Source of the DNA: Escherichia coli
GTDB lineage: Bacteria > Pseudomonadota > Gammaproteobacteria > Enterobacterales > Enterobacteriaceae
Direction: 5' to 3' (one strand)
DNA length: 64,000 nucleotides
NCBI RefSeq assembly: GCF_013122565.1
Contig: NZ_CP053258.1
Made by a program: the position numbers and the translations under genes
The notes under the pieces: generated by a model
What the model saw: the letters and a program-made list of their open reading frames with translations, nothing else
Databases searched by the model: none
Told to the model about the DNA's origin: nothing
Shown: positions 1 through 64,000 of the stretch, piece after piece
Layout: the number at the start of each line of letters is the position of its first letter
Numbering within the stretch: position 1 is the first letter of the stretch

Positions 1-13903: not shown

Positions 13904-15448
13904 ATGGATGTCATTAAAAAGAAACATTGGTGGCAAAGCGACGCGCTGAAATGGTCAGTGCTAGGTCTGCTCGGCCTGCTGGTGGGTTACCTTGTTGTTT
14001 TAATGTACGCACAAGGGGAATACCTGTTCGCCATTACCACGCTGATATTGAGTTCAGCGGGGCTGTATATTTTCGCCAATCGTAAAGCCTACGCCTGGCG
14101 CTATGTTTACCCGGGAATGGCTGGAATGGGATTATTCGTCCTCTTCCCTCTGGTCTGCACCATCGCCATTGCCTTCACCAACTACAGCAGCACTAACCAG
14201 CTGACTTTTGAACGTGCGCAGGAAGTGTTGTTAGATCGCTCCTGGCAAGCAGGCAAAACCTATAACTTTGGTCTTTACCCGGCGGGCGATGAGTGGCAAC
14301 TGGCGCTCAGCGACGGCGAAACCGGCAAAAATTACCTCTCCGACGCGTTTAAATTTGGCGGCGAGCAAAAACTGCAACTGAAAGAAACGACCGCCCAGCC
14401 CGAAGGCGAACGCGCGAATCTGCGCGTGATTACCCAGAACCGCCAGGCGCTGAGTGACATTACCGCCATTCTGCCGGATGGCAACAAAGTGATGATGAGC
14501 TCCCTGCGCCAGTTTTCTGGCACGCAGCCGCTCTACACACTCGACGGTGACGGCACGTTGACGAATAATCAGAGTGGCGTGAAATATCGTCCGAATAACC
14601 AAATTGGCTTTTACCAGTCCATTACCGCCGACGGCAACTGGGGGGATGAAAAGCTAAGCCCCGGTTACACCGTGACCACCGGCTGGAAAAACTTTACCCG
14701 CGTCTTCACCGACGAAGGCATTCAGAAACCGTTCCTCGCCATTTTCGTCTGGACCGTGGTGTTCTCGCTAATCACTGTCTTTTTAACGGTGGCAGTCGGC
14801 ATGATTCTGGCGTGTCTGGTGCAGTGGGAAGCGTTGCGCGGCAAAGCGGTCTATCGCGTCCTGCTGATTCTGCCCTACGCGGTGCCATCGTTCATTTCAA
14901 TCTTGATTTTCAAAGGGTTGTTTAACCAGAGCTTCGGTGAGATCAACATGATGTTGAGCGCGCTGTTTGGCGTGAAGCCCGCCTGGTTCAGCGATCCGAC
15001 CACCGCCCGCACGATGCTGATTATCGTCAATACCTGGCTGGGTTATCCGTACATGATGATCCTCTGCATGGGCTTGCTGAAAGCGATTCCGGACGATTTG
15101 TATGAAGCCTCAGCAATGGATGGCGCAGGTCCGTTCCAGAACTTCTTTAAGATTACGCTGCCGCTGCTGATTAAACCGCTGACGCCGCTGATGATCGCCA
15201 GCTTCGCCTTTAACTTTAACAACTTCGTGCTGATTCAACTGTTAACCAACGGCGGCCCGGATCGTCTTGGCACGACCACGCCAGCCGGTTATACCGACCT
15301 GCTTGTTAACTACACCTACCGCATCGCTTTTGAAGGCGGCGGGGGTCAGGACTTCGGTCTGGCGGCAGCAATTGCCACGCTGATCTTCCTGCTGGTGGGT
15401 GCGCTGGCGATAGTGAACCTGAAAGCCACGCGAATGAAGTTTGATTAA
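13904..15448 (+). CDS. malF: Maltose ABC transporter permease
   Basis: ORF-track entry 13889-15448; start trimmed to ATG 13904 ([17 protein letters not shown]...), 514 aa. Confidence 0.95.
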
Positions 15449-15462
15449 GGGAGATAACAAAA

Positions 15463-16353
15463 ATGGCAATGGTCCAACCGAAATCGCAAAAAGCACGTTT
15501 GTTTATTACTCACCTGCTACTGCTACTTTTTATCGCGGCGATTATGTTCCCGCTGCTGATGGTCGTCGCTATCTCGCTGCGTCAGGGAAACTTCGCGACC
15601 GGTAGCCTGATCCCGGAGCAAATCTCCTGGGATCACTGGAAACTGGCGTTAGGTTTTAGCGTTGAACAGGCTGATGGTCGCATTACGCCACCGCCATTCC
15701 CGGTACTGCTGTGGCTGTGGAACTCGGTAAAGGTCGCCGGGATTTCCGCGATTGGCATTGTGGCGCTCTCCACCACCTGCGCCTACGCTTTCGCCCGTAT
15801 GCGCTTTCCAGGCAAAGCGACGCTGCTGAAAGGAATGCTGATTTTCCAGATGTTCCCGGCAGTACTTTCACTGGTCGCGTTGTATGCGTTGTTTGATCGT
15901 CTGGGTGAGTACATTCCATTCATTGGCCTGAATACTCACGGCGGCGTAATTTTCGCGTATCTGGGTGGGATTGCGCTGCACGTCTGGACCATCAAAGGCT
16001 ATTTCGAAACCATCGACAGTTCGCTGGAAGAAGCGGCTGCGCTGGATGGTGCGACACCGTGGCAGGCCTTCCGCCTTGTCCTGTTGCCGCTGTCAGTACC
16101 GATTCTGGCGGTGGTATTCATCCTGTCGTTTATCGCTGCCATTACTGAAGTTCCGGTCGCGTCGCTGTTACTGCGTGACGTAAACAGCTACACCCTGGCC
16201 GTGGGAATGCAGCAATACCTCAACCCGCAAAACTACCTGTGGGGTGACTTTGCCGCCGCTGCCGTGATGTCTGCATTACCGATCACCATCGTCTTCTTGC
16301 TGGCTCAACGCTGGCTGGTCAACGGCCTGACGGCAGGTGGTGTGAAAGGTTAA
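15463..16353 (+). CDS. malG: Maltose ABC transporter permease
   Basis: 296-aa [42 protein letters not shown]... Confidence 0.95.
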
Positions 16354-16423
16354 AGATGTTGTTCTGCCAATGTTATGCCGCTGCACCCTCAACTTACGTT
16401 ATCCCAACTTGTGACTGTTATTC

Positions 16424-16448
16424 GGCGCTCCACGGAGCGCCTTTTTTT
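16424..16448 (+). terminator. Rho-independent terminator after malG, overlapping the psiE 3' end
   Basis: ggcgctccacggagcgcc hairpin followed by ttttttt. Confidence 0.6.
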
Positions 16449-16857
16449 ACTCCCGCTTCAGCCGTTTCGAATTACACAGCCACAGGGTGATCACCAGTAA
16501 CAGGATCGCAGCTGAGTAGATCAACACATCCAGTGGCGATTTATGATCGACGATGATCAAGCGTACAATGGCGGTGATCCCAATATAGACAAAGTAACGT
16601 AGCGGGAAGTGAAAACCGGACTGAAAGTACTTCACAATCAGCGCGATAAATTCGAAATAGAGAAAATAAACCACCAGCCCTTCTACCAGCTCATATTTGC
16701 TGGTTTGTTCTGGCGCGAACAGCACATCAGCCAGATGCACCGTTTCTTTGCCGAGGAAGACAACCAAAATCAGGCCGAGGCACAACAGGCCAAGATTGAG
16801 TACGGTCTGCAAAATGGTGGAGATAAACTCCACGCGCGGACGAGAGAGTGACGTCAT
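16447..16857 (-). CDS. psiE: Phosphate-starvation-inducible protein E
   Basis: ORF-track entry 16447-16992; start trimmed to ATG 16855-16857 ([25 protein letters not shown]...), 136 aa. Confidence 0.9.
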
Positions 16858-17071
16858 AGCAGTACCTCCTTCACAGTGGCGAGCTTCCTGTATAACGCAA
16901 AAATGTGACGGAGATCTATATTTTTCGTGTATGTTTTGTTCAGCTCGATTAAGTGGGCATCTCCCATCAACGTCGCATCTGGCAAAACACACAGCCCCAA
17001 AAAATCACCCATTCAGGTGATTCCCAGCCACCAGCAATGCGCGAAAAATCGACAATGTTCCTCTGGAACAA

Positions 17072-17350
17072 ATGAAACGTAACCTGATAAAGGTGGTAAA
17101 AATGAAGCCTTATTTTGCTGCTTTGATGTTATCAGTCTCTGTTCTTCCTGCTTATGCTGGTCCGCTCGGTACTGCTGATAAAGCCGACCTACCGCAAAGC
17201 AATGTCTCCAGCCCAATGATGGCCCAGTCGCTCAGGCAACCAGACCTGCAACCGATATCGACGGACAGGAAGACAGAATGTTTTCGCCTTTACACACCAG
17301 ATCGCAAACCGGGGGTGAACTGCGTTCCTGATGGCTCAACAGGCCATTAA
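17072..17350 (+). CDS. yjbT: Small putative secreted protein
   Basis: 92-aa ORF with signal-peptide-like N-terminus (MKPYFAALMLSVSVLPAYA); RBS aaaggtgg precedes the internal ATG, so the start may be the first or second Met. Confidence 0.6.
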   Translation: MKRNLIKVVKMKPYFAALMLSVSVLPAYAGPLGTADKADLPQSNVSSPMMAQSLRQPDLQPISTDRKTECFRLYTPDRKPGVNCVPDGSTGH

Positions 17351-17396
17351 GAATGAGGGTGCCAGTGATTGCGAAAACTGGCACCTTTCCCATGAC

Positions 17397-19493
17397 TTAG
17401 CGGAAATTGACGCTACGGTCGCTGGTCATGTCATACAACTGGAACTTACGCCCAAGTTGCTGACCACCGTCACGAGTCAGCGGCGTCCAGCCAATCGCCG
17501 CACGGCTGCGTGTCGGGCCAGACGAGAAGAGATCCAACGGTACCGAGACATACACGCCTTTGGTGAAGTCCCCTTCGCCGTACTCCTCTTTCGAAACATT
17601 CGTGATCGTGGCATAGCCACCCACAACCACTCCGCTATCAAAGCGTTTGGCGATCTCCAGCGTGCCGCCTTTATCCCCTGCCAGATACTGCCCGACGCTC
17701 GCTTTCACTAACACATCCTGAGCGAAAGATGGCGTCCAGTAGGCGGTCAGATGTCCGGTTTTCACGCTGTAGTCGGTGAATTTCATCATATCTTTTGCAC
17801 TACGCCAGTCGCGCTGTTTAACGTAGTTGGCATCCAGACCAAACGCCCAGTTGCTGTCCAGCGGGCGATACAACACTTCTGCCCCCGCACCGCCAAACAT
17901 GGTTTCGAGATAACCTCCGTAGACCTGACCGTAGAAGCCGTTGCCCAGATGCTGGAAGTAGTTGGCTTGCAGGTTATTCACATAGACATCGTTCTGCACA
18001 TACTCGCGCACATGGGTACGAACGCGCGGTAAGTGCGAGTCCTGCGGCGGATTGGTGTAGTTAAACTTGTCGTAGTTGTTGGCAAGGTTAGCGAACAGGC
18101 TGCCGGTGGTCAGCAGATGGTCCGTCAGCCACAAATCTGCCGTTCCCATCACGCCCAGCTGATACATGTAAAAGTTTTCCGGGCCACCGACCGACTGGTT
18201 CAGCACCGGATCGATATGGAAATCAAAGCGCGATTTGTCGATATACCAGCCCTGCTCGGTGGACTGCGGAACCACTGGCTCGACGCGTTTTTGCGCCAGC
18301 GTCGTTTCGTGGCCCAACGGCTCTCCGGCGAGATGATTTTTCAGGCTGGCGACATCGGTTTCCGTCGTCACCTGCGGCATGTTAAGACGATTTTCCGTAA
18401 TGCGGATCGTTCTGATCCCATCCGGCAGATCGTTCATCACGATCCGATTAGCACGGATGATCCCTTCGCGCGAATCACGATATTTCACCTGCTCGCCGGT
18501 AACATACAGCGTATCGCCTTTCGCCTGGATCTGCGGATCGGCAAGTCCGGCGTTGTATTTCAGCAACGTTAACTGATTCGCCACCACCGAGTGCTGCAAA
18601 ATGGCATCCTGTGGCTGCGGTTGATATTGCGGGCGGACGTTATCGTTGTAGGACGGGCGCAGATCGTTAAAGTTGGTGCGCAGCGTGACGCCAAACATAA
18701 AGGTGTTGCCACGTTCATAACTAAGGTTAACGTCGGCCCAATCGGTAACGCGATAAATCGCACCGACGTTAAACTTACTTTTTTGCTGCAGCTTCCCGGC
18801 AAAATCCTGCTGATAATTATTGCCTTCATACTCCAGTTTCAGGCGCAGCGGTTGCCAGGGCGTCTGGTATTCCACGCCGCCAAACAGTGAGGCAGGACCG
18901 TGGAACATCTGACTACCGTCGATAGATCCCGCCTGTTTGTAGCTGTTATCGCGATAGCAATATTTATCACTGGCTGAACAGAGCGGATTTTTCACATTAC
19001 CGCTGGTGCCCAGATATCCCCAGCCCAGACCGAGCGTGAAATCGAACGGCCCCCAGGCTTTGCTGGCAACAAGATATTCCGCATCAAACAGCCCCGTACC
19101 GCCGATATCCCGCGCACCAACCGCCACTTGCGGCAGCCAGTAACTCTCTTCCCACAAACGCAGTTTGAGATCGAAGGCTTTATCTTTATACGTTTGATCG
19201 CCAGAGAATGCTTCGACGCTGCTGTACTGCCGGGTGCGCACGTCGGTGTAGCGCAGCGTTGTTTCCAGCCACGGGAAGAGTTGCACTGAAGCTGAGTAAT
19301 AACGGTACTGATCGTTGTCGCGATAGTTGAGGCTCAACTCCCCTTCCCGCGCCATGCGCGCGGTAGGCGTTTGTAATAATCCTACGCCACCGAAATCCGA
19401 CTGCGACGGACCAATGGGCGCAGGATATGTTTCGCCGTAGCAAGCTGTGCTAATGCCCAGCGCCAGTAAGCTAAGCAGATGTCTTTTTTTCAT
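17397..19493 (-). CDS. yjbH: Outer-membrane beta-barrel protein, GfcD family (exopolysaccharide-associated)
   Basis: 698-aa ORF with signal peptide [20 protein letters not shown]; last gene of yjbEFGH. Confidence 0.9.
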
Positions 19494-20230
19494 TATTGAG
19501 GTATCCGCTGCGTCAGAGTCTGAAGAATGTCGGCGTTAAGGGCATCAGGCGTCCCACTCCAGACGGAGCCCGCGAGGCCAACATAAATAATGCTGCCGGG
19601 CATCGGCTCTACGTGACGCTTGTTCCAGTAAGCCACCGGCGCTTTTTGCGTGCGTCCGTCCGGGTAAACCACCCACGCATAGCTGCGATCCGCACCGCTA
19701 AGCAGGTTCTGGCCGGAGAGATAGCTCGCCACGTCGCGACCGGGAGTGAATGGCTGCTTGCCAGGACGGCTGATAAGCCCGAACAGCGTGACCGTGGACG
19801 GCGGTGGTCCGACCCACAGCGTGTAGTTGCCCTGCAACGGTGGGTTACCGCGTTCGGCAACGCGGACGATATCGGGATCAAGATTGATTTTTTGCCTACC
19901 CGTCACTTTCAACGCCTGAATTTGCTGGCGTAAGGCGTTAATCGCAGCGGCATCGTCAGCGCTGGAGTCTGCGGCCAGTTCTGCCAGCCGTGTCAGCAAC
20001 GCCTGCTGCTGACGCAATGCTGCCGCCGTTGCCAGCTCTTCGCTAATCACCGCACCAGGCCACCAGCTGTTTGCCAGCCGTGGTTGGCCTACCAGATCGA
20101 TTAGATGCTCCGCGCCCGTCAGCGTTTTGGCCTCACTGCTGCCATTGCTGAATACCTTGACGGTTCCTGCCGCGAAGACCGATGACGCTCCCACACTCAA
20201 AAGCAACGCGACAATAGTTTGTTTAATCAT
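19493..20230 (-). CDS. yjbG: GfcC-family periplasmic protein
   Basis: 245-aa ORF with signal peptide [20 protein letters not shown]; stop overlaps the yjbH start (TAATG). Confidence 0.9.
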
Positions 20231-20895
20231 TGTTTTGCCGCCTTGATGAGAGTTGTTTTCACCGGGAAATAATCCGCGCCGAGATACTGTTCCGACTGGC
20301 GAATTTGCCCTTCGCTGTCGATCCAGTAGCGGTTATGCCAGCGCGCCTGGTCGGTGGAGACTTCTTCGTCCAGCACGCGAACCGGGGTTTCATCGCTGCC
20401 GACTTTGACGGTATCGGTGCCATCCCATTTGAAGACTGAGCGTGCGGTGGCGTAGCGTACCTGCTGGTACTCGGTCCAGCCCATCGTGCGCGTCCAGGTT
20501 GCACCATCAACAATTTGTGCGGGTTTAATCAGCGGGTCGGCGGCAAGGTTATTCACTTCAATCAGGTTGTCGCCGCCAAGCAAAGTCTTCACCAGACGAC
20601 CATGTTGTGTGACGAGAGTGGCCTGATCCTGAGTGACCCATTTTTGTTGTCCGTCTTCAGCGAAGGCCAGCACCACAAACAACTGCGGCCCGCCATTAAG
20701 CTGCATGTACTGGCTGGCGTAGGGCATATTTTGAATATCATCGTCCGTCAGCTGTACGCCTGGCGTGCCGAACAGACTGTCCCACAGTGAATTGCCCAGC
20801 TCTTTAGTCGTGGCTGAACAGGCCTGTAATAGCAGGCAGATAAGAATGAGTGCAGGTCGCTTCACGACTCTTCTCCAGAGGGGCAGAATAACCAC
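20227..20895 (-). CDS. yjbF: GfcB-family lipoprotein
   Basis: 222-aa ORF with lipobox LLQAC; 4-nt overlap with yjbG. Start codon choice uncertain. Confidence 0.85.
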   Translation of the reverse strand: MVILPLWRRVVKRPALILICLLLQACSATTKELGNSLWDSLFGTPGVQLTDDDIQNMPYASQYMQLNGGPQLFVVLAFAEDGQQKWVTQDQATLVTQHGRLVKTLLGGDNLIEVNNLAADPLIKPAQIVDGATWTRTMGWTEYQQVRYATARSVFKWDGTDTVKVGSDETPVRVLDEEVSTDQARWHNRYWIDSEGQIRQSEQYLGADYFPVKTTLIKAAKQ

Positions 20896-20978
20896 ACCGG
20901 AGTGTGGTTATGGTTAATCCCTTCATATTTCAAGCCACAGATGCAATGACCCGAATTATTTTGGGGATACATACTTTA

Positions 20979-21221
20979 TTACTGGGTACTGGTGGTCGTG
21001 GTTGTGGTGGTCCCGGTATTAGAACCATCACCGCCACCGGTTGCCGCGAGCGCGACACCCACCGCCGAGCTTACGGTGCTGACGCTGGTCGCGGAGGAAC
21101 TCCCCGCCGAAACCGACGTTGCTGCCGACCCTGCCGCTTCGCCCACCTGTACAGGTGCAGCCCACGCAGAAGTCGCCGCAAGCGCAGATATGGCAAAAAT
21201 GCCATACAGAACTTTTTTCAT
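20979..21221 (-). CDS. yjbE: GfcA-like small secreted Thr/Ser/Ala-rich protein
   Basis: 80-aa ORF with signal peptide [21 protein letters not shown] and C-terminal poly-Thr ([12 protein letters not shown]). Confidence 0.8.
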
Positions 21222-21628
21222 AACAATTTCCCTTCATTGAATGAATGGAGATTTACCCAAAAACATTTCGGGCGGGATCGAGTATACACAACTAAAGCAT
21301 GCGAATTACGGCGCGGGGAATTAGTGATGGAGTTTTAGGATAATTGGAATGAATATCAAATATAAGCTTCAGCTCATATATAAATAACACTAAAAATCAT
21401 AAGCTTAAAATAAAAATAAAAGTAATTAATCTGCGTATTTTCCGAAATCAATCACGCTTAAAAATCTATTTTAGGATTAACCTCACGGTATGATTTTCGT
21501 TAAATAACAGACAAGAGGATTTATCTGATAAAACAATGCCGACTTATAGTCGGCATTGTTATTAAGGTTATTTAATTAACCGTGCTATGCATTAATTGCC
21601 GAATACGATGTACATATCGGCATCGACC

Positions 21629-21712
<84 letters not shown>

Positions 21713-21733
21713 GGCATCAGGCATGAACGATGA

Positions 21734-23383
21734 TTAACCGCGCCACGCTTTATAGCGGTTAATCAGACCATTGGTCGAGCTATCGTGGCTGCTGATTTCT
21801 TTGTCATCTTTCAGCTCTGGCAGAATACGGTTCGCCAGTTGTTTACCCAGCTCCACGCCCCACTGGTCGAAGGTGAAGATGTTCAGGATCACGCCCTGAG
21901 TAAAGATTTTGTGCTCATACAGCGCAATCAACGCACCCAGGCTGAACGGAGTGATTTCGCGCAGCAGGATGGAGTTGGTCGGGCGGTTACCTTCGAACAC
22001 TTTGAACGGCACCACGTAGTCAAGCGTTGCCGGATCTTTACCCTGATCGCGATATTCCTGCTCAACCACTTCGCGGGATTTACCAAACGCCAGCGCTTCG
22101 GTCTGAGCGAAGAAGTTAGACAGCAGTTTCTGGTGATGATCAGAGAGCGGGTTATGGGTGATAGCCGGAGCGATGAAATCGCACGGTACCATTTTGGTTC
22201 CCTGGTGGATCAGCTGGTAGAACGCGTGCTGACCGTTTGTGCCTGGTTCACCCCAGATAATCGGGCCAGTCTGGTAATCCACAACGTTACCGTTACGGTC
22301 AACATACTTACCGTTGGACTCCATATTGCCCTGCTGGAAGTACGCCGCGAAACGGTGCATATACTGGTCATACGGCAGAATCGCTTCAGTTTCCGCGCCA
22401 AAGAAATTGTTGTACCAGATGCCGATCAGCGCCAGCAAGACAGGCAGGTTTTTCTCGGCTGGCGTGGTGGAGAAATGCTTGTCCATCGCGTGTGCGCCAG
22501 AAAGCAGTTCAACAAAATTATCAAAGCCGATGGAGAGAACAATCGACAGGCCAATCGCTGACCACAAAGAGTAACGGCCGCCAACCCAGTCCCAGAACTC
22601 GAACATGTTGGCAGTATCAATACCAAACTCGCCAACGGCTTTGGCATTGGTTGAGAGCGCCGCAAAGTGTTTCGCAACGTGTTTTTCATCACCTGCCGCT
22701 TTCAGGAACCAGTCACGCGCGCTATGGGCGTTGGTCATGGTTTCCTGAGTGGTAAAGGTTTTAGATGCTACCAGGAACAGCGTGGTTTCCGGGTTTACTT
22801 TTTTCAGCACTTCAGCGATGTGAGTCCCATCGACGTTAGAAACAAAGTGCATGTTCAGGTGATTTTTGTACGGACGCAGTGCTTCGGTCACCATGTACGG
22901 GCCGAGGTCAGAACCGCCGATCCCGATGTTCACCACGTCAGTGATTGCTTTGCCGGTATAACCCTTCCACTCACCGGAAATAATCGCTTCCGAGAAGGTT
23001 TTCATCTTCTCCAGCACCGCGTTGACTTCCGGCATAACATCTTTGCCATCAACCAGAATCGGGGTATTGCTACGGTTACGCAGCGCTACGTGCAGCACGG
23101 CGCGGTTTTCAGTGCGGTTGATCTTCTCGCCAGAGAACATCGACTTAATCGCGCCCGCCAGATCGCACTCTTTCGCCAGATCTTGTAATTTCGCCAGAGT
23201 CTCTTCAGTGATGCGGTTTTTGGAGTAATCCACCAGCATCTGATCGTCGAAGGTTGCGGAGAACTTAGAAAAACGATCGCCGTCTTTAGCAAAAAGATTG
23301 GCGATCGTAACGTCTTTCATTTCATCGAAGTGTTTCTGTAGTGCCTGCCAGGCAGCGGTCTGCGTTGGATTGATGTTTTTCAT
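21734..23383 (-). CDS. pgi: Glucose-6-phosphate isomerase
   Basis: ORF-track entry 21734-23389; start at ATG 23381-23383 ([19 protein letters not shown]...), 549 aa. Confidence 0.97.
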
Positions 23384-23614
23384 TAGCAATACTCTTCTGA
23401 TTTTGAGAATTGTGACTTTGGAAGATTGTAGCGCCAGTCACAGAAAAATGTGATGGTTTTAGTGCCGTTAGCGTAATGTTGAGTGTAAACCCTTAGCGCA
23501 GTGAAGCATTTATTAGCTGAACTACTGACCGCCAGGAGTGGATGAAAAATCCGCATGACCCCGTCGTTGACAACCGCCCCGCTCACCCTTTATTTATAAA
23601 TGTACTACCTGCGC

Positions 23615-23880
23615 TAGCGCAGGCCAGAAGAGGCGCGTTGCCCAAGTAACGGTGTTGGAGGAGCCAGTCCTGTGATAACACCTGAGGGGGTGCATCGCCG
23701 AGGTGATTGAACGGCTGGCCACGTTCATCATCGGCTACAGGGGCTGAATCCCCTGGGTTGTCACCAGAAGCGTTCGCAGTCGGGCGTTTCGCAAGTGGTG
23801 GAGCACTTCTGGGTGAAAATAGTAGCGAAGTATCGCTCTGCGCCCACCCGTCTTCCGCTCTTCCCTTGTGCCAAGGCTGA
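23615..23880 (+). promoter_or_regulatory. Lysine riboswitch (L-box) in the lysC 5' leader
   Basis: About 300-nt untranslated leader upstream of lysC containing conserved segments (agaggcgc..ggaggag..gtgataa..ctgaatcccc..) matching the E. coli lysC leader as remembered. Confidence 0.75.
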
Positions 23881-23907
23881 AAATGGATCCCCTGACACGA
23901 GGTAGTT

Positions 23908-25257
23908 ATGTCTGAAATTGTTGTCTCCAAATTTGGCGGTACCAGCGTAGCTGATTTTGACGCCATGAACCGCAGCGCTGATATTGTGCTTTCTGATGCC
24001 AACGTGCGTTTAGTTGTCCTCTCGGCTTCTGCTGGTATCACTAATCTTCTGGTCGCTTTAGCTGAAGGACTGGAACCTGGCGAGCGATTCGAAAAACTCG
24101 ACGCAATCCGCAATATCCAGTTTGCCATTCTGGAACGTCTGCGTTACCCGAACGTTATCCGTGAAGAGATTGAACGTCTGCTGGAGAACATTACTGTTCT
24201 GGCAGAAGCGGCGGCGCTGGCAACGTCTCCGGCGCTGACAGATGAACTGGTCAGCCACGGCGAGCTGATGTCGACCCTGCTGTTTGTCGAAATCCTGCGC
24301 GAACGCGATGTTCAGGCACAGTGGTTTGATGTACGTAAAGTGATGCGTACCAACGACCGATTTGGTCGTGCAGAGCCAGATGTAGCCGCGTTGGCGGAAC
24401 TGGCCACGCTGCAGCTGCTCCCACGCCTCAATGAAGGCTTAGTGATCACCCAGGGATTTATCGGTAGCGAAAATAAAGGTCGTACAACGACGCTTGGCCG
24501 TGGAGGCAGCGATTATACGGCAGCCTTGCTGGCGGAGGCTTTACACGCATCTCGTGTTGATATCTGGACCGACGTCCCGGGCATCTACACCACCGATCCA
24601 CGCGTGGTTTCCGCAGCAAAACGCATTGATGAAATCGCGTTTGCCGAAGCGGCAGAGATGGCAACTTTTGGTGCAAAAGTACTGCATCCGGCAACGTTGC
24701 TACCCGCAGTACGCAGCGATATCCCGGTCTTTGTCGGCTCCAGCAAAGACCCACGCGCAGGTGGTACGCTGGTGTGCAATAAAACTGAAAATCCGCCGCT
24801 GTTCCGCGCGCTGGCGCTTCGTCGCAATCAGACTCTGCTCACTTTGCACAGCCTGAATATGCTGCATTCTCGCGGTTTCCTCGCGGAAGTTTTCGGCATC
24901 CTCGCGCGGCATAATATTTCGGTAGACTTAATCACCACGTCAGAAGTGAGCGTGGCATTAACCCTTGATACCACCGGTTCAACCTCCACTGGCGATACCT
25001 TGCTGACGCAATCTCTGCTGATGGAGCTGTCTGCACTATGCCGGGTAGAAGTGGAGGAAGGTCTGGCGCTGGTCGCGTTGATTGGCAATGACCTGTCAAA
25101 AGCCTGCGGCGTTGGCAAAGAGGTATTCGGCGTACTGGAACCGTTCAACATTCGCATGATTTGTTACGGCGCATCCAGCCATAACCTGTGCTTCCTGGTG
25201 CCCGGCGAAGATGCCGAGCAGGTGGTGCAGAAGCTGCATTTTAATTTGTTTGAGTAA
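23908..25257 (+). CDS. lysC: Lysine-sensitive aspartokinase III
   Basis: 449-aa ORF MSEIVVSKFGGTSVADFDAMNRSADIVL... Confidence 0.97.
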   Translation: MSEIVVSKFGGTSVADFDAMNRSADIVLSDANVRLVVLSASAGITNLLVALAEGLEPGERFEKLDAIRNIQFAILERLRYPNVIREEIERLLENITVLAEAAALATSPALTDELVSHGELMSTLLFVEILRERDVQAQWFDVRKVMRTNDRFGRAEPDVAALAELATLQLLPRLNEGLVITQGFIGSENKGRTTTLGRGGSDYTAALLAEALHASRVDIWTDVPGIYTTDPRVVSAAKRIDEIAFAEAAEMATFGAKVLHPATLLPAVRSDIPVFVGSSKDPRAGGTLVCNKTENPPLFRALALRRNQTLLTLHSLNMLHSRGFLAEVFGILARHNISVDLITTSEVSVALTLDTTGSTSTGDTLLTQSLLMELSALCRVEVEEGLALVALIGNDLSKACGVGKEVFGVLEPFNIRMICYGASSHNLCFLVPGEDAEQVVQKLHFNLFE

Positions 25258-25509
25258 ATACTGTATGGCCTGGAAGCTATATTTCGGGCCGTATTGATTT
25301 TCTTGTCACTATGCTCATCAATAAACGAGCCTGTACTCTGTTAACCAGCGTCTTTATCGGAGAATAATTGCCTTTAATTTTTTTATCTGCATCTCTAATT
25401 AATTATCGAAAGAGATAAATAGTTAAGAGAAGGCAAAATGAATATTATCAGTTCTGCTCGCAAACGAATTCCCGTACACTGAACTCTCTGGCTCACTGAG
25501 GGCACCATC

Positions 25510-25782
25510 ATGGCACTCCCCCGTATTACCCAAAAAGAGATGACTGAACGCGAGCAACGTGAACTTAAAACACTGCTGGATCGCGCGCGGATTGCGCATG
25601 GTCGCGTACTGACCAACTCCGAAACCAACAGCATTAAGAAAGAGTACATCGATAAATTAATGGTCGAGCGTGAGGCTGAAGCGAAAAAAGCCCGCCAGTT
25701 AAAGAAAAAGCAGGCTTATAAACCGGATCCTGAAGCGTCATTTAGCTGGTCAGCAAATACGTCGACGCGCGGCAGGCGCTGA
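25510..25782 (+). CDS. yjbD: DUF3811-family small protein
   Basis: 90-aa ORF MALPRITQKEMTEREQRELKTLLDRARIAHGRVL...; position between lysC and rluF matches K-12 synteny. Confidence 0.85.
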   Translation: MALPRITQKEMTEREQRELKTLLDRARIAHGRVLTNSETNSIKKEYIDKLMVEREAEAKKARQLKKKQAYKPDPEASFSWSANTSTRGRR

Positions 25783-26655
25783 TTAGCGCCCCTTCTTTTT
25801 ACGCCCCGGCGAGGTAAAACGCTTACCGTTGGACGCCGGGCGACCGCCTTTTTCCGCCGTTTTTTCCATCTTAACGACTGGACGTTTGATGCCTAACGTT
25901 TTCGGCTTGGCCTTCGCTTTAGGTTTTGCCTCGGAAGAGGAATTTTCGATGAGCTTAAAGAGGTCGATTAACTCATCGTCAGTTAAATCGCGCCACTCAC
26001 CCAGCGGAATGCCGCTTAAGCTGACGTTCATAATGCGCGTACGTTCCAGCTTTTTCACTTCGTAACCAAAGTGTTCGCACATGCGACGGATCTGACGGTT
26101 CAGCCCCTGCACCAGGGTAATGCGGAAGACAAACGGCGCTTCTTTTTTGACTTTGCACTTTTTCGTCACCGTCCCGAGGATCGGCACTCCCGCCCCCATA
26201 CCACGAATAAATTCATCGGTAATCGGTTTATCGACCGTCACCAGATACTCTTTCTCATGATCGTTACCCGCTCGGAGGATCTTATTCACCAGATCGCCGT
26301 GATTGGTGAGGAAAATCAGCCCCTGGGAGTCTTTATCCAGCCGGCCAATCGGGAACACGCGTTTGCTGTGGTTAACGAAATCGACAATGTTATCGCGCTC
26401 GCCATCTTCGGTGGTGCTGACAATACCGACGGGCTTGTTCAGGGCGATAAGTACCAAATCTTCGGCTTCCCGAGGCTCAATTAACTGACCGTTTACTTTC
26501 ACAACGTCGCCGGGTTTCACCTGATCGCCAATGGTGGCTCGCTTGCCATTAAGGAACACATTGCCTTGCTCGATATAGCGATCCGCTTCGCGGCGTGAGC
26601 AAATTCCGCTTTCGCTGATGTATTTATTTAAACGGACTGATGAGTCGGGCAGCAT
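25783..26655 (-). CDS. rluF: 23S rRNA pseudouridine synthase F
   Basis: 290-aa ORF with S4 domain and RsuA-type catalytic region; basic Lys-rich C-terminal tail. Confidence 0.93.
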
Positions 26656-27002
26656 AAATTCTCCTGTAAAACGCGGAATATACCGTACCTCTTAGCGGGG
26701 AAAAACAGGGTTATGCGGCAACGTCGAAATTAAATGTGATCTGCCACGCCTTTTATCACAAAAGTGTCTCCGGAAGTACGATGCAAATTTGCCTGGCAAA
26801 ATAAGGATAATCAACATATTACGAATCGCTGCACACCTGTGCTGATGACTACTACGCAGAGAAACAAATGTGCAAGAGAAAGCGCTATTTCTCCCCATGC
26901 AAAGAGTGAAAAATCGCTTTGAAAGGCCCTCATGATGGGGTTATATCAGATCAAGCGGTGAGAAAGCGTATTTGCACAGATGTGCAGAACCAGGAGGCGG
27001 CA

Positions 27003-27950
27003 ATGGAAAACAGTGACGATATCCGTTTGATTGTGAAGATTGCCCAACTCTATTACGAACAGGATATGACGCAGGCGCAAATCGCGCGCGAACTGGGTAT
27101 TTACCGCACCACCATCAGCCGCTTGCTTAAACGAGGCCGCGATCAGGGAATTGTCACCATCGCCATCAACTATGACTACAACGAAAATCTCTGGCTCGAG
27201 CAGCAACTGAAGCAAAAGTTTGGCCTGAAAGACGTTGTGGTGGTGTCGGGAAATGATGAGGATGAAGAGACTCAACTGGCGATGATGGGGTTACACGGCG
27301 CGCAACTGCTGGATCGCTTGCTGGAGCCTGGCGATATTGTCGGTTTTTCCTGGGGTCGCGCGGTGAGCGCACTGGTTGAAAACTTGCCGCAGGCGGGGCA
27401 ATCGCGGCAGTTAATCTGCGTACCAATTATTGGCGGACCGTCCGGTAAACTCGAAAGCCGCTATCACGTAAACACATTAACCTACAGCGCGGCAGCGAAG
27501 CTGAAAGGGGAATCGCATCTCGCGGATTTTCCGGCTCTGCTGGATAACCCATTAATTCGTAATGGGATCATGCAGTCTCAGCACTTTAAAACCATCTCTG
27601 CCTACTGGGATAATCTGGATGTCGCCCTGGTGGGAATTGGCTCACCGGCCATTCGCGACGGCGCTAACTGGCATGCGTTTTATGGTGGTGAAGAGAGTGA
27701 CGACCTGAATGCCCGCCAGGTTGCTGACGATATTTGCTCGCGCTTTTTTGATATTCACGGCGCAATGGTTGAAACGAATATGAGCGAAAAAACACTCTCT
27801 ATCGAAATGAATAAATTAAAGCAGGCGCGGTATTCCATTGGCATTGCCATGAGTGAAGAAAAATACAGCGGAATTGTTGGTGCACTGCGTGGAAAATATA
27901 TTAATTGTCTGGTAACGAATAGCAGCACAGCTGAACTATTACTGAAATAA
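27003..27950 (+). CDS. sorC: SorC-family transcriptional regulator of the sorbose operon
   Basis: ORF-track entry 26919-27950; start at ATG 27003 with RBS caggagg (MENSDDIRLIVKIAQLYYEQDMTQAQIAREL... HTH plus sugar-binding domain), 315 aa. Confidence 0.8.
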   Translation: MENSDDIRLIVKIAQLYYEQDMTQAQIARELGIYRTTISRLLKRGRDQGIVTIAINYDYNENLWLEQQLKQKFGLKDVVVVSGNDEDEETQLAMMGLHGAQLLDRLLEPGDIVGFSWGRAVSALVENLPQAGQSRQLICVPIIGGPSGKLESRYHVNTLTYSAAAKLKGESHLADFPALLDNPLIRNGIMQSQHFKTISAYWDNLDVALVGIGSPAIRDGANWHAFYGGEESDDLNARQVADDICSRFFDIHGAMVETNMSEKTLSIEMNKLKQARYSIGIAMSEEKYSGIVGALRGKYINCLVTNSSTAELLLK

Positions 27951-28019
27951 AAATCTTCCCGATGTTTACCGTAATAAAAATTACGGCGGGTCCCTATTAT
28001 CTAAAATCAGGAGTCTGTT

Positions 28020-28826
28020 ATGCAAACGTGGTTAAATTTGCAGGATAAAATCATTATCGTCACCGGCGGCGCATCCGGTATTGGTCTGGCGATTGTAGAG
28101 GAATTATTATCACAAGGCGCAAACGTACAGATGGTAGATATTCACGGTGGCGATGGTCAATATGAAGGTCATAAAGGCTATCAGTTTTGGCCGACCGATA
28201 TTTCCAGCGCCAAAGAGGTAAATCATACGGTAGCGGAAATTATTCAGCGTTTTGGTCGCATCGACGGTCTGGTCAATAACGCCGGGGTCAATTTCCCGCG
28301 TCTGCTGGTCGATGAGAAAGCGCCTGCCGGGCAGTATGAACTCAACGAAGCTGCATTCGAAAAAATGGTCAATATCAACCAGAAAGGCGTTTTTCTGATG
28401 TCGCAGGCGGTGGCGCGACAGATGGTCAAACAACATGATGGCGTGATTGTGAATGTTTCCTCAGAAAGTGGACTGGAAGGCTCAGAAGGCCAAAGCTGTT
28501 ACGCCGCTACCAAAGCCGCGCTCAATAGCTTCACGCGCTCCTGGTCGAAAGAATTGGGTAAACACGGTATCCGTGTGGTCGGTATCGCGCCCGGGATTCT
28601 GGAAAAAACCGGGCTACGCACGCCGGAATATGAAGAGGCGCTGGCGTGGACGCGCAATATCACCGTCGAGCAGCTGCGTGAAGGCTATACCAAAAACGCC
28701 ATTCCTATTGGGCGCGCCGGAAGATTAGCAGAAGTCGCTGATTTTGTTTGTTATCTGCTGTCTGAACGCGCCAGCTACATCACCGGAGTAACCACTAACA
28801 TTGCGGGCGGCAAAACACGCGGATAA
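28020..28826 (+). CDS. sorD: Short-chain dehydrogenase, sorbitol(glucitol)-6-phosphate dehydrogenase type
   Basis: 268-aa SDR with TGGASGIGLA Rossmann motif and YxxxK catalytic motif; RBS aggag. Confidence 0.8.
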   Translation: MQTWLNLQDKIIIVTGGASGIGLAIVEELLSQGANVQMVDIHGGDGQYEGHKGYQFWPTDISSAKEVNHTVAEIIQRFGRIDGLVNNAGVNFPRLLVDEKAPAGQYELNEAAFEKMVNINQKGVFLMSQAVARQMVKQHDGVIVNVSSESGLEGSEGQSCYAATKAALNSFTRSWSKELGKHGIRVVGIAPGILEKTGLRTPEYEEALAWTRNITVEQLREGYTKNAIPIGRAGRLAEVADFVCYLLSERASYITGVTTNIAGGKTRG

Positions 28827-28835
28827 GGAGGCTTT

Positions 28836-29243
28836 ATGGTCAACGCCATTTTTTGTGCCCACGGCAAATTAGCTTGCGCCATGCTGGAATCGGTTCAGAT
28901 GGTTTACGGCAACGCCAATGTTGAAGCCGTTGAATTTGTGCCCGGTGAAAACGCCGGAGACATCGTAGCAAAGCTGGAAAAGTTAGTAAGCATTCACAAT
29001 CAAGATGAGTGGCTGATTGCCGTGGATTTACAGTGCGGCAGCCCGTGGAATGCGGCAGCGATGCTTGCGATGCGCAATCCTCGTCTGCGGGTAATCAGCG
29101 GCCTTGCTCTGCCGCTGGCGCTCGAACTGGTTGATAACCAGGACAGCATGAATGTTGATGAACTGTGTGAACACCTGACGCAAATCGCAAAGCAATCCTG
29201 CGTCGTCTGGAGACAGGTGGCAACGGCAGAGGAGGATTTCTGA
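28836..29243 (+). CDS. sorF: PTS mannose/sorbose-family EIIA component
   Basis: 135-aa ORF MVNAIFCAHGKLACAMLESVQMVYG...; RBS aaggagg. Confidence 0.8.
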   Translation: MVNAIFCAHGKLACAMLESVQMVYGNANVEAVEFVPGENAGDIVAKLEKLVSIHNQDEWLIAVDLQCGSPWNAAAMLAMRNPRLRVISGLALPLALELVDNQDSMNVDELCEHLTQIAKQSCVVWRQVATAEEDF

Positions 29244-29737
29244 TGAACATTACGCTCGCCCGCATTGATGACCGCCTGATCCACGGTCAGGTCACTACCG
29301 TCTGGTCGAAAGTGGCTAACGCCCAGCGCATTATTATCTGCAATGACGAAGTTTATAACGATGAAGTTCGCCGGACATTATTGCGTCAGGCTGCGCCACC
29401 GGGAATGAAGGTTAACGTGGTCAATATTGAAAAAGCCGTCGCTGTTTATCACAACCCGCAATATCAGGACGAAACCGTTTTTTATCTTTTTACTCGCCCA
29501 CAGGATGCCTTAGCGATGGTTCGCCAGGGGGTAAAAATAGGCACCCTGAATATTGGCGGCATGGCCTGGCGGCCCGGTAAAAAACAGTTAACCAAAGCGG
29601 TTTCATTAGATGATGATGATATTAACGCATTTCATGAGTTAAATAATCTTGGTGTCATACTGGATTTACGCGTCGTAGCGTCAGATCCCTCAATCAATAT
29701 TATCGACAAAATAAACGAACAGTTAATCGCAAATTAA
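29243..29737 (+). CDS. sorB: PTS mannose/sorbose-family EIIB component
   Basis: 164-aa ORF MNITLARIDDRLIHGQVTTVW...; start overlaps the sorF stop (TGATG). Confidence 0.8.
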   Translation: MNITLARIDDRLIHGQVTTVWSKVANAQRIIICNDEVYNDEVRRTLLRQAAPPGMKVNVVNIEKAVAVYHNPQYQDETVFYLFTRPQDALAMVRQGVKIGTLNIGGMAWRPGKKQLTKAVSLDDDDINAFHELNNLGVILDLRVVASDPSINIIDKINEQLIAN

Positions 29738-29802
29738 ATAATAGCGCCTGTGTACATATGCTTTAACAGGCAGGGATGACGACACTTAAAAGGTGACAAA
29801 TC

Positions 29803-30591
29803 ATGGAAATAAGTACCCTACAAATCATTGCTATATTTCTTTTTTCCTGTATTGCCGGAATGGGCAGTGTGCTGGATGAATTTCAGACTCATCGCCCGTT
29901 AATTGCCTGTACGGTGATTGGTTTAATTCTCGGTGATTTAAAAACCGGAATAATACTCGGTGGTACGCTGGAATTGATAGCTCTCGGCTGGATGAACGTC
30001 GGCGCGGCACAATCTCCGGATTCTGCACTCGCCAGCATAATCTCCGCCATTCTGGTTATCGTTGGTCAGCAAAGCATCGCCACCGGAATCGCCATCGCGT
30101 TGCCTGTGGCTGCGGCAGGCCAGGTGCTGACGGTGTTTGCCCGTACCATCACCGTAGTGTTCCAGCACGCGGCGGATAAAGCAGCGGAAGAAGCACGGTT
30201 TCGCACTCTCGATATTCTGCATGTCTCCGCGCTTGGCGTGCAGGCGCTGCGCGTTGCTATTCCGGCACTGATTGTCTCGCTGTTCGTCAGCGCCGATATG
30301 GTCAGCAATATGTTAAACGCCATTCCCGAATTTGTGACCCGAGGTCTGCAAATTGCTGGCGGTTTTATCGTGGTGGTCGGTTACGCCATGGTGCTACGTA
30401 TGATGGGCGTGAAATATTTGATGCCTTTCGGTTTCCTCGCAGGTGGCTACCTCGATCTCAGTCTGCTGGCGTTCGGTGGCGTCGGCGTGATCATGGCCCT
30501 GGTCTACATCCAGCTAAATCCACAGTGGCGTAAAGCTGAACCTCAACTCCAGGCCACCGCCTCCACCGCCCTTGACCAACTTGACGATTAA
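29803..30591 (+). CDS. sorA: PTS mannose/sorbose-family EIIC component
   Basis: 262-aa hydrophobic ORF MEISTLQIIAIFLFSCIAGMGSVLDEF... Confidence 0.8.
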   Translation: MEISTLQIIAIFLFSCIAGMGSVLDEFQTHRPLIACTVIGLILGDLKTGIILGGTLELIALGWMNVGAAQSPDSALASIISAILVIVGQQSIATGIAIALPVAAAGQVLTVFARTITVVFQHAADKAAEEARFRTLDILHVSALGVQALRVAIPALIVSLFVSADMVSNMLNAIPEFVTRGLQIAGGFIVVVGYAMVLRMMGVKYLMPFGFLAGGYLDLSLLAFGGVGVIMALVYIQLNPQWRKAEPQLQATASTALDQLDD

Positions 30592-30601
30592 CGGAGCCAT
30601 C

Positions 30602-31426
30602 ATGGAACAGAGAAAAATTACACGCAGCGATCTGGTGAGCATGTTTCTGCGCTCCAACCTGCAACAGGCGTCCTTTAACTTTGAACGTATTCACGGGCTG
30701 GGTTTTTGCTACGACATGATCCCCGCCATCAAGCGACTTTACCCATTAAAAGAGGATCAGGTTGCGGCGCTCAGGCGACACCTGGTGTTCTTTAATACCA
30801 CGCCAGCCGTATGTGGCCCGGTCATCGGCGTCACTGCCGCCATGGAAGAGGCGCGGGCCAACGGCGCGGAAATTGATGACGGTACCATTAACGGCATCAA
30901 AGTCGGCCTGATGGGACCGTTGGCAGGGGTTGGCGATCCACTGGTCTGGGGAACGCTGCGCCCGATTACCGCCGCGCTCGGCGCATCTCTGGCACTTTCT
31001 GGCAACATCCTCGGCCCGCTTTTGTTTTTCTTTATTTTCAATGCGGTGCGTCTGGCGATGAAGTGGTATGGCCTACAGCTCGGCTTTCGCAAAGGGGTGA
31101 ATATCGTCAGCGATATGGGCGGGAATGTGCTGCAAAAACTCACCGAAGGCGCGTCGATTCTCGGACTGTTTGTGATGGGCGTGCTGGTGACCAAATGGAC
31201 GTCAATCAACGTACCGTTGGTGGTTTCACAAACGCATGCCGCCGATGGCTCCACCGTCACCATGACCGTGCAGAACATTCTCGACCAACTTTGCCCTGGT
31301 TTGCTGGCGCTCGGTCTGACGCTACTAATGGTTCGTCTGCTCAACAAAAAAATTAACCCGGTATGGCTGATTTTCGCCCTGTTTGGCTTAGGGATTATCG
31401 GCAATGCGCTGGGCTTCCTGTCCTGA
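30602..31426 (+). CDS. sorM: PTS mannose/sorbose-family EIID component
   Basis: ORF-track entry 30572-31426; start at ATG 30602 with RBS acggag (MEQRKITRSDLVSMFLRSNLQQASFNFERIHGLGF...), 274 aa. Confidence 0.8.
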   Translation: MEQRKITRSDLVSMFLRSNLQQASFNFERIHGLGFCYDMIPAIKRLYPLKEDQVAALRRHLVFFNTTPAVCGPVIGVTAAMEEARANGAEIDDGTINGIKVGLMGPLAGVGDPLVWGTLRPITAALGASLALSGNILGPLLFFFIFNAVRLAMKWYGLQLGFRKGVNIVSDMGGNVLQKLTEGASILGLFVMGVLVTKWTSINVPLVVSQTHAADGSTVTMTVQNILDQLCPGLLALGLTLLMVRLLNKKINPVWLIFALFGLGIIGNALGFLS

Positions 31427-31477
31427 TTCTTCGCCCCGGCACGACTGCCGGGGCCATCGCTCAACATGAGGTGGTTT

Positions 31478-32707
31478 ATGAAAACAACAGCTCTGCGTCT
31501 TTATGGTAAACGTGATTTACGCCTGGAAACCTTTGATCTTCCTGAAATGCAGGAGGATGAAATCCTCGCGACGGTGGTCACTGACAGCCTGTGCCTCTCT
31601 TCCTGGAAAGAGGCCAACCTGGGTGAAAACCATAAAAAAGTACCCGACGATGTGGCGACCAACCCCATCATCATCGGCCACGAGTTTTGCGGCGATATTC
31701 TGGCCGTGGGTAAAAAGTGGCAGCACAAATTTCAGCCGGGCCAGCGCTATGTGATTCAGGCCAACCTGCAATTGCCGGATCGCCCGGACTGCCCCGGCTA
31801 CTCCTTCCCGTGGGTGGGCGGTGAAGCCACACATGTGGTTATCCCAAATGAGGTTATGGAACAAGATTGCCTGCTGGCATACGACGGCGAAACCTATTTT
31901 GAAGGCTCGCTGGTTGAACCGCTTTCCTGCGTGATTGGCGCGTTCAACGCCAACTATCATCTTCAGGAAGGTAGTTATAACCACACGATGGGGATTCGCC
32001 CGCAAGGGCGCACGCTGATCCTCGGCGGCACCGGACCAATGGGACTGTTGGCGATTGATTATGCGCTGCATGGACCAGTTAACCCGTCGCTGCTCGTCAT
32101 TACCGATACCGACAACGACAAATTGAGTTATGCGCGCAAGTACTATCCATCAGAACCGCAAACACTGATTCATTATCTCAATGCCGCCGATGCAGCATTT
32201 GGTACGTTAATGGCACTGAGTGGCGGTCACGGCTTCGATGATATTTTCGTCTTTGTGCCTAATGAAGGACTGGTGACTCTCGCCTCTTCCTTGCTGGCGA
32301 CAGATGGTTGCCTGAATTTCTTCGCCGGACCGCAGGATAAACATTTCAGCGCGCCAATTAATTTCTACGATGTGCATTATGCATTTACCCACTACGTGGG
32401 CACGTCAGGCGGCAATACCGACGACATGCGCGCGGCGGTCAAACTGATCGAAGAGAAAAAAGTGCAGGCCGCAAAAGTGGTAACACATATTCTTGGGCTG
32501 AATGCCGCGGGCGAAACCACGCTTGAATTGCCTGCCGTCGGCGGCGGCAAAAAGCTGGTGTATACCGGGAAATACCTGCCGCTGACGTCACTCACGCAGA
32601 TTCAGGATCAAGCACTGGCGGCGATTCTGGCGCGTCATCAGGGGATCTGGTCCGGTGAGGCGGAGCAATACCTGCTCGCCCATGCAGAAGCAATTTCCCA
32701 TGATTAA
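31478..32707 (+). CDS. sorE: Zn-dependent MDR-family dehydrogenase, sorbose-1-phosphate reductase type
   Basis: ORF-track entry 31466-32707; start at ATG 31478 with RBS gaggtgg (MKTTALRLYGKRDLRLETF...GHEFCGDI...), 409 aa. Confidence 0.8.
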   Translation: MKTTALRLYGKRDLRLETFDLPEMQEDEILATVVTDSLCLSSWKEANLGENHKKVPDDVATNPIIIGHEFCGDILAVGKKWQHKFQPGQRYVIQANLQLPDRPDCPGYSFPWVGGEATHVVIPNEVMEQDCLLAYDGETYFEGSLVEPLSCVIGAFNANYHLQEGSYNHTMGIRPQGRTLILGGTGPMGLLAIDYALHGPVNPSLLVITDTDNDKLSYARKYYPSEPQTLIHYLNAADAAFGTLMALSGGHGFDDIFVFVPNEGLVTLASSLLATDGCLNFFAGPQDKHFSAPINFYDVHYAFTHYVGTSGGNTDDMRAAVKLIEEKKVQAAKVVTHILGLNAAGETTLELPAVGGGKKLVYTGKYLPLTSLTQIQDQALAAILARHQGIWSGEAEQYLLAHAEAISHD

Positions 32708-32865
32708 TCGCGCTACTTAACTCTGCATGTCGCTGGCTGGTCGCCGCGGCAACTTCGCGACCTGATGTGCGGCTGATTGCAGAAGCGGCACAATGTGCAC
32801 GAGAAGGATAAAAAACATCAGCGCCTTAAGGGGCGCTCAAATTGGTAGCAAAGTGCACATTGTTT

Positions 32866-32975
32866 ATGCCGGATGCGGAATGAAGCCTTATTCGGTCTAC
32901 ATAATTTTGAAAATTCAATATATTGCAGTTATCTGGTAGGCCTGGTAAGCGTAGCGCATCAGGCAATGCTGTGTT
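32866..32975. repeat. REP elements between sorE and pepE
   Basis: gccggatgcggaatgaagccttattcggtctaca ... taggcctggtaagcgtagcgcatcaggca. Confidence 0.6.
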
Positions 32976-33088
32976 TGTCATCAGTCTCAGCGCCCGGTGC
33001 AATACGTGACATCGTGAGCCATGTCAGTAAGTGGTTAAATTCGCAGTGGTAGCATTCCTTCCGTGATTTCTTGCTAACCGGAGAAGTA

Positions 33089-33778
33089 ATGGAACTGCTT
33101 TTATTGAGTAACTCGACGCTGCCGGGTAAAGCCTGGCTGGAACATGCACTGCCGCTAATTGCTGAACAGTTGCAGGGTCGCCGCTCAGCGGTGTTTATCC
33201 CTTTCGCTGGCGTAACGCAGACCTGGGATGATTACACAGAGAAAACGGCTGCGGTTCTCGCTCCGCTGGGTGTTTCTGTCACCGGTATTCATAGCGTTGT
33301 CGATCCCGTTGCCGCGATTGAAAATGCTGAGATCGTGATTGTCGGCGGCGGGAATACTTTCCAGTTGCTGAAACAGTGCCGCGAGCGCGGGCTGCTGGCA
33401 CCAATTACTGACGTGGTTAAACGTGGCGCACTGTATATTGGTTGGAGCGCAGGCGCTAACCTTGCTTGCCCAACCATTCGTACCACCAACGATATGCCGA
33501 TTGTCGATCCGCAAGGTTTCGATGCGCTGAATCTGTTCCCGCTGCAAATCAACCCGCACTTCACCAACGCGCTGCCGGAAGGCCATAAAGGTGAAACCCG
33601 TGAACAGCGTATTCGCGAACTGCTGGTCGTCGCGCCAGAACTCACAATTATTGGTCTACCGGAAGGTAACTGGATCACAGTGAGTAAAGGTCACGCAACG
33701 CTGGGTGGCCCGAACACCACTTATGTGTTTAAGGCTGGTGAAGAAGCGGTTCCGCTGGAAGCGGGTCACCGTTTTTAA
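33089..33778 (+). CDS. pepE: Peptidase E (alpha-aspartyl dipeptidase)
   Basis: ORF-track entry 33071-33778; start at ATG 33089 ([29 protein letters not shown]...), 229 aa. Confidence 0.93.
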
Positions 33779-33784
33779 ATGAAT

Positions 33785-33857
33785 TGCCGGATGCATGATC
33801 CGGCATCTTGTTCATAGTGCCTGATGCGACGCTTTACGCGTCTTATCAGGCCTACAG
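33785..33857. repeat. REP element between pepE and yjbB
   Basis: gccggatgcatgatccggca ... gcctgatgcgacgctttacgcgtcttatcaggcctaca. Confidence 0.6.
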
Positions 33858-33867
33858 GGTCACGGTA

Positions 33868-35499
33868 TTAATACTCGTCCCGTCCTTCATCTTCATCCGG
33901 CTGTTCCAGCACACTGTAAGCCACCGAACAAAACAGCGAGTTCAGACGCTGCATATCTCCCAGTAAGCCTAAATGTAGCGAACTGGTTTCAATGCTCTGC
34001 ACGTTTTGCTGATGCAGGCGATCGACGTGGGCGTGGGAATAGCGGCGATTAAGAATGCGAAAGCGATGCTTGCTGCGGCGCAAACGACGGGCGCTGGTAA
34101 CATCACCAGAGAAGAAAACCGACATTGCCAGTTTTAAATTACTGAGCAATTGCTCATAGAGCGCATCCAGTTCCTTCAAGCCATCAAGCGAAAATGCCCG
34201 CCGTGCTGCCAGCGATTTATCGGCAATTTCGCTCCCCATGCGCTCGACGATATCGGAGGCCTGTTCAAGGTTGAGCGACATTTCGATGATCTCCGCCCAG
34301 CGGCGCGACTCTTCCTCCGCCAGCTCTTCTTTTGGCATCCGCGCCAGATACAGCTTAATGGCGGTATAGAGAACGTTGATATCATCTGCCAGTTTACGCA
34401 GCTCTTTCTCCTGCCGTGGCTCGCCGTGCATCACTTTATTCAGCCCTTCCATCATCTGTTCCATGGCGTCGCCAATGCGCAGGGTTTCGCGCGCGGCGTT
34501 CGCCAGAGCAAGCGTGGGCGTATCCAGCGCGCTGACATCCAGATGTTTGGGCCGTAGCTGGGTATCCAGTTCCGGTTCATCGCGAATAATCGTTTTGCAA
34601 AACCGTGCCATCGGGTCAACAAATGGCAGCATGACCAGGCAACGTACAAGGTTGTAGAAGACGTGGAAATAGATCACCAGTTCCGCTTTTGGCAATGACA
34701 ACTTCCCCATTGTCTCTGCCAGCAAATGGACAAACGGCAGGATAATCAGGCTACCCACCAGCTTAAACAGCAAACTACCCAGCGCGACACGGCGGGCTGC
34801 GGCATTGGCGGCACTGTTGTTGAGCATCGCCAGCAGGCCGGAACCGAGGTTAGCACCAATCACCAGACAGAGCGCCACGGGGAAGGAGATAATGCCTGCG
34901 GCGGTCAGAGTCGCAGTCAGCAGTACAGCAGCAAGGCTGGAGTAGCTGATAATGGCGAACATCGCGCCAATCAGCGCATCCAGCAGAATATCGCCGGTCA
35001 GCGAGGCAAAGATCACCTGAACGCCGTTTGCCTGGGTGATCGGCGTTACGGCCTGCACAATCAACTCCAGCGCCAGCAAAATCAGCCCAAGACCAATACC
35101 GACGCGGCCCAGTTGCCCGGCGCGTGACTGTTTGCGTCCGAGGAAAAAAATCACGCCGATAAAAATAAGTAACGGTGACAGCCAGGATAAGTCGAAGGTG
35201 AGAATACGCGCCATTAGCGCCGTCCCGACATCTGCCCCCAGCACAATGACCAGAGCCGGTGCGAGGGCTACCAGATCCTGAGCGACGAACGAGGTCACCA
35301 GCATGGTGGTGGCATTACTGCTCTGTACCAGTGCGGTAACGCCGATCCCCGCGCAAAAGGCGAGCGGCTTTTTTTCGACGCTCCGGCTAAGGACAGTACG
35401 CAAACGCGCGCCGAAGACGCGCATTACGCCGGTTCGAACAATATGAGTCCCCCAGACCAGCAGGGCGACGGCAGAAAGCAGGTGAAGCAGCGTTAACAC
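33868..35499 (-). CDS. yjbB: Na/Pi-cotransporter-family membrane protein with PhoU-like domain
   Basis: 543-aa ORF MLTLLHLLSAVALLVWGTHIVRTGVMRVFGARLRTVL... Confidence 0.9.
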   Translation of the reverse strand: MLTLLHLLSAVALLVWGTHIVRTGVMRVFGARLRTVLSRSVEKKPLAFCAGIGVTALVQSSNATTMLVTSFVAQDLVALAPALVIVLGADVGTALMARILTFDLSWLSPLLIFIGVIFFLGRKQSRAGQLGRVGIGLGLILLALELIVQAVTPITQANGVQVIFASLTGDILLDALIGAMFAIISYSSLAAVLLTATLTAAGIISFPVALCLVIGANLGSGLLAMLNNSAANAAARRVALGSLLFKLVGSLIILPFVHLLAETMGKLSLPKAELVIYFHVFYNLVRCLVMLPFVDPMARFCKTIIRDEPELDTQLRPKHLDVSALDTPTLALANAARETLRIGDAMEQMMEGLNKVMHGEPRQEKELRKLADDINVLYTAIKLYLARMPKEELAEEESRRWAEIIEMSLNLEQASDIVERMGSEIADKSLAARRAFSLDGLKELDALYEQLLSNLKLAMSVFFSGDVTSARRLRRSKHRFRILNRRYSHAHVDRLHQQNVQSIETSSLHLGLLGDMQRLNSLFCSVAYSVLEQPDEDEGRDEY

Positions 35500-35651
35500 G
35501 AGTTCAGGTTCTCCTTATCGTTATATGTTCCTGAAGCAATTGAATGACCAAAGGACCGGAAACACGCTGACTGGCATCTTTACTGTGCCTTTTGACATTC
35601 GTTTTTCCGGCTAAGATTATTCCAGCCTGTTTCCAGTATAAGTGTTTCATA

Positions 35652-35687
35652 TTAATAAAGAGACAGGGCACTCATTGAGCGCCCTGT
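35652..35687 (-). terminator. Probable rho-independent terminator downstream of metH
   Basis: Minus-strand RNA forms acagggcgctcaatgagtgccctgt hairpin followed by a U-rich tract. Confidence 0.5.
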
Positions 35688-35718
35688 TTGTTGTAAGGAA
35701 AAGTGACAGATTTGTGAA

Positions 35719-39402
<3,684 letters not shown>

Positions 39403-39601
39403 ACTTGCTCCCGACACGCTCAACCCAGATTTAATAAAAATTCAACAAACCATACTGGCATAAACGCATCTGTGGTAAAAGCAACCACTACCCAACATGA
39501 GATTTGTTCAACATTAACTCATCGGATCAGTTCAGCAACTATTGCATTAGCTAACAATAAAAATGAAAATGATTTCCACGATACAGAAAAAGGAGACTGT
39601 C

Positions 39602-40426
39602 ATGGTCGCACCCATTCCCGCGAAACGCGGCAGAAAACCCGCCGTTGCCACCGCACCAGCGACTGGACAGGTTCAGTCTTTAACGCGTGGCCTGAAATTA
39701 CTGGAGTGGATTGCCGAATCCAATGGCAGTGTGGCACTCACGGAACTGGCGCAACAAGCCGGGTTACCCAATTCCACGACCCACCGCCTGCTAACCACGA
39801 TGCAACAGCAGGGTTTCGTGCGTCAGGTCGGCGAACTGGGACATTGGGCAATCGGCGCACATGCCTTTATGGTCGGCAGCAGCTTTCTCCAGAGCCGTAA
39901 TTTGTTAGCAATTGTTCACCCTATCCTGCGCAATTTAATGGAAGAGTCTGGCGAAACGGTCAATATGGCGGTGCTTGATCAAAGCGATCACGAAGCGATT
40001 ATTATCGACCAGGTACAGTGTACGCATCTGATGCGAATGTCCGCGCCTATCGGCGGTAAATTGCCGATGCACGCTTCCGGTGCGGGTAAAGCCTTTTTAG
40101 CCCAACTGAGCGAAGAACAGGTGACGAAGCTGCTGCACCGCAAAGGGTTACATGCCTATACCCACGCAACGCTGGTGTCTCCTGTGCATTTAAAAGAAGA
40201 TCTCGCCCAAACGCGCAAACGGGGTTATTCATTTGACGATGAGGAACATGCGCTGGGGCTACGTTGCCTTGCAGCGTGTATTTTCGATGAGCACCGTGAA
40301 CCGTTTGCCGCAATTTCTATTTCCGGACCGATTTCACGTATTACCGATGACCGCGTGACCGAGTTTGGCGCGATGGTGATTAAAGCGGCGAAGGAAGTGA
40401 CGCTGGCCTATGGCGGGATGCGGTGA
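39602..40426 (+). CDS. iclR: Glyoxylate-shunt repressor IclR
   Basis: ORF-track entry 39563-40426; start at ATG 39602 with RBS aaaggag (MVAPIPAKRGRKPAVATAPATGQVQSLTRGLKLLEW...), 274 aa. Confidence 0.95.
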   Translation: MVAPIPAKRGRKPAVATAPATGQVQSLTRGLKLLEWIAESNGSVALTELAQQAGLPNSTTHRLLTTMQQQGFVRQVGELGHWAIGAHAFMVGSSFLQSRNLLAIVHPILRNLMEESGETVNMAVLDQSDHEAIIIDQVQCTHLMRMSAPIGGKLPMHASGAGKAFLAQLSEEQVTKLLHRKGLHAYTHATLVSPVHLKEDLAQTRKRGYSFDDEEHALGLRCLAACIFDEHREPFAAISISGPISRITDDRVTEFGAMVIKAAKEVTLAYGGMR

Positions 40427-40442
40427 CATTTTCGCTTCTGAT

Positions 40443-42167
<1,725 letters not shown>

Positions 42168-42193
42168 TTAGCGCCCTCATCAAGAGCAAAGAA

Positions 42194-42238
42194 TTGCCGG
42201 ATGCGGCGTGAACGCCTTATCCGGCCTACAGTCAGCAA
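42194..42238. repeat. REP element in the aceA-aceK intergenic region
   Basis: gccggatgcggcgtgaacgccttatccggcctaca. Confidence 0.6.
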
Positions 42239-42251
42239 CGGTTGTTGTTGC

Positions 42252-43556
42252 TTAGAACTGCGATTCTTCGGTGGAGCCAGTTAGCGCGGTAACTGACGAC
42301 GTACCGCCCTGAATAATGGTCGTCACTTTATCGAAATAACCTGTACCCACTTCCTGCTGGTGAGATACGAAGGTATAGCCATCTTTCGCAGCGGCAAATT
42401 CCGGCTGCTGCACTTTCTCAACATAGTGCTTCATACCCTCGCCCTGGGCATAGGCGTTTGCCAGGTCGAACATGTTGAACCACATGCTGTGGATACCTGC
42501 CAGGGTGATGAACTGGAACTTGTAGCCCATATCCGACAGCTGCTGCTGGAAGCTGGCAATAGTTTTGTCGTCGAGGTTTTTCTGCCAGTTGAACGACGGC
42601 GAGCAGTTATAAGCCAGCAGTTTGCCTGGATATTTCGCGTGGATAGCTTGTGCAAAGCGACGCGCCAGTTCCAGATCCGGCGTGGAGGTTTCACACCATA
42701 CCAGGTCAGCATATGGCGCATACGCCAGGCCACGGCTGATCGCTTGCTCAATGCCCGCATGAGTACGGAAGAAGCCTTCACTGGTACGCTCGCCGGTAAT
42801 AAATTCGCTGTCATACGGGTCGCAATCGGAGGTGATCAGATCCGCCGCATCGGCATCGGTACGAGCAACCAGCAGAGTCGGAACGCCCGTCACGTCAGCC
42901 GCCAGACGCGCCGCAACCAGTTTCTGAATAGCTTCCTGAGTTGGCACCAAAACTTTGCCGCCCATGTGACCGCATTTCTTCACTGACGCCAGCTGATCTT
43001 CGAAGTGAACTGCCGCTGCACCGGCTTCAATCATCGCTTTCATCAGTTCAAAGGCATTCAGGACACCGCCAAAACCGGCTTCCGCATCGGCAACGATCGG
43101 CAGGAAGTAATCGACATAGCGCGGATCGCCCGGCTCAATACCCGCGGACCATTGGATCTGATCCGCACGGCGGAAGGTGTTGTTGATCCGCTCCACCACA
43201 GCTGGCACCGAGTTTGCCGGATAGAGCGACTGATCCGGATACATGCTGGCCGCCAGGTTAGCGTCCGCCGCTACCTGCCATCCCGACAGATAGACCGCTT
43301 CAATACCCGCTTTCGCCTGTTGCAGCGCCTGACCGCCAGTCAGTGCACCGAGGCTGTTGATGTAGCCTTTTTTCGACTCGCCATGCAGCAGACGCCACAT
43401 TTTCGCCGCGCCCAGTTGCGCCAGCGTGCATTCAGGATTGACTGAACCGCGTAATTTCACCACATCTTCCGCGCTGTATGGGCGAGTAATGCCTTCCCAA
43501 CGCGGTTGAGTCCACTCTTTCTGTAATTCTTCAATTTGTTGTGTACGGGTTTTCAT
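42252..43556 (-). CDS. aceA: Isocitrate lyase
   Basis: ORF-track entry 42252-43571; start at ATG 43554-43556 ([23 protein letters not shown]...), 434 aa. Confidence 0.97.
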
Positions 43557-43585
43557 GTGCAGATGCTCCATAGTTATGTGGTGGT

Positions 43586-45187
43586 TTACGCTAACAGGCG
43601 GTAGCCTGGCAGGGTCAGGAAATCAATTAACTCATCGGAAGTGGTGATCTGTTCCATCAAGCGTGCGGCATCGTCAAAACGCCCCTGGGAGAAACGTTCT
43701 TCGCCCAGTTCGCTGGCAATGACTTTCATCTCTTCGCCCAGCATCTGGCGGAACAAGGCTTTGGTCACCGGTTTGCCATTGCTCAACGTTTTTTGATGAT
43801 GGATCCACTGCCAGATTGAGGTACGGGAAATTTCAGCCGTCGCCGCATCTTCCATCAGGCCATAAATCGGCACGCAGCCGTTGCCGGAGATCCACGCTTC
43901 AATGTACTGCACAGCCACGCGAATGTTGGCGCGCATACCTTCTTCGGTGCGTTCACCATCACAAGGTGCCAGCAGCTGATCGGCAGTAATCGGCGCGTCT
44001 TGTTCGCGCAATACTTCAAGCTGATTTTTACGGGAGCCGAGAATGTCGTTGAATACCGCCATTGCCGTGTCCGCAAGGCCTGGGTGAGCGATCCATGTGC
44101 CATCGTGACCGTTATTGGCTTCCAGCGCTTTATCCGCTTTTACTTTGTTGAGCACCTGGTTATTACGCTCTTCATCTTTGCTCGGAATAAACGCCGCCAT
44201 GCCGCCCATCGCAAAAGCACCGCGTTTATGGCAGGTTTTAATCAACAGGCGTGAGTAAGCATTCAGGAAGGGTTTATCCATCGTCACTGCCTGTCTGTCT
44301 GGCAGGACGCGATCGGGATAGTTTTTCAACGTTTTGATATAACTGAAGATGTAATCCCAACGACCGCAGTTCAGACCAACAATATGGTCACGCAGCGCGT
44401 GAATGATTTCATCCATCTGGAACACGGCGGGCAGCGTTTCAATCAGCAACGTCGCCTTGATGGTGCCGCGCGGCAGATTAAAGCGATCTTCTGCATAGCT
44501 GAAGACTTCACTCCACCAGGCCGCTTCCTGCCAGGACTGGGTTTTCGGCAGATAGAAATAGGGACCGCTGCCCTTTGCCAACAGTGCCTGATAGTTGTGG
44601 AAGAAATAGAGCGCAAAATCAAACAGGCTACCGGGGATTGCCTCACCACGCCAGGTGACATGTTTTTCCGGCAAGTGCAGACCGCGTACCCGACAAATCA
44701 AAACCGCTGGATTGGGCTTGAGCTGATAAATTTTGCCTGCTTCATTCGTGTAACTGATGGTGCCGTTAACCGCATCGCGCAGGTTAATTTGCCCGTCGAT
44801 CACTTTGTTCCAGTCTGGTGCCAGTGAATCTTCGAAATCGGCCATAAAGACTTTCACATTGGCGTTCAGTGCGTTGATCACCATCTTGCGCTCAACCGGG
44901 CCAGTTATCTCGACTCGACGATCTTGTAAGTCCGCAGGAATACCACGAATTTTCCAGCCTGCATCACGAATGGAAGCTGTTTCCGAAATAAAATCAGGCA
45001 ACGTTCCGTTATCGATATCCTGCTGCTGCTGAATGCGCGCTGCCAGAAGTTTATTGCGTTGTGGCGTAAAATGCGTCACCAGCTCAGTCAGAAATTCTAC
45101 CGCTTCGGCAGTAAGAATTTGCTTCTCCTGCTCGCCATACGGCCTTGTGAAAGCCAGTTCATCGGTTGTTGTTGCCTGTTCAGTCAT
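43586..45187 (-). CDS. aceB: Malate synthase A
   Basis: ORF-track entry 43586-45205; start at ATG 45185-45187 ([25 protein letters not shown]...), 533 aa. Confidence 0.97.
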
Positions 45188-45384
45188 CGTGCAGCTCCTC
45201 GTCATGGATCCGAAAACTTCCCCACTGTGAACGAAGGATCGTTGTGCGCTTTTCGTTCAGCACAACTAAGACTACTCATTTAAAATGCAAAATCAAAAAC
45301 AATTTCCATTTTAATTAAAAATACTTGATAACTTATTGATAACAATATAAATAAAATTTATTCACCTACTGAGGTGCGTTTCGG

Positions 45385-45412
45385 AAATAAAAAAGGCACC
45401 CGAAGGTGCCTG
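45385..45412 (-). terminator. Rho-independent terminator downstream of metA
   Basis: Minus-strand RNA forms ggcaccttcgggtgcc hairpin followed by uuuuuu. Confidence 0.65.
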
Positions 45413-45455
45413 AGGTAAGGTGCTGAATCGCTTAACGATCGACTATTACAGAAGA

Positions 45456-46385
45456 TTAATCCAGCGTTGGATTCATGTGCCGTAGATCGTATGGCGTGAT
45501 CTGGTAGACGTAATAGTTGAGCCAGTTGGTAAACAGCAAATTACCGTGACTACGCCAGCTCGCTCGCGGTTTGTTTTGCGGATCATTGTGCGGGAAATAG
45601 TTATACGGTACTTCCGGGTCTAGTCCGGCTTCCACATCGCGGAAATATTCTTGCGCCAGCGTTTGCGCATCATATTCGGGATGGCCCGTCACAAAGGCAA
45701 TGCGCTTATCTTTGCTGGCAAACAGATATGCATCCCCTCCTTCCGTCTCTGCCAGAATTTCCAGATCGGTGTAATCACGAATCAACGCTGCCGGAAAGTC
45801 AGCATAGCGCGAATGCGGTGCCAGGAATGAATCATCAAAGCCACGCGTCAGAAGCGCATGAGGATGGAGAATATGATGCTCGTAAACGCCAGAGAGTTTG
45901 TCGGTGCGAGTTTGCTTAGGAATGCCGTAGAGGATATTGAGCGCGGCCTGTACCGCCCAGCAGACAAACAGCGTCGAGGTGACGTGATCTTTCGACCACT
46001 CCAGCACCTGTTTGATCTGCGGCCAGTAAGCGACATCATTAAACTCTACCAGGCCCAGCGGCGCACCAGTTACAATCAAACCGTCAAAGTTCTGATCCTG
46101 AATATCTTCAAAGTTACAGTAGAAGTTATTCAGATGCTCTGCGGGCGTGTTGCGCGACTCGCGGGAATCGATGCGCAACAGCTGAATATCGACCTGCAAA
46201 GGCGAGTTTGAAAGCAGGCGCAGAAATTGATTTTCAGTTTCAATCTTCTTCGGCATCAGGTTAAGGATAAGCACCTTTAGCGGACGAATTTCCTGACCAG
46301 ACGCACGAGAAGTTGTCATCACAAAGACGTTTTCTTCACGCAAGAAATTGACGGCGGGTAGCTCGTCCGGCACACGAATCGGCAT
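45456..46385 (-). CDS. metA: Homoserine O-succinyltransferase
   Basis: 309-aa [48 protein letters not shown]... Confidence 0.95.
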
Positions 46386-46541
46386 AACCTGATTACCTCA
46401 CTACATACGCTTATACGTTTAGACATCCAGATAGCTGAAGATAACCAGAAAATTTGCCAATGTCGAGCCTGCATGTTGAAGGTGAGAAAGTTTCAAGGAA
46501 AAGACTACGTTAGAATATAAGAATGACTAAAAGGAGTGAAA

Positions 46542-46985
46542 ATGGTTATTAGTATTCGCCGCTCACGGTATGAGGAAGGGGAGGAACTCGTTGCGATTTG
46601 GTGTCGATCTGTCGATGCCACCCACGATTTTTTATCAGCAGAGTATCGGGCCGAGCTGGAAGAGCTGGTTCGTTCCTTTCTGCCGGAAGCACCGTTGTGG
46701 GTCGCGGTTAATGAACGGGATCAGCTGGTTGGGTTTATGTTGTTAAGTGGGCAGCATATGGATGCGCTGTTTATCGATCCTGATGTGCGCGGCTGCGGCG
46801 TGGGTCGGATGCTGGTGGAGCATGCGCTCTCGATGGCACCGGAACTGACAACCAACGTTAATGAGCAAAATGAGCAGGCGGTTGGGTTCTATAAGAAGGT
46901 GGGTTTTAAGGTTACTGGACGCTCTGAGGTGGACGATTTGGGGAAACCGTATCCGTTGCTGAATCTGGCGTATGTGGGGGAATAA
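46542..46985 (+). CDS. yjaB: GNAT-family N-acetyltransferase
   Basis: ORF-track entry 46536-46985 starts at GTG; ATG 46542 with RBS aaggag gives MVISIRRSRYEEGEELVAIW..., 147 aa. Confidence 0.9.
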   Translation: MVISIRRSRYEEGEELVAIWCRSVDATHDFLSAEYRAELEELVRSFLPEAPLWVAVNERDQLVGFMLLSGQHMDALFIDPDVRGCGVGRMLVEHALSMAPELTTNVNEQNEQAVGFYKKVGFKVTGRSEVDDLGKPYPLLNLAYVGE

Positions 46986-47068
46986 GCTGCCCCCTATCGT
47001 GCTATCGTGCCTGCGTAAGCTGGATAAGACGCGCCAGCGTCGCATCCGGCATTTTTTTCTGCGCCAAT

Positions 47069-47096
47069 GCAAAAAGGCCATCCGTCAGGATGGCCT
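47069..47096 (-). terminator. rrnE operon terminator
   Basis: Minus-strand RNA forms aggccatcctgacggatggcct hairpin followed by uuuuu, immediately 3' of the 5S rRNA; a REP-like element lies adjacent at about 47010-47052. Confidence 0.65.
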
Positions 47097-47109
47097 TTCG
47101 CTTAATTTG

Positions 47110-47229
47110 ATGCCTGGCAGTTCCCTACTCTCGCATGGGGAGACCCCACACTACCATCGGCGCTACGGCGTTTCACTTCTGAGTTCGGCATGGGGTCAGG
47201 TGGGACCACCGCGCTACGGCCGCCAGGCA
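47110..47229 (-). rRNA. rrfE: 5S ribosomal RNA
   Basis: 120-nt reverse complement matches the E. coli 5S sequence (ugccuggcggccguagcgcggugg...gggaacugccaggcau). Confidence 0.95.
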
Positions 47230-47323
47230 AATTCTGTTTTATTAACCCGCTTATCGCCGGTTAATGTAATCTGTATCAGGCTGAAAATCTTCTCTCAATC
47301 CGCCAAAACATCTTCGGCGTTGT

Positions 47324-50227
<2,904 letters not shown>

Positions 50228-50411
50228 TCACAACCCGAAGATGTTTCACTTCAGAGTTGCGAAAATTTGAGAGACTCACGAACAACATTCGTTGTTCAGT
50301 GTTTCAATTTTCAGCTTGATCCAGATTTTTAAAGAGCAAATATCTCAAACATCACCCGAAGATGAGTTTTGAGATATTGAGGTCGGCGACTTTCACTCAC
50401 AAACCAGCAAG

Positions 50412-50487
50412 TGGCGTCCCCTAGGGGATTCGAACCCCTGTTACCGCCGTGAAAGGGCGGTGTCCTGGGCCTCTAGACGAAGGGGAC
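50412..50487 (-). tRNA. gltV: tRNA-Glu (UUC) in the 16S-23S spacer
   Basis: 76-nt reverse complement gtccccttcgtctagaggcccaggacaccgccctttcacggcggtaacaggggttcgaatcccctaggggacgcca. Confidence 0.95.
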
Positions 50488-50572
50488 GTATCAGTCTGCT
50501 TCGCAAGACGCCTTGCTTTTCACTTTCTATCAGACAATCTGTGTGAGCACTGCAAAGTACAGTTCTTTAAGG

Positions 50573-52114
<1,542 letters not shown>

Positions 52115-52289
52115 AAAAGTTTGATGCTCAAAGAATTAAACTTCGTAATGAATTACGTGTTCACTCTTGAGACTTGGTATTCATTTTTCGTCTTGCGACG
52201 TTAAGAATCCGTATCTTCGAGTGCCCACACAGATTGTCTGATAAATTGTTAAAGAGCAGTTGCGACGCGGCTTTAGCGCACTGTCGCGA

Positions 52290-52445
52290 GGTGGCGTATA
52301 TTACGCTTTCCTCTTTCAGAGTCAACCCTGAATTTCAGGATTTTTCTCTTCAACCGAACCGGCTGTTTGTGTGAAGTGATTCACATCCGCCGTGTCGATG
52401 GAGGCGCATTATAGGGAGTTCTCCGCAGGCCGCAATAGAAAAATT
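52290..52445 (-). promoter_or_regulatory. rrnE tandem promoters P1 and P2
   Basis: Minus strand reads ttgactctgaaagaggaaagcgtaatatacgccacctcgcgacagtgcgc (P2: -35 ttgact, -10 taatat) and ttgcggcctgcggagaactccctataatgcgcctcc (P1: -35 ttgcgg, -10 tataat, GC-rich discriminator), with an A/T-rich UP-like region further upstream. Confidence 0.75.
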
Positions 52446-52605
52446 GCAGAAAAATGACTGACTGCTGCATTCCCCAGCAAAACCCCGCTTTATACCTTTT
52501 TACGCACAGAGTTATCCACAATCATCAATGTAATTTCTGTATTTTTCCCACGGTAACCACTGTCAAAATTGTGATCACCATTGAAAGAGAAAAATTCGCG
52601 AGCGT

Positions 52606-52623
52606 TGCGCAAACGTTTTCGTT
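52606..52623 (+). promoter_or_regulatory. PurR operator (PUR box) in the purHD promoter
   Basis: tgcgcaaacgttttcgtt contains the near-palindromic CGCAAACGTTTTCG PurR core about 110 bp upstream of purH. Confidence 0.65.
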
Positions 52624-52729
52624 ACAATGCGGGCGAAAAATAAGGATGCCCCGTTAGGGGCGTTAGCTGAGTTTTTCGCGAAAAATTCAGCTAACGCTCT
52701 CTGTAATAGTCAAATCCAGGGGATTTACC

Positions 52730-54319
52730 ATGCAACAACGTCGTCCAGTCCGCCGCGCTCTGCTCAGTGTTTCTGACAAAGCCGGTATCGTCGAATTCGC
52801 CCAGGCACTTTCCACACGCGGTGTGGAGCTGCTGTCTACAGGGGGCACTGCCCGTCTGTTAGCAGAAAAAGGTCTGCCGGTAACCGAAGTTTCCGATTAC
52901 ACCGGTTTCCCGGAGATGATGGATGGACGCGTGAAGACCCTGCATCCGAAAGTACATGGTGGCATTCTGGGCCGTCGCGGCCAGGACGATGCCATTATGG
53001 AAGAACATCAGATCCAGCCTATCGATATGGTGGTTGTTAACCTGTATCCGTTCGCCCAGACCGTTGCTCGTGAAGGCTGCTCGCTGGAAGATGCGGTTGA
53101 GAACATCGATATCGGCGGCCCGACCATGGTGCGCTCCGCCGCTAAGAACCATAAAGATGTCGCAATCGTGGTGAAGAGCAGCGACTACGACGCCATTATT
53201 AAAGAGATGGATGCCAACGAAGGATCGCTGACGCTTGCAACCCGTTTCGACCTCGCCATCAAAGCCTTCGAACACACTGCCGCCTACGACAGTATGATTG
53301 CCAACTACTTCGGCAGCATGGTTCCGGCTTACCACGGTGAAAGCAAAGAAGCCGCAGGCCGCTTCCCGCGCACGCTGAACCTGAACTTCATTAAGAAGCA
53401 GGATATGCGTTACGGCGAGAACAGCCACCAGCAGGCTGCCTTCTATATAGAAGAGAATGTGAAAGAAGCCTCCGTTGCTACCGCAACCCAGGTTCAGGGT
53501 AAAGCCCTCTCTTATAACAACATCGCCGACACCGATGCGGCGCTGGAGTGCGTGAAAGAGTTCGCCGAGCCGGCATGTGTGATTGTGAAGCACGCCAACC
53601 CTTGCGGCGTGGCTATCGGCAATTCCATTCTTGACGCTTACGATCGCGCGTACAAAACCGACCCGACCTCCGCATTCGGCGGCATCATTGCCTTTAACCG
53701 CGAGCTGGATGCGGAAACCGCGCAGGCCATCATTTCTCGTCAGTTTGTTGAAGTGATCATTGCGCCATCCGCCAGCGAAGAAGCCCTGAAAATCACCGCC
53801 GCCAAACAAAACGTTCGTGTCCTGACCTGTGGTCAGTGGGGCGAGCGTGTTCCGGGTCTTGATTTCAAACGCGTAAACGGCGGTTTGCTGGTTCAGGATC
53901 GCGATCTGGGGATGGTCGGCGCAGAAGAGCTGCGCGTCGTGACCAAACGTCAGCCGAGTGAACAGGAACTGCGTGATGCGCTGTTCTGCTGGAAAGTGGC
54001 GAAGTTCGTGAAATCCAATGCTATCGTCTATGCCAAAAACAATATGACCATCGGTATTGGCGCGGGCCAGATGAGCCGCGTGTACTCCGCGAAAATCGCC
54101 GGTATTAAAGCTGCCGATGAAGGCCTGGAAGTGAAAGGTTCCTCGATGGCTTCTGACGCGTTCTTCCCGTTCCGCGACGGTATTGATGCCGCCGCCGCTG
54201 CAGGCGTGACCTGTGTAATCCAGCCTGGCGGTTCTATCCGTGATGACGAAGTGATTGCTGCCGCCGACGAGCACGGTATTGCGATGCTCTTCACCGACAT
54301 GCGCCACTTCCGCCATTAA
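52730..54319 (+). CDS. purH: Bifunctional AICAR transformylase / IMP cyclohydrolase
   Basis: 529-aa [44 protein letters not shown]... Confidence 0.97.
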
Positions 54320-54330
54320 TGGAGCAATAG

Positions 54331-55620
54331 ATGAAAGTATTAGTGATTGGTAACGGCGGGCGCGAGCACGCGCTGGCCTGGAAAGCGGCCCAGTCGCCGC
54401 TGGTTGAGACTGTTTTTGTTGCTCCGGGTAATGCAGGCACTGCGCTGGAACCCGCGCTGCAAAACGTTGCTATCGGCGTGACCGATATCCCGGCGCTGTT
54501 GGATTTCGCACAAAACGAAAAGATTGATCTGACCATCGTCGGCCCGGAAGCGCCGCTGGTGAAAGGCGTGGTCGATACCTTCCGCGCCGCCGGGCTGAAA
54601 ATCTTCGGCCCAACCGCAGGTGCGGCCCAACTGGAAGGCTCAAAAGCGTTTACCAAAGATTTCCTGGCCCGCCATAAGATCCCTACGGCGGAATACCAGA
54701 ACTTCACCGAGGTAGAACCTGCGCTGGCGTATCTGCGTGAGAAAGGCGCGCCAATCGTCATTAAAGCTGACGGTCTGGCTGCCGGGAAAGGCGTTATCGT
54801 GGCGATGACGCTGGAAGAAGCGGAAGCGGCTGTTCACGATATGCTGGCGGGCAACGCGTTTGGAGATGCGGGTCATCGCATCGTTATCGAAGAGTTCCTC
54901 GATGGCGAAGAAGCGAGCTTTATCGTGATGGTGGACGGCGAGCATGTGCTGCCGATGGCCACCAGCCAGGATCACAAACGCGTAGGCGATAAAGATACCG
55001 GACCAAACACGGGCGGGATGGGCGCTTACTCCCCCGCGCCGGTAGTAACCGATGAAGTTCATCAGCGCACCATGGAACGTATTATCTGGCCAACAGTGAA
55101 AGGCATGGCGGCGGAAGGCAACACCTACACCGGTTTTCTCTACGCGGGCCTGATGATCGACAAACAGGGCAATCCGAAGGTTATTGAATTTAACTGCCGC
55201 TTTGGCGATCCGGAAACCCAGCCGATTATGCTGCGCATGAAGTCCGATCTTGTTGAACTCTGCCTGGCGGCCTGTGAAGGCAAGCTGGACGAGAAAACGT
55301 CAGAGTGGGATGAACGCGCTTCTCTCGGCGTGGTGATGGCAGCGGGCGGGTATCCGGGTGATTATCGCACCGGTGATGTGATCCACGGCCTGCCGCTGGA
55401 AGAAGTGGCAGGCGGCAAAGTGTTCCACGCGGGCACGAAACTGGCGGATAACGAGCAGGTAGTGACCAGCGGCGGGCGCGTACTGTGCGTCACCGCGCTG
55501 GGTCATACCGTAGCAGAAGCGCAGAAACGCGCCTATGACTTAATGACCGATATCCACTGGGACGACTGCTTCTGCCGGAAAGATATCGGCTGGCGCGCTA
55601 TCGAACGCGAGCAGAACTAA
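54331..55620 (+). CDS. purD: Phosphoribosylamine-glycine ligase
   Basis: 429-aa ORF MKVLVIGNGGREHALAWKAAQSPLVETVFVAPGNAGTA... Confidence 0.97.
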   Translation: MKVLVIGNGGREHALAWKAAQSPLVETVFVAPGNAGTALEPALQNVAIGVTDIPALLDFAQNEKIDLTIVGPEAPLVKGVVDTFRAAGLKIFGPTAGAAQLEGSKAFTKDFLARHKIPTAEYQNFTEVEPALAYLREKGAPIVIKADGLAAGKGVIVAMTLEEAEAAVHDMLAGNAFGDAGHRIVIEEFLDGEEASFIVMVDGEHVLPMATSQDHKRVGDKDTGPNTGGMGAYSPAPVVTDEVHQRTMERIIWPTVKGMAAEGNTYTGFLYAGLMIDKQGNPKVIEFNCRFGDPETQPIMLRMKSDLVELCLAACEGKLDEKTSEWDERASLGVVMAAGGYPGDYRTGDVIHGLPLEEVAGGKVFHAGTKLADNEQVVTSGGRVLCVTALGHTVAEAQKRAYDLMTDIHWDDCFCRKDIGWRAIEREQN

Positions 55621-56942
55621 CGCGACAGTTTTGCCAATAGCGTTTTGCGAGTGATCCCTAACTGACGGGCGGCTTCGGTTTTGTTGCCGCCCGTTTTCTC
55701 CAGCGCCGCCAGAATCACCTCTTTTTCCACTTCCACCAACGGCTGAATATCCTGACTTTGCCCCAGCGGGATCGGCGTACTGGCAATCGCCAGCGGCAGC
55801 TCGCGTTCGGAAATATATTCCCCAGTCAGCAGCACCACCGCCCGTTCCACCGCATTTTCCAGTTCACGAATATTTCCCGGCCAGTCGTAATGAATCAACA
55901 GATCCATCGCCTGGGGCGTAAAGCCTTTTACCGCCTTGCGATTACGTTCAGCAAAGCGCTGAAGAAAATGGCCAGCCAGCAGAGGAATATCTTCCCGCCG
56001 TTGCCGCAGCGACGGTACTTCAATCGCCACCACGTTCAGGCGATAGTAGAGATCCTGGCGAAAACGCCCGGCCTTTACCTCTGCGGCAAGATCGCGATGG
56101 GTCGCCGCAATCAGCCGGACATCAACCGAAATAGTCTGGTTGCTACCGACACGCTGAACTTCGCGTTCCTGAATCGCACGTAGCAGACGCACCTGCATCA
56201 TCGGCGAGATATCGCCAATTTCATCGAGAAACAGCGTGCCGCCGTCCGCCTCAACAAAGCGCCCTTCCCGGCGTTTATCGGCTCCAGTAAACGCCCCTTT
56301 TTCGTGACCGAACAATTCAGATTCCAGCAAGGATTCGTTGAGTGCCGCACAGTTGAGCGTTACCAGCGGTTTTTCGCTACGTGCGCTACTGGCGTGAATC
56401 GCCCTGGCGACCAGCTCTTTACCGGTGCCGGAATCGCCGTGGATCAGCACCGTGGCTTCCGATGGCGCGACGAGGGCGATTTCACTGAGCAGGTGTTGCA
56501 TCGCCGGGCTTTTACCGACCATACCGAACTGGCTGGCAGTCACCGCAGGTGTTTCAGCATCAATACTGTGCGTATGCGCGAGCGCCTTTTCCAGCGTCGC
56601 CTGTAGGTTATCGAAATCCAGCGGCTTGATGAGATAATCCAGCGCCCCAGTTTTCAGTGCCTCTACCGCCGTCTCGACGCTGGAGTACGCAGTCATAATC
56701 AGCACCGGAATTGCCGGGTTTAACGCTTTGATCTCTTTCAGCGTGGCGATGCCGTCCATCTCCGCCATTCGCACATCGCAAAGCACAAGATCAAAAACCT
56801 GTTCCCGCACCTGCTCCAGCGCCTGTCGCCCGCTGTTCGCCAGCGCGACGTTATAGCCCCAGCCGCGCAGTAAAGCCTGCAAAATAGTGCAGTGGCTAAT
56901 GTCATCATCCACCACCAGAATATCGATATTATCGTGCGTCAT
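55617..56942 (-). CDS. zraR: Sigma54-dependent two-component response regulator
   Basis: 441-aa ORF with receiver domain, AAA+ sigma54-activation domain ([14 protein letters not shown]) and C-terminal HTH; stop overlaps the purD stop by 4 nt (convergent). Confidence 0.95.

Positions 56943-64000: not shown

What the first reader, a model, noticed from the sequence alone, without database searches (positions are those of the whole stretch)
16354..16446. xylE (xylose-proton symporter) is missing between malG and psiE
The malG stop (16353) and the psiE stop (16447) are only about 90 bp apart, and that gap is occupied by a single hairpin terminator. In K-12, as I remember it, the roughly 1.5-kb xylE gene sits here. 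Its clean absence, with no IS or scar, suggests a strain-specific indel affecting low-affinity xylose uptake.
Basis: partly seen in the sequence, partly recalled or inferred. Interest (0 to 1): 0.4.

Follow-up and report, generated by a model that had tools for sequence, protein, structure and literature searches.

The report
xylE-free malG–psiE junction, a known polymorphism
This E. coli lacks the low-affinity xylose transporter gene xylE that K-12 carries between malG and psiE, but a third of sequenced E. coli and most related species lack it too, this has already been published, and the short gap that remains holds the intact small RNA MalH.

Summary
malG ends at 16353, psiE ends at 16447 on the minus strand, and the 93 bp between them contain no xylE. 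Compared with K-12, exactly 1,797 bp are absent: the xylE promoter, gene and terminator. The breakpoints lie in the T-runs of two terminators, which share 5 nt, and there is no IS element or scar.

The interpretation as a strain-specific deletion is not supported.
- The same junction occurs in 1,786 of 5,426 complete E. coli genomes, and the xylE segment occurs in 3,639. Together these make 5,425, so xylE has not moved elsewhere.
- Four other Escherichia species have the empty junction, with no xylE.
- In 49 of 80 Enterobacteriaceae species loci, a hairpin plus T-run abuts the psiE stop codon with nothing inserted.
- Published work already reports xylE absent from strain 042, with weaker growth on xylose, and lists xylE as gained in the E/B1/A lineage.

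The gap is more than a hairpin. It is the body and terminator of the MalH sRNA, 100% identical to K-12.

The empty site is most likely ancestral here (about 0.6). A clean secondary loss remains possible (about 0.35), because strain HH97 shows one and because xylE at this site is as old as the genera. Interest is low and the finding is already known.

The parts
15463..16353 (+). malG (maltose ABC transporter permease), last gene of malEFG
   Evidence: ORF. The protein is 100% identical to K-12-type MalG.
16345..16448 (+). MalH sRNA, derived from the malG 3' end. It comprises the last codons of malG, the stop codon, a conserved body and a Rho-independent terminator. The 104-nt extent is inferred by analogy with MG1655.
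   Evidence: [quoted passage not shown] Window 16290-16443 is 100% identical to the K-12-type sequence. Rfam has no family for it.
16375..16419 (+). Conserved non-coding boxes of the MalH body: ATGCCGCTGCACCCTCAACTT ... ACTTGTGACTGTT
   Evidence: Conserved across 26 species-level sequences from many genera (alignment A1; raw gaps).
16424..16441 (+). Terminator hairpin of malEFG/MalH: 7-bp GC-rich stem, 4-nt loop
   Evidence: Found by the terminator scan. All stem positions are paired in 26 sequences, and two pairs show compensatory double changes in 9 sequences.
16442..16448 (+). T7 run, the U-tract of the terminator. It is also the empty site: in K-12 the 1,797-bp xylE segment lies between the equivalents of 16448 and 16449, and the position is ambiguous by 5 nt of T. 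Its last two T's belong to the psiE stop codon.
   Evidence: BLAST pieces from xylE-positive genomes overlap at query positions 445-449.
16447..16857 (-). psiE (phosphate-starvation-inducible protein), convergent with malG
   Evidence: Translation. The protein is 100% identical to E. coli PsiE. The scan found no terminator-like site on the minus strand downstream of psiE.

Best explanation
The window carries the xylE-free form of a common, already described presence/absence polymorphism at the malG-psiE junction. In this form the malEFG/MalH terminator (hairpin plus T7) directly abuts the psiE stop codon. This is the arrangement seen in most Enterobacteriaceae sampled, and in this lineage it is most likely the site that was never occupied. 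K-12 and the rest of the A/B1/C/E lineage carry an extra 1,797-bp segment containing the xylE promoter, xylE and the xylE terminator. That segment sits between the T-run and the psiE stop codon. The 93-bp gap is functional DNA: it encodes the body and terminator of the MalH sRNA, unchanged from K-12. The expected consequence is loss of only the low-affinity xylose/H+ symporter. Uptake would then rest on XylFGH, which lies outside the window and was not tested, giving weaker but not abolished growth on xylose. Shown here: the anatomy, the frequencies and the cross-species architecture. Inferred: the direction of change (never occupied versus lost) and the phenotype.
For: Breakpoints and size. 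Frequency: the contiguous junction is in 1,786 of 5,426 complete E. coli genomes and the xylE segment is in 3,639; together 5,425. xylE-less examples include GABEEC132, which lacks arpA and has yjaA (a B2-type marker pattern), PCN033, and a large group at 97.9% identity. Outgroups E. whittamii, E. albertii, Escherichia sp. E1V33 and Escherichia sp. MOD1-EC7003 all lack xylE here. Of 80 species-representative loci, 49 have a hairpin plus T-run abutting the psiE stop, 9 have xylE, and only C. braakii shows remnants of the xylE segment. Real deletions leave scars: C. braakii has a 382-bp gap, most Salmonella contigs read have a 165-bp gap that keeps both ends of the segment, and E. coli PCN061 keeps the first 285 bp. 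In K. oxytoca the segment begins with TTATTCGCGTTTCAG, a 14/15 copy of the psiE 3' end that follows it. That is a target-duplication-like signature of insertion. Literature: xylE is listed as gained in the EB1A lineage (PMC6896753, Table S5). Strain 042 lacks xylE, has xylFGH and metabolises xylose less well (PMC2808357). MalH is described in PMC8081044, and the hairpin shows covariation.
Against: xylE occupies the same site, with homologous junctions, in E. coli, Salmonella enterica, the Citrobacter freundii complex and K. oxytoca. Its divergence between genera (81.6-85.3% nt) equals that of the flanking malF, malG and yjbH. The segment is therefore about as old as the genera, not a recent import. 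The flanks in K-12 are native E. coli sequence up to the T-runs, including the loop sequence CACG found in the E. coli sequences examined but not in the other Escherichia, Citrobacter or Salmonella sequences. No donor tract is visible. Strain HH97 has flanks identical to K-12 (1,373 bp on the left, at least 500 bp on the right, 0 SNPs) yet lacks xylE with the same clean junction, so clean loss does happen. The state of E. fergusonii is unknown. The source lineage is 1.6-2.5% diverged from every complete E. coli genome searched, so its place in the tree is uncertain.
Confidence: 0.6

Rival explanations
1. Secondary clean loss. An ancestor of this lineage carried the xylE segment and lost it exactly. 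This happened either by recombination or slippage between the T-runs that follow the two same-direction terminators (5-nt microhomology in E. coli), or by replacement with an empty allele through homologous recombination. Either route recreates the ancestral-looking junction.
For: HH97 has flanks identical to K-12, lacks xylE, and has the same junction. Citrobacter sp. FP75 (L060) is empty but is closer in malG to xylE-positive C. gillenii (92.4%) than that species is to C. werkmanii (90.5%). The divergence of the segment between genera matches the core genes in four genera, implying long residence. Salmonella was ancestrally xylE-positive, as its scar shows. Recombination with a crossover at the MalH terminator/T-run is documented in the Salmonella/Citrobacter mosaic L099. 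The window's flanks are closer to A-type sequence (99.1% in malFG) than to B2-type (97.4%).
Against: Among E. coli genomes with xylE-type flanks, partial deletions (13 genomes below 80% coverage) outnumber clean ones (HH97 was the only one among the 60 top-ranked junction matches). All four other Escherichia species sampled, and D- and B2-type E. coli, are empty. That would require many independent exact losses. No remnant of any kind is present in the window.
Confidence: 0.35
2. Strain-specific recent deletion, the first reader's reading: a private indel of this isolate.
For: The absence is clean, and the source lineage is rare. Its exact YjbH protein was found only in one GenBank genome and one sequencing run.
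Against: The identical junction is in 1,786 complete E. coli genomes and in other Escherichia species. The independent assembly from SRR11451224 that encodes the identical YjbH shows the same 93-bp gap.
Confidence: 0.03
3. Assembly or window artefact that collapsed the region.
For: None found.
Against: The same junction occurs in thousands of independent assemblies, and the flanking genes are intact.
Confidence: 0.01

Closest known systems
xylE presence/absence polymorphism of E. coli (EAEC 042 versus MG1655; 'gained in EB1A lineage')
   Same: Same gene, same locus, same consequence. Strain 042 lacks xylE, keeps xylFGH and metabolises xylose less well (PMC2808357). xylE is listed among genes gained by the E/B1/A lineage (PMC6896753, Table S5). 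The window shows the xylE-less state.
   Different: The passages of those two papers that I read do not describe the junction. Here the breakpoints are resolved to the T-runs of two terminators, and the empty site is shown to be the arrangement in most Enterobacteriaceae sampled.
MalH, the sRNA derived from the malG 3' UTR (Iosub et al. 2020, PMC8081044)
   Same: Same position (malG 3' end, stop codon and Rho-independent terminator) and 100% sequence identity to the K-12-type sequence over the 154 nt that end in the T-run.
   Different: MalH was characterised in MG1655, where xylE lies downstream. In this window the MalH U-tract overlaps the psiE stop codon, so psiE transcription converges directly on MalH. 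Expression was not tested.
Deletion scars of the same xylE segment in Salmonella enterica, Citrobacter braakii and E. coli PCN061
   Same: Same locus and same lost gene.
   Different: Those retain recognisable ends of the segment. Salmonella keeps about 27 nt of the left end plus the xylE terminator in a 165-bp gap. C. braakii has a 382-bp gap with xylE fragments. PCN061 keeps the first 285 bp. The window retains nothing.

Membership tests
xylE-free (empty-site) allele of the malG-psiE junction | malG and psiE are convergent and adjacent, with no XylE coding sequence between them | tested here: met
   a 93-bp gap and no XylE tblastn hit in the window.
xylE-free (empty-site) allele of the malG-psiE junction | The malEFG terminator hairpin plus T-run directly abuts the psiE stop codon, as in other empty genomes | tested here: met
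   The same architecture is in 49 of 80 species loci and in 1,786 E. coli genomes.
xylE-free (empty-site) allele of the malG-psiE junction | xylE is not relocated elsewhere in the genome | not testable with these tools
   The source chromosome is not available beyond the window. Indirect evidence: across 5,426 E. coli genomes, xylE-positive (3,639) plus contiguous junction (1,786) = 5,425.
MalH sRNA | Located at the 3' end of malG, spanning the last codons, the stop codon and a Rho-independent terminator | tested here: met
MalH sRNA | Sequence identity with the experimentally characterised MG1655 MalH | tested here: met
   Window 16290-16443 is 100% identical to a K-12-type (O16:H48) genome. 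The MG1655 record itself was not fetched.
MalH sRNA | Processed from malEFG mRNA, binds Hfq, and pairs with ompC/ompA/MicA | not testable with these tools
   Needs RNA data. Taken from PMC8081044 for K-12 only.
Rho-independent terminator | GC-rich stem-loop followed by a U-tract, with the stem maintained by compensatory changes | tested here: met
   (7 pairs, 6 of them GC, then T7). (100% of cells paired; 2 pairs with double changes; 0 of 500 shuffles reach the covariation score).
IS- or transposon-mediated deletion or insertion | IS remnant, transposase, terminal inverted repeats or a defined target-site duplication | tested here: not met
   No IS element or remnant of the xylE segment in the gap. 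By direct reading, the ends of the K-12 segment (CTTTCGTCTGC... / ...GGCGTGCTGAC) are not inverted repeats; the repeat finder was not run. Only a T5 repeat flanks the segment in E. coli. K. oxytoca has a 15-nt direct repeat.
Deletion scar of the xylE segment | Residual promoter, coding or terminator fragments of xylE | tested here: not met
   The window's gap equals the left flank of K-12 up to the T-run and then continues into psiE. Compare the true scars.

The most novel reading that the evidence does not exclude
The xylE segment is an ancient gene cassette, as old as the genera. It is bounded by two same-direction intrinsic terminators and is repeatedly swapped in and out of the malG-psiE junction by short-homology recombination anchored on the highly conserved MalH terminator/T-run. 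This happens within species and even between genera, as in the Citrobacter-type cassette found in a Salmonella genome. In xylE-free strains such as this one, psiE, which has no terminator of its own, would be transcribed antisense across MalH. That would link phosphate starvation to maltose and porin regulation.
Probability: 0.2. Interest if true: 0.45.

Novelty: already known. Interest (0 to 1): 0.14.

Why it matters
It matters little. Loss of one of two xylose uptake routes is a known difference between E. coli lineages, with a modest growth phenotype. Two practical points follow. K-12 is not the default state at this locus: the empty junction is the arrangement in most of the family sampled. 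And the 'empty' gap is the MalH sRNA gene, so it should not be treated as a bare terminator. The cross-genus pattern is a small, tidy case study of how an accessory gene is gained and lost without trace. That pattern is the same site, host-like divergence, scars in Salmonella, a clean loss in HH97 and a Citrobacter/Salmonella mosaic.

Tried and rejected
- Rfam scan of 16200-17100 at E-value up to 1 found no family, so MalH is not in Rfam.
- IS element or scar in the gap: none.
- Terminal inverted repeats or a transposase in the K-12 segment: none seen by reading the ends.
- A duplicated psiE 3' end at the left edge of the segment in E. coli, Citrobacter and Salmonella: no significant similarity. 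Only K. oxytoca has it.
- Apparent homology between the 62-nt extra left segment of E. coli and the 165-nt K. oxytoca segment: not significant, since 93 of 500 shuffles score as high. Claim dropped.
- Recent horizontal transfer of xylE from Citrobacter, Klebsiella or Salmonella into E. coli: rejected, because xylE is no more similar between genera than the flanking core genes.
- Shigella as the source: rejected. No IS element was seen where the window was aligned to K-12 (16.8-52 kb), and the exact proteins are labelled E. coli from a single 4.82-Mb chromosome.
- MalH whole-molecule folding: not more stable than shuffles (z = -0.74). Only the terminator stem is supported.
- The state of E. fergusonii could not be determined.

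Full report
**1. The observation**

The window reads malE (12560-13750), malF (13889-15448), malG (15463-16353) on the plus strand, then psiE (16447-16857) on the minus strand, followed by yjbH, yjbG, yjbF, yjbE and pgi. The gap 16354-16446 is 93 bp. It ends in a hairpin, GGCGCTC-CACG-GAGCGCC (16424-16441), followed by seven T's (16442-16448); the last two T's belong to the psiE stop codon.

A pairwise alignment shows that window 16290-16443 equals the K-12 sequence up to the end of the malG terminator T-run (100% identity). Window 16444 onwards equals the K-12 sequence starting in the T-run that follows the xylE terminator. The missing piece is exactly 1,797 bp: the xylE promoter region, xylE and its terminator. 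The two ends share only TTTTT. No IS element, no xylE fragment and no XylE-like coding sequence is present anywhere in the 64-kb window.

**2. It is not strain-specific**

- The contiguous malG-psiE junction is present in 1,786 of 5,426 complete RefSeq E. coli genomes.
- The 1,797-bp xylE segment is present in 3,639 genomes.
- The two numbers add to 5,425, which is every genome that matched at all. This fits each genome having one state or the other, with no relocation of xylE.
- xylE-less genomes include GABEEC132, which lacks arpA and has yjaA (a B2-type marker pattern), PCN033, and a large group at 97.9% identity.
- The literature already records this. EAEC 042 lacks xylE, keeps xylFGH and metabolises xylose less well than MG1655 (PMC2808357). 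xylE is listed among genes gained by the E/B1/A lineage (PMC6896753, text and Table S5).

**3. What the gap is**

The 93 bp are not just a terminator. [quoted passage not shown] The window is 100% identical to the K-12-type sequence across this stretch.

Across 26 species-level sequences from many genera, two boxes are conserved (ATGCCACTGCAACCCTCAAC and ACTTGTGACTGT). The 7-bp terminator stem is paired in every sequence, with compensatory double changes at two pairs. Rfam has no model for it. The fold of the whole molecule is no more stable than shuffled sequence. The scan found no terminator-like site on the minus strand for psiE.

**4. Which state came first**

I fetched 80 psiE loci from species-representative genomes.

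| State of the malG-psiE gap | Loci | Source |
|---|---|---|
| Hairpin plus T-run directly abutting the psiE stop | 49 | |
| xylE between malG and psiE (C. freundii complex, K. oxytoca) | 9 | |
| Other DNA after the T-run | 18 | |
| Incomplete malG/psiE pair | 4 | |

- Of the 18 loci with other DNA, only C. braakii carries xylE remnants.
- All four non-coli Escherichia species sampled (E. albertii, E. whittamii, sp. E1V33, sp. MOD1-EC7003) are empty.
- True deletions at this locus look different. Most Salmonella contigs read have a 165-bp gap that keeps about 27 nt of the left end of the segment plus the xylE terminator hairpin, and the deletion is bounded by a GCTGATTT(T)AT repeat.
- C. braakii keeps 382 bp with xylE fragments, and E. 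coli PCN061 keeps the first 285 bp.
- In K. oxytoca the segment starts with a 14/15 copy of the psiE 3' end that follows it, which is an insertion signature.

Together with the published reconstruction, this makes the empty site the older state. In Escherichia, the K-12 state is the derived one.

**5. Evidence that complicates this**

- xylE sits at the same site, with homologous junctions, in E. coli, Salmonella enterica, Citrobacter and K. oxytoca.
- Its divergence between genera (81.6-85.3% nt; 43-56% identity at fourfold sites) is the same as that of malF, malG and yjbH. The segment is therefore as old as the genera and was not recently imported into E. coli from any of them.
- The K-12 flanks are native E. 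coli sequence right up to the T-runs.
- Strain HH97 has flanks identical to K-12 (1,373 bp on the left, at least 500 bp on the right, no SNPs) yet lacks xylE with the same exact junction. A clean loss has therefore happened at least once.
- One Salmonella genome (L099) carries a Citrobacter-type segment, with the left crossover at the MalH terminator/T-run and the right crossover about 100 nt before the xylE stop. Recombination anchored on this terminator is therefore real.

For these reasons I cannot exclude that the window's lineage lost xylE cleanly. I put the never-occupied site at about 0.6 and clean secondary loss at about 0.35.

**6. The source**

The window lacks arpA (between iclR and aceK) and yjaA, and it carries the sorbose operon. 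It is 1.6-2.5% diverged from every complete RefSeq E. coli genome searched. Its exact proteins are found in one GenBank E. coli chromosome of 4,821,968 bp (QJU25967.1 and neighbours), and its YjbH also in one sequencing run whose assembly shows the same 93-bp gap. The rest of that chromosome could not be searched.

**7. Verdict**

This is a known, common lineage polymorphism with a modest, published phenotype, so interest is low. The added value is the exact anatomy, the identification of the gap as MalH, and a cross-genus picture of how the segment is gained, lost and exchanged.

Noticed in passing
window 26691-32998: A 6.3-kb insertion relative to K-12 lies between rluF and pepE. It is an L-sorbose operon: a SorC-type regulator, an SDR dehydrogenase, PTS IIA/IIB/IIC/IID components and sorE. 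The same operon is present in the B2-type strain GABEEC132.
   Followed up: partly
window 40433-40448 and 46981-47102: Two Clermont phylotyping markers are absent. arpA (annotated espL4 in K-12) is missing between iclR and aceK, and yjaA is missing between yjaB and the rrn operon. Together with the xylE-free site, this is not an A/B1 pattern, yet the sequence is closest to A-type genomes.
   Followed up: partly
whole window: No complete RefSeq E. coli genome exceeds about 98.4% identity over 1-24000 or about 97.5% over 36000-47500. Five of the seven window proteins looked up (YjbH, RluF, the SDR dehydrogenase, PurD, ZraR) carry E. coli-only labels and few accessions; all seven sit on one 4,821,968-bp E. 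coli chromosome (QJU25967.1 and neighbours). YjbG is shared with more genomes. The source is a rare, divergent E. coli lineage.
   Followed up: partly
window 16943-16999: Upstream of psiE the window has 57 bp where K-12 has 112 bp. The difference removes much of a 47-aa 'hypothetical protein' ORF annotated in K-12 and HH97 (WP_000487766.1). GABEEC132 also lacks that annotation.
   Followed up: no
L090 (E. coli HH97, NZ_CP116409) 1369-1373: HH97 is 100% identical to K-12 for 1,373 bp to the left and at least 500 bp to the right of the junction, but lacks the 1,797-bp xylE segment exactly. It also lacks arpA and has a truncated yjaA. It was the only such genome among the 60 top-ranked junction matches (of 1,786 with the contiguous junction).
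   Followed up: partly
L094-L101 versus L091 and L099 (Salmonella enterica): Most Salmonella contigs read have a 165-bp malG-psiE gap that is a deletion scar of the xylE segment. A minority keep xylE. L099 is a mosaic with a Citrobacter-werkmanii-like segment (94-100% identity) inside Salmonella flanks.
   Followed up: yes
L068 (Klebsiella oxytoca), left end of the xylE segment: The segment begins with TTATTCGCGTTTCAG, a 14/15 direct repeat of the psiE 3' end (TTACTCGCGTTTCAG) that follows the segment. It looks like a target duplication or the product of a single crossover.
   Followed up: partly
L005, L037, L042, L043, L059, L061, L062, L065, L067, L075, L080 and Klebsiella/Raoultella loci: Insertions of roughly 100-130 bp, palindromic and resembling ERIC repeats (from memory, not verified), lie inside the MalH region between the malG stop and the terminator in Enterobacter, Lelliottia, Kosakonia and Klebsiella. 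They may alter or abolish MalH there.
   Followed up: no
L040, L044, L036, L034, L051, and the Kluyvera and Mangrovibacter loci: The spot just after the malG terminator T-run holds unrelated DNA in several genera. L040 has 4.7 kb with several long ORFs, L044 has 1.8 kb with two long ORFs, and others have short extra sequence. None of these ORFs was identified. The site appears to be a recurrent insertion point.
   Followed up: no
L085, L086, L087: XylE orthologues occupy other positions elsewhere. In Entomohabitans, xylE lies between psiE and pgi. In Shimwellia blattae, and in a genome labelled Salmonella Choleraesuis (AP025685), it lies within xylBA-xylE-xylR in place of xylFGH.
   Followed up: no
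window 40448-42245 and 25774-26690: aceK (94.0%) and rluF (95.1%) are markedly more diverged from K-12 than the regional average of about 97.7%. These may be recombination tracts next to the arpA and sor indels.
   Followed up: no

Follow-up and report, generated by a model that had tools for sequence, protein, structure and literature searches.

The 64,000-nucleotide stretch of Escherichia coli DNA analysed here (the window) carries, between rluF and pepE, what is almost certainly the chromosomal sorCDFBAME L-sorbose operon, orthologous to that of Klebsiella pneumoniae, ancestral at this site, vertically inherited and lost from K-12. The operon, by which many E. coli strains but not K-12 use L-sorbose, is already known and stands at its usual place beside rluF, and it is ordinary except for a deletion in SorA. 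The original prediction had described seven co-directional genes at this position together with their classes, and on this point ORF calls and NCBIfam models agree: seven plus-strand ORFs follow one another in the order regulator, SDR, IIA, IIB, IIC, IID and MDR reductase, the same seven-gene order as in the E. coli and K. pneumoniae annotations, with no internal stop in any of the seven. They are flanked on the left by the minus-strand gene rluF (25783-26655; 23S rRNA pseudouridine 2604 synthase, a full-length match to the equivalog model NF007784 at 606 bits) and on the right by the plus-strand gene pepE (33089-33778; dipeptidase E, NF003642, 357 bits).

The first gene, sorC (27003-27950, +), encodes a 315-aa SorC-family regulator with an N-terminal HTH and a sugar-binding domain, which NCBIfam classes as a SorC/DeoR-type sugar-binding regulator; its start is the ATG at 27003, rather than the TTG at 26919 of the longer ORF. 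It is followed by sorD (28020-28826, +; SDR D-glucitol(sorbitol)-6-phosphate dehydrogenase, 268 aa; NF004817, 501 bits against a cut-off of 304), and then by the genes for the transporter: sorF (EIIA-Sor, 28836-29243, +; 135 aa; TIGR00824, 147 bits against a cut-off of 98), sorB (EIIB-Sor, 29243-29737, +; 164 aa; TIGR00854, 223 bits), the start of which overlaps the sorF stop, sorA (EIIC-Sor, 29803-30591, +; 262 aa against the usual 265; TIGR00822, 409 bits) and sorM (EIID-Sor, 30602-31426, +; 274 aa; TIGR00828, 472 bits). With IIA, IIB, IIC and the class-specific IID all above the cut-offs of these four models, the transporter is a mannose-class PTS (TC 4.A.6). The last gene, sorE (31478-32707, +; start at 31478), encodes a 409-aa MDR-type L-sorbose-1-phosphate reductase whose orthologue is named sorE by RefSeq and whose structural matches, to sorbitol dehydrogenase and ketose reductase, are distant. 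A 236-aa antisense ORF at 30757-31467, lying opposite the highly conserved sorM, was taken as spurious.

Gene content, order and sizes had been predicted to be those of sorCDFBAME, and a comparison with a K. pneumoniae operon bears this out, with identities of 87, 88, 70, 85, 91, 95 and 86% for SorC, SorD, SorF, SorB, SorA, SorM and SorE, respectively. The top PDB matches of SorC and SorB are the K. pneumoniae structures 2W48 (SorC; ~87% identity over 315/315 residues, E = 1.8e-182) and 1NRZ (IIB-Sor; ~85-87% identity, E = 6e-91). The translations contain CAHG with His9 in SorF and RLIHGQ with His14 in SorB, which we take to be the phosphorylation residues, as well as TGGASGIG and YAATK in SorD and the zinc-ligand motif GHEFCG in SorE, which we take to be catalytic motifs. 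The exact SorF protein is present in many E. coli assemblies, whose loci are 98.0-98.5% identical to the window, and a protein identical to SorM is found in E. coli L001. Comparison with another E. coli allele revealed 69 synonymous and 10 non-synonymous codon differences, and the operon is thus under purifying selection.

The pathway that such an operon would encode is established knowledge and has been set out again (PMC13410766). According to this scheme, L-sorbose would be taken up and phosphorylated by the four-subunit mannose-class PTS permease, with phosphate expected to pass from HPr to SorF (IIA), from SorF to SorB (IIB), and finally to the sugar within the SorA/SorM (IIC/IID) membrane complex. 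The predicted product, L-sorbose-1-phosphate, would be reduced by SorE to D-glucitol-6-phosphate, which SorD would oxidise to fructose-6-phosphate for entry into glycolysis. SorC, the product of the first gene, would respond to sorbose as both repressor and activator of the operon.

The rluF-sorC intergenic control region (26656-27002, +; 347 bp), the first 35 bp of which are common to K-12 and the window, is collinear across Escherichia, Pseudocitrobacter, Citrobacter, Klebsiella and Raoultella, and an alignment of 12 species reveals invariant blocks within it. By eye, a putative sor promoter can be placed on the plus strand at TTTGAA (-35, 26918-26923) and TTATAT (-10, 26941-26946), separated by a 17-nt spacer, so that it falls within the blocks GAAAAT..CTTTG and GGGGTTATATCAGATCA, both invariant in the 12 species; a consensus promoter and terminator scan of the interval yielded nothing above shuffled expectation and left this promoter uncalled. 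Two palindromes flank it, ~143 bp apart. The upstream one, TGCACAccTGTGC (26830-26842), is an inverted repeat with half-sites and spacing conserved across genera, and the downstream one, TTTGCACAgATGTGCA (26971-26986), is invariant in the 12 species and lies downstream of the putative promoter and upstream of the RBS AGGAGG (26992-26997). They account for the only two matches to the pattern TGCACA-NN-TGTGC in the 64-kb window, at 26830-26842 and 26973-26985. From this conservation we infer that they are candidate SorC operators 1 and 2, and that the box CAAATGTGCAA (26865-26875, +), nearly invariant in the 12 species, may be an operator-like half-site. According to a study of 2010, a DNA site had been identified for no SorC-family member other than CggR and DeoR (PMC2943609), from which it follows that the site of SorC itself was unmapped as of that year. 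No canonical CRP site was found, the conserved TGTGATC box at 26735 having a poor second half-site.

Downstream of sorE, the ancestral operon had an eighth gene, sdhL, which is intact at 272 aa in E. whittamii and other Escherichia and is assigned as shikimate-5-dehydrogenase-like by NF009202 (463 bits). Alignment with these intact copies identifies a plus-strand remnant of ~110 bp in the window (32700-32811), comprising the 5' 57 bp with an in-frame TAA (32718-32720), joined at ~32757 to the last ~55 bp. The gene body has thus suffered a ~700 bp internal deletion, and the same remnant is found in typical sor+ E. coli; intact sdhL is present in 177 of 5426 E. coli genomes, and most E. coli, the window included, have lost this gene separately. 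Beyond it lies a pair of REP-like units in inverted, BIME-like orientation (32868-32964; units 32868-32900 and 32936-32964), an assignment that we make from their match to the REP consensus. The E. whittamii copy of this element is canonical, and in E. albertii the unit is repeated 3-4 times.

The closest characterised relatives of the locus are the K. pneumoniae operon studied by the Lengeler laboratory, which has the same seven genes in the same order beside the same rluF neighbour and a control region collinear with that of the window, including the same conserved boxes, and the E. coli sor loci of CFT073 (c4981-c4987), 042, ST131 and ST648 (PMC2831201, PMC2808357, PMC12817954; see also PMC13410766), which are the same locus as that described here. 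In K. pneumoniae, however, an intact sdhL follows sorE and pepE is not found there, whereas the window retains the sdhL remnant and has a SorA that is 3 residues shorter. ST648-type strains (177 genomes) likewise differ from the window in having intact sdhL, and the SorA deletion is private to the window. CFT073 shares both the junctions and the primer sites: the primers used to clone its operon find their sites in the window at 26661-26684 and 32708-32737. Since the cloned CFT073 fragment let DH5alpha grow on sorbose (PMC2831201), the window interval is co-extensive with a fragment shown to confer this phenotype.

The original prediction also held that the operon is missing from K-12, and in the K-12 strain DH1 the sor genes are indeed absent, with rluF and pepE 211 bp apart. 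Comparison of the junctions defines the differing segment as 26691-33007, that is 6317 bp in place of a 95-bp K-12 filler, which corrects the extent of 26656-32980 given earlier. Of 5426 complete E. coli genomes, 2865 carry the whole sor locus at the rluF-pepE site, so the description of a strain-variable locus stands. Over the interval, the sor DNA of the window is 97-98% identical to that of E. coli genomes, and every complete genome is at least 1.7% different from it. A search for the locus on plasmids gave nothing but chromosome-like records wrongly labelled as plasmids. The map position fits earlier genetics as well: rluF adjoins the operon, metH and iclR lie 3-7 kb away, and a 1992 mapping paper locates the sor genes 'near metH and iclR', to go by its title as cited in PMC9836092. 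Elsewhere in the window, the malG-psiE region shares 99.1-99.8% identity with ordinary E. coli, and the cryptic Escherichia clades are only 91-94% identical to the window, which identifies the source as a mosaic E. coli and rules out a Shigella or a cryptic Escherichia clade.

Two other accounts of these genes bear on the assignment and on its history. The cluster might encode a different mannose-family PTS (aga, manXYZ, fructoselysine or similar) accompanied by unrelated dehydrogenases, as could be argued from the fact that the IIA to IID subunits match only generic models of the mannose/fructose/sorbose subfamily. E. coli ManXYZ (6K1H) belongs to the same transporter class, and SorA aligns with it over 258 residues (E = 2e-98). 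ManXYZ is, however, a paralogue rather than an orthologue: its ManX is a IIA-IIB fusion, it has neither linked dehydrogenases nor a SorC regulator, and it stands at another locus. Hits to the Aga and ManXYZ equivalog models fall far short of the cut-offs (AgaW, 135 against 300; ManX IIAB, 211 against 400), there is 85-95% identity to the Sor proteins of K. pneumoniae, the solved SorC and IIB-Sor among them, and the orthologous CFT073 fragment has been experimentally verified. With K-12 also lacking the genes, the sor identity holds, and a different PTS is refuted, with practically no chance of being correct. The second account concerns origin, since the locus had been described as an islet, which would mean that some E. 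coli lineages acquired the operon horizontally, by its insertion into a rluF-pepE spacer like that of K-12. The presence/absence polymorphism inside E. coli would fit such a gain, as would the ~90% identity of rluF-sor to Pseudocitrobacter against only 81% for pepE-yjbB, which hints at some inter-genus exchange, and the fact that the 95-bp K-12 filler is no simple subset of the sor+ sequence.

Against a gain, the interval contains no integrase or IS ORF, as had been predicted, and no tRNA or direct-repeat footprint; its G+C (0.41-0.58) is like that of the flanks, and in 5 genera it is sor that fills this site. Klebsiella, Raoultella, Citrobacter, Pseudocitrobacter, E. albertii and E. whittamii all have the operon beside rluF; the position and the ~348-bp spacer architecture are the same in the first four of these and in four other Escherichia lineages, and rluF-sor-(sdhL)-(pepE)-yjbB-metH synteny extends over at least 10 species in 5 genera. 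Within E. coli, more than 86% of the genomes of every phylogroup except A and B1 carry the operon (PMC12817954), and the sor-minus junction is identical over 211/211 positions between DH1 and STEC316, the two strains that were compared. The K-12 filler is not significantly similar to the sor region (best local score 10, with a mean of 12 for shuffled sequence), and a global alignment that had placed pieces of it in the 3' end of sorE was dropped as over-fitted, this local score being below the shuffle mean. Its first ~31 bp do resemble, at the positionally homologous place, the Citrobacter-type rluF-proximal spacer (score 16 against a shuffle maximum of 16), which is suggestive, at most, of a decayed remnant of the sor locus. 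The cross-genus synteny, together with the collinear rluF-sorC spacer, shows that K-12 lost the operon, as did about half of E. coli; the islet description is largely refuted, and a gain at this site is very improbable.

The operon had further been called complete, which is correct for the seven canonical genes but overlooks the loss of sdhL and an in-frame 9-bp deletion in sorA. This deletion, at 30427/30428, removes FFL from YLMPF(FFL)GF and leaves SorA 3 residues short. The motif that it hits, YLxPFF(F/Y)LGF, keeps one and the same length in 52/52 homologues, which come from Enterobacteriaceae, Gilliamella, Enterococcus and Anaerostipes, and also in E. coli ManY (6K1H). A 50-mer spanning the deletion junction is found in none of the 5426 E. 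coli genomes, and an exact-protein look-up found the window's SorA and its SorE on no record. Since the motif is otherwise invariant and the deletion unique among these genomes, sorbose transport may be impaired; in the strongest form of this reading, the deletion would inactivate or cripple the permease, leaving a cryptic operon and a sorbose-negative strain. Natural inactivation does occur elsewhere, with a sorC frameshift in OkiPb01695 and a sorB truncation in L086, and sorbose-negative Shigella that still carry sor genes have been cited (PMC2831201). On the other side, the deletion is in frame, it removes three residues of a membrane helix with an effect that is unpredictable from sequence, and it could be an assembly error; all other genes are intact and under strong purifying selection, so that any inactivation would be very recent. 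We regard a cryptic operon as rather doubtful, although a 'sor-positive' call made from sequence for this strain calls for caution given the SorA variant. A bolder combination, in which the two palindromes would be SorC operators bridged by a SorC tetramer and the FFL deletion a natural permease knock-out, is put forward tentatively, as having somewhat less than an even chance of being right.

As a discovery the locus carries little weight, absence of sor from K-12 being textbook strain variation, and the E. coli operon was reportedly cloned and mapped in 1992. The CFT073 operon was functionally verified in 2010 (PMC2831201), and a survey of more than 40,000 genomes followed in 2025. What the analysis corrects is the polarity, the locus being an ancestral one that was lost and not an islet that was gained, and it brings together three stages of decay at one locus: loss of the whole operon in K-12, of sdhL in most E. 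coli, and a private SorA deletion here. The sor operon is under current discussion as a fitness and virulence marker of ExPEC lineages. If SorC does bridge the two candidate operators, their arrangement would provide a concrete architecture for its dual behaviour as repressor and activator.

Seven plus-strand ORFs lie between rluF (25783-26655, minus strand) and pepE (33089-33778, plus strand), both flanking genes being identified by NCBIfam equivalog models, so that the co-directional arrangement of the original prediction is borne out. These encode SorC (27003-27950; 315 aa), a SorC/DeoR-type sugar-binding regulator by NCBIfam; SorD (28020-28826; 268 aa), an SDR that scores 501 bits against the NCBIfam sorbitol-6-phosphate dehydrogenase subfamily model (cut-off 304); SorF (28836-29243; 135 aa), SorB (29243-29737; 164 aa), SorA (29803-30591; 262 aa) and SorM (30602-31426; 274 aa), the mannose/fructose/sorbose-class IIA, IIB, IIC and IID components, respectively, each scoring above its NCBIfam cut-off; and SorE (31478-32707; 409 aa), an MDR-type dehydrogenase whose orthologue in an E. 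coli locus is named by RefSeq as sorE, L-sorbose 1-phosphate reductase. A 236-aa minus-strand ORF at 30757-31467 was taken as spurious, being antisense to the highly conserved sorM. As predicted, no integrase or IS-like ORF was found among the ORFs of the interval, and its G+C content (0.41-0.58) is no different from that of the flanks; on the right, metH and iclR are found at a distance of 3-7 kb, which fits the title of a 1992 mapping paper that puts the sor genes 'near metH and iclR' (cited in PMC9836092).

The proteins are those of the L-sorbose system. Over its full length SorC can be aligned with its K. pneumoniae counterpart (PDB 2W48, E = 1.8e-182), and SorB matches the structure of K. 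pneumoniae IIB-Sor (1NRZ, E = 5.6e-91). Identities to the proteins of an annotated K. pneumoniae sor operon were 87.0% (SorC), 87.7% (SorD), 70.4% (SorF), 84.8% (SorB), 91.4% (SorA), 95.3% (SorM) and 85.6% (SorE), a range of 70.4-95.3% that upholds the proposed sorCDFBAME-like assignment. Another mannose-family PTS, the reading that could have overturned it, was rejected, the NCBIfam equivalog models for Aga and ManXYZ scoring far below their cut-offs. A PCR fragment carrying CFT073 c4981-c4987 has been reported to give DH5alpha growth on L-sorbose (PMC2831201); since the CFT073 primers of that study have their sites in the window at 26661-26684 and 32708-32737, the fragment verified by experiment is co-extensive with the sor interval. 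The same locus has been described in strain 042 (PMC2808357), studied with knock-outs and a knock-in in ST131 and ST648 (PMC12817954) and described as a virulence factor (PMC13410766).

According to the established pathway (summarised in PMC13410766), the PTS would import and phosphorylate L-sorbose to L-sorbose-1-phosphate, with phosphate handed on from phospho-HPr by way of SorF and then SorB to the sugar in the SorA/SorM complex; SorE would then reduce L-sorbose-1-phosphate to D-glucitol-6-phosphate, which SorD would oxidise to fructose-6-phosphate. The translations contain the expected motifs: His9 in CAHG (SorF), His14 in LIHGQ (SorB), TGGASGIG and YAATK (SorD) and GHEFCG (SorE). Across the seven genes, 69 synonymous and 10 non-synonymous codon differences separate the window from a second E. 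coli allele, which indicates that the genes have been under purifying selection.

SorC, a tetramer, is both repressor and activator of the operon, as citing papers relate of Wöhrl et al. 1990; according to PMC2943609, its binding site on DNA was still to be identified in 2010. A 12-species alignment of the rluF-sorC spacer revealed invariant blocks at 26735 (TGTGATC), 26757-26766 (CACAAAAGTG) and 26865-26875 (CAAATGTGCAA), together with a palindrome, TGCACAccTGTGC, at 26830-26842. Two more invariant blocks contain a putative promoter with 17-nt spacing, GAAAAT..CTTTG with a -35-like TTTGAA at 26918-26923 and GGGGTTATATCAGATCA with a -10-like TTATAT at 26941-26946, which a consensus promoter scan did not call. 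A second invariant palindrome, TTTGCACAgATGTGCA, occupies 26971-26986, directly before the RBS (AGGAGG, 26992-26997) that precedes the sorC ATG at 27003. Both palindromes, TGCACA-NN-TGTGC, are conserved without change in five genera and stand on either side of the putative promoter, and the pattern has no further match in the 64-kb window; we propose them, from their conservation and position, as candidate SorC operators.

Whole sor intervals occupy the rluF-pepE site in 2865 of 5426 complete E. coli genomes. In the remainder, including the K-12 derivative DH1, rluF and pepE are adjacent, in agreement with the predicted absence from K-12, and alignment of the interval with K-12 showed that the differing segment is 26691-33007 (6317 bp) against a 95-bp K-12 filler. 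The original prediction took this to be a strain-variable islet, a term that suggests gain, and here the wider distribution speaks for the opposite polarity. A SorE scan of one genome per species, followed by blastn, located sor between rluF and pepE/yjbB/metH in E. whittamii, two further non-coli Escherichia lineages, Pseudocitrobacter, several Citrobacter, Klebsiella grimontii, Raoultella and K. pneumoniae; the E. albertii contig starts inside the operon, leaving the pepE/yjbB side alone visible. The rluF-sorC spacer is ~348 bp and collinear in all aligned taxa, three of which have an extra insertion directly beside rluF. This common position and collinearity across genera imply that the locus is older than their divergence, and its absence from K-12 is thus a loss. 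The filler showed no significant similarity to the sor segment; its first ~31 bp resemble the rluF-proximal sor spacer of Citrobacter at the homologous position, which is no more than suggestive. DH1 and STEC316, an unrelated sor-minus raw-beef isolate, share an identical 211-bp sor-minus spacer, as would fit a single loss event and subsequent spread of the haplotype. The operon is found in >86% of genomes of each phylogroup except A (9.6%) and B1 (12.1%) (PMC12817954).

Behind sorE, other Escherichia species and Klebsiella have an intact 270-272-aa gene of the shikimate 5-dehydrogenase family (sdhL; NF009202, 463 bits), whose ATG overlaps the sorE stop. The window and typical sor-positive E. 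coli have lost ~700 bp from the body of this gene, leaving a remnant (32700-32811 in the window) in which 32700-32756 (MINRAT*, with an in-frame stop) is fused to the last ~55 bp, ending in TAA at 32809-32811. Only 177 of the 5426 genomes keep sdhL, noted earlier in ST648 beside the sor operon and induced together with it by sorbose (PMC12817954). Between the remnant and pepE, two REP-like elements (32868-32900 and 32936-32964) form a BIME-like pair; in E. albertii (locus L041, 3543-4030) such a unit is amplified 3-4 times. In E. coli JNEC-KY178, which has intact sdhL, the sdhL-pepE-yjbB segment (L091, 9719-12468) is 91.7% identical to the window against 97-98% for its flanks, and looks imported from a non-coli Escherichia.

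SorA is 262 rather than 265 aa long, owing to an in-frame 9-bp deletion at 30427/30428 that converts YLMPFFFLGFLAGG to YLMPFGFLAGG with loss of FFL. The length of the motif, YLxPFF(F/Y)LGF, is invariant in 52/52 SorA homologues from the fetched loci (Enterobacteriaceae, Gilliamella, Enterococcus and Anaerostipes) and in E. coli ManY (6K1H). The 5426 E. coli genomes contain no match to a 50-mer spanning the junction, and the exact protein has no record in a large assembly collection. Such a private loss from an invariant motif may impair the permease and leave the operon cryptic in this strain, an outcome we hold to be possible though less likely than not; an assembly error is a possible source of the deletion itself. 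Elsewhere, sorC is frameshifted in E. coli OkiPb01695 (L001, 2804-3752) and sorB is cut to 94 aa in E. coli GCA_961209495.1 (L086, 6408-6692), and these are independent inactivations. An indel interrupts the sorE alignment in the E. albertii type strain (L041, 2230-2272), with a tblastn E-value weaker than that of similarly identical loci, so this sorE may be a pseudogene.

The sor-metH interval reaches at best 97.3-98.3% identity to any of the 5426 genomes, the sor-metH-aceK part (25700-42167) being 1.7-2.7% diverged from the closest, whereas malG-psiE (15400-17500) is 99.1-99.8% identical to complete E. coli genomes. By this contrast the window belongs to E. coli, one segment being locally divergent and probably recombinant, which points to a mosaic chromosome; cryptic Escherichia clades, rejected as the affiliation, are only 91-94% identical. 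Window-private differences are concentrated in sorA-sorE. In Pseudocitrobacter (L004/L005), the yjbD-rluF-sor block (window 25452-32757) is 89-90% identical to the window and the adjacent pepE-yjbB (33080-35529) only 81%, which may reflect intergeneric exchange of the sor block or unequal constraint.

Neighbouring loci vary as well. At 16354-17396 psiE directly follows malG with no xylE between them, an arrangement shared by 1785 complete E. coli genomes, strain 042 among them; K-12 has xylE there. The iclR-aceK gap is just 16 bp (40427-40442), lacking the arpA/EspL4 (ShET2/EspL2-family) gene present there in the best-matching E. coli genomes. The end of yjbD lies immediately beside the rluF stop (25782/25783), the ~132-bp K-12 insert at this point (L002, 1582-1713) being missing here and in many other E. 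coli. Rfam matches comprise a lysine riboswitch before lysC (23620-23816), a complete rrn operon with internal tRNA (47112-52114) and three naRNA4 (REP325-type) elements (9585-9655, 13814-13884 and 21633-21704).

The feature is the sor operon, correctly identified, already known and ordinary in E. coli, to which our analysis adds minor refinements: an ancestral locus lost in K-12, an sdhL remnant, a private SorA deletion and candidate SorC operators.

What the first reader, a model, noticed from the sequence alone, without database searches (positions are those of the whole stretch)
26829..26986. Repeated GCACA-N2-TGTGC inverted repeats upstream of sorC: candidate SorC operators
Two near-identical short palindromes, gcacacctgtgc (26831-26842) and tgcacagatgtgca (26973-26986), plus a third half-site aatgtgcaag (26867-26876), lie in the sorC upstream region. 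The second is about 15 bp before the sorC RBS. A similar TGTGCAC motif recurs in the inverted repeat downstream of sorE. SorC-family regulators bind inverted repeats, so these are plausible operators for autoregulation.
Basis: inference. Interest (0 to 1): 0.35.

Follow-up and report, generated by a model that had tools for sequence, protein, structure and literature searches.

The report
SorC operator dyads upstream of sorC
The short palindromes in front of the E. coli sorbose-operon regulator gene sorC are real and keep their sequence and spacing in about 45 related bacteria, so they are very probably where SorC binds to control its own operon; this is an expected kind of element, but I found no published sequence for it.

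Summary
GCACA-N2-TGTGC occurs exactly twice in the 64-kb window (26831-42 and 26974-85; 0.1 expected), and both copies lie upstream of sorC.

Comparison with 44 enterobacterial sorC loci shows a 16-bp dyad, TTGCAC-N4-GTGCAA, at four fixed positions:
- O3 (26972-87) is invariant in all loci.
- O1 (26829-44) keeps the core GCAC-N4-GTGC.
Its right half is invariant, and it is a perfect dyad in Kluyvera.
- O0 (26754-69) is a new site.

O1 to O3 is exactly 143 bp in every genus except Sodalis (142), although the spacers are only about 40% identical. The core motif occurs 80 times in the 300 bp upstream of sorC, against once in about 350 kb of flanking DNA.

The dyad has the same 6-N4-6 geometry as the solved Bacillus subtilis DeoR half-operator (TTGAAC-N4-TTTCAA). 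It also recurs upstream of Firmicutes SorC homologues that share SorC's recognition helix.

The interpretation as SorC autoregulatory operators is therefore supported, though binding is untested. The inverted repeat downstream of sorE is unrelated. Conserved CRP-like and IHF-consensus sites and a likely promoter complete the region. This is a new member of a known kind, of moderate interest.

The parts
26972..26987 (.). O3, the proximal operator dyad TTGCAC-AGAT-GTGCAG. Centre about +26 from the inferred transcription start. It ends 4-5 nt before the Shine-Dalgarno sequence.
   Evidence: TTGCACA-N-ATGTGCA is invariant in 42 of 42 aligned sequences, and only the central base varies. In Klebsiella-type genera its right end overlaps the SD (GTGCAGGAG).
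26829..26844 (.). O1, the distal operator dyad CTGCAC-ACCT-GTGCTG.
   Evidence: GCACA-N3-GTGC is kept in 34 of 36 non-Kluyvera sequences (single-base variants in L005 and L018) while the centre varies. It lies exactly 143 bp from O3 in all 36 of them.
26860..26875 (.). O2, an asymmetric operator AGAAAC-AAAT-GTGCAA in which only the right half-site is conserved.
   Evidence: CA-A-ATGTGCAA has conservation 0.99. It lies 112 bp from O3 and 31 bp from O1 in all non-Kluyvera loci. In Kluyvera the equivalent site is the perfect dyad TTGCAC-AAAC-GTGCAA, 101 bp from O3.
26754..26769 (.). O0, a far-upstream weak dyad TATCAC-AAAA-GTGTCT (core CACAAAAGTG).
   Evidence: The core has conservation 0.97 in 36 sequences. 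It is also present in Klebsiella and Kosakonia, with a variant in Sodalis.
26919..26947 (+). Inferred sor promoter: -35 TTGAAA (26919-24), a 17-bp spacer, and -10 TATATC (26942-47). The inferred transcription start is about 26954. The conserved block GGTTATATCAGATCA spans 26939-53, and there is an A-tract at 26908-14.
   Evidence: This is the best-scoring sigma-70-like site conserved at one position on the + strand in all 42 sequences (mean 6.4 bits, minimum 3.6). The block has conservation 0.99. It is retained in the short Kluyvera region. The transcription start is not mapped.
26809..26821 (+). IHF-consensus site AATCAACATATTA (WATCAANNNNTTR), between O0 and O1.
   Evidence: AATCAR-N4-TTA sits at the same position (164 bp upstream of the start of the O3 14-mer) in 35 of 36 non-Kluyvera sequences, with a variable N4. 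It is also present in Klebsiella, Sodalis and Kosakonia. A single occurrence in the window is not significant on its own.
26732..26753 (.). CRP-like site AAATGTGATCTGCCACGCCTTT. The left half is perfect, and the right half matches 2-3 of 5.
   Evidence: TGTGATC, C at 26747 and CTTT are invariant. It scores 7-8 of 10 core matches in most genera. It is absent in Kluyvera, which lacks the catabolic genes.
27003..27950 (+). sorC, the regulator gene and first gene of sorCDFBAME.
   Evidence: It matches K. pneumoniae SorC (PDB 2W48) over the full length at E = 1.8e-182, and 68 of the first 69 residues are identical. The recognition helix GIYRTTISRLLK is invariant in the orthologues.

Best explanation
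The palindromes are operators for SorC, the regulator encoded by the first gene of the sorCDFBAME operon. The recognised element is a 16-bp dyad, TTGCAC-N4-GTGCAA, bound by a dimer of the N-terminal helix-turn-helix domains in the way B. subtilis DeoR binds TTGAAC-N4-TTTCAA.

Four sites lie at rigidly fixed distances. O3 is perfect and sits just downstream of the inferred promoter, at about +26, next to the ribosome-binding site. O2 (about -86), O1 (about -117) and O0 (about -192) lie upstream.

Inferred mechanism:
- Without sorbose, SorC tetramers (dimers of dimers, as in the K. pneumoniae crystal structure) occupy O3 together with an upstream site. This loops the 112-143 bp in between and blocks initiation or early elongation, which also sets the level of SorC itself.
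- With inducer, the tetramer interface loosens, as in CggR, and the loop opens.
- SorC dimers left on O2 or O1 then help RNA polymerase, together with CRP.
- The IHF bend between O0 and O1 brings the far-upstream CRP/O0 module into reach.

Shown: the sites, their conservation, spacing and specificity, and the link between the motif and the recognition helix.
Inferred: binding by SorC, the transcription start, looping, and the switch from repressor to activator.
For: Site statistics and conservation:
- The exact motif occurs 2 times against 0.1 expected, both upstream of sorC.
- O3 is invariant in 42 of 42 sequences, and O1, O2 and O0 are conserved as footprint islands (0.88-0.99) in an intergenic region whose mean conservation is 0.74.
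- GCAC-N4-GTGC occurs 80 times in the 300 bp upstream of sorC in 41 loci, against once in the other ~350 kb. That single outside hit is itself upstream, at -303.

Spacing:
- O1-O3 is 143 bp and O2-O3 is 112 bp, with no indels, although spacer identity to the window is about 40%.
- Kluyvera's O2-O3 distance is 101 bp, shorter by 11 bp, which is one helical turn.

Independence from context:
- The sites persist where the genomic context differs: Pantoea, Erwinia, Entomohabitans, Sodalis and Kosakonia.
- They also persist in Kluyvera, where sorDFBAME is absent but a sorC-like gene remains. The sites therefore travel with the regulator gene.

Link to the SorC protein:
- The geometry and half-site are nearly those of the solved DeoR half-operator ATTGAAC-AAAA-TTTCAAT.
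- The DeoR base-contacting residues R34 and R39 align with SorC R35 and R40.
- Five Firmicutes SorC homologues with the same recognition helix carry the same dyad within 300 bp upstream: 7 hits in 5 of 5 loci, against 0.017 expected. Two homologues with different helices do not.

Literature:
- SorC is reported to be both repressor and activator of the sor operon and to be a tetramer whose DNA-binding domains could reach two sites (PMC2943609, citing Wöhrl 1990 and de Sanctis 2009).
Against: - There are no binding data of any kind.
- The transcription start is not mapped. The strict promoter scan found nothing, and the inferred -10 TATATC lacks the usual final T. All positions relative to +1 are therefore provisional.
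- In the DeoR and CggR paradigm a tetramer binds two dyads about 22 bp apart on one face of the DNA. Here the distances are 31, 112 and 143 bp, and no partner dyad lies 21-22 bp from O3. The tetramer geometry must differ or involve looping.
- 112 and 143 bp are not whole numbers of helical turns at 10.5 bp per turn.
- O0 and O2 are weak or asymmetric and might not be bound on their own.
Confidence: 0.8

Rival explanations
1. The dyads are bound by a different, widely conserved enterobacterial regulator. The most similar known case is CytR, whose inverted operators read TTGCAT-N4-ATGCAA (from memory). On this view SorC acts elsewhere or only indirectly.
For: Conservation alone does not identify the protein. 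From memory, the CytR octamer GTTGCATT in inverted orientation differs from the SorC dyad only at the innermost base of each half. A CRP-like site lies nearby.
Against: - The bases that are invariant at O1 and O0 are the inner CAC-N4-GTG. The outer TTGCA that CytR needs is not conserved there.
- There is no pair of CRP sites flanking any dyad.
- The same dyad occurs upstream of Firmicutes SorC homologues, which have no CytR, CRP or IHF, and it tracks the SorC recognition helix.
- The sites stay with the sorC-like gene in Kluyvera.
Confidence: 0.05
2. The proximal palindrome acts as an RNA hairpin in the sorC 5' leader that controls translation or stability. The upstream copies are then coincidental or belong to a longer leader.
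For: O3 lies in the inferred 5' UTR next to the Shine-Dalgarno sequence. It can form a 7-bp hairpin in the minimum-free-energy fold.
Against: - The fold is no better than shuffled sequence (z = -1.07; 37 of 200 shuffles fold at least as well).
- There is no Rfam match.
- The stems never vary, so there is no covariation. The two O1 variants (L005, L018) break pairing without compensation.
- Identical dyads lie upstream of the inferred promoter, and in Firmicutes they overlap -35 elements.
- Helical-turn spacing is a property of DNA, not RNA.
Confidence: 0.04
3. The sites are SorC operators but work only as simple independent repressor sites. There is no looping, no tetramer bridging and no activating role. 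The upstream sites are weak decoys or relics.
For: O3 alone is perfect, while O2 and O0 are half-degenerate. Some Firmicutes loci show only one strong dyad near the promoter (L050, L052).
Against: - The 143 and 112 bp spacing is exactly invariant with no indels, despite about 40% spacer identity.
- The one change in spacing is a one-turn change, in Kluyvera.
- An IHF-consensus site is conserved between sites.
- SorC is a tetramer and a dual activator and repressor according to the literature.
Confidence: 0.1

Closest known systems
Bacillus subtilis DeoR operator of dra-nupC-pdp (SorC/DeoR subfamily; PDB 8R7Y and 7BHY)
   Same: - The helix-turn-helix DNA-binding domain is of the same subfamily, and SorC 8-56 aligns with DeoR.
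- The dyad architecture is the same 6-N4-6: ATTGAAC-AAAA-TTTCAAT in DeoR and TTTGCAC-AAAT-GTGCA in SorC.
- Five of seven half-site bases are shared.
- Both base-contacting arginines are conserved.
- One strong dyad is paired with a half-degenerate one (DeoR OL/OR; here O1/O2).
- Both proteins are tetrameric.
   Different: - The half-site differs at one key base: TTGCAC here, TTGAAC in DeoR.
- DeoR's two dyads are 22 bp apart and overlap the -35 element. SorC's four sites are 31-143 bp apart, and the best one lies downstream of the inferred start.
- DeoR is a pure repressor, whereas SorC is reported to activate as well.
- deoR is not part of the operon it controls.
Bacillus subtilis CggR operator of the gapA operon (SorC/CggR subfamily)
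   Same: - The regulator is the first gene of the operon it controls.
- The operator lies downstream of the transcription start (+32 to +77), like O3 at about +26.
- A tetramer is loosened by a sugar phosphate.
- The proposed cooperativity model has been explicitly extended to SorC.
   Different: - CggR uses a winged-helix DNA-binding domain.
- Its operator sequence is unrelated (CGGGAC...GTC).
- It has a single compact 45-bp operator, with no distant auxiliary sites.
Multi-operator looping systems in E. coli (deo operon with DeoR O1/O2/OE; araBAD with AraC O2/I1) - functional analogy only, recalled from memory
   Same: - Several operators lie at fixed helical phase around a CRP-dependent catabolic promoter.
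- In the AraC case one protein is a looping repressor without sugar and an activator with sugar.
   Different: The protein families are unrelated, and looping at sor is inferred, not shown.
CytR operators (LacI family) - sequence resemblance only, recalled from memory
   Same: Inverted TTGCA-type half-sites separated by about 4 bp.
   Different: The innermost bases differ. CytR needs flanking tandem CRP sites. The conserved core here is CAC-N4-GTG. The motif follows the SorC recognition helix into Firmicutes.

Membership tests
Operator of a SorC/DeoR-subfamily regulator | The cognate regulator has the HTH-type (sigma-70 region-4-like) DNA-binding domain plus a sugar-phosphate-binding domain. 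| tested here: met
   SorC matches 2W48 over its full length at E = 1.8e-182 and B. subtilis DeoR (8R7Y) at 4e-39. Its Pfam domains are PF04198 and PF04545.
Operator of a SorC/DeoR-subfamily regulator | A dyad-symmetric site of 6-N4-6 geometry, as recognised by a dimer of DNA-binding domains in the DeoR-DNA structure. | tested here: met
   The site is TTGCAC-N4-GTGCAA, perfect in Kluyvera O2 and in Tepidimicrobium. DeoR OL is TTGAAC-AAAA-TTTCAA.
Operator of a SorC/DeoR-subfamily regulator | The base-contacting residues of the recognition helix are conserved, or co-vary with the half-site. | tested here: met
   DeoR R34 and R39 correspond to SorC R35 and R40. An identical helix goes with the same dyad across phyla, and different helices go with no dyad.
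Operator of a SorC/DeoR-subfamily regulator | Two half-operators about 22 bp apart on one DNA face, bound by one tetramer. | tested here: not met
   Centre-to-centre distances are 31, 112 and 143 bp, and about 75 bp between O0 and O1. No conserved dyad lies 21-22 bp from O3. Only Tepidimicrobium has a 19-bp pair.
Operator of a SorC/DeoR-subfamily regulator | Specific binding by the purified regulator, relieved or altered by the effector. | not testable with these tools
   This needs EMSA or footprinting. No published SorC operator was found in nine full-text searches. PMC2943609 (2010) states that DeoR was the only other family member with an identified site.
Autoregulatory site of a local regulator (comparative-genomics criterion) | The motif is conserved upstream of orthologous regulator genes, specific to that region, and independent of neighbouring genes. 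| tested here: met
   There are 80 hits upstream against 1 elsewhere. The motif is kept in five different genomic contexts and in Kluyvera, which lacks sorDFBAME.
CRP (cAMP receptor protein) site | TGTGA-N6-TCACA at a class I or class II distance from the transcription start. | tested here: inconclusive
   The left half and flanks are perfect and invariant, and the right half matches 2-3 of 5. The centre is about -211 from the inferred start, which is not a canonical position.
IHF site | WATCAANNNNTTR with an A/T-rich 5' flank. | tested here: met
   AATCAACATATTA lies at 26809-21 and is preceded by AAAATAAGGAT. The specified bases are conserved and the N4 is variable in 35 of 36 sequences. Binding is untested, and a single match is at chance level in the window.
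Sigma-54 promoter (common at mannose-family PTS operons in other bacteria) | TGGCAC-N5-TTGCW (GG and GC separated by 10 nt). | tested here: not met
   No + strand match with 3 or fewer mismatches lies in 26656-27002. GGCAC-N4-GTGC in Klebsiella O1 has the wrong spacing.
Known structured RNA (Rfam) | A match to a covariance model, or a fold better than shuffled sequence. | tested here: not met
   There is no meaningful Rfam hit, and the fold has z = -1.07.

The most novel reading that the evidence does not exclude
TTGCAC-N4-GTGCAA may be the shared operator code of a cross-phylum clade of SorC-family regulators. This clade comprises the enterobacterial sorbose SorC and the Firmicutes glucitol-operon regulators, defined by the recognition helix GIYRTTISR(L/M)LK.

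In enterobacteria this simple autorepressor module (O2, promoter, O3) would have been extended with an O1/IHF/O0/CRP module at rigid spacing. Together they would form a loop-based switch that turns the same protein from repressor into activator.
Probability: 0.45. Interest if true: 0.55.

Novelty: new member of a known kind. Interest (0 to 1): 0.4.

Why it matters
SorC gave its name to a large family of sugar-responsive regulators and was crystallised full-length in 2009. Yet I found no published DNA target for it, and in 2010 the field stated that only CggR and DeoR had known sites.

A precise, phylogenetically validated 16-bp dyad and a four-site map give structural and genetic work something concrete to use. 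They make it possible to test how one SorC tetramer can both repress and activate, and they allow co-crystallisation or cryo-EM with the right DNA.

The near-identity of the SorC and DeoR half-sites (TTGCAC and TTGAAC), with the contacting arginines conserved, offers a one-base specificity switch for studying recognition in this family.

Practically, the region is a compact sorbose-inducible, glucose-repressible control element. It is present in about half of E. coli genomes (2872 of 5426), including uropathogenic and O157:H7 strains.

Tried and rejected
- **sorE-downstream inverted repeat as a further operator: rejected.**
  - The spacing is wrong (N1).
  - The left arm lies inside the 3' remnant of a shikimate-dehydrogenase-like gene that is intact in E. 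coli MEI003 and in Kluyvera.
  - The right arm lies in a strain-specific segment containing REP elements.
  - It is absent in Sodalis and Kosakonia.
- **Sigma-54 promoter reading of GGCAC...TGC: rejected**.
- **RNA element: rejected**.
- **An upstream + strand promoter (GATAAT 26806-11, or TTGCCT-17-CAACAT):** it scores only in E. coli and is not conserved.
- **A leftward promoter TTGATT-17-CAAATT as the reason for the conserved AATCAA and GCAAATTTGC blocks:** considered. It does not explain the conserved TTA at 26819-21, and no conserved gene lies to its left.
- **Strict consensus promoter and terminator scan:** nothing found.
- **Transcription start from published K. pneumoniae TSS data:** the supplements hold nothing on the sor genes.
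- **Original SorC papers** (Sprenger & Lengeler 1984; de Sanctis 2009): not held in the library.
- **LsrR sites as a comparator:** the one accessible footprint (the cysN box) shows no resemblance.
- **RegPrecise:** it could hold a computational SorC motif, but I could not consult it.

Full report
**Locus.** The window carries the E. coli L-sorbose island, inserted between rluF and pepE. The genes are lysC (23908-25257), rluF (25783-26655, minus strand), sorC (ATG at 27003, ending at 27950), sorD, sorF, sorB, sorA, sorM, sorE (ending at 32707) and pepE (33071-33778). SorC matches K. pneumoniae SorC, the crystallised founder of the family (PDB 2W48), over its full length at E = 1.8e-182, and 68 of the first 69 residues are identical. 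The 347-bp rluF-sorC spacer is present in 2872 of 5426 complete E. coli genomes. Genomes without the island share only the first 35 bp next to rluF (H30) and the last ~75 bp before pepE. The island therefore runs from about 26691 to about 32999, and the whole regulatory region belongs to it.

**The observation.** All three sequences are at the stated coordinates. GCACANNTGTGC occurs exactly twice in 64 kb, at 26831-42 and 26974-85, against 0.10 expected; no shuffle out of 100 gave two matches. The repeat finder pairs the two palindromes 143 bp apart, and pairs the half-site with the proximal palindrome 112 bp apart.

**Conservation.** A scan of one genome per species returned 44 loci. Of these, 41 are enterobacterial sorC loci spanning Escherichia, Pseudocitrobacter, Citrobacter, Klebsiella, Raoultella, Enterobacter, Mangrovibacter, Cedecea, Pantoea, Erwinia, Entomohabitans and Kluyvera. 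Three more (a Klebsiella-type contig, Sodalis and Kosakonia) were fetched by protein identity.
- The proximal palindrome is present in every locus, 29-33 nt before the matched start.
- In the alignment, TTGCACA-N-ATGTGCA is invariant in 42 of 42 sequences.
- The distal site keeps GCACA-N3-GTGC while its centre varies (ACCT, ATCT, AAAC, AAAA, AAAG).
- The "third half-site" CA-A-ATGTGCAA is one of the best-conserved blocks.
- The conservation profile shows sharp islands (0.88-0.99) in a region that averages 0.74.
- Between O1 and O3, the spacer columns are only about 40% identical between E. coli and other genera, yet there is not a single indel.
- O1-O3 is 143 bp and O2-O3 is 112 bp everywhere; Sodalis has 142.
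- The core GCAC-N4-GTGC occurs 80 times in the 300 bp upstream of sorC in 41 loci and once in the remaining ~350 kb. That one is a further upstream site at -303 in Entomohabitans.

**What the motif really is.** In Kluyvera the middle site reads TTGCAC-AAAC-GTGCAA, a perfect 16-bp dyad, and O3 reads TTGCAC-N4-GTGCA(A/G) everywhere. The element is therefore better described as TTGCAC-N4-GTGCAA. The order of conservation is inner CAC/GTG, then GCAC/GTGC, then the full half-site. In window coordinates the sites are O0 26754-69, O1 26829-44, O2 26860-75 (right half only) and O3 26972-87.

**Why SorC, and not another protein.**
1. **The sites travel with the regulator gene.**
   - They are kept where the neighbours differ: Pantoea, Erwinia, Entomohabitans, Sodalis and Kosakonia.
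   - In Kluyvera, sorDFBAME is absent. A 70%-identical sorC-like gene, followed by a shikimate-dehydrogenase-like gene, still has O2, the promoter block and O3.
2. **The dyad matches a solved family structure.**
   - It has the geometry and nearly the sequence of the only structurally defined operator of the same subfamily. The B. subtilis DeoR left half-operator is ATTGAAC-AAAA-TTTCAAT (PMC11229326).
   - SorC O3 is TTTGCAC-AAAT-GTGCA.
   - The DeoR residues reported to contact bases (R34, R39) align with SorC R35 and R40.
3. **The motif follows the recognition helix across phyla.**
   - A Clostridium arbusti homologue (38% identity) has the same helix, GIYRTTISRLLK, and carries ATTCAC-AAAT-GTGCAA over the -35 of a TTCACA-17-TATAAT promoter.
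   - Four further Firmicutes homologues with this helix regulate glucitol-PTS (gut) operons: Thermoanaerobacterium, Metabacillus, Tepidimicrobium and C. akagii.
   - All four carry dyads matching at least 10 of 12 positions within 300 bp upstream. Together with C. arbusti that makes 7 hits in 5 of 5 loci against 0.017 expected, and no shuffle out of 2000 reached this.
   - Further copies lie in front of the associated dehydrogenase and gutM genes.
   - Homologues with other helices lack the dyad: Gilliamella (IHRSSISRMLK) and Oceanobacillus (KSRPIVSKLLK).
   - Firmicutes lack CytR, CRP and IHF (general knowledge, not tested here), so the common factor is the SorC-type protein.

**Surroundings.**
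- **Promoter.** The best + strand sigma-70-like element conserved at one position in all 42 sequences is TTGAAA (26919-24), a 17-bp spacer, then TATATC (26942-47). It is embedded in the invariant block GGTTATATCAGATCA and preceded by an A-tract. It is also kept in the short Kluyvera region.
- **Site positions.** This predicts a start near 26954. O3 would then lie at about +26, O2 at -86, O1 at -117 and O0 at -192. The strict scan finds no consensus promoter, as expected for an activator-dependent promoter. The start is not mapped, and the final base of the -10 is atypical.
- **IHF.** Between O0 and O1 lies AATCAACATATTA (26809-21), a full match to the IHF consensus. Its specified bases are fixed and its N4 varies in 35 of 36 non-Kluyvera sequences.
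- **CRP.** At 26732-53 lies a CRP-like site with an invariant perfect left half.
- **Two modules.** Kluyvera lacks CRP, O0, IHF and O1. This suggests a core autoregulatory module (O2, promoter, O3) and an accessory module associated with the catabolic genes.
- **rluF promoter.** The leftmost conserved block (26677-82) is the -10 of the rluF promoter on the other strand.

**Mechanism.**
- The literature describes SorC as both repressor and activator of the sor operon, and as a tetramer whose DNA-binding domains could reach two sites. The CggR cooperativity model has been extended to it (PMC2943609).
- Combined with the anatomy here, the most likely mechanism is repression by a tetramer holding O3 and an upstream dyad, with the promoter inside the loop.
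- The exact spacing, and the 11-bp (one-turn) difference in Kluyvera, argue for a stereospecific complex.
- On induction, dimers remaining on O2 or O1 would activate together with CRP, helped by an IHF bend.
- This part is inference. It departs from the DeoR and CggR paradigm of two dyads 22 bp apart, which is not met here.

**Rivals.**
- A different regulator such as CytR is unlikely, because the conserved core is the inner CAC-N4-GTG and because of the Firmicutes evidence.
- An RNA hairpin is unlikely: z = -1.07, no Rfam hit, no covariation, and copies upstream of the promoter.
- A sigma-54 promoter is excluded.

**The sorE-downstream repeat.**
- The 11-bp arms at 32790-800 and 32853-63 exist, but the internal palindrome is GCACA-N1-TGTGC.
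- The left arm encodes the C-terminus of a shikimate-dehydrogenase-like gene that has suffered a ~700-bp internal deletion in this strain. That gene is intact as an eighth gene in E. coli MEI003 and in Kluyvera.
- The right arm lies in a strain-specific segment next to REP elements.
- Nothing similar follows sorE in Sodalis or Kosakonia. It is not a SorC site.

**Novelty.**
- Nine full-text searches found no described SorC operator.
- A 2010 paper states that DeoR was the only other family member with an identified binding site.
- A 2024 structural paper still lists SorC only as a free-protein structure.
- A curated computational motif may exist in RegPrecise, which I could not consult.
- The finding is an ordinary kind of element, the operators of a local autoregulated sugar regulator, but apparently an undescribed instance. 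It is unusually well supported by comparison and has an interesting multi-site architecture.

Noticed in passing
window 32700-32827: Downstream of sorE lies the remnant of an eighth gene, which is shikimate-5-dehydrogenase-like. Its first ~21 codons (32700-62) and its last ~70 bp are kept, with about 700 bp deleted between them. The gene is intact in E. coli MEI003 (L048 4028-4813) and in Kluyvera (L031 4939-5757, 86% identical).
   Followed up: yes
L031-L036 (Kluyvera), e.g. L031 3760-5760: Kluyvera has rluF, a sorC-like gene (307 aa, 70% identity), a shikimate-DH-like gene and pepE, with no sorDFBAME. It keeps two perfect SorC-type dyads 101 bp apart around the same promoter block. This looks like a two-gene SorC-controlled unit of unknown substrate.
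   Followed up: partly
window 26809-26821: A full IHF consensus (AATCAACATATTA) lies between O0 and O1. It is conserved at a fixed position in 35 of 36 enterobacterial sor regions, with a variable N4.
   Followed up: partly
window 26732-26753: A CRP-like site has an invariant perfect left half (AAATGTGATCT) and a weak right half. It is followed by an invariant CCTTT that CRP does not explain. It lies about 211 bp from the inferred start, which is non-canonical.
   Followed up: partly
window 26783-26792: The perfect 10-bp palindrome GCAAATTTGC is conserved as GCAA-N2-TTGC across genera. It reads like the outer halves of the SorC dyad turned inside out. No explanation was found.
   Followed up: no
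window 26656-26700: The left junction of the sor island is only about 35 bp upstream of the rluF start codon. The rluF promoter has its -10 (TATATT, 26682-26677, minus strand) in backbone DNA, and its -35 lies across or inside the island.
   Followed up: partly
window 32870-32990: Two REP-like elements (gccggatgcgg...cttattcggtctaca and its inverse) lie between the gene remnant and pepE. They are absent from E. coli MEI003 at this place.
   Followed up: no
L039, L049-L052: Firmicutes glucitol (gut) PTS operons start with a SorC-family regulator that has the same recognition helix as SorC. They carry TTGCAC-N4-GTGCAA dyads upstream of the regulator, and also in front of the sorbitol-6-P dehydrogenase and gutM genes.
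   Followed up: partly
L040 3870-3895 (Gilliamella): A more distant SorC homologue next to sorBAM-like PTS genes has a different helix (IHRSSISRMLK). It has a perfect dyad of the same 6-N4-6 geometry but different sequence, TTATGA-AGTA-TCATAA, 124 nt upstream of the position where the match to SorC begins. This may be its own operator.
   Followed up: no
window 26919-27005; L045 6970-7003: The mechanical ORF call for sorC starts at TTG 26919, but the real start is ATG 27003, preceded by AGGAGG. In Klebsiella-type genera the start lies two codons further upstream, and the O3 dyad then overlaps the Shine-Dalgarno sequence (GTGCAGGAG).
   Followed up: yes

What the first reader, a model, noticed from the sequence alone, without database searches (positions are those of the whole stretch)
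32790..32863. Perfect 11-bp inverted repeat flanking a GC hairpin downstream of sorE
acaatgtgcac (32790-32800) and gtgcacattgt (32853-32863) are perfect inverted repeats bracketing about 52 bp that contain a second hairpin (agcgcc-ttaagg-ggcgct). The structure lies right after sorE and just before a REP element, near the presumed right junction of the sor islet. It could be a large structured RNA element, a terminator/attenuator, or a recombination scar marking the insertion boundary.
Basis: seen in the sequence. Interest (0 to 1): 0.35.

Follow-up and report, generated by a model that had tools for sequence, protein, structure and literature searches.

The report
Operon-end hairpin beside a gene relic
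The perfect 11-bp inverted repeat is real, but it pairs the last codons of a deleted gene (sdhL) with the spacer before a REP/BIME repeat; only the small GC hairpin inside it is conserved, and that is the ordinary end-of-operon hairpin of the sorbose operon.

Summary
In detail: ACAATGTGCAC (32790-32800) and GTGCACATTGT (32853-32863) are perfectly complementary. They enclose the hairpin AGCGCCT-TAAG-GGGCGCT (32820-32837).

- **Left arm.** It is not intergenic DNA. It is the last codons of sdhL, a shikimate-dehydrogenase-like gene that follows sorE. In this window sdhL is destroyed by a nonsense codon and a 701-bp deletion. It is intact in 177 of 5426 E. coli genomes and in many other genera.
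- **Inner hairpin.** It sits just after the sdhL stop codon in Escherichia, Citrobacter, Klebsiella, Raoultella, Kluyvera and Pseudocitrobacter. It is most likely the operon's 3' terminator or stabiliser hairpin.
- **Right arm.** It lies in the spacer before a REP-linker-REP (BIME) element. This is a ~170-bp module present in 0, 1 or 4 copies in Escherichia.
- **Outer repeat.** It was 10/11 ancestrally and became perfect through a TTT>TGT change in the dead gene. It is broken in most sor+ E. coli and shows no covariation.
- **Position.** It lies about 135 bp inside sor-linked DNA, not at the K-12 breakpoint (~32999). The sor-sdhL-pepE gene order is ancestral, so K-12 lost this region.

This is an ordinary feature of low interest.

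The parts
31466..32707 (+). sorE (L-sorbose 1-phosphate reductase). Its stop codon TAA is at 32705-32707.
   Evidence: ORF list. RefSeq annotation of the homologous locus in E. coli strains MEW and MEI003.
32700..32757 (+). 5' fragment of the sdhL relic. The ATG at 32700 overlaps the sorE stop (ATGATTAA). Codon 7 is a nonsense codon (TAA, 32718-32720; CAA in the intact gene).
   Evidence: BLAST against strain MEI003 (L004): window 32690-32757 matches L004 2991-3058 at 94%. The intact start is read in strain JNEC-KY178, locus L010.
32758..32811 (+). 3' fragment of the sdhL relic: the last 17 codons (...A A Q C A R E G) plus the stop TAA at 32809-32811. The junction of the 701-bp deletion is at 32757/32758.
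   Evidence: Window 32758-32827 matches L004 3760-3829 at 88.6%. L004 3059-3759 is missing from the window. The intact gene scores 448 bits against NCBIfam NF009202.
32790..32800 (+). Left arm ACAATGTGCAC. It spans the relic codons (gc)A CAA TGT GCA C(ga). The central G (32795) is derived; every intact sdhL has T here (a TTT Phe codon).
32820..32837 (+). Conserved GC hairpin AGCGCCT-TAAG-GGGCGCT, starting 8 nt after the sdhL stop codon. Probably the 3' hairpin of the sor-sdhL operon.
   Evidence: fold; 27 loci, 90.7% of cells paired, 0 of 500 shuffles as high; one copy per locus, always directly after sdhL.
32853..32863 (+). Right arm GTGCACATTGT, in the spacer between the hairpin and the first REP.
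   Evidence: Homologous spacer in other Escherichia species and, more weakly, in Pseudocitrobacter. Single copy in E. coli genomes.
32786..32789 (+). CGGC, which pairs with GCCG at 32868-32871 (the start of the REP) to extend the outer stem across a 4-nt bulge.
   Evidence: Predicted folds. 88.5% of cells paired in the 13-sequence alignment.
32867..32966 (.). BIME: a degenerate REP (32867-32900), a linker with the AATTCAATATATTGCA motif (32901-32934), and an inverted REP (32935-32966).
   Evidence: Inverted repeat I3. Rfam ES036 at 27.3 bits and naRNA4 at 16.1 bits, both below their gathering scores. A second REP-plus-linker copy lies at 4950-5010. Canonical REPs occupy the same place in related loci.
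32828..32998 (.). Variable module: right half of the hairpin, spacer with the right arm, the BIME and a tail. Absent from MEI003-type E. coli, one copy here, four tandem copies in E. albertii.
   Evidence: absent in L004; L014, period about 147 bp, 4 copies.
32818..32825 (+). TCAGCGCC, a direct repeat of 32987-32994. Together they bracket the variable module.
   Evidence: Direct repeat D6. Comparison with L004 and L014, where CGCCTT sits at the unit boundaries.
32987..32994 (+). Second copy of the TCAGCGCC direct repeat.
32999..33088 (+). The region upstream of pepE that is shared with K-12-type (sor-negative) E. coli. This is where the right-hand synteny breakpoint lies. The pepE ATG is at 33089.
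   Evidence: window 32999-33100 matches K-12-type L001 1501-1602 at 94%.

Best explanation
The 74-bp feature is a composite of three unrelated pieces, not one designed element.

(a) The left arm is the last few codons of sdhL, a shikimate-dehydrogenase-like gene that was the final gene of the sorCDFBAME-sdhL transcription unit. In this lineage the gene is dead: it has a nonsense codon at codon 7 and a 701-bp internal deletion.

(b) The inner GC hairpin, 8 nt after the sdhL stop codon, is an old element under purifying selection. It marks the 3' end of the operon. It most likely acts on the + strand RNA as a weak intrinsic terminator and/or a barrier to 3' exonucleases. The REP pair downstream probably helps by stabilising the transcript and limiting read-through into pepE.

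(c) The right arm is part of the spacer between that hairpin and the BIME.

The two arms were 10/11 complementary in the Escherichia ancestor, a level common by chance. They became 11/11 through a T>G change (TTT>TGT) in the already dead gene. If the region is transcribed, the outer stem would add about 15 kcal/mol and clamp the base of the hairpin. I regard that as a by-product, not a selected function.

Shown here: the anatomy, the homologies, the conservation and the population variation. Inferred: the role of the hairpin in termination or stabilisation, and the direction in which it acts.
For: - The gene relic is established (MEI003 carries an intact 786-bp gene; the window matches both of its ends) and (JNEC-KY178 has an intact gene followed by hairpin, right arm and BIME).
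- The gene's family assignment comes (NF009202, 448 bits; Pfam shikimate dehydrogenase domains).
- A published RNA-seq study reports that sdhL, adjacent to sor, is co-induced by sorbose in ST648 (PMC12817954).
- The hairpin is conserved after the sdhL stop codon in 27 enterobacterial loci: 90.7% of cells paired, 0 of 500 shuffles as high, 3 pairs with changes on both sides. One copy per locus is found in 24 of the fetched loci.
- U-richer tails follow the hairpin in several genera, for example GGCGCGUUUUCGUUU in one Raoultella.
- For the outer stem, most shuffles reach the observed pairing and covariation values (376-420 of 500).
- Variants break 1-3 pairs without compensation.
- Of 2689 E. 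coli genomes with the element, 761 carry the perfect H105 haplotype and 1038 carry the 9/11 O157-type haplotype.
- The central G is derived, because every intact sdhL has TTT at that codon.
- Inverted repeats of 10/11 are common by chance (43 per shuffled window).
- The outer stem has no counterpart in Citrobacter, Klebsiella, Raoultella or Kluyvera, where other DNA follows the hairpin.
Against: - The + strand tail of the E. coli hairpin (CAAAUUGG) is a poor U-tract, so efficient intrinsic termination on + is doubtful. The simple scan calls a terminator only on the - strand.
- Six of the seven transitions seen in the arms keep pairing as G-U on the + strand.
- The outer stem is still predicted on the + strand in four of the five non-window Escherichia lineages with intact sdhL. 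This is a weak hint of selection on an mRNA structure (about p 0.06 by my own count, not corrected for shared ancestry).
- No transcript-end data were available.
Confidence: 0.68

Rival explanations
1. The whole nested structure (outer stem plus hairpin) is a selected RNA element in the 3' end of the sor-sdhL mRNA of Escherichia and Pseudocitrobacter. Because the left arm is coding, ribosomes finishing sdhL would melt it. The clamp could therefore couple translation of sdhL to termination, to read-through into pepE, or to mRNA decay.
For: Folds are stable, z about -4.4. The stem is retained with G-U pairs on the + strand in JNEC-KY178, E. whittamii, Escherichia sp. EC7003 and the SCPM strain. 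In total 83% of cells are paired. Pairing potential persists in Pseudocitrobacter if a 1-nt bulge is allowed (my reading of the sequences).
Against: No pair shows convincing compensatory change, and shuffles reach the observed values. The stem is broken in at least 39% of element-bearing E. coli genomes (1038 of 2689) and is lost in E. albertii and strain 2014C-3075. It is absent from other genera that keep the hairpin. In the window itself the gene is dead, so a translation-coupled role is moot.
Confidence: 0.17
2. The hairpin is a Rho-independent terminator for the minus strand. It would stop antisense transcription that comes from the pepE promoter region or the BIME before it enters the sor operon.
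For: The only terminator-like hit in 32500-33200 is on the - strand: AGCGCCCCTTAAGGCGCT followed by GATGTTTTTT. In Klebsiella and Citrobacter a convergent ccdB gene ends exactly at this hairpin, so it can face minus-strand transcription there.
Against: No minus-strand gene or promoter was found upstream of it in the window. The T-run is simply the complement of the TAA stop plus AAAA. In Escherichia lineages with intact sdhL it reads TAAGAAAC, so it is lineage-specific. A 4-nt gap separates the stem from the T-run.
Confidence: 0.06
3. The arms are terminal inverted repeats of a small mobile element (MITE-like), or a recombination/attachment scar marking the edge of the sor islet.
For: The terminal-looking repeat is perfect. 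The region is rearrangement-prone: there is a 701-bp deletion next to it and a BIME module in 0, 1 or 4 copies.
Against: The element is single-copy in every E. coli genome that has it. The left arm is coding sequence in strains with intact sdhL. There is no flanking target duplication. The 11-mer is absent from the left junction. The K-12 breakpoint is at about 32999. The sor-sdhL-pepE gene order is ancestral.
Confidence: 0.02
4. The two GTGCAC-containing arms are paired operator sites for a DNA-binding regulator (for example SorC), about six helical turns apart.
For: Four of the ten ATGTGCA heptamers in the window lie in sor non-coding DNA: 26868, 26980, 32793 and 32854. The right arm sits in a near-palindrome, CAAAGTGCACATTG (I5).
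Against: The heptamer is not enriched in the window overall (10 observed, 11 expected). The arms vary freely among strains. One arm is coding sequence. Binding could not be tested here.
Confidence: 0.04

Closest known systems
Operon-end stem-loops: intrinsic terminators and 3' stabiliser hairpins of enterobacterial operons
   Same: A GC-rich 6-8 bp stem with a 4-6 nt loop sits a few nucleotides after the stop codon of the last gene. Its position and pairing are conserved across genera.
   Different: In E. coli the + strand lacks a proper U-tract (CAAAUUGG). The U-run is on the opposite strand and is lineage-specific. Termination itself was not measured.
REP/BIME elements (BIME-1-like: REP, IHF-type linker, inverted REP)
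   Same: Immediately downstream (32867-32966) there is such a pair with the repeated linker motif. From established knowledge, REPs stabilise upstream mRNA and can attenuate transcription.
   Different: The 11-bp repeat and the hairpin are not REP sequence and are single-copy. Only the GCCG extension of the stem borrows the first bases of the REP.
SdhL, the shikimate dehydrogenase-like protein family (NCBIfam NF009202/PRK12550; Pasteurellaceae relatives such as H. influenzae HI0607 from my own knowledge)
   Same: The left arm derives from the C-terminal codons of this gene. Intact orthologues follow sorE in many Enterobacteriaceae, and relatives 64-68% identical occur in Pasteurellaceae.
   Different: In the window only about 110 bp survive (32700-32811), with a nonsense codon and a 701-bp deletion.
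MITEs and IS terminal inverted repeats
   Same: A short unit bounded by a perfect inverted repeat.
   Different: Single copy, no target duplication, and one arm is conserved coding sequence.

Membership tests
Rho-independent (intrinsic) terminator | GC-rich stem-loop | tested here: met
   AGCGCCU-UAAG-GGGCGCU, -11.4 kcal/mol; 6 pairs, 5 of them G-C.
Rho-independent (intrinsic) terminator | U-tract immediately 3' of the stem on the transcribed strand of the upstream operon (+) | tested here: not met
   The + strand tail is CAAAUUGG. The scan finds the T-run only on the - strand. Some other genera have U-richer tails.
Rho-independent (intrinsic) terminator | Location at the 3' end of a transcription unit, conserved among relatives | tested here: met
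   It lies 8-25 nt after the sdhL stop codon in 27 loci from at least six genera.
Rho-independent (intrinsic) terminator | Transcripts actually end there | not testable with these tools
   No transcript 3'-end data were available.
REP/BIME | Match to the REP consensus, arranged as inverted pairs with a repeated linker | tested here: met
   This applies to 32867-32966 only: inverted repeat I3, linker motif repeated at 4995-5010, ES036 hit at 27.3 bits, below the 37.6 gathering score.
REP/BIME | The 74-bp repeat itself is part of the multi-copy repeat family | tested here: not met
   One place per genome in 2689 E. coli genomes.
MITE / transposon ends | Multiple copies and target-site duplication | tested here: not met
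   Single copy. The flanks aagcggc and ttatgcc are not duplicated.
Islet junction / attachment-site scar | Coincides with the synteny breakpoint and has a partner repeat at the other junction | tested here: not met
   Breakpoints lie at about 26690 and about 32999. There is no second 11-mer, even allowing one mismatch. The K-12-specific spacer is unrelated to the sor flanks.
Pseudogene relic of sdhL (NF009202 family) | Homology to both ends of an intact gene, with a disrupted reading frame | tested here: met
   94% and 88.6% identity to the two ends of the MEI003 gene, 701 bp missing, and TAA at codon 7.
Described RNA families (Rfam 15) | Covariance-model match at or above the gathering score | tested here: not met
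   Nothing covers 32790-32863. Only sub-threshold REP-related hits lie to the right.

The most novel reading that the evidence does not exclude
The pairing between the last codons of sdhL and the spacer after the operon-end hairpin may be a selected, G-U-tolerant mRNA clamp in Escherichia and Pseudocitrobacter, one that terminating ribosomes open. It would link translation of the operon's last gene to termination, mRNA decay or read-through into pepE. Relatedly, the ~150-170 bp unit of half hairpin, spacer and BIME may be a discrete expandable cassette, seen in 0, 1 or 4 copies.
Probability: 0.15. Interest if true: 0.35.

Novelty: new member of a known kind. Interest (0 to 1): 0.13.

Why it matters
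It matters little for mechanism. The feature is an ordinary operon-end hairpin next to a REP/BIME, and the striking perfect repeat is largely an accident of pseudogene decay.

Three points are modestly useful for annotation and for E. coli population genomics:
- Most sor+ E. coli described as lacking sdhL actually carry a ~110-bp relic of it.
- The sor-sdhL-pepE arrangement is ancestral in Enterobacteriaceae, so K-12 lacks sor through loss rather than sor being an inserted islet.
- The interval between the hairpin and pepE is a small hotspot. It holds BIME modules in 0, 1 or 4 copies in Escherichia and a ccdAB toxin-antitoxin pair in Klebsiella and Citrobacter.

Tried and rejected
- **Rfam.** Searches at a permissive E-value found no family on the repeat.
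- **The 11-mer elsewhere.** No copy elsewhere in the window or at the left junction, even allowing one mismatch.
- **Remnants in K-12.** I thought the K-12 spacer might hold remnants of the hairpin or arm (GCTCAAAT, CAGAAGCAATGTGC). Local alignment of the ~90-bp K-12-specific stretch to both sor flanks scores no better than shuffles, so the resemblance is chance.
- **Operator motif.** ATGTGCA/AATGTGCA are not enriched in the window. The clustering in sor non-coding DNA is noted but untested.
- **Second copies in E. coli.** The 'two places' reported disappear when each half is searched alone, apart from weak spurious hits.
- **More haplotypes like JNEC-KY178.** None exist among complete E. coli genomes.
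- **Literature on an sRNA between sorE and pepE.** Nothing found.
- **MITE reading.** Rejected because the element is single-copy and one arm is coding.

Full report
**1. Observation**

The sequence is as described.
- ACAATGTGCAC at 32790-32800 and GTGCACATTGT at 32853-32863 are 11/11 complementary, with 52 nt between them.
- Inside lies AGCGCCT-TAAG-GGGCGCT (32820-32837).
- The outer stem can extend by CGGC (32786-32789) pairing with GCCG (32868-32871).
- The 96-nt stretch folds to -33.0 kcal/mol on + (z -4.4) and -32.4 on - (z -4.8). Blocking the left arm leaves -18.4. The inner hairpin alone gives -11.4.
- Perfect inverted repeats of at least 11 bp with loops up to 100 nt number 11 in the window, against 1.6 in shuffles. 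Repeats of 10/11 are common: 76 observed, 43 in shuffles.
- The 11-mer occurs nowhere else in the window.
- No Rfam family covers it.

**2. What surrounds it**

The window is an Escherichia coli-type chromosome. The order is rluF (-), sorCDFBAME (+), then pepE (+).

Of 5426 complete E. coli genomes, 2689 carry this sorE-pepE spacer. K-12-type genomes share sequence only from about 32999 rightwards and up to about 26690 on the left. The repeat is therefore about 135-210 bp inside sor-linked DNA, not at the breakpoint.

**3. The left arm is coding sequence of a dead gene**

A minority of E. coli genomes (177 of 5426) have an intact gene between sorE and pepE. It is annotated as shikimate 5-dehydrogenase. 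It scores 448 bits against NCBIfam NF009202 and carries Pfam shikimate dehydrogenase domains. A 2025 mSystems paper calls it sdhL and reports it co-induced with sor by sorbose in ST648 (PMC12817954).

The window matches both ends of this gene:
- 32690-32757 matches MEI003 (L004) 2991-3058.
- 32758-32827 matches L004 3760-3829.
- The 701 bp in between are missing.

In strain JNEC-KY178 (L010) the sdhL ATG overlaps the sorE stop (ATGATTAA). The window keeps that ATG at 32700 but has TAA at codon 7 (32718-32720).

The left arm is the codon run (GC)A CAA TGT GCA C(GA), ending 9 nt before the relic's stop codon (TAA, 32809-32811). Every intact sdhL examined has TTT (Phe) where the window has TGT. 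The central G that makes the repeat perfect is therefore a derived change in a pseudogene. Strains XH990 and 2014C-3075 have the deletion but still carry T, so the deletion came first.

**4. The inner hairpin is old and conserved**

A scan of one genome per species found sdhL directly after sorE in:
- Escherichia whittamii, E. albertii and two further Escherichia lineages
- Pseudocitrobacter, Citrobacter, Klebsiella, Raoultella and Enterobacter

In most of these pepE lies downstream.

The hairpin shows the following across these loci:
- In 24 of the fetched loci the motif AGCGCC-N3-8-GGCGCT occurs once, always just after the sdhL stop codon.
- On an alignment of 27 loci the 8-pair helix is paired in 90.7% of cells, and 0 of 500 shuffles reach that.
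- Three pairs change on both sides, including GCGCC/GGCGC to GCACC/GGTGC in one lineage. Sliding the partner columns collapses the pairing.
- Flanking sequence is poorly conserved, at 58% mean column identity.
- The DNA after the hairpin differs by genus: a BIME in Escherichia; a convergent ccdB-ccdA pair whose stop codon abuts the hairpin in Klebsiella, Citrobacter and others; pepE almost directly in some Raoultella and Enterobacter.

The hairpin therefore marks the end of the conserved sor-sdhL block, which is the position expected for an operon-end terminator or stabiliser hairpin.

Two caveats apply. In E. coli the + strand tail is U-poor. The only consensus terminator call is on the - strand, where the T-run is the complement of TAA plus AAAA. 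Lineages with intact sdhL read TAAGAAAC there, so the minus-strand terminator look is recent.

The hairpin is degraded in E. albertii and weakened in the SCPM lineage. In E. albertii and in Escherichia sp. EC7003, sorE matches in two separate pieces and looks disrupted.

**5. The right arm belongs to the spacer before a BIME, within a variable module**

- 32867-32966 is a REP, a linker and an inverted REP.
- MEI003-type strains lack window 32828-32998 altogether: the right half of the hairpin, the right arm and the BIME.
- E. albertii has four tandem copies of the equivalent ~147-bp unit.
- The module is bracketed by the short direct repeat TCAGCGCC (32818 and 32987). The equivalent in relatives is CGCCTT. 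This is consistent with gain and loss by recombination between the repeats.
- In Pseudocitrobacter the spacer is homologous, but the BIME is in the opposite orientation. The spacer is therefore flank DNA, not part of the BIME.

**6. Is the outer stem selected?**

Among 13 Escherichia and Pseudocitrobacter haplotypes, the 11 outer pairs are formed in 83% of cells when G-U is counted. No measure exceeds the shuffles, which reach the observed values in 376-420 of 500 trials.

Within E. coli the arm states are as follows:

| Haplotype | Changes in the arms |
|---|---|
| O157 / 14EC033 type | A>C at arm position 1 and G>A in the right arm (9/11) |
| XH990 | central T (10/11) |
| 2014C-3075 | three changes |

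None of these changes is compensated. Of 2689 genomes with the element, 761 are identical to the perfect H105 haplotype and 1038 to the 9/11 O157-type haplotype.

Predicted energies fall from -33 to between -16 and -27 kcal/mol in the other Escherichia lineages.

One weak counter-signal exists. Six of the seven transitions in the arms give G-U on the + strand, and the stem is still predicted on + in four lineages with intact sdhL. By my own count this is about p 0.06, uncorrected for phylogeny. It is not enough to claim function.

**7. Conclusion**

The feature is a composite of three things:
- the last codons of an sdhL relic
- the conserved end-of-operon hairpin
- the spacer preceding a BIME

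The hairpin is the functional core. Its role as a terminator or 3' stabiliser is inferred, not shown. The perfect outer repeat is most likely a by-product. The 'recombination scar at the islet boundary' reading is rejected. Because the sor-sdhL-pepE order is shared across genera, K-12 lost this region rather than other strains having gained it. Kluyvera and Pluralibacter keep sdhL next to rluF and pepE without the sor transport genes.

**8. Leads that went nowhere**

- The K-12-specific ~90-bp spacer is unrelated to the sor flanks.
- The ATGTGCA motif is not enriched in the window.
- No extra copies of either half exist in E. coli.
- There are no further JNEC-KY178-like haplotypes.
- No literature on an sRNA here was found.

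Noticed in passing
L014 3592-4245 (E. albertii); equivalent to window 32828-32998: There are four tandem copies (period about 147 bp) of a unit made of the half hairpin, the spacer with the right-arm homologue, and a REP-linker-REP. The same unit is single-copy in the window and absent from MEI003-type E. coli. It is bounded by a short direct repeat, CAGCGCC(TT).
   Followed up: partly
window 32700-32811: Most sor+ E. coli, described in the literature as lacking sdhL, actually carry a ~110-bp relic of it with a nonsense codon and a 701-bp deletion. Only 177 of 5426 complete genomes keep the gene. MEI003-type genes also have the TAA at codon 7 and are annotated from an internal ATG.
   Followed up: yes
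L024, L025, L028, L029, L031, L032 (Kluyvera) and L035 (Pluralibacter): Kluyvera has rluF (-), a SorC-like regulator (about 40% identical to SorC), sdhL and pepE, but no sorDFBAME. Pluralibacter has rluF followed by sdhL. sdhL therefore seems to be an old resident of the rluF-pepE interval, independent of the sorbose transport genes.
   Followed up: partly
L038 3842-4452 (Klebsiella grimontii); similar in L043, L044, L020-L022, L028, L062, L077: A convergent ccdB/ccdA toxin-antitoxin pair (Pfam CcdB 84.7 bits, CcdA 85.6 bits) sits between the sdhL hairpin and pepE. The ccdB stop codon abuts the hairpin.
   Followed up: partly
window 26868, 26980, 32793, 32854: Four of the ten ATGTGCA heptamers in the 64-kb window fall in the ~700 bp of sor non-coding DNA. 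Two are upstream of sorC, including a TGCACAGATGTGCA palindrome at about 26973-26986. This may be an operator motif or may be chance.
   Followed up: no
window 26690-26700 and 32999; L001 1417-1500: K-12-type strains have about 90 bp of rluF-pepE spacer with no detectable similarity to either sor flank. The K-12 state is therefore a replacement, not a clean deletion.
   Followed up: partly
L012 (Escherichia sp. MOD1-EC7003) and L014 (E. albertii): In both, sorE matches in two separate pieces, which suggests frameshifts. The sor operon appears to be decaying in these species while sdhL stays open. The hairpin is also degraded in E. albertii.
   Followed up: no
L026 6408-6423 (Citrobacter sp. 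MGH106): A second AGCGCC...GGCGCT hairpin lies just after pepE in this locus.
   Followed up: no

Follow-up and report, generated by a model that had tools for sequence, protein, structure and literature searches.

Does the direct adjacency of iclR and aceK, with no arpA between them, reveal the phylogroup of the Escherichia coli strain that carries it, and how did such a junction come about? The question arises for a stretch of 64,000 nucleotides of E. coli DNA (hereafter the window, meaning the whole stretch analysed), in which these two convergent genes almost touch. Absence of arpA is the marker for phylogroups B2 and F in the quadruplex typing scheme (Clermont 2013, as cited in PMC10525238). 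The original prediction stated this rule correctly and took the junction as a B2/F-type configuration.

The gene order is yjbB, metH, iclR, aceK, aceA, aceB and metA, followed by the rrnE operon; over its entire length the window matches the gene order of K-12 MG1655 positions 4,196,388-4,258,979, in reverse orientation. The features at and around the junction are as follows.

39602..40426, plus strand: iclR, 274 aa repressor of the glyoxylate bypass operon (ORF, translation and colinearity with annotated iclR in K-12, IAI39, 042 and others)
40427..40442, no strand: spacer between the convergent iclR and aceK stops, 16 bp, CATTTTCGCTTCTGAT (read from the sequence)
40434..40450, no strand: about 17 bp in place of the arpA segment, boundaries +/- ~3 bp (alignments against K-12, O111:H8, O55:H7 and 042)
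40443..42167, minus strand: aceK, isocitrate dehydrogenase kinase/phosphatase, 574 aa (translation)
42168..42251, no strand: aceA-aceK intergenic spacer, 84 bp with one REP element (from the sequence)
42252..43556, minus strand: aceA, isocitrate lyase, whose 3' end contains the right edge of the divergent block described below (ORF and colinearity with annotated aceA)

The iclR stop is TGA at 40424-40426; the longest open reading frame begins at 39563 and the annotated-type start is at 39602. The aceK gene starts at 42167 and ends in TAA, read as TTA on the plus strand at 40443-40445. Thus the stops at 40426 and 40443 are separated by 16 bp, and the coordinates and description in the original prediction were accurate. 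The Pfam domains AceK_regulatory and AceK_kinase are recorded for a protein identical to the window AceK. This protein ends in ...RFSVRFV, whereas the K-12 AceK has 578 aa and ends in ...RFSVRYGEMLF. The spacer between aceA and aceK differs in length among the reference strains (48-215 bp), and that of IAI39 bears IS1397.

As had also been claimed, K-12 carries arpA (b4017, 728 aa) between iclR and aceK, and the stops of the two genes are 2,471 bp apart there. The K-12 arpA overlaps the 3' end of aceK by 32 bp. The alignment to K-12 across the junction, which had been proposed as a check, places about 17 bp (40434-40450) opposite ~2.48 kb of K-12; the segment opposite these bases is ~1.9 kb in the B1 type. 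A tblastn search with K-12 ArpA identified no homologue in the 64-kb window (best E = 4.2).

We looked for signs of regulation at the junction. A search for a terminator-like site in the iclR-aceK spacer found none, folding of the junction was unremarkable (z-scores of 0.00 and -0.77), no Rfam family matched between 38.5 and 47 kb, and a search for repeats in the divergent block (~40405-42400) identified nothing meaningful. Thus, nothing suggests a special regulatory element at the iclR-aceK junction. An exact 40-mer of the junction had zero matches in the metagenome contigs searched.

An arpA gene collapsed or lost during assembly could, in principle, produce the same picture. However, an independent Logan assembly contig (SRR11451224_111) is 100% identical to the window across the junction over 7,780 bp, and the arpA-free arrangement is a common natural one: a 901-bp junction query finds an uninterrupted match in 1,314 of the 5,426 complete E. 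coli genomes, and in the others the match is split in two around arpA. Because of this identical independent assembly and the many genomes with the same junction, we conclude that the arpA-free arrangement is real and common; it is also already known. The chance of an assembly artefact is vanishingly small.

Which state of the locus came first? In K-12 the segment between the two stops has a GC content of 36.9%, versus 52.8% for aceK and 54.2% for iclR, and arpA itself is a 2,187-bp gene of 37.6% GC. The protein matches the Pfam family Toxin_15 (ShET2 enterotoxin N-terminal region, E = 2.9e-96) and has weak ankyrin matches in addition; in RefSeq it is listed as a type III effector of the ShET2/EspL2 family, or as EspL4. 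The last codons of the K-12 AceK (...RYGEMLF) fall inside the arpA segment. As read from these sequences, arpA is an AT-rich, horizontally acquired insertion present in part of E. coli, and it replaced the last codons of aceK. ArpA is 728 aa long in both K-12 and 042. In some arpA-positive strains the gene has decayed: it encodes 524 aa in O111:H8 8E and JNE151685, where the iclR-aceK gap is 1,860 bp, and it is frameshifted in O55:H7 RM12579.

Other species provide the comparison for the empty site. A scan for AceK over one genome per bacterial species returned, among the matches listed, Escherichia albertii, E. whittamii and Escherichia sp. MOD1-EC7003; those listed included no E. coli, E. 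fergusonii, E. marmotae or E. ruysiae locus and no 100% match. The three genomes are contiguous across the junction, with a homologous spacer of 15-16 bp and an AceK that ends in RFV. The spacer at 40427-40442 and the 3' end of iclR are identical in MOD1-EC7003 and the window, and the homologous spacer in F and B2 E. coli is also 15-16 bp. In Salmonella, Citrobacter and Klebsiella iclR adjoins aceK with short REP-like spacers and without arpA. Because these genera and the other Escherichia species lack arpA, and AceK ends in RFV in the Escherichia species, the arpA-free junction is, on this comparative evidence, the ancestral state in Escherichia. The window has all three of the ancestral traits that we tested: the 15-16-bp spacer, the 574-aa AceK ending in RFSVRFV, and no arpA-derived sequence anywhere in its 64 kb.

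We then read the typing markers directly. In-silico PCR was run with the published Clermont primers (PMC4322292), allowing up to 5 mismatches, and the K-12 control gave the expected products of 400 bp for arpA and 211 bp for yjaA. One primer site is present in the window.

40822..40841, minus strand: site of the Clermont primer AceK.f, exact (in-silico PCR)

No site for the partner primer ArpA1.r occurs in the window, even with 5 mismatches allowed, so the arpA PCR is negative. Also negative is the yjaA PCR, as neither a primer site nor a YjaA homologue was found in the window. This second Clermont marker, which the original prediction passed over, is gone from its usual locus between the 5S rRNA gene and yjaB (46981-47102), where 122 bp of the window replace 518 bp of K-12 (4,213,167-4,213,684). 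In-silico Clermont typing had been proposed as a check, and it could be completed in part: the markers readable in the window are arpA and yjaA, both negative, and chuA and TspE4.C2 are located elsewhere on the chromosome; the window contains no chuA primer sites. In the quadruplex pattern most B2 strains are yjaA-positive, and F strains are negative for yjaA and TspE4.C2. The absence of yjaA from the window fits F, not typical B2. The authors of ClermonTyping warn that transfer of arpA alleles gives discordant Clermont types (PMC6113867).

Several other genes of the window vary in presence among the references. The D-xylose:H+ symporter gene xylE is absent at ~16444-16448, between psiE and malG; this junction is colinear with those of WP4-S17 (B2), IAI39 (F), 042 (D) and 200164, and xylE is present in K-12 and JNE151685. 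The sor operon (L-sorbose PTS/utilisation) occupies 26691-32998 between rluF and pepE. It is missing in K-12 and present in most other references, and the window sorE, unlike those of IAI39 and FDAARGOS_497, has no neighbouring shikimate dehydrogenase gene. Also encoded is an intact yjbI (526 aa, 6697-8277, minus strand; 'SopA family protein' in RefSeq); K-12 and JNE151685 have it as a pseudogene, and the B2 reference and 200164 lack it. The combination of xylE absent, yjbI and sor present and yjaA absent is shared with IAI39 (F) and with the arpA-bearing 042 (D). Thus, gene content does not discriminate F from D.

Two further features concern intergenic sites. An imperfect palindrome of ~140 bp at ~61466-61606, between hemE and nfi, has ends GAGCCTGGT...ACCAGGCTC and is probably a small intergenic repeat element; the hemE-nfi gap is 9 bp in K-12 and 156 bp in 042. 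Between yjbD and lysC, FDAARGOS_497 and IAI39 (both arpA- and yjaA-negative) carry a P2-like prophage, and the window has no insertion at this place. The tape-measure gene of the FDAARGOS_497 prophage is broken by a resistance island with CTX-M-15, OXA-1, aac(6')-Ib-cr, tet(A) and IS26.

If the missing arpA reflected B2 or F ancestry, the surrounding sequence might be expected to resemble those groups most. References were projected on the window and ~36 kb were compared, leaving out aceK and the rRNA operon. Identity is 98.39% to JNE151685 (arpA-positive, B1-like), 98.17% to K-12 (A), 98.07% to 042 (D), 98.01% to IAI39 (F), 98.00% to 200164 (arpA- and yjaA-negative) and 97.33% to WP4-S17-ESBL-03, which we take as B2 because it is arpA-negative and yjaA-positive. 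A neighbor-joining (NJ) split of the window, K-12 and JNE151685 from the D, F, 200164 and B2 references was recovered in all 300 of 300 bootstraps (500-bp blocks), in a phylogeny built from NJ distances over a single 64-kb chromosome region, with each phylogroup represented by one or two references. Sites informative in quartets join the window with K-12 in 276 cases, with IAI39 in 124 and with 042 in 81. The quartets of the immediate 12-kb flanks are mosaic and lean to the B1 and E references.

The wider collection gives a similar picture. Among the 5,426 complete E. coli genomes the best identities are 98.7% for 1-16400, 98.0% for 28000-52000 and 98.7% for 52700-64000; no complete genome exceeds 98.7%, and the top genomes for the segments flanking aceK are arpA-positive strains of A/B1 type. 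Flank identity to other species is lower (94.4% to MOD1-EC7003, 92.8% to E. whittamii and 92.4% to E. albertii). By these identities, 97.3-98.7% to E. coli references and genomes versus 92-94% to other Escherichia, the window is E. coli sensu stricto. The original prediction was right that the strain is not K-12-like (~98.1% identity to K-12). Its step from arpA-negative to B2/F, however, is unsupported, as the flanks are nearer to A/B1 (98.2-98.4%) than to F or B2 and group with A/B1 in every bootstrap. As judged from the window, a close relationship to B2 or F genomes is not supported by sequence identity.

Two other backgrounds were considered and put aside. Cryptic clade I seems unlikely: B2 is more distant from K-12 than the window is, and clade I reportedly carries arpA (PMC10525238). 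Shigella was rejected on indirect grounds: IS elements are lacking throughout the 64 kb, and an AceK identical to that of the window occurs in only one public assembly, whereas Shigella has been sequenced abundantly.

The sequence around the junction itself behaves differently from these flanks. We identified one block of unusual divergence.

~40405..42400, no strand: divergent haplotype block comprising the last ~20 bp of iclR, the iclR-aceK spacer, aceK, the aceA-aceK spacer and the last ~150 bp of aceA (identity profile)

Within iclR, positions 40001-40400 are 99.5-100% identical to the K-12 (A), O111:H8 (B1) and O55:H7 (E) references, and identity to the A/B1/E references drops to ~89% at 40401-40600. 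Through aceK it is 90-98% to every E. coli reference, and it returns to 99% from ~42400 in the 3' end of aceA. Positions at which the window differs from every one of the five E. coli references amount to 2.4% of the block versus 0.5% elsewhere. In a scan of 45 kb of scorable sequence, the only 500-bp bins with at least 8 such private differences are those of the block, and the run extends from 40408 to near 42303. Half of the private differences in the block (27 of 54) agree with an outgroup base.

The aceK allele accounts for most of this block. It is basal to all E. coli alleles in an NJ tree, its best nucleotide identity among 5,425 E. coli genomes is 95.9%, and the B2 and F alleles examined match it at 93.3-95.2%. 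Identities to other species are 93.2% (MOD1-EC7003), 91.9% (E. whittamii) and 91.6% (E. albertii). MOD1-EC7003 was rejected as the donor: it has the closest AceK protein among the matches listed (98% aa), yet its nucleotide identity is below that of E. coli alleles. An exact match to the AceK protein was found in one SRA assembly only (Logan SRR11451224, on an 8.4-kb contig). Relative to the genomes nearest to it in the flanks, the window has diverged 3.0-3.4 times as far in aceK as in the flanks; for other E. coli pairs the median of this ratio is 1.39. In E. coli generally, aceK is more diverged than its flanks (mean 3.65% versus 2.57%, and 5.4% in some pairs); the mean for the window aceK is 5.68%. 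Thus, the allele lies at the extreme of a known pattern, not outside it, and the gene as such is responsible for some of the excess. Among the E. coli compared here, aceK and both flanking spacers are unusually variable in length and sequence. Polymorphism in the size and sequence of aceK is the topic of Nelson, Wang, Boyd and Selander (1997, Genetics 147:1509). The length and 3' flank of aceK reportedly vary among ECOR strains. In these comparisons, a rare and deep aceK haplotype of ~2 kb sits inside a backbone that groups with A/B1/E, with block boundaries and flank affinity read directly from the alignments.

How might such a block have been left without arpA? The likeliest history, which we favour with modest confidence, is that recombinational replacement removed the gene. 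Homologous recombination with crossovers in the 3' ends of iclR and aceA would have swapped the segment carrying arpA and aceK for a foreign, divergent, arpA-free aceK allele, so that arpA was lost; the same exchange would have changed the AceK C-terminus from ...RYGEMLF to ...RFV. We infer both the recombination and, tentatively, its direction. The abrupt edges of the block, its private differences, the basal position of aceK, the raised aceK/flank ratio and the A/B1 affinity of the flanks argue for replacement. Against it, no donor was found (the nearest aceK is at 95.9% in E. coli and 93.2% in MOD1-EC7003), the gene-content pattern (arpA-, yjaA- and xylE-negative, yjbI-positive) equals that of the F strain IAI39, and the 12-kb flanks are mosaic. 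Ancestral retention would look the same and fits most of the data, and we consider it rather unlikely but worth serious attention. A rare, deep E. coli lineage that never had arpA could have had its flanks overwritten by A/B1/E-like DNA, the indel acting as a barrier that preserved the aceK block. The lack of a close relative (98.0-98.7% at best in the 5,426 genomes), the single SRA assembly with the exact AceK, the agreement of 27 of the 54 private differences in the block with an outgroup base, and the identity of the spacer and the 3' end of iclR to those of MOD1-EC7003 are all consistent with retention. Mildly against it, an old genome should hold further remnants, yet no comparable density of private differences occurs elsewhere in the 45 kb scored, and the backbone rate is only 0.5%.

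Simple descent from B2, F or G, with arpA lacking by inheritance, appears improbable. The junction is structurally that of the 1,314 arpA-free E. coli genomes, IAI39 included, the window matches IAI39 in lacking yjaA and xylE and keeping yjbI, and arpA absence is the published B2/F marker. However, the pattern is not specific to F, since 042 (D) departs from it only in having arpA, and the flanks are less similar to B2 (97.33%) and F (98.01%) than to A/B1-type strains (98.2-98.4%), with which they group in 300 of 300 bootstraps. Groups B2, F and G are heavily sampled, yet nothing exceeds 98.7% identity and the top matches carry arpA; the identity of aceK to the B2 and F alleles examined is also no more than 93.3-95.2%. 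A fresh, spontaneous deletion in an arpA-positive strain is more doubtful still and has very little probability. The gene does seem dispensable and is decaying (524 aa in O111:H8 and JNE151685, frameshifted in O55:H7), but the window has the ancestral 16-bp spacer and an AceK ending in RFV instead of a truncated K-12-type end, and the whole of aceK is another allele. We exclude this route: deleting arpA could not bring back the ancestral spacer and AceK ending.

Recombinational replacement thus remains our preferred explanation. A fuller version, offered tentatively as a real possibility, is that the strain represents an essentially unsampled lineage on the A/B1/E side, without arpA and yjaA, whose arpA locus was overwritten by a deep aceK haplotype from some Escherichia donor. 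With its rare aceK haplotype, the source looks like an uncommon lineage of E. coli. Were the strain indeed from such an unsampled lineage, Clermont PCR would mistype it as F or 'unknown'.

By itself the missing gene has little significance: strains are routinely typed by whether they carry arpA, and its absence is the ancestral state. Of wider concern is that a single-locus marker read from one window may mislead on phylogroup if the locus has been exchanged by recombination. The expected consequences for the strain would be confined to the loss of a dispensable accessory gene, an AceK four residues shorter with a different tail, and a misleading Clermont type. The rare aceK allele and the lack of a close relative suggest an uncommon lineage, maybe one worth proper typing.

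In comparison with known systems, the locus resembles the arpA-negative arrangement of B2 and F strains such as IAI39. Both have convergent genes, a 16-bp spacer and a 574-aa AceK ending in RFV, and in both AceK.f is present and the ArpA1.r site is absent. The window differs in its aceK, whose divergence from the B2 and F alleles examined is 4.8-6.7%, and in its flanking 36 kb, which group with A/B1. With K-12 arpA (b4017) the window shares the chromosomal site between aceK and iclR, but the gene, which in K-12 encodes a ShET2 N-terminal domain and ankyrin repeats and rewrites the end of aceK, is missing. The 15-16-bp spacer and the AceK C-terminus are those of E. albertii, E. whittamii (clade II) and MOD1-EC7003, although aceK is 91.6-93.2% and the flanks are 92-94% identical to the window in these species. 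A documented parallel is provided by ECOR44 and a second IAI strain (PMC6113867), where the state of the arpA locus is likewise at odds with the genome background: those strains carry an E-type arpA in a D background, whereas the window combines the arpA-free state with a local background that is A/B1/E-like.
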